From Candidatus Heimdallarchaeota archaeon (lineage in GTDB: Archaea; Asgardarchaeota; Heimdallarchaeia; Heimdallarchaeales; Kariarchaeaceae): DNA of 32,836 nt. This document shows, piece after piece, positions 1 through 32,836 of this stretch. A program made the translations under genes and the position numbers. The DNA lies in contig WAKA01000020.1 of NCBI GenBank assembly GCA_015523565.1, positions 1 to 32,836 of the forward strand. The letters are read 5' to 3'. Under the pieces are notes generated by a model. It made no database searches. It was given only the letters and a program-made list of their open reading frames with translations, and was not told where the DNA came from. The first letter of the stretch is position 1. Each line of letters starts with the position of its first letter.

Positions 1-224
1 TATTTGCGATAGGTGGTGAAAAGAACACCTCCTGCAATAAGATATGCAATTATGTATATTACAAGTATTGAAAGTGCGAAAGAACTAATTTCCATCAAAT
101 CACATCGTATCATTTAAAGAATAGATACATATTGTTTATTCACATAAAATAATTTTTTGTAATCCAAGGTAATTTTGTTATGGATGTATTGAAAACATAT
201 TGTAAAGAAAAAAGACATGAAAAT

Positions 225-1133
225 CTATTTTTTCCCCAATTGCCTTTCTAACTCTTCAATCCTTTTCAAAGCTTCTTCTTTTTCTTTCTTTTCACGATCC
301 GCCCTTTCTCGTTCGCGTTCTGCCCGTTCGCGTTCACGGTTCGCCCGTTCCCGTTCTTGCTCGGCTCGTTCCCGTTCACGATCCGCCCGTTCCCGTTCAC
401 GATCCGCCCGTTCTCGTTCTTGCTCAGCCTTAGTTTTTAGACGGGTTCCAGTTTTTCGATCAATAAAGATGAGTTGGTATAAGTCATAGAGTTTTCCTTT
501 TCTTCTATATTTATCATTTAACTTCATGATGCCGAACTTGAAGGGGATAAGTTGGGGCAAAATGTCAATTGTCTTTTCAAGATCTATTTCTTCATCACCT
601 TCAACGCAACAATAATCTTTAAGGGTCTCAATACTGTATTTATTATTTTCCTTATAATATATTTCAAGGTGGGGTGCTTTTACTGCCTCCGGTTTTGGAA
701 GGTGATCACTAAAGGCAACATAAACGGGAATTCCCAACATCATGCAATTATTTGCAGTCAGTCCGATGTCATTGGTGTATGTGGATTTTGACAGAATATT
801 GATGGTCATGGTTGGACGCCTTAAGTCAAACTCAAGTTCGTTATAGGAAGACAATTGTTCTTTCAATGGAAAATTCTTGAAATATGAAATGTCAAACTGA
901 ATGTCCAATTTGACCTCCCCAAGTACAAAATAATGGTGGAGATCCCAAAATATCCTGTCGTTTGGGAAATTTGTTGAAAGTACATCATGAATATAATTGA
1001 TTTTATGTGAATGAGGTTCGCTTTCTCTTCTCCCTAGTCGTGGTGCAGTTTTTTGGGTTTTTTCATTTTCCATTCTAAGTGCAGCATCCCTATGTCTAGT
1101 ATTAAGGAAACCAGCGCATTCTGTTTTTGACAT
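225..1133 (-). CDS. Uma2/DUF820-like PD-(D/E)xK-fold protein with C-terminal ER-rich repeat helix
   Basis: 302-aa ORF. ESEPHS..I, FDISYF, INILSKST...D and GIPVY resemble Uma2 motifs. Tail of ERERA(D/E/N)(R/Q) heptads. TTATAT box about 29 nt upstream. Confidence 0.6.
   Translation of the reverse strand: MSKTECAGFLNTRHRDAALRMENEKTQKTAPRLGRRESEPHSHKINYIHDVLSTNFPNDRIFWDLHHYFVLGEVKLDIQFDISYFKNFPLKEQLSSYNELEFDLRRPTMTINILSKSTYTNDIGLTANNCMMLGIPVYVAFSDHLPKPEAVKAPHLEIYYKENNKYSIETLKDYCCVEGDEEIDLEKTIDILPQLIPFKFGIMKLNDKYRRKGKLYDLYQLIFIDRKTGTRLKTKAEQERERADRERERADRERERAEQERERANRERERAERERERADREKKEKEEALKRIEELERQLGKK
294..419 (-). repeat. Six tandem 21-bp coding repeats (ERERADR-type heptads)
   Basis: Degenerate units such as acgatccgcccgttcccgttc on the + strand; translation ERERADR ERERADR ERERAEQ ERERANR ERERAER ERERADR. 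Confidence 0.95.
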
Positions 1134-1203
1134 CTAAAAAAAAATGGTTTGAAAGGATATAAGGTTTTGCGATGGAGACTTGTTTACAAATGAACTTAAA
1201 GAA

Positions 1204-1229
1204 AATTGTTCATTTGGATATGAACAATT
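1204..1229. promoter_or_regulatory. Perfect 10-bp inverted repeat, candidate operator in a divergent promoter region
   Basis: AATTGTTCAT-ttggat-ATGAACAATT. Confidence 0.45.
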
Positions 1230-1251
1230 AAATTAATGCAATCATAATAAA

Positions 1252-1268
1252 TAATTTTCAGAAAATTA
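1252..1268. promoter_or_regulatory. 8-bp inverted repeat upstream of the TATA-like box of the 1315 gene
   Basis: TAATTTTC-a-GAAAATTA; AT-rich, so it could be chance. Confidence 0.3.
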
Positions 1269-1314
1269 CTGGGGACACGATAAGTTAATTAATTCAGCGA
1301 AATCAGGGGATACA

Positions 1315-1941
1315 ATGGAACAGATGACCCACTACCCAGAACGGTTTTTGCGGATTATGCAAATAGGCATCATAGTTCTTTTGGCGTCGATGCTTGGTGT
1401 TCATTTTATTTTGAATGATGAGCTCAACACAGCAGTTATTGTGATTATGCTTTTTCAATTATTGTTGATTGGCAGTGTCATGCTGACTGGAGTTTATTAT
1501 GCCTATAAGATGAGCAAGGATTCTTTTGTTGGTTGGCTATTGTTGCTGACGGGGGCAACATTCGCCTTTCTCAAGATCTATATTGCACCTTTTGTTTATG
1601 ACTTTTTGAATATTGCAGGATTGTTGTTTTTTGTTTTTGTGCCTGCCCCAATCATGGTCATAGGTCTAAATAAGATTGCGAGACCTGGAAAGATTGGAGT
1701 TTATGTATTTGCGGCTTTTGCAGTAATCAAGGTCTCTTTGGAGTTCTGGTGGTTTACAGTCTTCAGGAAATTTGCAGAGGGTGCATCGGAGCTGAAAGCA
1801 ACGTTGGACTTGAATTATTCCATTATTTTGGTTCTGGATTCGTTGTTTGCCGTCTTTCTGGTTGTTGGTATTCCATCTGCATTAGGGGAAGGCGGATCAT
1901 TGGAGACATATTTGCAACAGTCAACAAGCAAAGGAGACTGA
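1315..1941 (+). CDS. Hypothetical polytopic membrane protein (about 6 TM)
   Basis: 208 aa with alternating hydrophobic segments; TTAATTAA box 30 nt upstream. Confidence 0.75.
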   Translation: MEQMTHYPERFLRIMQIGIIVLLASMLGVHFILNDELNTAVIVIMLFQLLLIGSVMLTGVYYAYKMSKDSFVGWLLLLTGATFAFLKIYIAPFVYDFLNIAGLLFFVFVPAPIMVIGLNKIARPGKIGVYVFAAFAVIKVSLEFWWFTVFRKFAEGASELKATLDLNYSIILVLDSLFAVFLVVGIPSALGEGGSLETYLQQSTSKGD

Positions 1942-2035
1942 GAAGAAATCAATAAACTAATTGGTAGGGCGTACAACCAGCAATATTGAATACTTGATTT
2001 AAAATTGACAAACGTATGCGGAAAAGCGAGAATGG

Positions 2036-2043
2036 TATAAATA
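2036..2043 (+). promoter_or_regulatory. Archaeal TATA box of had
   Basis: TATAAATA 29 nt before the ATG at 2065. Confidence 0.6.
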
Positions 2044-2064
2044 GTATCGTAACATAGGAGCCCT

Positions 2065-3099
2065 ATGCCATTGAAAATGAAAGCTGCAATTTACACAGGG
2101 GATCCAAAATTGGAGATTAGGGAGGTCGATGTGCCAAAAGTGGCATCAAACGAGATACTGGTTAAAATAGCCGCATGTGGGGTATGCCATACTGATGAAG
2201 GATATCTTGAAGGGGTTCCAACATTCAAGAAGCCACCTATCATCCTAGGTCACGAACCGAGCGGTCAGGTAGTCGAGGTTGGAAAGGGAGTAAAGACTTT
2301 CCAAGAGGGAGACACTGTCCTGATACCACCAGTTCTTACATGTGGGACATGCTTTTATTGTCGAAATGGTAGGGAGACCCTTTGCAGGAATCAGTTGATG
2401 TTGGGAAACCATATTGATGGGGCATTTGCAGAATACATCGCCGTACCTTCAAAAGACATTGTGAAATTGCCGAAGGGTCTTCCCCTCATAGAATCTGCCA
2501 TTATATCGGATGCAGTGGCCACCCCATACCATGCGGTTTTCAACCGTGCAAAAGCCAAGCCAGGGGACATTGCGGTTGTCATTGGATGTGGTGGGGTGGG
2601 GATAAATGTTGTGCAAATGCTAAAAGCGGCGGGAGCCACAATAATTGCAATAGATTTACAGGAAGCAAAACTACAGCTTGCAAAGGAATTGGGTGCACAT
2701 GTGACCATCAACCCGAAAGACGAGGATCCAAAGAAAATTTTGAAGTCAACGTTTCCAAGAGTGGATCTCGTTTTTGAAGTTGTCGGAAATCCGAAGACGC
2801 AACAGATGGGGTTCAACCTTCTTTCGCCTGGTGGGAAGCTTGTTTTGGTGGGCTATTCACCGAAAAAGTGGGATGGGGTTTTCTCTGGCAAGGTGATGTT
2901 TCGGGAGTTGGAGATCATTGGAAGTCTTGGATGTCCACCAAGTGACTTTGAGAGGGTCATCCATTTGGTGAAGGAAGGGAAAATCAGCTTAAAACCATTG
3001 GTGACAGCCCGTTTTCCGCTAGATAGGATAAATGATGCTTTTGATGAATTAAGAAATGGAAAAGGCATTCGAACGGTTATTACGATTAATGGGGATTAG
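2065..3099 (+). CDS. had: 6-hydroxycyclohex-1-ene-1-carbonyl-CoA dehydrogenase (Zn-dependent MDR)
   Basis: CGVCHTD and GHE catalytic Zn motifs, CxxCxxC-x7-C structural Zn, GxGGVG. Had-like DAVATPY and GSLGCPP segments. Adjacent to bcr genes. Confidence 0.8.
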   Translation: MPLKMKAAIYTGDPKLEIREVDVPKVASNEILVKIAACGVCHTDEGYLEGVPTFKKPPIILGHEPSGQVVEVGKGVKTFQEGDTVLIPPVLTCGTCFYCRNGRETLCRNQLMLGNHIDGAFAEYIAVPSKDIVKLPKGLPLIESAIISDAVATPYHAVFNRAKAKPGDIAVVIGCGGVGINVVQMLKAAGATIIAIDLQEAKLQLAKELGAHVTINPKDEDPKKILKSTFPRVDLVFEVVGNPKTQQMGFNLLSPGGKLVLVGYSPKKWDGVFSGKVMFRELEIIGSLGCPPSDFERVIHLVKEGKISLKPLVTARFPLDRINDAFDELRNGKGIRTVITINGD

Positions 3100-3159
3100 A
3101 CAAAAAAAGTTCATCCCCTCTCAAAAACTATAATAAGCATATGTATTTAATTGTAATCT

Positions 3160-4326
3160 GTGACCTCTGCCACTTCGTCGGATCTTATTCCACTGTTGAC
3201 CAATTTACAGGAAATTACCTATGATATAGATTTTGAACAGGTTCATAAATGGAAAAGGGAGCATCCCGGCAAAAAAGCAATTGCCACTTTTCCAGTCTAT
3301 GTACCCCATGAATTGATCTATGCATATGGGCATTTGCCAGTGAATATTTACGGAGGAGGAGAGGAGATTTCAATCAGTCATGCAGATGCAATACTTGGAT
3401 CATTCATCTGTAGCATATCAAAATCTACAACGGAACTGCTATTAAGCCACCAACCTTTCAGAGATGCATTTGATGGATTTGTTTTTCCATTCATCTGTGA
3501 TGTGGCAAGAAACCTTTCAGGAATATTCGGAAGGCGGATCTCCCAACCGGTTTATATGCTCCATCTTGCACAGAATGTCCAGTCAGAGCATTCAATCCCT
3601 TACTTGAAAAATGAATTTATGCGGATGGTCAGCACCCTTTTTCCGGATGAGCAATTGGATCTGGAAAAGCTAAGGGATGCAATTTCCAAATACAATGAAA
3701 ATCGTGCATTATACAAGAAAATCTATGAATTAAGATCGGAAACACCATGGAAGGTTCCACTTGATGATTTGTACATGACAATAAGGGTTGGTTCAAATCT
3801 GGATGTAGTTAAGCATAATGAATTATTGAAATCAAAGCTTTCTGAATATGAAAAAAATGAAAGACCAAAGAAAGATGCCATAAGGGTTGTTGTAACTGGA
3901 AATTTCTGTGAACAGCCCCCTTTGGACATTATCAGACTGATTGAACAGGTAGGATGCTATGTGATCGACGATGACTTCATGATTGGCAGAAGGTTTTATC
4001 AAACACCTGTTTCTGAGGAAGGAGACCCCATCGAAGCATTGGCAAGACACTATTTGCATGAAGGGGCCAAAACGGCAACTCGTTTCCATGAGGGGGAGAA
4101 AGGAGAAGTCATTTTGGAACGGGTCAAGAATGCAAATGCGGAGGGAGTGATTTTCCTGACTGCCAAATTCTGTGAGCCTGCATTGGATGATTTGGTACTG
4201 CAACAGCAGGCATTGCAAGAAAACGGCATTCCCAGTGTGCATATAGAATTTGAGGAACGGGGATCTGGATACGAGAACATTCGGCTTTCATTGGAAACAT
4301 TTGTAGAATCGTTGTTGTTTGACTAA
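3160..4326 (+). CDS. bcrC: Benzoyl-CoA reductase subunit C
   Basis: PVYVPHE, FICSI, FPFICDVARNLSG, YNENR..RSETPWKVP, GNFCEQPPL, GCYVIDDD and FCEPAL match Thauera-type BcrC as recalled. GTG start. Confidence 0.88.
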   Translation: MTSATSSDLIPLLTNLQEITYDIDFEQVHKWKREHPGKKAIATFPVYVPHELIYAYGHLPVNIYGGGEEISISHADAILGSFICSISKSTTELLLSHQPFRDAFDGFVFPFICDVARNLSGIFGRRISQPVYMLHLAQNVQSEHSIPYLKNEFMRMVSTLFPDEQLDLEKLRDAISKYNENRALYKKIYELRSETPWKVPLDDLYMTIRVGSNLDVVKHNELLKSKLSEYEKNERPKKDAIRVVVTGNFCEQPPLDIIRLIEQVGCYVIDDDFMIGRRFYQTPVSEEGDPIEALARHYLHEGAKTATRFHEGEKGEVILERVKNANAEGVIFLTAKFCEPALDDLVLQQQALQENGIPSVHIEFEERGSGYENIRLSLETFVESLLFD

Positions 4327-4445
4327 TCCAACTGATTCTTACTGCATGTTAAAAGAAGCAAAAAAAGGGTGCAGACATCGGAAATTGGGGAAATGGAAAA
4401 AAGTTATTTAGGTATAGTAAATTCCGATACACGATACACTAAGAA

Positions 4446-4454
4446 GTTAAATAG
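4446..4454 (+). promoter_or_regulatory. Internal TATA-like box upstream of bcrB
   Basis: aagaaGTTAAATAG, 29 nt before the ATG at 4475, in a 148-bp gap. Confidence 0.5.
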
Positions 4455-4474
4455 TACGATTTCAAGAATAAGCT

Positions 4475-5725
4475 ATGGAAAATATAGTTGCTGTAAAAGA
4501 GGAAGATCTCCAATATGCCGGTGCAGCAAGAAAGATGCAAAGGCAGTTGGTCAGGGATTTTTATAGGCAAGATGTCACGAAACCAGTTGTCTATCTGTTT
4601 GTAGGTGGAAATCCAGCAGAATTATTGCGGGCATTGGGCTTTCAAGTTTACATGCCAGAAATTACCGCTTTGACGATGGCAATCCGTCATCAGTCATTGC
4701 AATATATTCTGAAAGCAGAATCAATTGGCTATGGATTGGATGTATGTGGTTATGTAAAGACAGACATCGGGCTGACGCATTTGTCAGGGGGCGAAACAGA
4801 TATGGGGAAAATCCCCCGACCTGACTTGCTGGTATGCAATTATTCTGGATGCTCAGTCTATGCGAAATGGTGGGAGGCATTGGCGGAATTCTACAAGGTT
4901 CCCCTGATAATGCTGGACATTCCCTATCATAGGTTCAATGATCCGCAAAAGGAAGATTTGGAGTACATAATCGGACAACTTCGGGAAATGGTTGAGAAAA
5001 TCGAGAAGCTTTTTGATCTAACTTTTGACATGAACAGGTTAAAGGATGTGCTTGCATATTCAAGGAAAGCAGAAGATGGGTGGGGGAGGAGTTTTGAAAT
5101 GGCAAAGCATGTGCCTTCTCCAATAGATGCCTACTTTGAATCAATATTCTACATGTTTCCGATAAATGCCTTGAGGGGAACAAAAGAAGCTGCGGAATTC
5201 TATGACCTCTTGAACAGGGAACTTGATGAGAGGGTTAAGCATGGCATTGGTCCCGTAGAAAACGAGGAATTCCGAACCGTCATTGAGGGAGTCCCACCAT
5301 ATCCCGGTTACAGGTCATTCTGGAATATGTTCAAGAAATGGAATGCCGTGTCTGTTGCGGCGACATACCCAAAGGTTGGGGGAATGTTTGATATCCCTGA
5401 GTTAAGGCATGATCCTGCCAAACCTTGGGAAAGTATTGCAAGATACAGTATTTTCAGTTACTGCAATCTTTCTTGGGATTTCCGAAGAGAAACAATCAAG
5501 CGTTATTTGGAGGATTTCAAGGCGGATGCATTGGTGATACATGGCATCAAAAGCTGTAGAAGCTTTACCGCAGGACAGGGAGATCTTAGGGATTATGTGA
5601 TCAATGAATTGGGATATCCCGCCTTATATGTGGAATCAGACCATCAAGACCCACGGTATTGGGCAGAGGCCCAGATTTTGAACAGGGTGGATGCCTTCTT
5701 TGAGGCATTGAGAATGAAGAGGTGA
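4475..5725 (+). CDS. bcrB: Benzoyl-CoA reductase subunit B
   Basis: DVCGYVKTDIG, PDLL..YSGC...KW, PSPIDAYF, RGT, VIEG.P, ATYPKVGG, HGIKSC and ESD..DPRY..AQI.NR match BcrB. Confidence 0.88.
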   Translation: MENIVAVKEEDLQYAGAARKMQRQLVRDFYRQDVTKPVVYLFVGGNPAELLRALGFQVYMPEITALTMAIRHQSLQYILKAESIGYGLDVCGYVKTDIGLTHLSGGETDMGKIPRPDLLVCNYSGCSVYAKWWEALAEFYKVPLIMLDIPYHRFNDPQKEDLEYIIGQLREMVEKIEKLFDLTFDMNRLKDVLAYSRKAEDGWGRSFEMAKHVPSPIDAYFESIFYMFPINALRGTKEAAEFYDLLNRELDERVKHGIGPVENEEFRTVIEGVPPYPGYRSFWNMFKKWNAVSVAATYPKVGGMFDIPELRHDPAKPWESIARYSIFSYCNLSWDFRRETIKRYLEDFKADALVIHGIKSCRSFTAGQGDLRDYVINELGYPALYVESDHQDPRYWAEAQILNRVDAFFEALRMKR

Positions 5726-5731
5726 AAAGAA

Positions 5732-6559
5732 ATGCAAGAGAAATATGTAGCAGGCGTGGATGTGGGAAGCACCACAGCAAAGGCAATTATATTGGACATG
5801 GACAGGAACATAGTTGGCAAGTCATTGCAAAATGTTTCTCCAAAGGTTGCAGAAGATGCAGAGACTGCATTTCTCAAGGCATGCCAAGATGCAGGCATAG
5901 ATCGAGAAAAGGTTGTATTGATCACAGGGACAGGTTATGGAAGATTAAAAGTCAGGTTCGGTCAACTCATCGTAACAGAAATCTCCTGCCATGCAAAAGG
6001 GGCACAATTTATTTTTCCGAAGACAAGGCTGACATTGGATATAGGGGGGCAAGATACAAAAGCAATCAGGCTTGGAGAAAATGGAGAGATAATCGATTTT
6101 AGTATGAACGACAAATGTTCTGCAGGAACTGGACGGTTCTTGGACGTTTGTGCAGATGCTTTAGGATTTTCTGTTTCAGATCTTGGCCCAATTTCTGAAA
6201 AATCCAGAAGACCAGTCAAAATTACAAGCACATGCACTGTTTTTGCCGAAACAGAGGTTTCCAACCAATTGGCAAGGGGCAGAAAACCAGAAGACATTGT
6301 CAATGGTCTCCATTACTCAATTGCGGAAAGATCCATTTCATTGATGCGAAGAGTCGGGATTGTTGATGAAATCACATTTACCGGCGGGGTGTCTCGAAAT
6401 ACTGGAATGGTGCGAGCCCTTGAAGACAAGCTTGGGAGAAAGATCAATGTTTCGCCGTTATCCCAATGGTTTGGAGCAATCGGGGCAGCATTGTTTGCAT
6501 TGGAAGAACTTGAGAAAGGGAGTGATCCAAAATTCATGCCAATGGAGGTGAAACAATGA
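5732..6559 (+). CDS. bcrA: Benzoyl-CoA reductase subunit A (ASKHA ATPase / [4Fe-4S] activator, short form)
   Basis: GVDVGSTTAK, GTGYGR, EISCHAKGA, DIGGQDTK, MNDKCSAGTGRFL, STCTVFA, FTGGV. GAGGTGA SD upstream. Confidence 0.82.
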   Translation: MQEKYVAGVDVGSTTAKAIILDMDRNIVGKSLQNVSPKVAEDAETAFLKACQDAGIDREKVVLITGTGYGRLKVRFGQLIVTEISCHAKGAQFIFPKTRLTLDIGGQDTKAIRLGENGEIIDFSMNDKCSAGTGRFLDVCADALGFSVSDLGPISEKSRRPVKITSTCTVFAETEVSNQLARGRKPEDIVNGLHYSIAERSISLMRRVGIVDEITFTGGVSRNTGMVRALEDKLGRKINVSPLSQWFGAIGAALFALEELEKGSDPKFMPMEVKQ

Positions 6560-7350
6560 TTACAGCAGGCATTGACATAGGCACAGGATCTACAAAAGGA
6601 GTGTTGCTTGAAGACAATGAAAAAATAATTGCAAGAGCCATAAAACCCACAAAAGGTTCCCCCGGAAAGATGGCCACTGAAATTTTCAATGAATTGCTGG
6701 AAACGTCCAAACTTGACAAAGGCGAGGTTGATTATATCGCATCAACGGGATATGGTCGTTATATGATGGAAGAACGCCAAATCCAGATCAGCGATTTGAC
6801 AACCACGGGGAGAGGTGCAAAATTCATCTATAGGGACAAGAATCCCAGCCTTATTCTGGATATAGGGACACAATCCTCTAGAGCCATAAGAGTAGATGAA
6901 CGAGGCAAGATCATCCAGTTCAAGATGAATGAAAGATGCGCCGCGGGAAGTGGAAGATTTATTGAGAGATGTTCACGTTACCTAGTTGTTCCAATGGAAA
7001 AGATTTCTGAGACAGCCATGAAAAGCACAGATCCACAAAAGATTTCCAGTGTCTGTGCAGTGCTTTCAGAAACAGAGATAATTAACCATGTCTCACAAGG
7101 GATTCCCGTTGAGGATATCTTGATGGGGGTTTTCATGAGCATCGCAGACAGGGCAGGAACTCTTTTGAAAAGGGTAAAGCTTGATGCCCCTGTCTTTCTT
7201 GCTGGAGGGCTGGTCCATATGCCTGCAATGAAAAAGGCATTGGACGAGGTACTTGACCAAGAGGTCATATCTGTGCCAGAGGCACATTTTTCAGCGGCAA
7301 TTGGTGCCGCAAGGCTTGGTTATCAAAGACTTCAAAAAATCAAGAAATAG
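6556..7350 (+). CDS. bcrD: Benzoyl-CoA reductase subunit D
   Basis: MITAGIDIGTG, RAIRVDERGK, CAAGSGRF and ISSVCAVLSETEIIN match BcrD. ATGA overlap with bcrA and GGAGGTGA SD. Confidence 0.85.
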   Translation: MITAGIDIGTGSTKGVLLEDNEKIIARAIKPTKGSPGKMATEIFNELLETSKLDKGEVDYIASTGYGRYMMEERQIQISDLTTTGRGAKFIYRDKNPSLILDIGTQSSRAIRVDERGKIIQFKMNERCAAGSGRFIERCSRYLVVPMEKISETAMKSTDPQKISSVCAVLSETEIINHVSQGIPVEDILMGVFMSIADRAGTLLKRVKLDAPVFLAGGLVHMPAMKKALDEVLDQEVISVPEAHFSAAIGAARLGYQRLQKIKK

Positions 7351-7371
7351 AGAAAAGGGGACAAAAACAAC

Positions 7372-8349
7372 ATGAGTGAATACGGATTCAAAGAAAAATT
7401 CAAACCAAAAGATGCTGAGGAATACGATTTCAAGGAAATCATATATGAAAAAGACAGGGACAAGTTTGTCGCCAAGGTCACAATCAATCGCCCACATGTA
7501 TATAATGCATATTCCACAGAAACATTGAGAGAAATGTCACAGGCATTCCTTGATGCCATGTGGGATGATGGGGTCGCCGTTGTGGTGCTTACAGGGGCAG
7601 GTGACAAGGCGTTTTGTACAGGAGGTGATGTGAAAGAATACCAGAGCATCTTCACACAAAAACCAAGAGATTATTACAAATGGATGTCACTATTTGTCGA
7701 GGCACATGACAGGTTCAGGAACATTGGTAAGCCAACAATCGCGAGAATCAACGGAATCGTTGCGGGTGGAGGAAATGAATGGAATATGGCATGCGATCTG
7801 GCTATTGCGGCAGAACATGCCACAATCCGACAAGTAGGGACAAGAGTCGGGTCTGTTGCGGCAGGAGGAGCCACCCAATGGCTCCCCATAATTGTAGGGG
7901 ACAGAAGGGCAAGAGAGATACTGTTTCTCAATGAGCCAATCCCTGCAAGAAAAGCGATGGAATGGGGTCTTGTCAACCAAGTTGTACCTTATGAGAAATT
8001 GGATGAGGCAGTGGATGCAATGGTCGAGAAATTGGTCGAAAAGTTTCCAGAATGCAGCAGATATACAAAAGAACAGGTAAACTTCTGGAAAAATTTTGCT
8101 TGGTATCAAACCATAAATCATGCAAAGGAATGGTTAACGCTTCATTATGCAAACTGGGAACCTTACGAGGGGATGACTGCATTCGTTGAAAAAAGACCGC
8201 CCAATTATAGGATGATTCGGGAAATTGCAAGAGACGGTGGATCCTCTGAGCTTATGTGGGGACCACCATCAAAGACATGCTCTGCATGCGGTGCAAAAGG
8301 ACTCCCCAAGAATTTCAAGCATTGTGGCGTTTGTGGAAAAGAACTATAG
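7372..8349 (+). CDS. oah: Oah-like ring-opening hydrolase (crotonase family) with C-terminal Zn ribbon
   Basis: YNAYST, GDKAFCTGGDVKEY, GGGNE and GSVAAGGATQWLP resemble 6-oxocyclohex-1-ene-1-carbonyl-CoA hydrolase. C-terminal CSAC..CGVC. bcr context. Confidence 0.7.
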   Translation: MSEYGFKEKFKPKDAEEYDFKEIIYEKDRDKFVAKVTINRPHVYNAYSTETLREMSQAFLDAMWDDGVAVVVLTGAGDKAFCTGGDVKEYQSIFTQKPRDYYKWMSLFVEAHDRFRNIGKPTIARINGIVAGGGNEWNMACDLAIAAEHATIRQVGTRVGSVAAGGATQWLPIIVGDRRAREILFLNEPIPARKAMEWGLVNQVVPYEKLDEAVDAMVEKLVEKFPECSRYTKEQVNFWKNFAWYQTINHAKEWLTLHYANWEPYEGMTAFVEKRPPNYRMIREIARDGGSSELMWGPPSKTCSACGAKGLPKNFKHCGVCGKEL

Positions 8350-8361
8350 GTGTAAACAACA

Positions 8362-9942
8362 ATGGCAACCATACTCACCATTGACCAAGTTACAAAAGAC
8401 CTCATCCCAGATGGATCATTCATTGCGATAGGAGGGGTTCATTCACATAATGCTCCAATGGCACTGATCAGGCAGATCATAAGGGAGGGGGTAAAAGACC
8501 TTACAGTATTGGGATCCATCTCAACAGGATTGCCGATTGATTTGCTTGTGGCAACTAAATCAGTCAAAAAAATTCTGGCACCATACGTAGGCATGGAAAT
8601 GTGGGGACTTGCACCCAATTACAGAAAAGCTGTTGAACAGGGAGAGGTGGTGGCTCCTGATGTATGCGAGGCATTCCCAATTTATGGATTAAGAGCCTCG
8701 ATAAATGGCATTCCCTTCCATCCATTCCCGCCCAATGTGCATAAGTCATCAGACATCCCTTCACAATCAGAATATTACAAGAAAGTAACTGACCCGTTTT
8801 CTGGTGAAGAAACCTATGCGATTGCCGCCATACATCCTGACATTGCATTGATCCATGTACAGAATGCAACGGTTTCAGGAGATTGTGAGCATCTTGGATC
8901 TGTTGTATTGGATCGGCTTATGGCAGAAGCATCCAAACTTACGATTGTGACCTGTGACAATTTGGTGAACACAATCGATACAAGAAATGTGACCATTCCA
9001 GGATTTTTGGTCGATTATATCGTCCCCCTCAAGGGTGCGGCTTTCCCAACCTCATCACATGGAATGTATGTCTATGATGAGACCACAATCAAAGGATACT
9101 TGAAAGCTTCAAAAAATCAAGAGGAACTACAAAGGTGGATAGATGGATTCAAAAATTCAAATGAGGAAGAGTACTTGTCCAAGCAGACCCTGACCACGGA
9201 ATTGAGAGGAAAACCAAATACAGGAGAATATACAATTTCAGAGCTTATTGCAACGGTATTTAGTAGGGACATCAAGGATGGAGAATTGGGGATCTGTGGA
9301 GCTGTTGCTGAAATTCCCATGGCCGCCATGAGGTTGGCTGAAAGATTGCATGCCCCCAATTTAAGGTGGATTTCAGGAGGATCTGGTTATATCAATCCAA
9401 GAGGAGTGCTATATCCATCCTCGACGGATTTTGAAATGTCAAGGAATGCCAATGCAAGACTTTCCATGAATGAGGTAATCGCCATGGAAATGACAAAAAT
9501 TGACTTTTTCTTTGCTGGAGGATTACAGATTGATGCAAGAGGCAGTACAAATTTGGGAGGAATACCGTCGGAAAGCGGTTGGAAACTGCGTGGACCAGGA
9601 AGTGTAGGCCTTCCATTCCTGCCTCAAGCTGGAAGAGTGTATCTTTATACCCTTTCACATAACAAGAGGTCACTTGTTGAAAAGGTGGCATATGTTTCAG
9701 GACCAGGAGCCATTGGAGAGGGCGGATCAAAACCGTCACTATTGGTTACAAACCTTTGTGTCTTTAGATGGAAGGGCAGATGGACATTGGAATCCTTGCA
9801 TCCCGGAGTAACCCTTGAAGATGTGGTTGAGAACACAGGATTTGAGTTTGATATTCCAGAAACCGTACAAACAACAAAACCACCAACACAAGAAGAATTA
9901 ACTATTCTTCGAGAAATAGATAAGTTAGGTGTCCTGAAATGA
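8362..9942 (+). CDS. Fused alpha+beta family I CoA-transferase-fold protein (GctAB/IpdAB-like)
   Basis: N-half IPDG..IAIGG...PMALIR..I..G.KDLT (GctA-like). C-half HAPNL, DFFFAGGLQID..G.TN, GPGS, LVTNLCVF, SLHPGVT...V.ENTGF (GctB-like). Confidence 0.85.
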   Translation: MATILTIDQVTKDLIPDGSFIAIGGVHSHNAPMALIRQIIREGVKDLTVLGSISTGLPIDLLVATKSVKKILAPYVGMEMWGLAPNYRKAVEQGEVVAPDVCEAFPIYGLRASINGIPFHPFPPNVHKSSDIPSQSEYYKKVTDPFSGEETYAIAAIHPDIALIHVQNATVSGDCEHLGSVVLDRLMAEASKLTIVTCDNLVNTIDTRNVTIPGFLVDYIVPLKGAAFPTSSHGMYVYDETTIKGYLKASKNQEELQRWIDGFKNSNEEEYLSKQTLTTELRGKPNTGEYTISELIATVFSRDIKDGELGICGAVAEIPMAAMRLAERLHAPNLRWISGGSGYINPRGVLYPSSTDFEMSRNANARLSMNEVIAMEMTKIDFFFAGGLQIDARGSTNLGGIPSESGWKLRGPGSVGLPFLPQAGRVYLYTLSHNKRSLVEKVAYVSGPGAIGEGGSKPSLLVTNLCVFRWKGRWTLESLHPGVTLEDVVENTGFEFDIPETVQTTKPPTQEELTILREIDKLGVLK

Positions 9943-10628
9943 ATGTATTGGTCATTGGTGCATTGGGGGGAATTGGTAAGGCAACTGTAAAAAGACTCCA
10001 GCAGTCAGGATATGAAGTAATCTCAGCAGATATACCTGTAATTGAGGATAAAAATTATATTGCAGTTGATGTTGCTGATTACAACTCAGTTAATCGGCTG
10101 TTTGGGGAATTGGAACATAAGGGGATCAAAATATCAGGGATTGTGAATTTGGCAGGGATTACAAGAGACAGGACATTGTTGAAAATGAACCATGAGGAAT
10201 GGGAAAACGTAATTTCAGTCAACCTTACAGGAAGTTTCAATGTACTTAAGCGGGGGGCGGAACACATGAAGATGCATGGAAAAGGTTCCATTGTCCTGAT
10301 TGGATCCACTGCCGCGTTGAATGGCAATTTTGGACAGACAAACTACAGTGCCTCAAAAGCAGGGATACAAGGTCTTGTGAGATCCGCGAGTAGGGAACTT
10401 GCACGGAATGGCATACGTGTCAATTGTGTCATTCCAGGGTTAATAGAAACGCCAATGTCCGCAAAGATACCAAAGGAAAGATGGGAAACCATTCTTAAGA
10501 TAATTCCGCTTGGAAGGGCAGGCAAACCTGAAGAGGTTGCAAATCTCATCAATTTTTTAATTTCCGACGAATCCTCATATATTACTGGTTCCTCGATGCT
10601 TGTCGACGGCGGATTAAGAATGTCCTGA
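9939..10628 (+). CDS. Short-chain dehydrogenase/reductase (3-oxoacyl-/3-hydroxyacyl-CoA, FabG/PhaB-like)
   Basis: GALGGIG, NLAGITRD, GQTNYSASK, VNCVIPG, YITG...VDGG. ATGA overlap with the upstream gene. Confidence 0.85.
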   Translation: MNVLVIGALGGIGKATVKRLQQSGYEVISADIPVIEDKNYIAVDVADYNSVNRLFGELEHKGIKISGIVNLAGITRDRTLLKMNHEEWENVISVNLTGSFNVLKRGAEHMKMHGKGSIVLIGSTAALNGNFGQTNYSASKAGIQGLVRSASRELARNGIRVNCVIPGLIETPMSAKIPKERWETILKIIPLGRAGKPEEVANLINFLISDESSYITGSSMLVDGGLRMS

Positions 10629-12488
10629 TCATTCATAAAAATCATTGACACCGTTTTTTCGAGCGTAGTGAATGACAGGTAATAGAAGGGTAAAAGGATA
10701 AAACATTTCAAGAGTTTTGTAGAGGTAGCCATCGACAGTTTCCCTAATTTGAAAGAATATTATGAAATCATCGGGATTCAAGCTTGAAGAATTGAAGACA
10801 CTTAAGCCACTGAAAATCAGGAGAACCTGGGTGGTTGAAAAGAATGTGCGATATTGGACAGGAATGGAATAGAATTGATGAACGTCATTCCATCCTGCGT
10901 AGATTAATTTCTCCTCCCCATTTATTGAAAGAATGACGTCAAGACGCCAATTCACGGAAAGCGGTTGATCTAAGGGCAAGACATTTTCGGGGTCACTGAC
11001 ATATTTTACATCGACAATGGAGATTTTGTCATCGTTGAATTGGATGACATCACCAACTTTCCCGTCAACATCTGTAACTTTTGTGGAGTAATGGGAAGCA
11101 AGCATTCCAAGAATAAGAAATAAAAGGAAAAGATGAGGCATGATTCTCATTGTTTTTCGAAAGGTGATTTTTTTGGGGATCGGCGGTACATTCCTCCCAT
11201 GGAACAAAAATCCCAAGAAGACAAGAAAAATGAAATAATAATAACCAAGTTTTGGAGGAGAGACCATAAGTGGGATTCCCACAAAAATGACGAGAACAGA
11301 GAACAAAACCAAGGAATTTTGTGAGAAAGAAAGAGCCAATGTATCTTTCAGGTCACGAAACAATGTCAAGGACAAGGGGAACAATAACAAGGTCAGAACA
11401 ATGAAGTGGTAAAACCCTTTGTTTGGGCTTAACTTTTTCCCAATTACAAAACCATACACTGTTAATGAAAATATGCCTGTTGAGAGAATGATAATGATCA
11501 AAAAGTTGGCCATGAGCCAAACTGAGGCACCCCTATCCTTAAAGGAAAGATCAATGTGATATGTTTTTGGCATATCCAAAAATATTATTGGGATTATTGA
11601 AAAGAGAAAGAGAGTAAGGAATATCCACATTTGAGATGAAGTTGCATAGCTATGCGGATCACGGAGTATTCCGCTTCTGATTATGGCGGTAGAAAGCAGG
11701 ATGGCAGGAAAGGTGAATTGCATTGATTTCAATTGGGTTTGCCATGAATAGCTGGCAAAATGGAATGGCAATATGGAACACATGAATATAAATAGAGTGA
11801 GAATTTCAACAGGGTCCCAAGTCCAATGTCCGCCCCAAAGGACTTCGTAAGACCAAAATGCACCAGATACGATGGCAGACGCGAAAAGAAAGACCATAAA
11901 GGCATTCATGATTTTCAGATTCTTGAATTGGGAATAGGAAACCTCCCTGCCAAAAATCGAATATGAATATAAGAAAAATGCAATAGAATAACCAAAAAAA
12001 GACAATGGCGGATGAATGTCAATATAGAAAGAACGAAGGCTTGGCGGAATGCCCAATCCCATCTCGTATCCAAGAGTCGAATACTCAAAAGGATTCTGAA
12101 AATAAAGCCCAAAAGCGATCATTAAGACAAAGGAAGAGAACAAAAGTTGAGATTTCCGAATTTGTGCCCAAAGGGATTGGATGAATTGAAATGAGACAAG
12201 GATGGTGAACCAAAGGAAAAGACTGCCCGTTGCATTTGACCAGCTTGCAAAAAGTCTTTCAGAACTATCCATTCCCCTTGAAAGAGTATGGGCAACAATT
12301 GCGTATCGAGTGTCTGAATGGATGAACAGGAAAATGAATCCAACAAACAATGACCATGAAAGGAGAGTCAAAAAACCAGATAGCAGAACTGAGAGCCTTT
12401 GATTTATTTTAAGCAACAGGCCAACGATATACAATGCCTGGAATGACAGGATTAAATAGAAAAAAACCATGAGATGCAAAGTTCTCAC
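10629..12488 (-). CDS. ccmF: Cytochrome c maturation heme lyase CcmF
   Basis: W...GSL.LW, NPF, IHPP, WSY..LWGGHWTWDPVE (WWD domain), RSGI...HSYA and a later PH. Multi-TM. Confidence 0.88.
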   Translation of the reverse strand: MRTLHLMVFFYLILSFQALYIVGLLLKINQRLSVLLSGFLTLLSWSLFVGFIFLFIHSDTRYAIVAHTLSRGMDSSERLFASWSNATGSLFLWFTILVSFQFIQSLWAQIRKSQLLFSSFVLMIAFGLYFQNPFEYSTLGYEMGLGIPPSLRSFYIDIHPPLSFFGYSIAFFLYSYSIFGREVSYSQFKNLKIMNAFMVFLFASAIVSGAFWSYEVLWGGHWTWDPVEILTLFIFMCSILPFHFASYSWQTQLKSMQFTFPAILLSTAIIRSGILRDPHSYATSSQMWIFLTLFLFSIIPIIFLDMPKTYHIDLSFKDRGASVWLMANFLIIIILSTGIFSLTVYGFVIGKKLSPNKGFYHFIVLTLLLFPLSLTLFRDLKDTLALSFSQNSLVLFSVLVIFVGIPLMVSPPKLGYYYFIFLVFLGFLFHGRNVPPIPKKITFRKTMRIMPHLFLLFLILGMLASHYSTKVTDVDGKVGDVIQFNDDKISIVDVKYVSDPENVLPLDQPLSVNWRLDVILSINGEEKLIYAGWNDVHQFYSIPVQYRTFFSTTQVLLIFSGLSVFNSSSLNPDDFIIFFQIRETVDGYLYKTLEMFYPFTLLLPVIHYARKNGVNDFYE

Positions 12489-13947
12489 CCAAGCTTTTCA
12501 ACTGTTTCAATTATTTTCTTTCGCATTTCTTCTGTACTCAGCGGGTCATAAAATTCAAATTTTTCAAAAATCATGTTTGTGCCACGTGGCATGATTATCA
12601 ATTCATTTACGGAGTACGTATCAAATTCAAATGTGAGAATTGCCTCATATTTATCTCCAAGAATACGGAGTGACCCCATCTGTGGGTTTTCATGAGGAAT
12701 AAGAACCAAATCCGTTATTGGAACCCCTAAAACGTCCTCAAATTCTTCTTTCTTGGAAATTGGATCTTGAATTAATTCTGGAAGTAGAGCAGATAGCTTT
12801 CCATCAAAATAAAGCAGGTCATCTTCTTTTCTGATGGCATAGATGTTTACCGAGAAGGCGAGAATCAAACCGATAAAGAGTATGGATGAGATAATCTCAA
12901 ATGTTTCTTCAAGCCAGACGGGAATGAATTTGGTATCCAAAATTGAGAGACTTGAAATTTGGTTGAGTGCCAAGAGGGCATCGTGAATTGTATCCAATCC
13001 TGATTCTTCAGATGAGCTACTCTCTACTAAGGCACGATTGATTTTAGAGCCCAATTCTTGAATGGCAGGACCATACAAATCAGTAATTTCTTGAGCTGTC
13101 AAACCCAATCGTTTAAGGGAGATTATTGCATATGCAGTGGCTTCCATCGTAGGTTGTGAAACAGCATTTGGTTTAAAGCCTTTTTCACCAGTATATTGTG
13201 AATCAATCCATGAAACCAATGCATTTTTGTTGAACCCATAACTTTCATAAAGAGTGATACTTGTATTCAACTTAAAAATAATGGAAGAGACAAAATAAGC
13301 ATTTTTCATGGTTGGCAATGAGCCTTCACCAAGCTCAATGATCCCACCATCAGAGTTTTGCATGGAATTGATGGCAATTGCGATTTTGGTGCGGTTGATC
13401 CCCAAGAAAAATTGAGTGGTGTTTGTGTAAAGCTTTTCAAGTGAAGAGATGCCGTAGAAACTCTCCTCTAGTTCACCGATATATTGATGGAATGCATCTG
13501 TTTCCCCATATTCCCTAAAAAGGCTATCACTGGTTTGCAATGAAAGTATTGCGGAAATTATTTTGTGCGGTTATATTGATCAATTGCATTGAATTTGGAC
13601 AAAAGAGCCAATGCCGCCCATGTTGTATGAAGAGACGGTTCACCATCCCTATCCAAGAAAAGATTTGTTTGATTGTCGTATCTGGATTTAATGAAATTTA
13701 AAATAGGGGCAGAATTAAAGCCAGAAAGCCTATTGAGGATGTCCAATGAACTGACAGCATAAAAAGAGCTCAAAATTGAAGGAGTGGAGGATCCTTTGTG
13801 AGTAACAAAAACACCATTTTGGTTAAATGAGTTTATCTCATCGACAATGACATCTTGCTTGCTTGGTTCAAATGATATTATGAGACCATAAGCTAAAATG
13901 TCAAGGATTGTCAAGGCAACAAACATATATTTATACACAATCGCCAT
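12485..13947 (-). pseudogene. Prenyltransferase/squalene-cyclase-repeat membrane protein split by a 1-nt frameshift near 13561-13564 (ORFs 13558..13947 and 12485..13540)
   Basis: Both ORFs carry the same alpha/alpha repeats (QNSDGG, PTMEATAYAI..L, PSLHTTWAAL..L). One extra A in ACAAAATAA joins them as ...YNRTK-IISAILSLQTSD..., giving about 487 aa. Confidence 0.7.
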
Positions 13948-13982
13948 TTAATACAGGCTGTATTTGATGAATTATTTTTTCA

Positions 13983-16781
13983 TCAATCAGATTTCTCTTC
14001 CCAAGTCATTTCTGCAATACTCTGGTAGTTAAATGGTGAAGAATCCCGAGGCATAGATTGTGGCAGGAAATGACCAGGTTCACTTTCTTTTTTCTCCAAT
14101 TTATTCAGGAGATGATGACGAGCCCTTAGAATGTCGTCAGCCTGTACAACAGCAATGTCATTGATTTCAAGCCATTCATACAGGGCAGTTATGGCATCTA
14201 GTTCAGTCTGATCACCAAAAAACATTACAATTGCGTCAGGATGCACCCCATTTTCAACAAGAACGGTTGCCAAGATTTTCGGGACTTCACCAGGTTCCCT
14301 GCCTCTCCTATTCCAATCCTCCTTAAGGAAATACCGGTCATAATGTCCAGCCACGATTTCCGCGGCATGCTTGATGGTGCTGTCAGGTCTATCACCAGGC
14401 ATTCCAAAGACGATTGCCTTACGTCCGATTCCATGCTGATCCTTGTGAAATCCTTCAACAAGCATTATCTGAGATTTTAGGGCGTCTGGGTTGTGGCCAT
14501 AGTCGATAATGACTCTGGCACCCTTTACAAATTCAATATTCATCCTTCCAGGGGTTAGTGAATAATTTGTGGTGAATGAAGAGAGTCCAGCCCGAATATC
14601 CTCTATCGAGACAAAAGGTATTGTTGCAGCCACAACAAACATGGCATTGACAATGTTGAAGACTGCATGACCGTTATGGCAGGCAGGGATTGACTTCACA
14701 TGCAAAATAGAGGTCTGGGACTTATTCTGGATCAATTGAATCATGCCGTTTGGTGTAATTGTAACGGCGTCACCACCAGATGCAACATGATCCAGTAATT
14801 TTGGGTTTTTATAGTTCAAGGAGACCAAGACGGGCTTGCCACGAATTCTGTCGATCTGATCCATGACAAGGGGATCGTCGGCATTTATGACACCATATCC
14901 GACATCTTTTTTGACTTGATCCAAAACAACCCCCTTGACTTCTGCGAGATCCTCCAATGTTTCAACACCCCCCAATCCCAAGTGATCCTCAGAAATATTC
15001 AGCAAGCAACCGACATCACAATAGTCCCATCCCAACCCCTCCCTGAGAATGCCACCACGAGCAGTTTCCAATACTGCAAAATCAACAGTCGGATCTTTCA
15101 GCACTGCCTTTGCACTCCATGGACCCGTACAATCCCCGACGTATTGCAATTCACCATCAATGTAAATCCCGTCTGTGGTGGTAAGCCCTACTTTTCGACC
15201 AGAAAGTTTCAGCACATGTGCAATCCACCTTGACACTGTTGTTTTGCCATTTGTGCCAGTTACCGCGATCAGGGGGATGCGACCGTCATTCCCATCAGGG
15301 AACAGCATGTCTACGATCGGTTTTGCCACATTTCTGTTGGTTCCTTCAGTGGGCTCCAAATGCATTCTCAAACCAGGTGCCGCGTTTACCTCTATGATAA
15401 CACCCCGTTGCGAAAGGATTGGAATAGAAATGTCTTCTGCGATGATATCAACACCTGCGATATCCAATCCGATTGTTTTGACGGCTCGTTCAGCCAATCG
15501 GATGTTGTCATAGTGAATGATATCGGATACATCAACTGCAGTCCCACCAGTTGAAAGATTGGCAGTTGCCTTTAGTTGCACAAAACGACCTTTTTCAGGC
15601 ACATCATCAAGGGTCAATCCTTGACTTTCCAGCAGGTCAAGGGAAGATTGATCCAACGTAATCCTTGTAAGTACCTTTTCATGACCAATTCCACGTCTAG
15701 GGTCTTCATTCACGATCCTCACCAACTCATCAACAGTGTGGATGCCATCACCCACAACATGGGCAGGAATTCGTTGAGCCGCAGCAATAAATTGCCCATT
15801 CACAACCAAGACACGATAATCATTGCCTTGGACATACTGTTCCACAATTACATAGCGAGAATACTCTTTAGCCTTTTCAAACCCTTTCCTTAGATCATTC
15901 TCGTCTTCTATGTTAAGTGTCACCCCCCTCCCATGAGAAACATCAGAGGGTTTGGTCACCACAGGATAGCCAATCCGGTTCGCCTCTTCCAATGCCCCCT
16001 CAAAAGTTGTGACCTCTGCACCGCGTGGAACCGGAATGCCGACATCATATAGCATTTGAAGGGTCAGTTCCTTCTCTTGAGCGATTTCAGTTGCAATATA
16101 GGATGTCAAGCTACTAGTGGATGCCCAAATGCGTTTTTGTTTGTATCCCCATCCAAATTGCACCAAGCTCCATTTCTTCTTAAGCCGAATCGAGGGGATT
16201 CCCCGGTTTTCAGCCTCCCGTACAATTGCACCAGTGGTTGGTCCATAGGCATATTCTTCCGCAATACGGATAACTTTTGCCAAGGAAAGTCCCCAATCAA
16301 ATTCAGGGTATCGGGTTGGATCAATGCAATAATTTACAACCTGTTGAGCCAAATCAGTGGAAGCAAGTGCAGTCTCCTCATTCTTGTATTCGTAAACCAC
16401 GTTATACACACTTTCTTTACCTGTTCTGCCCAATCGATTGCGGATCTGCCTTGTTTTGCCGAATGAAACGGCAATTCCAGCAAGATTCTGTATCTCTATG
16501 GCAACATGCTCAAAAATATGCCCCATCCATGTCCCCTCATCCTCTGTGAGCCTACGGACAAAACCTCCCTTGACCCCTAAACTACAGGTATGTTCTGCCA
16601 ATGTGGGGACAAGATCTAAAAGCCGTTCATTGAAGCCATCTAGTTTCATGGAAGGATAGTCTTCCAAATCACCAATGTCAACGACCACATGCATTGCTTT
16701 TCTGTAATGGTAGATATTGGGACCGCGATAGACCCGTTTCGACACAATCTCCAAATAAAGGTCGGGTTGCATTGTATTCAT
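13983..16781 (-). CDS. cphA: Cyanophycin synthetase (CphA1)
   Basis: N domain GPNIY and EHTCS...GHIFEH. ATP-grasp GPTT..IV..A..RGIP, VTKP....HGRGV, TANLSTGG, EVNAAPGLRMH. Mur-ligase VTGTNGKTT, ETARGGILREGL, DHLG, PGRMN, DYGHNP. ATG at 16781 (ORF track begins at TTG 16784). Confidence 0.96.
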   Translation of the reverse strand: MNTMQPDLYLEIVSKRVYRGPNIYHYRKAMHVVVDIGDLEDYPSMKLDGFNERLLDLVPTLAEHTCSLGVKGGFVRRLTEDEGTWMGHIFEHVAIEIQNLAGIAVSFGKTRQIRNRLGRTGKESVYNVVYEYKNEETALASTDLAQQVVNYCIDPTRYPEFDWGLSLAKVIRIAEEYAYGPTTGAIVREAENRGIPSIRLKKKWSLVQFGWGYKQKRIWASTSSLTSYIATEIAQEKELTLQMLYDVGIPVPRGAEVTTFEGALEEANRIGYPVVTKPSDVSHGRGVTLNIEDENDLRKGFEKAKEYSRYVIVEQYVQGNDYRVLVVNGQFIAAAQRIPAHVVGDGIHTVDELVRIVNEDPRRGIGHEKVLTRITLDQSSLDLLESQGLTLDDVPEKGRFVQLKATANLSTGGTAVDVSDIIHYDNIRLAERAVKTIGLDIAGVDIIAEDISIPILSQRGVIIEVNAAPGLRMHLEPTEGTNRNVAKPIVDMLFPDGNDGRIPLIAVTGTNGKTTVSRWIAHVLKLSGRKVGLTTTDGIYIDGELQYVGDCTGPWSAKAVLKDPTVDFAVLETARGGILREGLGWDYCDVGCLLNISEDHLGLGGVETLEDLAEVKGVVLDQVKKDVGYGVINADDPLVMDQIDRIRGKPVLVSLNYKNPKLLDHVASGGDAVTITPNGMIQLIQNKSQTSILHVKSIPACHNGHAVFNIVNAMFVVAATIPFVSIEDIRAGLSSFTTNYSLTPGRMNIEFVKGARVIIDYGHNPDALKSQIMLVEGFHKDQHGIGRKAIVFGMPGDRPDSTIKHAAEIVAGHYDRYFLKEDWNRRGREPGEVPKILATVLVENGVHPDAIVMFFGDQTELDAITALYEWLEINDIAVVQADDILRARHHLLNKLEKKESEPGHFLPQSMPRDSSPFNYQSIAEMTWEEKSD

Positions 16782-16792
16782 CAAAATTAGAA

Positions 16793-16812
16793 ATGTTAAA
16801 ACCTTTTAACAT
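16793..16812. promoter_or_regulatory. Perfect 9-bp inverted repeat overlapping the cphA TATA-like box
   Basis: ATGTTAAAA-cc-TTTTAACAT; minus-strand TTAAAAGG starts 28 nt before the cphA ATG. Confidence 0.5.
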
Positions 16813-17117
16813 AGAAAATGGCGAAATGTAAAGAGAAGGTCAAAATCGAGGAGGGGGAATCATTCTTGTTTATAGGATGAGATTTTATTGGATCAAATGC
16901 CAAACAGAAAAAAATGGATAGTATCAAGAATGGAAATATGAAAAAATGAGATTCAACCAATTCTTTTGATAGCTATTTTATTTCACTGTCGGATGCACCA
17001 TCCAGTTTTTGTGCAAAAACGATTTAGTCACTAAAATTGAATAGTTTTAGATTTTTGACGAGACAGTTTCACGATTCCCCATGGTTCAACCAGTATTTGA
17101 TTGGCAGTTCCATATCA

Positions 17118-18038
17118 TTATCTTATCCACATGGAAATTGCCACACCCATATACATCCAGAGATATGCTATTGCCATAAACATTGAAGCGAACTTGAAAA
17201 GTTTGAAAGTTGTTATATGATTGGGGTTTTGGAAGTTTTGCACTGAAAGTCGGATCAATACAATGCCGAACAGGATCAGCGGAAGTTGAGCCAACATATG
17301 GAGCCTTAAGGCATATCCTGTGGCAATGAGAAGAAAACCATCCAAGAATGATGCAATGGTCACAACATATCTTGTCTCCCTGATACCTGCGACAACAGGC
17401 CACATTGGCACCCCTGCATTTCGATAACCCTCCAGATTTTCAGGGAGGGTTGCAAGAGTCAAAATGTGGAGAGGGATCCATAAAAGGATGAAAAGGAGAA
17501 ACAAGACTGCCACCAAGTCGATTTTTCCGATGACCGCAGTCCTTCCCGCCATTGCAGGCAATCCGCCAGCGATTCCTCCAAATACAATAGACCATTTAGT
17601 CCTTCTTTTTAGCCACAATGAGTAGACAACAACATCAAAAAACAATCCTAGGGCAATAATGACTGCGGTCAGCATATTCAGGAAGTATGCAGCTCCAAAT
17701 ACACCACTAACGGAAAAGATGAAACCATGGTTCCGAACAGTGCTTGCACTTATCTTGCCAGAGGGTAAAGGGCGGTTCTGTGTCCTAGGCATTATTGCAT
17801 CGATATCCCTGTCGATGTACATGTTCAGAAGAGTGGATCCAGACACGGCAAAAAACATAGATATGGTGAGCAGGATCAAGTCTTTCAAAACAGGATAAGG
17901 ATGAGCGCTGATAAGATATGCAAAAACGGTTGTGTAGATAAGTAAAGAGGTTTGCTTTCCCTTTATCAATTCGCCATACATAGAAAAGGGAATAAAATTT
18001 GGATGCCGGTCTGCAGTTGTTAAACCATGTTCACTCAT
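17118..18038 (-). CDS. ctaB: Protoheme IX farnesyltransferase (heme O synthase, UbiA family)
   Basis: NMYIDRDID..M.RT..RPLPSG, YSLWLKRRT, GGIAGG.P..G, W.P.H...LA, Y..AGVPM. ATG at 18038 overlaps the upstream stop. Confidence 0.93.
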   Translation of the reverse strand: MSEHGLTTADRHPNFIPFSMYGELIKGKQTSLLIYTTVFAYLISAHPYPVLKDLILLTISMFFAVSGSTLLNMYIDRDIDAIMPRTQNRPLPSGKISASTVRNHGFIFSVSGVFGAAYFLNMLTAVIIALGLFFDVVVYSLWLKRRTKWSIVFGGIAGGLPAMAGRTAVIGKIDLVAVLFLLFILLWIPLHILTLATLPENLEGYRNAGVPMWPVVAGIRETRYVVTIASFLDGFLLIATGYALRLHMLAQLPLILFGIVLIRLSVQNFQNPNHITTFKLFKFASMFMAIAYLWMYMGVAISMWIR

Positions 18039-19470
18039 TTCCAACTACTCCTGTTTCAAATTCATCTGTAAGGAAATGCTTGATAAGATAATATATGCCA
18101 AAGATACCTGTAGCCATGAACATGAACATGACTCCAATATCAATGAGCAAAAACAAGGTCAACCCTTTGTCATCTGGGGAACGCAACATGTAAAGCGTTG
18201 CAAAACCGAAACCCAGGATTGACCCTATCAGGGATGACCAACCAATGAAATCGTGTATTTTTCCTTTGATATCCAAGTATTTGACAGCAAGCATCAGAAC
18301 CATAATTGCACAGATTGTAGAAATGACATGCCAATGTCCAGTATTGAAAGTCCGTTCAATTTCAGTGTATTCATCCGTACGGAATTTTTCAAGGTGTATT
18401 GCAACGTATACGCCAGGAAAAGTGCTGGTCACATTGACCCAAATAAGTTGGAAATACAAGGTGAAATCAACAGGATCCTTGAAAACAGCCATGATTTTGC
18501 TCAACAAAGGACTGGAATCATAAGAAACCCCAAGTTTCCTACGGGAAATGTTGACAATGCCATAGATGGCAGTAATCATCCCTACAAGAAGAAGAAACAT
18601 TGCCCCTACATTTATAACGACGTGGGCCTTTTCCCATGGGGTAATCACCAACCATGCGCCTATACTTATGATAACAACCCCAATATTGTAGAGTATATGG
18701 CACACTTTCAGCAATTTCCCCTTCATTCCAGAGTATTTCAGGGTAAGCAAAAGAACTGCCGCGGCCAAAAGGGCAACCATGATATGCAGATGTGATACCA
18801 CCATTTCCTTGAGAGAATATCCAACATTACCACCAGGCGCCCTGACAACATCTTCAGCAAGAACGACTTCGAAATTGGTTCCAATGTTTGACCCCACCCA
18901 TGCACCAATAATAGAAGATATCAATATCGCAAGTATTGTCAAAGACATGGAAAAGTATTCCAAATTATATTGCCTCCAATATGGTGCATCCTTTTTTTTT
19001 GTGGGAAAGGTCGTGCTCGGCCAGATCCCGATAAGCAAGAGTATTGCCCCATAAAAACTTAGGGAAAGCCCAAAAATAAAGACCCCATGAGGCACTTGGG
19101 AATCAATTGGAGAATACCCATAAACCATTCCAAAAAAGCCAGTGAGCAAAGCCCCAATTGTGATTGCCCATTTTGCCTGTATTTCTAAAGTGCCGCGGAT
19201 TTCATACCAATCAAGAACAAAATAAGAGACAGCCGCAAGAAATGGGACTGCCAATGAATGATAAAGCATGATGATCCGTCCAGCCCTTGTTCTAGGCGAA
19301 TTGTCAAGATCAACAGGAATCAACGGTTTGCCGAATATTTCGACTACAGGTTTTGAAAAAGTACTCAAAAACACTATAATTGCAAGCTCAAAAAGGATAA
19401 TCAAAGCGATTAGTCCCCTATAACTAGTAAAAAACTGCTTTATTTTCCCAATGAAAGTTATTGTAATCAC
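18031..19470 (-). CDS. 12-TM His-rich membrane protein, possible divergent heme-copper oxidase subunit I fold
   Basis: Twelve hydrophobic segments with YH (TM2), SHLH (TM6) and GHWH (TM10). Start probably GTG 19470 or nearby; the ORF-track start at 19515 overlaps the upstream gene. The CDS is solid, the fold assignment is tentative. Confidence 0.6.
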   Translation of the reverse strand: MITITFIGKIKQFFTSYRGLIALIILFELAIIVFLSTFSKPVVEIFGKPLIPVDLDNSPRTRAGRIIMLYHSLAVPFLAAVSYFVLDWYEIRGTLEIQAKWAITIGALLTGFFGMVYGYSPIDSQVPHGVFIFGLSLSFYGAILLLIGIWPSTTFPTKKKDAPYWRQYNLEYFSMSLTILAILISSIIGAWVGSNIGTNFEVVLAEDVVRAPGGNVGYSLKEMVVSHLHIMVALLAAAVLLLTLKYSGMKGKLLKVCHILYNIGVVIISIGAWLVITPWEKAHVVINVGAMFLLLVGMITAIYGIVNISRRKLGVSYDSSPLLSKIMAVFKDPVDFTLYFQLIWVNVTSTFPGVYVAIHLEKFRTDEYTEIERTFNTGHWHVISTICAIMVLMLAVKYLDIKGKIHDFIGWSSLIGSILGFGFATLYMLRSPDDKGLTLFLLIDIGVMFMFMATGIFGIYYLIKHFLTDEFETGVVGNE

Positions 19471-19480
19471 CTCTTGCCTC

Positions 19481-20137
19481 TTATTTGACCAGCATGTCCG
19501 AAATGAAAGGCACATTTATTCTCCATTTTTCAGGGAATACAATTCCAAGAGTGAAGAAAGCACCTACAATGAGCAATAGCGGGGGAAGCACAAGAAAGAT
19601 CTGTCCTTCAGTCAAGATGGGACTTCCGATGGCTACAAAAGCCAAAAGTGCACCTCCAAAACTAATCAGGACCCCACCTATGCTCATAAAGTATGCGTTG
19701 GCTTCTTTTGAAACAATGGGAAGAAGGATAATCAAAATGCCTGAGGGGATGTGCATAGCCATGATAAGTCCAGAGGTCGAGGTGTCACCAGCCAGTCTTA
19801 CCCATGCAGTGATAACCATCATTATAAGTTCATACAGCAAGAACACCCACCCATATAATGGGTTGTCTTCAAACACCGCAAAAAGAAGCCCAACAGCCAT
19901 GCCGATAGGGATTAATGCGGCAACGACCGGCACAAGCTCTGTTTTAAGGATATCGAAGTCAAAAAGGATTATCAGTACACCCGAAACAAAGAGCACAATG
20001 TATGAAATGCCCCAAAACAGGTGATACTTGTTCTTCGAGGCAACATATTCCTTTAAAAGGAAAATGCCCACATAGACGGCTACAATGCCCGTCAGCAACA
20101 GGAATATGATTGAAACTAAGTTGTCCAACATGGTCAT
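19481..20137 (-). CDS. Hypothetical 7-TM membrane protein
   Basis: 218 aa, about 7 hydrophobic helices, first gene of the apparent operon with ctaB; TATA box 28 nt upstream. Confidence 0.8.
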   Translation of the reverse strand: MTMLDNLVSIIFLLLTGIVAVYVGIFLLKEYVASKNKYHLFWGISYIVLFVSGVLIILFDFDILKTELVPVVAALIPIGMAVGLLFAVFEDNPLYGWVFLLYELIMMVITAWVRLAGDTSTSGLIMAMHIPSGILIILLPIVSKEANAYFMSIGGVLISFGGALLAFVAIGSPILTEGQIFLVLPPLLLIVGAFFTLGIVFPEKWRINVPFISDMLVK

Positions 20138-20157
20138 AATAAATATAGATTGTAAAA

Positions 20158-20187
20158 TATTTATAGGTTAGGTGAGCAATTGCTCAC
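20158..20187 (-). promoter_or_regulatory. TATA box plus upstream perfect 16-bp palindrome (candidate operator)
   Basis: Minus-strand TATAAATA at 20165-20158; GTGAGCAATTGCTCAC at 20172-20187. Confidence 0.65.
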
Positions 20188-20356
20188 AAAAAATCGAAAA
20201 TTAATAGATAAATGACAAACAATATCTGTATTGCCATGTGAAGAAGCAGTGTCTTTAGAACAAGTGCATTGACCGACAATGTCCCTTCAGAGGATTATTG
20301 GGAAAAGCACACCAGATTCCTCATGCATTCTGGATTAAAAATTGCAGGAAGAAATT

Positions 20357-20791
20357 TCAATCCTTTTTGATTTCCAAATCAACAAAATCAAGGCAATTAT
20401 GTATGCAACTTTTGTTTTTGCAATTTTCAAAGCTTGTATTCCCATAATTGATGGCCCAAGTCTTCATGGCCTCCAACACATCCTTGAGAGCAATACCCCG
20501 GTCTGTCAATGCATAACCAACCCGTTCATTATCAAGTCGGATACGTGCAACCAAATCATTTTTTTCAAGTTCGTTCAGCTTGTCCTTGAGCACCCTTGAA
20601 GAAATTTCAGTTGAATAGTTCCCAGAGAGCTTTCGTTTAAGATCTGTGAATGTTAGGTACGGTTTCGCCAGTAATTCAGCAAAAATAAAAACATTCCATT
20701 TTTTCCCAAGCACCTCAAGTGTATGGACAACACTGCATTTAAAGTCCACGGCACCCATCAAGCACAGATTTAAACTATACTTTTTAAACAT
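20357..20791 (-). CDS. HxlR-family winged-helix transcriptional regulator
   Basis: CSVVHTLEVLGKKW, F.DL...L, IS.RVL...L.ELE...LV.R, Y.LT.RG..L..VL..M..W. True start may be the second Met (20755). Confidence 0.88.
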   Translation of the reverse strand: MFKKYSLNLCLMGAVDFKCSVVHTLEVLGKKWNVFIFAELLAKPYLTFTDLKRKLSGNYSTEISSRVLKDKLNELEKNDLVARIRLDNERVGYALTDRGIALKDVLEAMKTWAINYGNTSFENCKNKSCIHNCLDFVDLEIKKD

Positions 20792-20971
20792 TTTCGAGGG
20801 AATTTTCAGTCATCCTTACCAAATAAATGAAAGAAACAATGAACATTGCTGAAAAAGCACATGAATTTGTCAACGTGAAATTGCAACAAATGGATTGAAT
20901 ACCCCATTATTATAATTCGGGGATTTTCACCTCTAAATATAAGAAGGATGGATACCGTAAGGGGTTAGAGG

Positions 20972-21859
20972 ATGGTCGGGCACACATCATATTTGGCCAT
21001 AGGAGGGGCAATGAGACTCCATGAAAAAAACCCCTTGGTAAGAACCTTCATAGACGGGGCTGGCGGAAAGGAAAGCGTGATCACAATATTGCCTACTGCG
21101 TCAGATTTTGCTGAGGAAGTGGGATCACTTTATTATAAGCTGTTCTGCAAGCTTTCAGATGATGTGGAGTATTTCATCATTGACCATAGGCATCAGGCAG
21201 AAGACCCCAAACTGTTGGAAAGAATAGACAGGACAACAGGGCTGTTTTTTACTGGAGGAAACCAACTTCGCATAACCAGCCTGCTGGGCGGATCAAAACT
21301 CCAGTACAGGATAAACAGTGCGAGAAAGAGAGGGGTGTTTATCGCAGGAACCTCTGCCGGCGCATCCGCCATGAGCTCCACAATGATCGCAGGAGGCAAA
21401 TCAGATGCCATGTTCAAGGGGAGTGTGGAATTGAGTCCGGGATTGGGTTTCGTTGACAACGCAGTCATTGATTCACACTTCATCAAACGGGGCAGGATAA
21501 CCCGGTTGCTGAATGTAGTCAGCCTCAATCCAGGAATATTGGGATTGGGACTGTCTGAAGACACAGGGATCTTGATGAAAGAGGGGAGCTCCATGATGCG
21601 TGTGATAGGGAGCAGGCAAATTGTCATAGTAGATGGCAGAAGTATATCCCATACGAACATAGCGTCAATTGAGGACCATAAGCCCTTTAGTGTGACAGAT
21701 GTCAGAGTCCATGTCCTCAGCCACGACTATGGCTACGATCTGCAAACCCATGAACTGTTCATTCCAGACATCATTCCCGAACTACCGGATTTCAAGGAAG
21801 AGGAAATAGCAGACCTCCCGTATTTTCCGCTTAAGAAACTTGAAAATAGAGATTGGTAA
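20972..21859 (+). CDS. cphB: Cyanophycinase (peptidase S51)
   Basis: AIGGA, PTAS, FFTGGNQLRI, GTSAGA (catalytic Ser), IDSHF..RGR..RL (His), GLSEDT (Glu). Confidence 0.93.
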   Translation: MVGHTSYLAIGGAMRLHEKNPLVRTFIDGAGGKESVITILPTASDFAEEVGSLYYKLFCKLSDDVEYFIIDHRHQAEDPKLLERIDRTTGLFFTGGNQLRITSLLGGSKLQYRINSARKRGVFIAGTSAGASAMSSTMIAGGKSDAMFKGSVELSPGLGFVDNAVIDSHFIKRGRITRLLNVVSLNPGILGLGLSEDTGILMKEGSSMMRVIGSRQIVIVDGRSISHTNIASIEDHKPFSVTDVRVHVLSHDYGYDLQTHELFIPDIIPELPDFKEEEIADLPYFPLKKLENRDW

Positions 21860-21873
21860 TGGGGAACAGAGAG

Positions 21874-22293
21874 TTAGGAGTTGCCCAATTCCTTGACTTT
21901 TTCAAAAATCCCAGAGTCAAATGGTATCCCCAAACCCATAATGACCTTGCTGCATTCGTCCCACATATTGGAAGGGTCATAGTCACTATAGTCCTGATCC
22001 AAAGCATCCTCCATTATGGTCTCCCATTTTTGAAAATCAAAGTGTGAGTCAATGTCACCATTTTCCTTTAGGATTTTGACCAATTCATGCTCATCGTATA
22101 TTTCCTTTTGGTAATTCTTGAGTACATACCACTGCATGGCATAGGACAAGGCATCATAGAGTACAGAAATGCCATGGGAAATCTCACCCCTGTCAAGGAT
22201 GTCTTTCGCTTCAACCAGATGAAGGGCAGACCTGAAATACCTTTCATCCAACGGATCTAGTTTTTTGTCTTTAAGGAACATGAAATGCGGCAT
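21874..22293 (-). CDS. Hypothetical protein, possibly HEPN-like helical bundle
   Basis: Probable start MPHF at 22293 (ORF track extends to 22407). HL.EAK..L..G......LY.A...AM pattern. Confidence 0.55.
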   Translation of the reverse strand: MPHFMFLKDKKLDPLDERYFRSALHLVEAKDILDRGEISHGISVLYDALSYAMQWYVLKNYQKEIYDEHELVKILKENGDIDSHFDFQKWETIMEDALDQDYSDYDPSNMWDECSKVIMGLGIPFDSGIFEKVKELGNS

Positions 22294-22521
22294 ACCTATT
22301 TTTTGGAGAGGGGATAAATAGGGATTATCATTCCAAATGCAAAAAATATTGAAAAACACGGCAATTATTGGGAAAGAAACTGGAAGAACAATTTTACGAA
22401 CTACCATATACGAGGATCGGAAAACAAAAAGGTATTTTATTACGCAACAGAGATTGTTTGAAACATCAATCGAAATATTTTTAAATTAACTTATTTTTAT
22501 GTCAATTAATTGGTGAAGTTT

Positions 22522-23595
22522 ATGAAAAAACTGCTAGGATTTACAATCATATTCATGTTTGCCCTCTCAACAGTCTCATTGGCGATTGCGGCAAACATTG
22601 ATGTCATACCCAGAGTAGAATTGCTGAAAGGGAAGCCCCCTGGCAAAGGAGGCGGTGGTGGCTCTACAACCCAAACAGCCGATTGGGGATATGTGAGGAT
22701 AGGGGCCGCAGAGGCAAGAAGCAGAACCACAGGTGTTGTGCAAGTTGCAGTGCTTGACACAGGCGTTGATTTCAATCATCCTGACCTTGCAGGTGTTGTG
22801 ACATGGTGCTATTCCGCTATCAAAAGAACCACAGGATGTGACAGGAATACCGCAGATGATGATGGTCATGGTACACATGTTGCAGGGATCATTGCGGCAC
22901 TTGACAACAGTCAAGACACAGTAGGTGCAGCCGCAGGGCATGTTGAGATTTATAACATCAAAGTCCTTTCAAAGAGGGGAGGAGATTGGAATGATTTGGC
23001 TCATGCAATCAGGGTTGCCGCAGAAGGACCAGATGGAGTGCTTGGAACTTCTGACGATGCAGAAGTGATTTCAATGAGCTTGGGTGGGGACATTAGCTCA
23101 TTCCCCGACATTCAACAGATGTTGCAGGATGCAATAGATTATGCGAGATCTGGTGGTTCTGCTGTCGTTGCGGCGGCAGGAAATGAAGGGACATGTCAAG
23201 CGGGAGATGTCCAACACTCTTGGCCAGCAGAAAACAATGGTGTCATCACGGTCGGTGCTACAGGGATATATGCGAATGGTGCATTCCAAAGGGAATACAC
23301 AGGAACCGAACAGGACGTAATGCCATGCTTCTCTAACGAGATGCCTCCAGGTGTCGTGGATGTTTCCGCTCCAGGGGTTTACATCACTTCCTTGAAGAAA
23401 GGTGGCGGTGTAACTGAGATGAGTGGAACATCCATGGCCACACCATACACATCCGCAATTGTTGCACTTCTTATGGCAAATGGTTTTTCAGCAGATCAGG
23501 CATTGAACAGGTTGAAACAGACCGCAATTGACATGGGCTATCCCTCAACCCTTCAGGGTGCCGGTCTTATTGATGCGGCTGCGGCAGTTCAGTGA
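22522..23595 (+). CDS. Secreted subtilisin-like serine protease (S8), Tk-subtilisin/aerolysin-like
   Basis: Signal peptide; VAVLDTG, HGTHVAG, AAAGNEG, GTSMATP. GGTGA SD before the ATG at 22522. Confidence 0.93.
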   Translation: MKKLLGFTIIFMFALSTVSLAIAANIDVIPRVELLKGKPPGKGGGGGSTTQTADWGYVRIGAAEARSRTTGVVQVAVLDTGVDFNHPDLAGVVTWCYSAIKRTTGCDRNTADDDGHGTHVAGIIAALDNSQDTVGAAAGHVEIYNIKVLSKRGGDWNDLAHAIRVAAEGPDGVLGTSDDAEVISMSLGGDISSFPDIQQMLQDAIDYARSGGSAVVAAAGNEGTCQAGDVQHSWPAENNGVITVGATGIYANGAFQREYTGTEQDVMPCFSNEMPPGVVDVSAPGVYITSLKKGGGVTEMSGTSMATPYTSAIVALLMANGFSADQALNRLKQTAIDMGYPSTLQGAGLIDAAAAVQ

Positions 23596-23721
23596 AAAGT
23601 TGAGGATTTGACAATTTAATTAGAATTTATCATAGAAAAAATCGGAACATTCCAAGTTTTATTTCAAAGGTTCCAACATGCCATTTAGGGATTTCAATTT
23701 ATAATCAGAAATTTTGACAGG

Positions 23722-24291
23722 TCATTTCAGGGATTCCAACAAAGCAACTGATTTTTCGGCAACTTGTATTATTTCTTCCAATACGAGTCTCGTTATGCCA
23801 GGCACTTGAAATTCAGGAGATTCACGCAATTTTTGGATAAATTCGTCATGTGGCAGTGAACGGAAAGAATTCATGATTTTGTAAGTTTTTGTGGGACGTT
23901 CAAACCACCGGGCAATTTCATAGTTTTCTGAGTTCAGGAAAAGCAGGAGGGGAATCTTCCTTTTGCCAGCAGTGGTGAAGAATTGTGTGAATAGATCCTC
24001 ATTTTCATCCTTTGAAAATATTTTGAAGTTCCAGTTGGGGCATTCTTCGGCAAGTCTTGCAATGACAGGAACTGCATTGGCACAGTCACCGCACCAATTT
24101 TCGGCAAACAGGATGACATTCATGGGTTTGTTGATATATTCAAGCTTGTCTTGGAATTCCTTGAGCAGTTCACTGGTCGCCTCATATCCTGCCTTCATTT
24201 TTCCTTGCTTTTGAGAGCTTCGGTTGAGATATTCTTGGTAAGTGTATTGCTTGTTCTTAAGGATTTGCTCGATTGCCTCTTTCCTTTTCAT
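23722..24291 (-). CDS. Thioredoxin-family protein
   Basis: AENWCGDC active site, cis-Pro IP motif, W.ERP. Confidence 0.88.
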   Translation of the reverse strand: MKRKEAIEQILKNKQYTYQEYLNRSSQKQGKMKAGYEATSELLKEFQDKLEYINKPMNVILFAENWCGDCANAVPVIARLAEECPNWNFKIFSKDENEDLFTQFFTTAGKRKIPLLLFLNSENYEIARWFERPTKTYKIMNSFRSLPHDEFIQKLRESPEFQVPGITRLVLEEIIQVAEKSVALLESLK

Positions 24292-24389
24292 CAGTTGACA
24301 ATGCCTTTGATTGAATATAAACCTCAGGTTATGACAACATTATTTGTTGGGAGAACGCTCAAGGGAAGATGATTTTTTTGGGGGGGGAG

Positions 24390-24863
24390 TCATTGCCAAC
24401 GATGATAGGCGGGGTGACCTTTTGGGACAGATACGAAGACGCCTGTGCAGGTTGCTGTGACCTTGCCGTTCGCATACATTTCAGCTTCCACAGTTACCTT
24501 GTTCCCATCTACCTTGACGGGTCGAGCCTTGATGAGAAGCTCAGTACCATAAGGGGTGGGTCTTCTGAGTTTTACATGGAATTCAGAAGTGACCGTGGAA
24601 GGAAACTCCTCGTCAGGGTTCCTGCGGTGAAGCTCTGTTGCGGCACACCAATTGCAATGGCAATCAAACAATGTTCCAATGATCCCTCCATTGACCACAC
24701 CCTTAAATGCCTGATGTTCTTCTCTTGGGGTGAATCTTAGGACAAAGTCATCACCTTCCCAGAAGCTTTTGATCCGTAATCCCTTGGGATTTGCGGGACC
24801 ACAACCAAAGCAGATCCCAGTCGGGCCATATTTGTCTTGAACAGCTATTTTTTCTTCTGCCAT
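24390..24863 (-). CDS. PaaI-family hot-dog acyl-CoA thioesterase
   Basis: CFGCGPANPKGL, NGGIIGTLFD, VT....V...RPTP. Confidence 0.88.
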   Translation of the reverse strand: MAEEKIAVQDKYGPTGICFGCGPANPKGLRIKSFWEGDDFVLRFTPREEHQAFKGVVNGGIIGTLFDCHCNWCAATELHRRNPDEEFPSTVTSEFHVKLRRPTPYGTELLIKARPVKVDGNKVTVEAEMYANGKVTATCTGVFVSVPKGHPAYHRWQ

Positions 24864-24996
24864 GCAATGCCATTGGATGCTTTTAAAAAATAGTCTCCCA
24901 TAGGGCCAAAGAACAATTCACATTATTTCTGAATTACTTGCACCAAAAATTAGGTCATTTGAGAAGCTTTTAGTTATTTGGACAATTAAGAAAAAT

Positions 24997-26187
24997 ATGG
25001 TTGCCCTTAAGCAATTTTACTCAGCCATTGCATCACTCAAGAATTTGGGTGAACGGATCATGTTTGCATTCGTCCAACTATATGCTGATAGAAATGGGGC
25101 GTCTGCCACAGAGCAAGGTTGGCTTCTTTCTTTTCGAAATATTTTGAGTTTCGGAGGGCAACAGGTATTTGGTCGGGGGTCTGACAAGTATGGCCGTATA
25201 GCAATTCTTGCATTCGGCTTTGTCATGGCAAGCATTGCGTCATTTTGGTTGACAGGAATTCATTCCCCAATTATGATAATTCTGGTATATGCCATGTACA
25301 GCATAGGATTTTCAGCAGTTCAACCTGCATTCAGCGCTTTGATTGGAGACACCTACAGCCATGAGCAACAGACAGAGATGTTGGGTCACATAACATCGAT
25401 AGGTAGTCTAATAGGGGGATTCGGTTTCCTTTTGGTTGGACTGACCAGTGATTATTTGGAAAATCCCTACCCATACCTCTTCATGATTTCAGGGGCTAGT
25501 TTTTTCAGTGCGGCACTTGCCGCAATTCTATTGAATTTAAGTAAAAGAGCACCAACCCAGCCAATAGACCATTCATCAGGATTTTCATTGTTTGAGCCAT
25601 TAAAGGTGAAAACATTTAGGAGATATGTGCTTGCAGATGCAGCATTTGGTTTTGCAATGTCTACTTCATGGCCTCTTTTTCCAAAGGTTACAAATCAATT
25701 GGCAACGACAGCGCAAGTGACAGTGATGTGGGCAATTACATTTTTGGGCTTCAGCATCTCTGCCAAGTTCACACCCTATTTAAAAAAGAGATTCAAGCAG
25801 TACAATAAATCATTCTTCTATTCACGATTTCTTTTATGGACAGTGCCAGTCTCGTTTGCCTTTGCAACTGATTGGACACACCTGCTTTTGGCAAGAGCAA
25901 TTGCAGGCTTGACATTTGGTTTTTATACAACCCTGCAGAAAGATTATGCCTTGGAAACAGCCAGAGAGAGTGGAAATATCGAGAAACGGGGTTGGTTTTT
26001 GGGAACTCACGCATTTTTGTTTGGAATCTCCACATTTTTGGGGTCACTCCTGTTTGGCTATGTGGTTGACCTGATGCTTTCAGCAACCAATTATGGTTAT
26101 GCGGAGATGTTTCTGGTTTCAGCAACAATTAGATTTACATTTGCTTTTGGTTTCCTTTTGGTTCCGCAACCTGCAAAAGGAACATGA
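24997..26187 (+). CDS. MFS transporter
   Basis: 396 aa, about 12 TM, motif A GRGSDKYGR. Confidence 0.88.
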   Translation: MVALKQFYSAIASLKNLGERIMFAFVQLYADRNGASATEQGWLLSFRNILSFGGQQVFGRGSDKYGRIAILAFGFVMASIASFWLTGIHSPIMIILVYAMYSIGFSAVQPAFSALIGDTYSHEQQTEMLGHITSIGSLIGGFGFLLVGLTSDYLENPYPYLFMISGASFFSAALAAILLNLSKRAPTQPIDHSSGFSLFEPLKVKTFRRYVLADAAFGFAMSTSWPLFPKVTNQLATTAQVTVMWAITFLGFSISAKFTPYLKKRFKQYNKSFFYSRFLLWTVPVSFAFATDWTHLLLARAIAGLTFGFYTTLQKDYALETARESGNIEKRGWFLGTHAFLFGISTFLGSLLFGYVVDLMLSATNYGYAEMFLVSATIRFTFAFGFLLVPQPAKGT

Positions 26188-26254
26188 AACGAAAGAAAAA
26201 ATGAAATATACAATCTCCGAACAAAAAATACTTGTTTTGCACCACGTGAAAAAA

Positions 26255-26262
26255 TATAAATA
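26255..26262 (+). promoter_or_regulatory. Archaeal TATA box of the GNAT gene
   Basis: TATAAATA preceded by an A-rich BRE-like stretch, 29 nt before the ATG at 26284. Confidence 0.6.
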
Positions 26263-26283
26263 AGATATTAAAACAAGAAATTT

Positions 26284-27360
26284 ATGTTAAGAGAAGAACT
26301 GGAGATAAACAGGTTCATACCCCATAAGGAAAGCCAAAAGAGACTGGAAAGCTATATTGATTTTTATGTCAAGTATAGGAAGAAATACTTTCCACTGAAC
26401 ATAATAGAGCCACGAGATCGATTAAGGCAATCATTAAGATTACCGCCGTCAAAGCAATGGAAAAACATCAGATATGTTGTGGAAGACGGTGACAAGATTA
26501 TAGCAACAGGATTTGTGGGATATTCCATAGGAGAAATCAACACAAATCCCGATTTTGCGGAAATCCACATTACAGTTGATCCCGAATATACTGGAAGAGG
26601 AATTGCAAAGGGATTATTGGGTGTTTTGGTTGATAAGGCAAAAGAATTGGGAAAGACAAAATACCATACATACATCAATACCCAAGACAGTTCAGGGATA
26701 GGGAGAATGTGGCTTGAGAAAGTCAAGGCAAAGAAAACGATTGAGGAATGCGACAACAGATTGATGAGGGAAAACATCAATTGGGAATATATTAGGGAGT
26801 CTATAGACAAGCTTGAGGAAAAGCTCTCAATGTATCAATTCATAAGAATGGGAAAGGACGAATATCTGGACAGGGTTGAAAAGGACGACAATTTTGCAAG
26901 GGAATTGGCAGATTATTTGACAGAGGTACAAAACCTGATACCAAGAGGCGAATCAAGTTGGAATGATACTGTAGTCACAATCAATGATTTACGAAGTGAC
27001 ATTGAAAAAAGCAGAAAGGTAAATTGGGATGCGGTGAAAATTTATGTTTTTGACAACAAAAAAATCATAGCCCATACGGAAACATACCATTGGAAGGAAG
27101 AGAAGGTTCCATTTGCAGAGACAGGAATGACTGCGGTAAGGAAGGAATATCAGAGAAAAGGCATAGCAACGTTTCTTAAGGCAAAGATTACAAGTCATTT
27201 GTTTTCCACCTATCCTGAAATGAAATTTATCGAGACGGAAAATGCGGAGACAAACAATGCAATGCTAAAGATCAATTGGAAACTGGGATACAGGGAAATA
27301 GCCAGATGGATTGAATATGAGGGAAAGGTAGAGGATCTGTACAGGTATTTGCAATCATGA
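26284..27360 (+). CDS. Tandem-domain GNAT N-acetyltransferase
   Basis: Two acetyl-CoA motifs: VDPEYTGRGIA and TAVRKEYQRKGIA..LK; T.NA..N..ML.IN.KLGY. Confidence 0.88.
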   Translation: MLREELEINRFIPHKESQKRLESYIDFYVKYRKKYFPLNIIEPRDRLRQSLRLPPSKQWKNIRYVVEDGDKIIATGFVGYSIGEINTNPDFAEIHITVDPEYTGRGIAKGLLGVLVDKAKELGKTKYHTYINTQDSSGIGRMWLEKVKAKKTIEECDNRLMRENINWEYIRESIDKLEEKLSMYQFIRMGKDEYLDRVEKDDNFARELADYLTEVQNLIPRGESSWNDTVVTINDLRSDIEKSRKVNWDAVKIYVFDNKKIIAHTETYHWKEEKVPFAETGMTAVRKEYQRKGIATFLKAKITSHLFSTYPEMKFIETENAETNNAMLKINWKLGYREIARWIEYEGKVEDLYRYLQS

Positions 27361-27419
27361 GGATTATGACATTTTGCATTTCAAGACACTGATAGAGTGT
27401 CGTGACATATCCAGAAAAT

Positions 27420-28064
27420 TTACAACCTTATTTCTTTGGCTTCAGGAAACAGCAGGGAATCGTCTTTCAGGGCAGTATTTGTATTCAAGGGGCGGCGAAA
27501 GATTGAATTCAACCGCGTCGCCCATAATACAACAGCCCAAAACAAGATATTGATCCAAGAGAAGACAGGAAGGGTTGTATCCAATGCAGACTCCTCCGAA
27601 AATAAAAGCAGAACCCATAGAAGACTTATTGACAGCACCAATGAAAGCAAAAGAGCCAAGACTTGTATTTTCCTGCTAAAATAAAATAGGAAACTGGCAG
27701 AAAATGTAACCAATAGGGGGTAAAAGGATGCCAATAAGAATAACACAGGGGAGTCACTGAAAGTAACATGCGTATTGGAAAATAATATGTTGTACATGAC
27801 AAGAAAAGGAGACATCCAACTAATTAAATGAATTAACCATAGTATCTGTCTTGAAGAAGGGGTGGTTTTCCGGAGTTTCAGATAGGAGATGATGGTGAAA
27901 GAAATGCCACCTGCCGGAGTGAAAATGCCAAAAAGAAACAAAAATAGATTAAAGCCAGAGGATAAGCTAAGAACACTAAAAAAAATGGAAAAGACGGAAA
28001 AAGCCTGGATAATACCAATAATACCCTCAGGAACCAATTCATATGATGGTGATGACATAAACAC
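27420..28064 (-). CDS. Hypothetical membrane protein
   Basis: 214 aa, about 6 hydrophobic segments, co-oriented with neighbours. Confidence 0.65.
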   Translation of the reverse strand: MFMSSPSYELVPEGIIGIIQAFSVFSIFFSVLSLSSGFNLFLFLFGIFTPAGGISFTIISYLKLRKTTPSSRQILWLIHLISWMSPFLVMYNILFSNTHVTFSDSPVLFLLASFYPLLVTFSASFLFYFSRKIQVLALLLSLVLSISLLWVLLLFSEESALDTTLPVFSWINILFWAVVLWATRLNSIFRRPLNTNTALKDDSLLFPEAKEIRL

Positions 28065-28087
28065 ATAATGGGTTGGGGTAAATAAAA

Positions 28088-28819
28088 CTATTTCACATCG
28101 CCCGTGAACAAAAAGAAAACTTGACCGCCAGGAGCCTTAAGTGCGGCATCGATTGCCTTTTTCCCGTTTAATTCATAAGTGGTTTCCTCTTCGAAGGAAA
28201 AGCCTTGTGTCTTGAGTTTGCGGATCACTTTTGCCATATCGGGATGAAAATAGGTCAAGGCTGTTTTGACGCCCATTTCATGAGCATGGAGCCCCAAAAT
28301 AAGCAGTCCGTCTGACAGGATGGCAAATTCCCATTTGTCATCCCTTAACAGGACATCAAAGCCCAATTTTTTCCAATAGCCAATAGAGTCATCAAGATCA
28401 CCCACATGGATTGAATATTCTCCAAAATACCCATAAGGGACTGCCGTTTCTCCAAAAGGATCGGAAGATGCAATGCCATTCCCCTGCACAATATTAACAG
28501 GAATACCGTCCTTCGTTATGAAAAAGGCAGAGACGTTATTTCTTTTGTCCTCTTGGATCGTGACATGGATACCTGCCGCCTCCAATTTTTCAACAACATC
28601 CACAATATCGGGAGTAAAATAGATTATCCCAGAATAATCAAATTCTTCAGACTCATTCAACAGTATTTGAGCACGACCATCAGAATAGATTGCATATTTT
28701 TCATCTATGGATGTCGTTCCCTCTTTCACTTTCACAAATCCCAACCTTTCCATAAAGTTTTTCGTTTCGGAGAATACAGTACTCCCTATTACAAATTGTG
28801 CAGAGACACCTAATTTCAT
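28088..28819 (-). CDS. VOC/glyoxalase-family protein (two domains)
   Basis: F.ERLGF and V.DL..S..YW.KLGF...SDG...LGLH repeats. ATG at 28819 (ORF track 28831). Confidence 0.75.
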   Translation of the reverse strand: MKLGVSAQFVIGSTVFSETKNFMERLGFVKVKEGTTSIDEKYAIYSDGRAQILLNESEEFDYSGIIYFTPDIVDVVEKLEAAGIHVTIQEDKRNNVSAFFITKDGIPVNIVQGNGIASSDPFGETAVPYGYFGEYSIHVGDLDDSIGYWKKLGFDVLLRDDKWEFAILSDGLLILGLHAHEMGVKTALTYFHPDMAKVIRKLKTQGFSFEEETTYELNGKKAIDAALKAPGGQVFFLFTGDVK

Positions 28820-28896
28820 TTTTTCCACCAAGATTGGTTAATTTCAATAAAGTTTGAGAGTTAAAAACATATTGCCCCCCGTCAAGTGCTGAGCCT

Positions 28897-29469
28897 TTAA
28901 ATTGAGGAATTTTCTTCAGGAAATAGATCAACAAGTACCTCTGTTTTTAGTTCCAATCCCTTGAAAAATTTGGCAAACACAATCCAAGAAATGCCACTGC
29001 CGAACAATAAAGAAAGGAGAATTTCATTGAAGAGGTCAGGGGAAGGAAGCAGAAAGAATATCTTTTGCACCATGAAGTCCAAGGGCATGAAGAAAGAATT
29101 TAGGATAAGCAAGGGGTGATTTTTATTTAGAATTGCAAAACCAGTAACAAAGCAGATCAAACTAAGGGATACTACAACCTGAAAGGGAATGGATCCAATT
29201 GAAATGATGCCCAATGAAAAAATGATTAAAAGCAATCCAACTTTTGATTTTGCCCTTAACTTGGAGAATTTCGATAAGAAAAAGAAAAACAAGGAAAGCA
29301 GGAGAATATAGCGTTTAAATTGAACCCAAATCAAAATTATGATGAAAACCACAAAACCAAGGGTTCCACCATTCTGAAGAGAAAGGAATACCATAATCCC
29401 AAAAAATAGGGACACAATGCCTACGACCCATGCGAAAATTTCAGCGGAGTCATTCCAAGACAATGACAT
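28897..29469 (-). CDS. Hypothetical membrane protein
   Basis: 190 aa, highly hydrophobic, ATG start. Confidence 0.6.
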   Translation of the reverse strand: MSLSWNDSAEIFAWVVGIVSLFFGIMVFLSLQNGGTLGFVVFIIILIWVQFKRYILLLSLFFFFLSKFSKLRAKSKVGLLLIIFSLGIISIGSIPFQVVVSLSLICFVTGFAILNKNHPLLILNSFFMPLDFMVQKIFFLLPSPDLFNEILLSLLFGSGISWIVFAKFFKGLELKTEVLVDLFPEENSSI

Positions 29470-29564
29470 ATAATCAGCTTATGAACGGAAGTTTTAGGTT
29501 TTTCTAAACGGGAACAAGAAATTTGAACTAACAATTGAAGTCAAGGGCAATTGAGAAGGAAAAC

Positions 29565-31151
29565 CTAGTTAATGGATTGAATGATGGTTTTCACAAGATT
29601 CAGATAATCATAGACTTCGGAGTTCCTGAGCTGCTCGCCCAAGTCAGTATTATCAAAAGTTTTCAGGAAAAGCTCATATGCCTTTGCCTTTTGAACCACA
29701 TGGGTCTTTTCCTCTTCAACCATCTCAGTAAGCTTTTCCACATTCCATTCCTTGGCAAGTTTTTCTGCATGTTCAATTTCCTTCATGGCCGCAGAGACGT
29801 CATTTAAAATGATTAGGAAACGAGCTTTGAGCAGGGAAATTTGAAGGCGGAGGATTCTAGAGGGATATGATTCCGTAAGTTTCACCAAGAATTGAAATGT
29901 CTGATTTATCTCATCCAGCACAGCCTCATTGAAATAAAATGAGAGTTCAATGAAAAGGGTTTGGAGATACAAGTAATTTGCATAGACTTTCAACCTGAAT
30001 TGCAGGTCATCATCAGTCTTGACTTTCCGAAGAATCCTCTGTGCCTTGACGAGACTTTCTGCACGGGGAATGGAAAGGTAATGGAAAACCTTTCCAAGGG
30101 ATATGAATTGACTGACATAACGTGAAGAAGCAGTTTCATGGATGACGGTAAGTGCATCCAGATATTTTTTTATGATTTCGGGTCGTTTTGCAGAAAATGC
30201 AACCTCTATGAAATTGAAGTAGACTTTGGCCAATTCAATGGGATTTGAAACGTCATTGGCAAAGTCCAAAGCCTTTTCAAGAGCTTTGAAGGCTTGGTCA
30301 TGATTTCCAAGAACGCTTTGGGCAATGCCCACATTGCGGTACAGAAAAGTTTTCACAAGGTTTTTTCCTTGAATGTTCTCCACCGTCTTGACAGCCATGC
30401 CAAAATGTTTCAGAAGATCATTAAAATTGCCTAAGTCACGATTGATGCGACCAAGTCTGACGTAGACGTTAACCAGATACGTGCTCTCCCTGATGGGGGA
30501 AAGCAAATCTTTTGCTTTTTCAAGTGCATTCAAGGCGTTGGGGTATTTCCCCCTGACATACTCCCATTCCGCATCAGTGGCATAGAATATCCCCTCATAA
30601 AGGAAATTAATTGAATGCTGTTCAATCAATGAAATGAAAATTTGGCGATAAGAGGGATAGCTTTCAAAATCGCTTTCCAATGCCAGTTCCATAAGGGAAA
30701 GGACAATATCCAAGTAATTGAAATTCCATTGGTTGTGCTTAGCCCATCCCAACGTCCGTTCATAATATTCCTTTGCCTTTGAAAAGTTCCCAATGGAATG
30801 ATAGCAGAATGCAATGGTTATTATGAGATGGGAATACCAGAATTGCAGGTACTTGTCATTGTCATCCAAATTGGTTTGTGACAGGAGTTTTTTTGCCTTA
30901 TGGGCAATGGTTTCAAATCCATCGGTACCCCTATAGATACGCCGCAATTCCGCACATTCCAAGGCGAATCGTGAATTTTGGGAAAGATCAGGAGAGATTT
31001 CAATAGGTGTATCAAACCTTTCGAAAATCTCGTCGACCAAAAACAGGTATGCGTCTTTTTCAGGAATTGAAGATTCTTTCATGAGTGAATGTGCCTCGTT
31101 GAAACGACCCTCCCACATCAGTTGGAAAAAGACAGGTCGTACATCGGACAT
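29565..31151 (-). CDS. Tetratricopeptide-repeat protein
   Basis: Repeated TPR-like units (IAFCYHSIGNFSKAKEYYERTL, LGRINRDLGNF, VGIAQSVLGNHDQAFKALEKAL). Confidence 0.82.
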   Translation of the reverse strand: MSDVRPVFFQLMWEGRFNEAHSLMKESSIPEKDAYLFLVDEIFERFDTPIEISPDLSQNSRFALECAELRRIYRGTDGFETIAHKAKKLLSQTNLDDNDKYLQFWYSHLIITIAFCYHSIGNFSKAKEYYERTLGWAKHNQWNFNYLDIVLSLMELALESDFESYPSYRQIFISLIEQHSINFLYEGIFYATDAEWEYVRGKYPNALNALEKAKDLLSPIRESTYLVNVYVRLGRINRDLGNFNDLLKHFGMAVKTVENIQGKNLVKTFLYRNVGIAQSVLGNHDQAFKALEKALDFANDVSNPIELAKVYFNFIEVAFSAKRPEIIKKYLDALTVIHETASSRYVSQFISLGKVFHYLSIPRAESLVKAQRILRKVKTDDDLQFRLKVYANYLYLQTLFIELSFYFNEAVLDEINQTFQFLVKLTESYPSRILRLQISLLKARFLIILNDVSAAMKEIEHAEKLAKEWNVEKLTEMVEEEKTHVVQKAKAYELFLKTFDNTDLGEQLRNSEVYDYLNLVKTIIQSIN

Positions 31152-31230
31152 ATGTTCATGATTGTTATGACTTTCCCATTTAACAACTTATCTATCGAAA
31201 GTTTACCTAGACAATCATCGGAAAGCATAT

Positions 31231-31602
31231 TTGAAATATTTGAATCGGCACTGCGTTAGACTTTTCAAACGAATGCATCTAAAAAAATTGATGACTGTTT
31301 CTTTTTTCCAATGCTCTTGGACAGACAAAGGGATTGTCCTCACCCAAAGCAATGCTGGTAAGGAGACCATTGAGATACCATGGAAGGACATCACAAAAAT
31401 ATGCTTTGAAGCGACAGATATCTATTCTACAGATAATATGCACATATATTTCAACAACTCCAAGGAAAAGGTGGTCATTCCATTAGATTCCGAAGGAGGC
31501 CATGCACTCTGGGACGAAATAGTCATCCGTAAATTGTTTGATGAGATTAAGGCAAATGAGTTGAGGTTTGCAGAGGACAGAACAATTTGCCACCCAGAAT
31601 AA
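31231..31602 (+). CDS. Hypothetical protein (beta-rich, possibly PH-like)
   Basis: DKGIVL....IPWKDITKI pattern; true start probably ATG 31273 or 31291. Confidence 0.6.
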   Translation: MKYLNRHCVRLFKRMHLKKLMTVSFFQCSWTDKGIVLTQSNAGKETIEIPWKDITKICFEATDIYSTDNMHIYFNNSKEKVVIPLDSEGGHALWDEIVIRKLFDEIKANELRFAEDRTICHPE

Positions 31603-31790
31603 CAATGATGATCACAAGAATATATTTCATTACAAACAAATAACCATTCAGAAGGTTAGATTAAAATGAATATCTGCCGAAAAAACATTATTATTGGCAA
31701 TTTCCTTAAGTCAAACCAAATAGGTTTGAACTTTGAGACGTTTTTGAACCAAAACTATAATATTCAATAAAACCAAAAAGAATTAGAATC

Positions 31791-32219
31791 ATGAATATTG
31801 CGGACTTAGTAAAAGTAATGGTGGCCGCAGATGGAAAAATCATTGGAAAGACGAAAATCATGAAGATTCTTTTCCTATTGGTAGATCGATATTTTCCAGA
31901 ACTAAAGGAAAGGGTGGATTTTTTCCCATACCAATTTGGACCATACAGTACAGAGATTGCCAAAACAATAAATGCAATGATAAAAAACGGGGTTCTAATT
32001 CCTGAGAAAAAAGGAAATATTTGGGAAATCCGACTATCCGACCAAGCCCTAGAAGAAGGAAAAAAACTCCTTGACCAATTGGAATTCAAAGAAGACATTG
32101 TCAACCTTGTAAAGGAAAGCAATAACGAAAGCTTAAGAACCCTATTAGCAAAAATTTATACATACTATCCAGAATACGCATACAATTCAAGAATATTAGC
32201 TCACGTAGTCGAGGAGTGA
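31791..32219 (+). CDS. YwgA/SocA (Panacea-like) winged-helix protein
   Basis: G.TKIMKILFL, F.PY.FGPYS.EI and Y..YPEY motifs. Confidence 0.6.
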   Translation: MNIADLVKVMVAADGKIIGKTKIMKILFLLVDRYFPELKERVDFFPYQFGPYSTEIAKTINAMIKNGVLIPEKKGNIWEIRLSDQALEEGKKLLDQLEFKEDIVNLVKESNNESLRTLLAKIYTYYPEYAYNSRILAHVVEE

Positions 32220-32737
32220 AATATTTGGAAACAGATATTCTTACATTGATTGCCTTGGTGACAGGATGGCTCACAGCCGTTGTCTCCAACATTCTTGAAT
32301 CAGTAGACAAAAAATATCGGGAGGTAGACAAAACACTCAAGTCTGAAATAGCTGAAAAAAAGCAGAAAGTTGCAGAGGAACTAACGGTTTTTTTCAAGTC
32401 ATTCTATACTACATTAAAGGAAAATGAGGGGCAACAGGGTTTTTTTGAAGAAATCATCCAGAATTACTCCGCGGAATTCAGGGAAATGAATGATCTTCTC
32501 AAGAAATGGTATAGGATAGATCAATTGAGAAAAAATTATACTGCCATCAAAAACAAGCTTACTGTTCTTATTTGGATACTCATAGCAATTGCATTATTGT
32601 TAGCCATGATCTATTATTACATCCCAAATCCAGGACTTCTGTTTTTGGAAATGTTTCTCGTGGGAATCATATTCTTAATACCCCCAATTTACAGGTTATG
32701 GTTGGAACGTACAGAACAATGGGTCATAAACCTGTAA
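32216..32737 (+). CDS. Hypothetical membrane protein (N-terminal TM, coiled coil, two C-terminal TM)
   Basis: 173 aa; GTG start overlaps the upstream TGA (GTGA). Confidence 0.65.
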   Translation: MKYLETDILTLIALVTGWLTAVVSNILESVDKKYREVDKTLKSEIAEKKQKVAEELTVFFKSFYTTLKENEGQQGFFEEIIQNYSAEFREMNDLLKKWYRIDQLRKNYTAIKNKLTVLIWILIAIALLLAMIYYYIPNPGLLFLEMFLVGIIFLIPPIYRLWLERTEQWVINL

Positions 32738-32836
32738 ACCACATTAGATGTTAATTGTCATGCTTATCATAAAATCCAGACTTTTATTTCTGTTTGCCGA
32801 TATACGATATACAAATCTCCACCACTTTTAAGGAAA

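Follow-up and report, generated by a model that had tools for sequence, protein, structure and literature searches.

A 526-residue protein encoded on a Heimdallarchaeial contig combines the fold of a family I CoA-transferase with Gly at the position of the catalytic Glu, and is probably a non-transferase acid-base enzyme of a reduced-aromatic-ring pathway. Our preferred, though tentative, reading is that it is an IpdAB-type water-adding enzyme acting in place of the hydratase Dch. The window is the whole 32,836-nucleotide stretch analysed (contig WAKA01000020.1 of assembly GCA_015523565.1, Candidatus Heimdallarchaeota archaeon). The DNA datasets that contain it are hydrothermal-vent metagenomes of one study, and no RNA dataset containing it is listed. 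The initial annotation had suggested that the protein does something other than transfer CoA and might supply a step absent from the operon, and this is the best reading of the evidence below.

The gene is an open-reading frame whose stop-free translation joins a GctA-like and a GctB-like half in one chain, with the following features:

8362..9942, + strand: fused CoA-transferase-fold gene (P0001), 526 aa, stop codon included; from the ORF, Pfam and the AF2 model
8362..9216, + strand: alpha half (GctA/IpdA/AibA-like), residues 1-285; from VIA-align and profile comparison with the PDB
9226..9939, + strand: beta half (GctB/AibB-like), residues 289-526; from sequence matches and VIA-align
8668..8670, + strand: codon of Glu103, at the IpdA Glu105 position, candidate general base; from the profile alignment and 66/66 conservation
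9376..9381, + strand: codons of Gly339-Gly340, where family I enzymes have the catalytic beta Glu; from the AibB alignment, PMC7756340 and PMC5380842

Pfam CoA_trans (PF01144) matches the fused protein twice (131 bits), and the AF2 model (pLDDT 90.2, pTM 0.90) superposes as a whole on the fused family I transferases SCOT and YdiF, and also ASCT, at Z ~30 with both halves covered, showing the two-domain alpha/beta CoA_trans fold of family I CoA-transferases. GctA, AibA and IpdA align with residues 4-279, and AibB and GctB with residues 289-523. A profile built from 24 alpha sequences matched GctA best in the PDB (1poi_A, 2.9e-53, 183.7 bits), followed by AibA (5mzw_A, 3.4e-44, 153.9 bits) and IpdA (6co6_A, 2.3e-40, 141.3 bits), while VIA-align scores for the alpha half were tied between IpdA (6co6_A, Z 34.4, rmsd 1.8 Å over 271 residues), GctA (1poi_A, Z 34.0) and AibA (Z 33.2). 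The beta half matched AibB (4e-17) ahead of GctB (1e-13) and IpdB (2e-6) by sequence, and superposed on AibB at Z 27.9 (rmsd 2.3 Å, 232 residues). Orthology to IpdAB does not emerge from these comparisons, in which alpha bit scores rank GctA above AibA above IpdA, AibB leads for the beta half and the structural Z scores are tied. Since the protein as a whole resembles GctAB and AibAB at least as much as IpdAB, the Glu/Gly pattern shared with IpdAB could be convergent.

The beta catalytic position falls in the segment HAPNLRWISGGSG, which starts at residue 330 (nt 9349-9387). Gly339 of the GGSG motif pairs with AibB residue 56, and Gly340 appears in that alignment as a one-residue insertion. 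AibB residue 56 replaces the Gct catalytic Glu (PMC7756340) and is the position varied in PDB entries 5N00-5N03; the IpdB residue at the beta catalytic position is Gly57 (PMC5380842). Based on the AibB alignment and these two papers, with the IpdB residue taken from the second, Gly339 is the equivalent of Gct Glu54, AibB Cys56 and IpdB Gly57. The Glu that forms the acyl-anhydride and CoA-thioester intermediates in Gct is therefore replaced by Gly, as had been claimed from the letters of the gene. Another Glu at the GctB catalytic position, named in advance as the observation that would count against that claim, was not found, and residues 336-347 of the fused protein include no acidic residue at all. 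The AibAB-type proton relay of Cys56 and Glu72 is likewise replaced, by Gly339 and Thr355; most family members have Cys at the latter position.

In the alpha half, the motif DVCEAFPIYGL, which begins at residue 100, had been matched by eye to the segment carrying the catalytic Glu of IpdA, and the profile alignment agrees: the invariant Glu103 pairs with the Glu of EMDEGM in IpdA (6co6_A, 6con_A), which is Glu105, and the E105A-variant chain 6coj_A reads EMDAGM, with Ala at this position. GctA has Gln there and AibA has Gly. Glu103 and Gly339 are each conserved in 66/66 family members and Gly340 in 65/66, so the placement of these motifs is not due to chance. From its alignment to IpdA, Glu103 is predicted to lie beside the thioester. 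Other acidic residues kept across the family are Glu294, Asp356, Glu376 and Asp391, all in the beta half.

The gene does not stand alone. It is a fused representative of a large family, referred to here as the GGSG family, with more than 1000 homologues that are mostly split alpha/beta pairs sharing the motif APN-x5-GGSG, which 109 of the 118 top beta matches carry. Split members share 47-53% identity with its beta half, and the fused protein has all of the family markers, namely APN-x5-GGSG in beta, the alpha Glu in (D/C)E(A/P), and GG(M/V)HxHN close to the N-terminal end of alpha. Members fused into a single chain are found in one Heimdallarchaeial family; Heliophilum fasciatum also has a fused homologue (L020:8981-10768), and the pair of Desulfosporosinus sp. 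I2 lies on the minus strand of locus L101 (alpha 5312-6220, beta ~4549-5310). A distinct fused clade, P0028-P0032, is AibAB-like, with the AibB-like NCVG motif (NCVGAID) and without the alpha Glu that is invariant in the GGSG family. No description of the GGSG family, or of its presence in benzoyl-CoA clusters, was found in the literature.

In the window, the fused gene lies among genes on the same strand that resemble those of anaerobic aromatic degradation:

2065..3099, + strand: Had-like Zn alcohol dehydrogenase (TIGR03201, 273 bits, cut-off 339)
3160-4326, + strand: bcrC-like gene, class I benzoyl-CoA-reductase-like, by TIGR scores; first of a set spanning 3160..7350
4475-5725, + strand: bcrB-like gene, class I benzoyl-CoA-reductase-like, by TIGR scores
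5732-6559 and 6556-7350, + strand: two class I benzoyl-CoA-reductase-like ATPase genes
7372..8349, + strand: ECH1, MenB/Oah-like crotonase; zinc ribbon (CxxC-x11-CxxC) at the C-terminus; ends 12 nt before the CoA-transferase-like gene
9939..10628, + strand: FabG/PhaB-like SDR, whose start overlaps the stop codon of the CoA-transferase-like gene

The reductase subunits scored ~315 bits against TIGR02263/TIGR02260, under the equivalog cut-offs of 421-486. A hydroxyglutarate pathway, in which GctAB would stand beside 2-hydroxyglutaryl-CoA dehydratase, was also weighed but discarded: the HGD-D subunits score ~315 bits as BcrB/BcrC versus 160-180 with dehydratase models, and the operon has two different ATPase genes. 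The upstream crotonase, initially annotated as oah, turned out to be a distinct enzyme, scoring 187 bits with the Oah model against a cut-off of 464. ECH1 homologues are 54-71% identical across 60 related loci, and Had-like homologues (48-55% identical) are present in many related clusters. The genome carrying the operon (G000) has seven crotonases besides ECH1, and a true benzoate-CoA ligase was not found in it.

This neighborhood of ECH1, SDR and dearomatizing reductase recurs in related loci. Among 36 loci with enough flanking sequence, an SDR gene adjoined the pair in 35; ECH1 was present in 28, class I BCR-like genes were present in 21-23, and 8 had Bam-like genes; a thiolase was near the pair in 16, in several directly after the pair or the SDR, and an acyl-CoA dehydrogenase in 13. 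The cassette of dearomatizing reductase, ECH1, CoA-transferase-like pair and SDR was found in Dormibacterota, Actinomycetota, Chloroflexota and Bacillota, with the gene order BcrCBAD-ECH1-alpha-beta-SDR repeated across several phyla, and Thermoplasmata have a version without a nearby reductase.

Several features suggest that ECH1 opens the ring in these clusters. It shares with true Oah the Glu at GGxE and the Gly at the second-Glu site, where a Dch-like sequence keeps QPE, and it scores ~190-200 bits with Oah compared to 31-44 bits with Dch. No other protein of G000 is a better Oah-like match, and the same holds for four of five carrier genomes. Within one Bacillota class, six of seven carriers encode ECH1 but lack Oah, and the remaining one, Desulfosporosinus sp. 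I2, encodes a true BamA (559 bits) but lacks ECH1. Its cluster runs in the order BamA, BamB-type reductase genes, alpha, beta, SDR, thiolase, MBL-fold hydrolase and Had, with no Dch within 32 kb. Another genome (G044) has a Bam cluster with a true Oah and an aminotransferase where Desulfosporosinus sp. I2 has the pair. The idea that every carrier degrades benzoyl-CoA was rejected, since neither ECH1 nor Oah was found in a Thermoplasmata chromosome (G004) or in the MAGs G198, G199 and G201; the substrate of the family is therefore not always a benzoyl-CoA-derived ring. The chromosome G004 has only DUF35, thiolase, SDR and alpha/beta genes, which is a beta-oxidation set with the hydratase alone missing.

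The textbook lower pathway of benzoyl-CoA degradation is the trio Dch-Had-Oah, and Dch is the member not seen beside this family. Of 70 crotonase-like ORFs in ~88 loci, 60 were ECH1, 7 generic and 1 a true Oah; none was clearly of the Dch type, the best being 36% identical and not distinct from generic crotonases. In several Bacillota clusters, a generic second crotonase adjoins Had and could act as Dch. No Dch above cut-off was found in five carrier genomes, and TIGR03189, whose cut-off may miss divergent Dch, gave no match above it in genomes of the Bacillota class and matches in 7 of 401 genomes of the phylum of G198. In two taxon samples, the family was present in 0 of 15 genomes with a Dch-type crotonase and a Dch-type crotonase in 0 of 11 carriers, small counts from related genomes for which the expected overlap is below one, so that zero is expected by chance and the complementarity is suggestive only.

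The proposed substrate would be an alicyclic enoyl-CoA supplied by the neighboring dearomatizing reductase, perhaps cyclohexa-1,5-diene-1-carbonyl-CoA or a close relative. Glu103, as general base, could direct water onto the ring double bond adjoining the thioester, a hydratase chemistry that would amount to the first half-reaction of IpdAB and to the reaction of the classical crotonase Dch/BamR. The alcohol might then be oxidized by the Had-like dehydrogenase or the SDR, the ring opened by ECH1, and beta-oxidation continued by the SDR, plus thiolase where present, although this order of steps is our own suggestion. Extended to the family as a whole, it is conceivable, if rather doubtful, that the GGSG proteins are the hydratases of a second, widespread benzoyl-CoA lower pathway made up of a CoA-transferase-fold hydratase, the ECH1 ring hydrolase and SDR/Had, and that this pathway replaces Dch-Had-Oah in Dormibacterota, Actinomycetota, Chloroflexota, many Bacillota, Thermoplasmata and one Heimdallarchaeial family.

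The closest competitor, which we consider unlikely, is a ring-opening hydrolase of the IpdAB kind that would deliver an open-chain 3-oxo or 3-hydroxy acyl-CoA to SDR and thiolase and leave ECH1 as a Dch-type hydratase. Opening of a cyclic beta-ketoacyl-CoA had been among the original proposals, and both catalytic hallmarks are those of IpdAB. The order of MenB-like crotonase, alpha and beta resembles echA20-ipdA-ipdB of M. tuberculosis, thiolase is frequent near the pair, and carriers without ECH1 or Oah would keep a ring opener. The Oah-type crotonase, be it ECH1 or true BamA, that adjoins the pair in most clusters read is the reason why water addition is favored over ring cleavage. ECH1 is Oah-like in score, with the single-Glu rather than the two-Glu hydratase pattern, and Desulfosporosinus sp. 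I2 would be left with two ring openers (the pair and BamA/Oah) and zero hydratase. On chemical grounds, an IpdAB-type retro-aldol cut of an unsubstituted ring should also give an aldehyde, but the clusters are without a matching aldehyde dehydrogenase. Decarboxylation of glutaconyl-CoA, also proposed initially, fared worse. This improbable reading would have an AibAB-like soluble decarboxylase form crotonyl-CoA, from which crotonase, SDR and thiolase would lead to acetyl-CoA. The glutaconyl-CoA would itself arise in the last stage of benzoyl-CoA degradation, when a non-decarboxylating dehydrogenase acts on glutaryl-CoA. Both of the solved relatives nearest in sequence, GctAB and AibAB, bind acyl groups of the glutaconyl type, AibAB is the best match for the beta half, and the acyl-CoA dehydrogenase found near the pair in about a third of loci scores, in the Bacillota locus L007, 448 bits as a Desulfococcus-type non-decarboxylating glutaryl-CoA dehydrogenase (cut-off 470). 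OAD_beta, a subunit of the membrane decarboxylase, is absent from G000, from Heliophilum, from a MAG of Dormibacterota and from the Thermoplasmata chromosome, and a decarboxylase would be compatible with clusters both with and without ring enzymes. However, both proposed AibB proton donors are gone, and the AibAB-like fused clade lacks the alpha Glu on which the GGSG family is invariant. Desulfosporosinus sp. I2 already has an Acd-like dehydrogenase beside GcdB, a GcdB-type decarboxylase that would make the role redundant there, and the tightest and widest linkage of the family is to ECH1, SDR and reductase, with weaker linkage to glutaryl-CoA dehydrogenase and none near Dormibacterota cassettes.

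Some other Glu-free reaction of a CoA thioester, either double-bond isomerization of the dienoyl-CoA or a ThnP-like intramolecular CoA transfer on a dicarboxylic product, seems quite improbable. Isomerases that catalyze 1,3-proton shifts use a single invariant carboxylate, for which Glu103 could serve, and, with ring enzymes missing from some carriers, the family cannot be bound to a single substrate. Nothing specific in the gene context supports such a reaction, though, and the classical benzoyl-CoA lower pathway needs neither a CoA shift nor an isomerase. ThnP, with Gly for the catalytic Glu, does move CoA within one molecule, but it falls in another subgroup (Cat1), and a further Glu close by is invoked by its authors (PMC11659651). 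An ordinary family I CoA-transferase with another carboxylate as nucleophile is very unlikely indeed, even given a complete and confidently predicted fold, the superposition on SCOT and YdiF, and the conserved acids of the beta half. The nucleophile position is Gly339/Gly340 in a loop without a conserved acid, and the two solved relatives that lack the beta Glu are non-transferases (PMC7756340, PMC5380842). Several clusters also include benzoate-CoA-ligase-family genes, so activation there needs no transferase.

To our knowledge, the only repurposed enzymes of the GctAB fold are the hydrolase IpdAB and the decarboxylase AibAB. The GGSG family would be a third, much larger clade, linked to both ATP-dependent and BamB-type dearomatizing reductases. 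If the family supplies the hydration or the ring-opening step, it would account for the lack of Dch in many predicted benzoyl-CoA pathways, those of Asgard archaea among them, provide a new marker gene for anaerobic aromatic degradation, and mean that the IpdAB solution of a lost beta Glu and a gained alpha Glu is used well outside steroid catabolism. If the second pathway is true, marker surveys based on bamA/oah and dch overlook a large share of anaerobic (or microaerobic) aromatic-ring degraders. The cultured carriers Heliophilum fasciatum DSM 11170, Desulfosporosinus sp. I2 and Paradesulfitobacterium ferrireducens allow direct testing.

Among known systems, ThnP of anaerobic naphthalene degradation shares the family I fold, Gly for the catalytic Glu and an anaerobic aromatic pathway (PMC11659651), but is a single-chain Cat1 rather than Gct enzyme with a ring-derived dicarboxyl-CoA as substrate. 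Dch/BamR, the cyclohexa-1,5-diene-1-carbonyl-CoA hydratase of the crotonase family (TIGR03189), is alike in proposed reaction and pathway place, a functional analogy only, as its fold is unrelated. GctAB, the glutaconate CoA-transferase of Acidaminococcus fermentans (1POI), is the best alpha sequence match and has the same two-domain architecture; with GctB Glu54 missing here and GctA Gln at the Glu103 position, ping-pong thioester transfer is not expected. AibAB, the 3-methylglutaconyl-CoA decarboxylase of Myxococcus xanthus (5MZW), is also a Gct-family protein without the beta Glu, and AibB is the best beta match in both sequence and structure, whereas its Cys56 and Glu72 are Gly and Thr here and AibA has Gly where this protein has Glu103. 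IpdAB, the steroid ring C COCHEA-CoA hydrolase of R. jostii RHA1 and M. tuberculosis (6CO6, 6CO9, 6COJ, 6CON), has no CoA-transferase activity (PMC5380842) and has in common with the present protein the GctAB fold, Gly for the beta Glu, the alpha Glu at the identical aligned position, a substrate class that is plausibly cyclohex-1-ene-1-carboxyl-CoA, and a gene setting with a MenB-like crotonase immediately upstream and SDRs in the vicinity. With an alpha identity of ~26% and an IpdB sequence match limited to the C-terminal third of the beta half, the fused protein is not an IpdAB orthologue. IpdAB also consists of two subunits instead of one fused chain, belongs to the KstR2 steroid regulon as opposed to an anaerobic aromatic-ring (BCR/Bam) cluster, and is without the family-specific GG(M/V)HxHN and GGSG motifs. 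Finally, whereas IpdAB cleaves its ring, the protein described here would probably only hydrate, leaving ring cleavage to ECH1 or BamA.

The CoA-transferase-like (CoAT-like) gene is the seventh gene of a tight operon ordered as a Had-like zinc alcohol dehydrogenase, bcrC-, bcrB-, bcrA- and bcrD-like genes, the crotonase ECH1, the CoAT-like gene and an SDR. ECH1, the operon's only crotonase, is separated from the CoAT-like gene downstream of it by 12 nt, and the SDR start overlaps the CoAT-like stop codon.

7372-8349, ECH1, MenB/Oah-like zinc-ribbon crotonase
8362-9942, plus strand, CoAT-like ORF of 526 residues

Pfam placed two CoA_trans matches in the CoAT-like protein. Against solved structures, the alpha half (residues 4-279) matched GctA (1e-27), AibA (4e-26) and IpdA (1e-16) and the beta half (residues 289-523) matched AibB (4e-17) and GctB (1e-13), with an IpdB match (2e-6) confined to the C-terminal third of the beta half. 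An AlphaFold model from 24 homologues was confident (pLDDT 90.2, pTM 0.90) and superposed as a whole on the single-chain family I transferases SCOT, ASCT and YdiF (Z ~30). IpdA (Z 34.4, 1.8 A over 271 residues), GctA (Z 34.0) and AibA (Z 33.2) were tied for the alpha half, and AibB (Z 27.9) was superposed on the beta half. The two-half matches in sequence and structure thus identify the protein as a naturally fused alpha-beta enzyme of the glutaconate-CoA-transferase type.

In the beta motif HAPNLRWISGGSG, which starts at residue 330, Gly339 occupies the column of AibB Cys56, the residue varied in PDB 5N00-5N03, and is followed by a one-residue insertion, Gly340; the Gly339 loop holds no other acid. 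In AibB, Cys56 stands where Gct enzymes have a conserved catalytic Glu (PMC7756340); this residue is Glu54 in GctB, IpdB of RHA1 has Gly57 at the same place, and IpdAB has no CoA-transferase activity (PMC5380842). The thioester-forming Glu is therefore missing from the CoAT-like protein, in agreement with the initial annotation. The alpha segment DVCEAFPIYGL, starting at residue 100, had been matched by eye to the catalytic-Glu segment of IpdA, and a profile alignment of 24 alpha sequences bore this out, placing Glu103 in the column of the 'EMDEGM' Glu for both IpdA structures. The same column falls in 'EMDAGM' in 6coj_A, titled an E105A variant, and holds Gln in GctA and Gly in AibA.

The CoAT-like protein belongs to a family and is not an oddity. 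Full-length relatives (58-76% identity) came from Heimdallarchaeota/Kariarchaeaceae MAGs, and the beta half as query retrieved over 1000 separate beta subunits (45-53% identity), with APN-x5-GGSG present in 109 of the 118 best beta matches. In genome-derived sequences of the family (66 alpha, 66 beta), neither Glu103 nor Gly339 ever varied and Gly340 was kept in 65/66; other family-specific conserved residues were His27, His29, Asn30, Glu79, Arg88 and Asp184 in alpha and Glu376 and His433 in beta. The alpha-beta fusion has several separate origins: the fused form was found in 5/12 genomes of one family of the window's class and 0/71 other genomes of that class, in a Blastocatellia-type group, and in Heliophilum fasciatum (39% identity over full length). 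Fused proteins of a more remote clade (P0028-P0032) retain an AibB-like NCVG motif and lack the alpha Glu. One Blastocatellia MAG carries, in addition to its fused gene, a split CoA_trans pair (1551-5158 of the locus) adjoining an Oxidored_FMN/Pyr_redox (2,4-dienoyl-CoA-reductase-like) gene.

Another Asgard contig holds the same gene set as the window operon, and the split form BcrC-BcrB-BcrA-BcrD-ECH1-alpha-beta-SDR was found in Dormibacterota, Actinomycetota, Chloroflexota and Clostridia. At 36 loci with enough flank, the neighbors were SDR (35), ECH1 (28), class I BCR-like genes (21-23), thiolase (16), acyl-CoA dehydrogenase (13), Had-like (10) and Bam-like genes (8). In Thermoplasmata and Methanomassiliicoccales, ECH1, DUF35, thiolase, SDR, alpha, beta, Had-like and acyl-CoA dehydrogenase genes occur without a nearby reductase, and in several Bacillota the pair is linked to BamB-type (class II) reductase genes together with a benzoate-CoA-ligase-family gene (TIGR02262, 642 bits), a Had-like gene and an Acd-like dehydrogenase. 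The cultured heliobacterium Heliophilum fasciatum DSM 11170 (NZ_SLXT01000013.1) has a full cluster of SDR, thiolase, ECH1, four BCR-like genes, the fused CoAT-like gene (8981-10768) and a Had-like gene, and further a second crotonase, another thiolase, two ligases and an acyl-CoA dehydrogenase; we know of no description of aromatic-acid use by this organism. Two Deltaproteobacteria MAGs (L050 and L057), whose genomes hold no ECH1 or Oah, may use the family differently: beside the pair are an SDR, an acyl-CoA dehydrogenase, a PaaK-like ligase, an additional CoAT-beta-like gene that is more distantly related, and only two HGD-D subunits, with no ATPase genes seen within 10 kb.

The initial annotation had coupled the gene to oah and an SDR; the SDR stands, and oah gives way to ECH1, which is ruled out as a true Oah by its score against the Oah model (187 bits, cut-off 464). 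ECH1 is a distinct MenB/Oah-like subfamily, equidistant from MenB and BadI, ~40% identical to MenB structures, and with the four Cys of its C-terminal CxxC-x11-CxxC zinc ribbon kept in 46/46 sequences. The two classical hydratase Glu positions read Glu then Gly in both ECH1 and true Oah, and a Dch-like sequence keeps both Glu residues (QPE). ECH1 sequences from Asgard archaea and from several bacterial phyla are 54-71% identical, a sign that the cassette may have spread laterally.

The classical lower pathway requires Dch, Had and Oah. The clusters supply a Had-like enzyme or SDR, the Oah-like ECH1 and the CoAT-like enzyme, and none of the 70 crotonase-like ORFs at ~88 loci was clearly of Dch type (60 ECH1, seven generic, one true Oah). 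Neither the window's genome nor five carrier genomes held a true Oah or true Dch, and in the window's genome and four of the five carriers the top Oah-like sequence was ECH1. In one Bacillota class the family occurs in 7/112 genomes, six of which have ECH1 and lack Oah; in the remaining one, Desulfosporosinus sp. I2, ECH1 is absent and a true BamA (559 bits) is present. The 56846-bp contig of this strain carries BamA, BamB-type reductase genes, alpha, beta, SDR, thiolase, MBL-fold hydrolase and Had-like genes. A benzoate-CoA-ligase-like gene and sigma-54 regulators lie close by, and a Dch-type crotonase is absent within 32 kb. On the Thermoplasmata chromosome CP070629.1, a minimal module (6065-10792 of the locus) flanked by unrelated genes contains only DUF35, an SCP-x-type thiolase, SDR and the CoAT-like pair, a beta-oxidation set lacking the hydratase alone. 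Dch adds water to cyclohexene-1-carbonyl-CoA at the ring carbon beta to the thioester, which equals the first move of IpdAB on its 6-oxo-cyclohexene-carboxyl-CoA, a likeness that we infer in part. Given the clusters without Dch, Desulfosporosinus sp. I2, the Thermoplasmata module and this chemistry, we tentatively favor a Dch-type hydratase role, at somewhat less than even chances, in which Glu103 would serve as the base for water addition.

Several observations keep this role tentative. By overall similarity the family is no nearer IpdAB than GctAB or AibAB, and some carriers have no ECH1 or Oah at all. Genomes with a Dch-type crotonase and carriers did not overlap (0/15 and 0/11), these being small numbers of related genomes; some Bacillota clusters have a second, generic crotonase that is a candidate Dch, and the window's genome, 90% complete, has seven other crotonases but neither OAD_beta nor a true benzoate-CoA ligase (best 278 bits, cut-off 375). 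Ring opening by the CoAT-like enzyme itself is a less likely rival. Since the Thermoplasmata genome has neither ECH1 nor Oah, the family also works outside ring degradation. Decarboxylation of glutaconyl-CoA is rather improbable; Desulfosporosinus sp. I2 has, elsewhere in its genome, an Acd-like dehydrogenase adjoining a GcdB-type decarboxylase subunit and so needs no second glutaconyl-CoA decarboxylase. Isomerization, or intramolecular CoA transfer as in ThnP, seems the least probable of these activities.

Other genes of the window lie outside the operon.

10629-12488, minus strand, cytochrome c assembly-like membrane protein
13983-16784, minus strand, cyanophycin-synthetase-like gene (Cyanophycin_syn N-domain, ATP-grasp and Mur ligase domains)
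17118-18044, minus strand, UbiA-family prenyltransferase
18031-19515, minus strand, adjacent 494-aa protein without a Pfam match
20972-21859, plus strand, peptidase S51 (cyanophycinase-family) gene

Cyanophycin-synthetase-like and cyanophycinase-family genes occur together in one Asgard genome. The cytochrome c assembly-like and UbiA-family genes, with the 494-aa protein, stand beside an oxygen-sensitive-type reductase operon and hint at a respiratory lifestyle.

A full-text literature search found no gene of this kind tied to benzoyl-CoA clusters, and one paper on benzoyl-CoA genes of Asgard archaea names Bcr in Heimdallarchaeota and leaves the CoAT-like gene unmentioned. The protein has its fold in common with family I CoA-transferases but lacks their defining residue, and it differs from AibAB at both active-site residues. 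It shares both residue hallmarks with IpdAB without being its orthologue, the context of IpdAB being steroid and that of the CoAT-like gene the anaerobic aromatic ring. We regard the family as a third clade of Gct-fold enzymes that lack the glutamate, and a large one.

Follow-up and report, generated by a model that had tools for sequence, protein, structure and literature searches.

A Heimdall-group Asgard archaeon carries what is probably a native and selectively maintained pathway for the intracellular turnover of cyanophycin, a reading that we put at a probability of roughly 0.8. The genes for the synthetase (cphA1) and the cyanophycinase (cphB) lie on a single contig of 32,836 nt from the metagenome-assembled genome (MAG) of Candidatus Heimdallarchaeota archaeon (GCA_015523565.1, WAKA01000020.1). 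This whole contig is referred to here as the window, and all gene positions are counted from its first nucleotide unless another contig is named.

The synthetase and cyanophycinase genes

The cphA1 gene (13983..16784, minus strand) encodes cyanophycin synthetase 1 and matches TIGR02068 and the Pfam N, G and M domains. In profile searches it scores 1072.8 bits against TIGR02068 (cut-off 850) and 1050.5 bits against NF010623 (cut-off 877), and its domains are PF18921 (residues 33-153), RimK/ATP-grasp (235-339), Mur_ligase_M (508-719) and Mur_ligase_C (746-836). The full three-domain enzyme described in an earlier reading of the sequence alone (hereafter the sequence-only reading) is thus present, with the curated TIGR02068 cut-off exceeded. 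The product is 933 residues long from a TTG start and 929 from the ATG at 16772; the ATG is more likely the true start, and the database copy (P0002) likewise has 929 residues.

SuCphA1 of Synechocystis sp. UTEX2470 (PDB 7LG5, 7TXV; PMC9262961) has the same N-G-M architecture and aligns with the window CphA1 from end to end (729 bits for 7LG5). With residue roles and the definition of the N-domain site taken from that study, the catalytic residues of the G and M domains are kept as H284 (Su H267) and D600/H601 (Su D585/H586), and the M-domain P-loop is conserved as TGTNGKT at 509-515. Indeed, all of the mutationally defined residues of SuCphA1 (H57, C59, R70, H79, E82, H83, H267, D585 and H586) have their counterparts here. 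The two enzymes differ in the spacing of the N-domain site (Cx21 rather than Cx19), in a C-terminal tail that is about 50 residues longer in the window CphA1, and in the archaeal host of the latter.

The N-domain site, C67-x21-H89xxE92H93 (16506..16586, minus strand), is a putative primer-generating metallopeptidase site, assigned by alignment to SuCphA1. Its four residues align with C59, H79, E82 and H83, and H65 and an arginine occupy the positions of Su H57 and R70. The spacing is exactly as the sequence-only reading had given it, two residues longer than in cyanobacteria, and reflects a 2-residue insert after Su K72. The Cx19HxxEH primer-generating site is found in 83% of CphA1s and is not obligatory. 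The longer spacing is not special to the archaeal enzyme: among the 100 relatives that come next in the database, 37 have Cx21 too, including Thermoanaerobaculia bacteria.

The cphB gene (20972..21859, plus strand) encodes a 295-residue cyanophycinase of the S51 serine peptidase type, with 221.2 bits to TIGR02069 (cut-off 126.6), 70 bits to PF03575, and 171.7 and 149.8 bits to the solved CphB structures 7UQV and 3EN0, respectively. The intact Ser/His/Glu triad that had been claimed for it was confirmed against both structures as S128 (in GTSAGA), H169 and E196, and these residues, together with R173, R175 and R178, are invariant or nearly so across 123 relatives. The Synechocystis sp. PCC 6803 CphB (PDB 3EN0, 7UQW) and the CphB of 7UQV are likewise S51 enzymes with a Ser-His-Glu triad and three arginines after the catalytic histidine. 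The substrate-binding residues of Synechocystis CphB are Q101, D172, Q173, R178, R180 and R183, as reportedly assigned by Law and co-workers in 2009. At these positions the window CphB has Q98, D167, R173, R175 and R178, with Ser168 in place of Gln173. Serine occupies the latter position in 36 of the 38 members of its clade and in 33 of 85 other relatives (serine or threonine in 48 of the 85). The window CphB further differs from the solved enzymes in having a C-terminal tail of about 35 residues and Asn97 for the Asp of the GGDQ motif, a replacement that is frequent in the Heimdall clade.

Promoters and layout of the locus

Upstream of cphA1 is the TATA-like element TTAAAAGGTTTTAA (16796..16809, minus strand), 24-37 nt from the ATG at 16772, with TTAAAA at -37 and TTTTAA at -29. 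The orthologue in a second genome of the same genus (G011) has a similarly placed element, TATAAAAGTTTTAT, from -37 to -24. For cphB, a TATA-like ATATAA (20937..20942, plus strand) lies at -35 from the start, followed by a Shine-Dalgarno-like AGGGG (20960-20964, plus strand). TATA-like boxes upstream of both genes had been noted in the sequence-only reading, which took them for native promoters. The genome as a whole supports archaeal-type promoter elements, in that its TATA-like signal peaks at -32 to -27, an archaeal positional signal, and the cphA1 element falls on this peak.

The genes form a pair and not an operon, since they are 4.2 kb apart and are separated by four genes unrelated to cyanophycin (17118..20791, all on the minus strand): a haem O synthase (17118-18044), two unannotated ORFs (18031-19515 and 19481-20137) and an HxlR regulator (20357-20791). 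The Atlas look-alike clusters of the two ORFs are bacterial-dominated and uninformative on taxonomy. That the pair is split up in this way and not co-transcribed counts against the native-pathway reading. In G011 the intervening block is absent, and the cphB and cphA orthologues are divergent and 122 bp apart. Another contig (C171) reveals a strain-level insertion polymorphism right at the 3' end of cphA1.

Distribution and evolutionary history

In a set of 400 Asgard genomes, the 11 that encode CphA are also the only 11 that encode CphB. Within the host family, the pair is present in 6 of 12 genomes, and in the rest of the class in 0 of 71; a near-closed genome of the same genus (G010) has neither gene, and a DNA-level search of it with the window flanks gave almost no matches. 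The pair is an accessory trait and not a core one, and such patchy presence counts against the native-pathway reading.

The trees come from rapid searches under LG+G4 with SH-aLRT as the sole support measure, and many of the sequences in the clades are unnamed. For CphA1, the window enzyme falls in a clade of 26 rows (SH-aLRT 100) inside which genus and family structure is recovered; 12 of the rows are named, all of them as Heimdall-group. For CphB, the corresponding clade comprises 38 rows (support 99), and here, too, every named row is Heimdall-group. The names include Kariarchaeaceae and LC_2 for both enzymes, and Hodarchaeota and LC_3 for CphA1 as well. The stems from these clades to any bacterium measure 0.23-0.42 substitutions per site, and bacterial relatives reach at most 51% identity for CphA1 and 47% for CphB. 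A first set of 80 bacterial loci from a GTDB pattern scan had suggested that the Cx21 spacing was clade-specific and, in a first tree, that the CphA1 family clade stood outside all bacteria; the scan had not picked up Cx21-type bacteria, nor the sequences of Hodarchaeota and LC_3, and both suggestions were overturned by a larger protein search.

In comparisons between genera, pN ranges from 0.15 to 0.35 while pS, at about 0.8, is saturated, and for this reason no dN/dS ratio is given. This pattern shows purifying selection on the cph genes. Because the pair falls in Heimdall-specific clades, its history would be one of ancient bacterial origin, followed by inheritance with frequent loss or by passage among Heimdall lineages. 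The wording of the sequence-only reading, that the archaeon "has acquired" the genes, implies a recent import and fits poorly with old, Heimdall-specific clades and saturated synonymous sites. We regard it as improbable that the pair was imported recently, with bacteria or another Heimdall lineage as the source, perhaps as transient cargo of little physiological role. Such an import would account for the composition of the genes, which are outliers within the host genome (GC percentiles of 94 for cphA1 and 98 for cphB; codon usage of cphB in the 2nd percentile) and as such a poor fit with very old residence, and also for the differing presence of the pair inside one genus, its lack in the 71 other genomes of the class, the insertion polymorphism beside cphA1, and a gene order around the pair that varies among the window genome (G000), G011, G009 and G003. 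However, in both trees the genus forms a group within the family clade, at the end of long stems, amino-acid change between genera is low despite the synonymous saturation, and the flanking genes are colinear between the window genome and G011. A more specific history, in which the genes were acquired once before the Kariarchaeaceae/Hodarchaeales split and kept since as a working cyanophycin reserve in cells with visible granules, is possible but doubtful.

Proposed pathway

In the native pathway that we favour, CphA1 would join Asp and Arg into multi-L-arginyl-poly-L-aspartate, with ATP spent at the G and M active sites, and its N-domain HxxEH site may cut short primers, so that the enzyme would need no added primer. 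Hydrolysis of the polymer by CphB would yield beta-Asp-Arg dipeptides, and a housekeeping peptidase of the IaaA type would split these, so that the polymer could serve as a nitrogen, carbon and energy reserve. To our knowledge, cyanophycin has been shown in no archaeon, either biochemically or by microscopy.

The candidate for the last step came from the search for an isoaspartyl dipeptidase elsewhere in the genome that the sequence-only reading had proposed. It is an IaaA-type isoaspartyl peptidase on another contig (C91:24152-25051; PF01112, 326.8 bits) with a conserved Gly-Thr autoprocessing site; searches of the host genome gave no IadA above the cut-off and no AstE/AspA-type CphZ. IaaA is found in 11 of the 12 family genomes, with or without cph genes, and thus is not dedicated to cyanophycin. 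Its presumed action on beta-Asp-Arg follows from Sharon et al. 2023 (PMC10206079).

Another role for the intact enzymes, with CphA1 using another basic amino acid or CphB mainly consuming the cyanophycin of neighbouring bacteria, is very unlikely. In its favour, sequence does not reveal the product, the CphB clade departs from the Synechocystis enzyme at Gln173 and often at the GGDQ Asp, and Culexarchaeia, which have CphB alone, have been proposed as cyanophycin scavengers (PMC9723716). Yet CphA1 keeps the catalytic residues of its G and M domains and CphB its three substrate-binding arginines, and relatives outside the clade, too, commonly have Ser or Thr where the Synechocystis enzyme has Gln173. 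Moreover, no signal peptide is visible at the CphB N-terminus, and CphB always occurs with CphA in Asgard genomes, which together favour internal turnover.

Host and contig assignment

The host bin carries VPS28 (45.5 bits; matches in 0 of 14 control genomes) and a true actin (455.8 bits), and on these two genes it is identified as an Asgard archaeon, in line with the archaeal and possibly Asgard origin suggested in the sequence-only reading. Its family is most likely Kariarchaeaceae, a name taken from the NCBI labels of clade members and not from a marker-gene tree; a search of the MAG for rRNA gave no SSU match. The contig taxonomy, which had been marked for checking, is archaeal on two grounds. 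Among the best 120 relatives of the haem O synthase encoded between the cph genes, every named one is Asgard-labelled, on contigs of up to 4.9 Mb, and a 55-kb contig of the same genus (G011:C14) is colinear with the window contig (C20) on both sides. The window contig does not stand out from the bin in its tetranucleotide profile (rank 68 of 114), and the contigs that carry cph orthologues include ones of 222 kb, 348 kb (labelled Heimdallarchaeota) and 1.13 Mb. Neither the window contig nor the two next to it in the assembly graph (C2 and C227) has a universal archaeal marker, and the metabolic and chemotaxis genes of these two are not diagnostic.

It is scarcely credible that the window contig is bacterial DNA placed here by mis-binning or a chimeric assembly, and that its cyanophycin genes are thus not archaeal. 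In favour of this, the families are typically bacterial, both genes have high GC and a codon usage atypical of the bin, the contig is without a universal archaeal marker, and the MAG is in 233 contigs with an estimated contamination of about 2%. Against this, and beyond the haem O synthase, the long orthologue contigs, the ordinary tetranucleotide profile and the archaeal-type promoter element at the genome's preferred position, orthologues occur in 3 of 4 same-genus MAGs and 4 of 6 family genera with a tree that follows taxonomy, and among 5.8 billion proteins no bacterial CphA1 exceeds 51% identity, whereas Heimdall-labelled ones reach 63-79%.

Relation to known systems

The biochemical literature treats cyanophycin as a bacterial polymer. 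In a 2023 bioinformatic survey, the word "archaea" appears only in the reference list. The cph pair is nonetheless not new to archaea, and the novelty implied by the sequence-only reading does not hold: Bulzu et al. 2018 (bioRxiv 10.1101/385732) reported genes for making and degrading cyanophycin in Heimdall LC_2 and LC_3, listing them without analysis in a metabolic reconstruction, and NCBI already names the LC_2 enzymes. The window locus is a further member of this known Heimdall case. LC_2 has the same pair in the same archaeal group, with orthologues in the same clades (63% identity for CphA1, 52% for CphB) and the Cx21 spacing, and differs in being of another genus and in having its cph genes on separate contigs of 32.7 and 60.6 kb. 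The LC_3 CphA1 branches more deeply (48% identity) and has Cx20.

Bacterial Cx21-type CphA1s (P0031, P0051 and P0097), for example from Thermoanaerobaculia MAGs, share the TEDEGTW insert, the C-x21-HxxEH site and a length of about 920 residues. They are 47-49% identical to the window CphA1 and form a separate, well-supported clade of their own, so the shared insert need not imply direct ancestry. In two further Asgard families (f25 and f31), cphA and cphB are likewise part of archaeal chromosomes; the contig with the f31 pair is 416 kb long. Their CphAs are about 40% identical, are without the N-domain HxxEH site and fall outside the Heimdall clade, and their genes form operons (cphA-cphB or cphA-cphA'-cphB).

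The presence of the genes having been published and annotated, the window locus mainly contributes a clearer view of the evolution of the pair and a well-defined enzyme to express. If the pathway works, it would provide a thermally and phylogenetically distinct CphA1 for making the polymer. The prokaryotes most closely related to eukaryotes are mostly uncultured, and little is known of the contents of their cells; a working pathway in Heimdall-group archaea would mean that their physiology includes a reserve of nitrogen and energy. Should the single old acquisition hold, a bacterial-type granule for nitrogen and carbon storage would be an old trait of the archaea nearest to eukaryotes.

The cyanophycin genes

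As judged from its sequence, the pair formed by cphA1 (cyanophycin synthetase 1) and cphB (cyanophycinase) is real, intact and archaeal. The cphA1 ORF (13983-16784, minus strand) encodes an N domain (PF18921), an ATP-grasp domain and Mur-ligase middle and C-terminal domains, and its product reaches 1072.8 bits with the equivalog model TIGR02068, for which the cut-off is 850. Over its full length it can be aligned with SuCphA1 of Synechocystis sp. UTEX2470 (PDB 7LG5; 729 bits). The residues defined by mutation in SuCphA1, namely H57, C59, R70, H79, E82 and H83 of the N domain, H267 of the G domain and D585/H586 of the M domain (Sharon et al., PMC9262961), are all kept in the alignment, as H65, C67, the Arg of "VRR", H89, E92, H93, H284 and D600/H601. 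ATG at 16772 is more likely to be the start codon than TTG at 16784, since the database copy has 929 residues and the orthologue in G011, a genome of the same genus, begins at the equivalent codon. The cphB ORF (20972-21859, plus strand) encodes a peptidase S51 (TIGR02069, 221.2 bits; cut-off 126.6), whose triad Ser128/His169/Glu196 and residues Arg173, Arg175 and Arg178 have aligned counterparts in the solved cyanophycinases 3EN0 and 7UQV. By domains, model scores and aligned residues, the sequence-only reading had described both genes correctly.

The two genes are divergent and 4.2 kb apart, separated by a haem O synthase gene, two unannotated ORFs and an HxlR regulator, and they do not form an operon. 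Their order varies among relatives, being divergent with a 122-bp gap in G011 and convergent in G003. In G009, also of the same genus, a 322-aa ORF resembling Mur ligases, with 31% identity to the M domain of CphA, lies between cphA and cphB (L027, contig G009:C172, 5776-6744).

Across ∼2,000 long ORFs of the source genome, TATA-like hexamers are 3-4 times as frequent as background at their peak, which lies at -32 to -27 relative to the start codon, the position expected for archaeal promoters of leaderless or short-leader mRNAs; genome-wide, the sharpness of this peak implies many leaderless mRNAs. Shine-Dalgarno-like tetramers are enriched at -16 to -5 (27% vs 12%). Upstream of cphA are TTAAAA at -37 and TTTTAA at -29, an arrangement shared by the G011 orthologue, and upstream of cphB is ATATAA at -35, followed by a Shine-Dalgarno-like AGGGG. 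The boxes from which native promoters had been proposed are thus present and consistent with native expression signals, but alone they are weak evidence, because ∼24% of genes carry such a hexamer within -45 to -22, compared with 14% in a control window.

A candidate isoaspartyl dipeptidase is encoded elsewhere in the genome. Its sole IaaA-type enzyme, on contig C91 (PF01112, 326.8 bits), matches human ASRGL1 at 224 bits and E. coli IaaA at 210 bits, and keeps the autoprocessing Gly-Thr; the same genome yielded no IadA above cut-off and no CphZ of the AstE/AspA type. Of the family's 12 genomes, 11 encode IaaA, irrespective of cph genes, and the enzyme plausibly would serve as a non-dedicated last step of cyanophycin degradation, in agreement with the many bacteria in which promiscuous isoaspartyl dipeptidases complete the pathway (PMC10206079).

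Host and contig

The source MAG comprises 3.57 Mb in 233 contigs (∼90% complete, ∼2% contaminated), and the window is its entire contig C20, 32,836 bp long. A VPS28 homologue (ESCRT-I; 45.5 bits, with no match in 14 control prokaryotes) and a true actin (455.8 bits) together mark the bin as an Asgard archaeon. Several observations bear out an archaeal origin for the contig. C20 has a tetranucleotide profile unremarkable within the bin (68th of 114 contigs when ranked by distance from the centroid), and a 55-kb contig of G011 is colinear with it on both sides of the cph pair. Among the 120 best relatives of the intervening haem O synthase in a search of 5.8 billion proteins, all organism-labelled entries are Asgard (Heimdallarchaeota, Hodarchaeales, Kariarchaeaceae, Thorarchaeota and Promethearchaeota, on contigs of up to 4.9 Mb). 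A multi-copy ORF (225-1133) provides a further line of evidence, since seven more of the bin's contigs carry paralogues.

CphA1 relatives at 63-79% identity carry the NCBI labels Heimdallarchaeota, Kariarchaeaceae or LC_2, apart from one "Methanobacteriota", evidently a loose label. Their contigs reach 222 kb, 348 kb and 1.13 Mb, and matching CphB relatives occur on the same three. From these labels, rather than from a marker tree, the family of the source genome is most likely Kariarchaeaceae.

The ORF at 225-1133 (minus strand, 302 aa) has no Pfam or NCBIfam match, and its protein-atlas features point to Uma2-type endonucleases (0.94). The paralogues in the bin are 52-62% identical to it, and many copies occur in G009 and G011, so that it represents a lineage-expanded family. 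An eight-gene cluster at 2065-10628 (plus strand) resembles anaerobic benzoyl-CoA dearomatisation, and comprises a Had-like dehydrogenase, BcrC- and BcrB-like subunits, two activase-type ATPases, an Oah/BadI-like crotonase, a CoA-transferase and an SDR. Every score falls below the equivalog cut-offs, and the counterpart on G011:C14 has 72-75% nucleotide identity. Haem/cytochrome-related genes flank cphA only in the source genome (10629-13947 and 17118-20137, both minus strand); these include a CcmF-like protein, two ORFs with weak prenyltransferase-toroid matches and the haem O synthase, and the atlas neighbours of a 494-aa flanking ORF include cytochrome-oxidase-subunit-I-like clusters.

Phylogeny and distribution

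In a first tree of 80 bacterial CphA1s from named genomes and the family's five sequences, the five grouped with full support on a long stem, with no bacterium among them, and wherever a bacterial sequence had the N-domain motif it was C-x19-HxxEH. The resulting picture of a clade outside all bacteria with its own C-x21 spacing was incomplete, and was overturned by a larger protein search. Here, 37 of the 100 next CphA1 relatives, Thermoanaerobaculia MAGs included, have the C-x21 spacing and the TEDEGTW insert. The C-x21-HxxEH site had been seen exactly in the sequence-only reading, but its two extra residues are therefore a widespread variant rather than an archaeal innovation.

In a second tree (133 sequences), the window CphA1 belongs to a 26-row clade (SH-aLRT 100, stem 0.23) of 21 Kariarchaeaceae-type sequences, LC_2 and the window included, a Hodarchaeota group with C-x19, and LC_3 with C-x20. 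All 12 named members are Heimdall-group archaea, and the tree resolves no bacterial sister. The CphB tree has a 38-row clade (support 99, stem 0.42) labelled only Heimdall or Kariarchaeaceae, beyond which bacteria and Thermoplasmatota are at most 47% identical. Between genera, pS is ∼0.8 (saturated) and pN 0.15-0.35 for both genes, which have therefore long been under purifying selection.

Of the family's 12 genomes, 6 have cphA (4 of its 6 genera), whereas none of 71 other genomes of the class has it; across the phylum, 11 of 400 genomes sampled carry cphA, and cphB occurs in exactly those 11. Neither gene was found in G010, a near-closed genome of the same genus (10 contigs). In two other Asgard families, CphA is ∼40% identical to that of the window and lacks the HxxEH site, and, unlike the window pair, the genes form cphA-cphB or cphA-cphA'-cphB operons, of which one lies on a 416-kb contig. 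The latter arrangement is seen at L030 (G387:C34) and L031 (G335:C4), on contigs of 149 and 417 kb; the second, divergent synthetase (cphA') is 28-29% identical to the window CphA1, and neither copy has the N-domain HxxEH.

Contig C171 (L129; 2.4 kb) of the source genome is an alternative assembly path joining window 13880-14192. It begins with 269 bp from the 3' end of cphA, 97% identical, and continues just past the stop codon into 2.1 kb of inserted sequence with two ORFs, one for a 546-aa protein that has a double zinc ribbon at its C-terminus and one of 139 aa, before rejoining the window at 13929-13880; it is a strain-level insertion polymorphism. Both cph genes are also GC-rich and codon-atypical relative to their genome. 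With the patchy presence, variable gene order and C171 insert, this makes the pair an accessory trait, though an old one. A single early acquisition with many losses is a possible history, as is transfer among Heimdall lineages.

The sequence-only reading knew of no characterised archaeal producer. The genes had already been reported in the Heimdallarchaeota genomes LC_2 and LC_3 (Bulzu et al., bioRxiv 10.1101/385732), and these archaeal proteins are already named at NCBI, so the window adds a member to a known case. The new findings are a Heimdall-specific clade for each enzyme, the strict co-occurrence of cphA and cphB, the confinement of the pair to a single family of the class, and the correction concerning C-x21.
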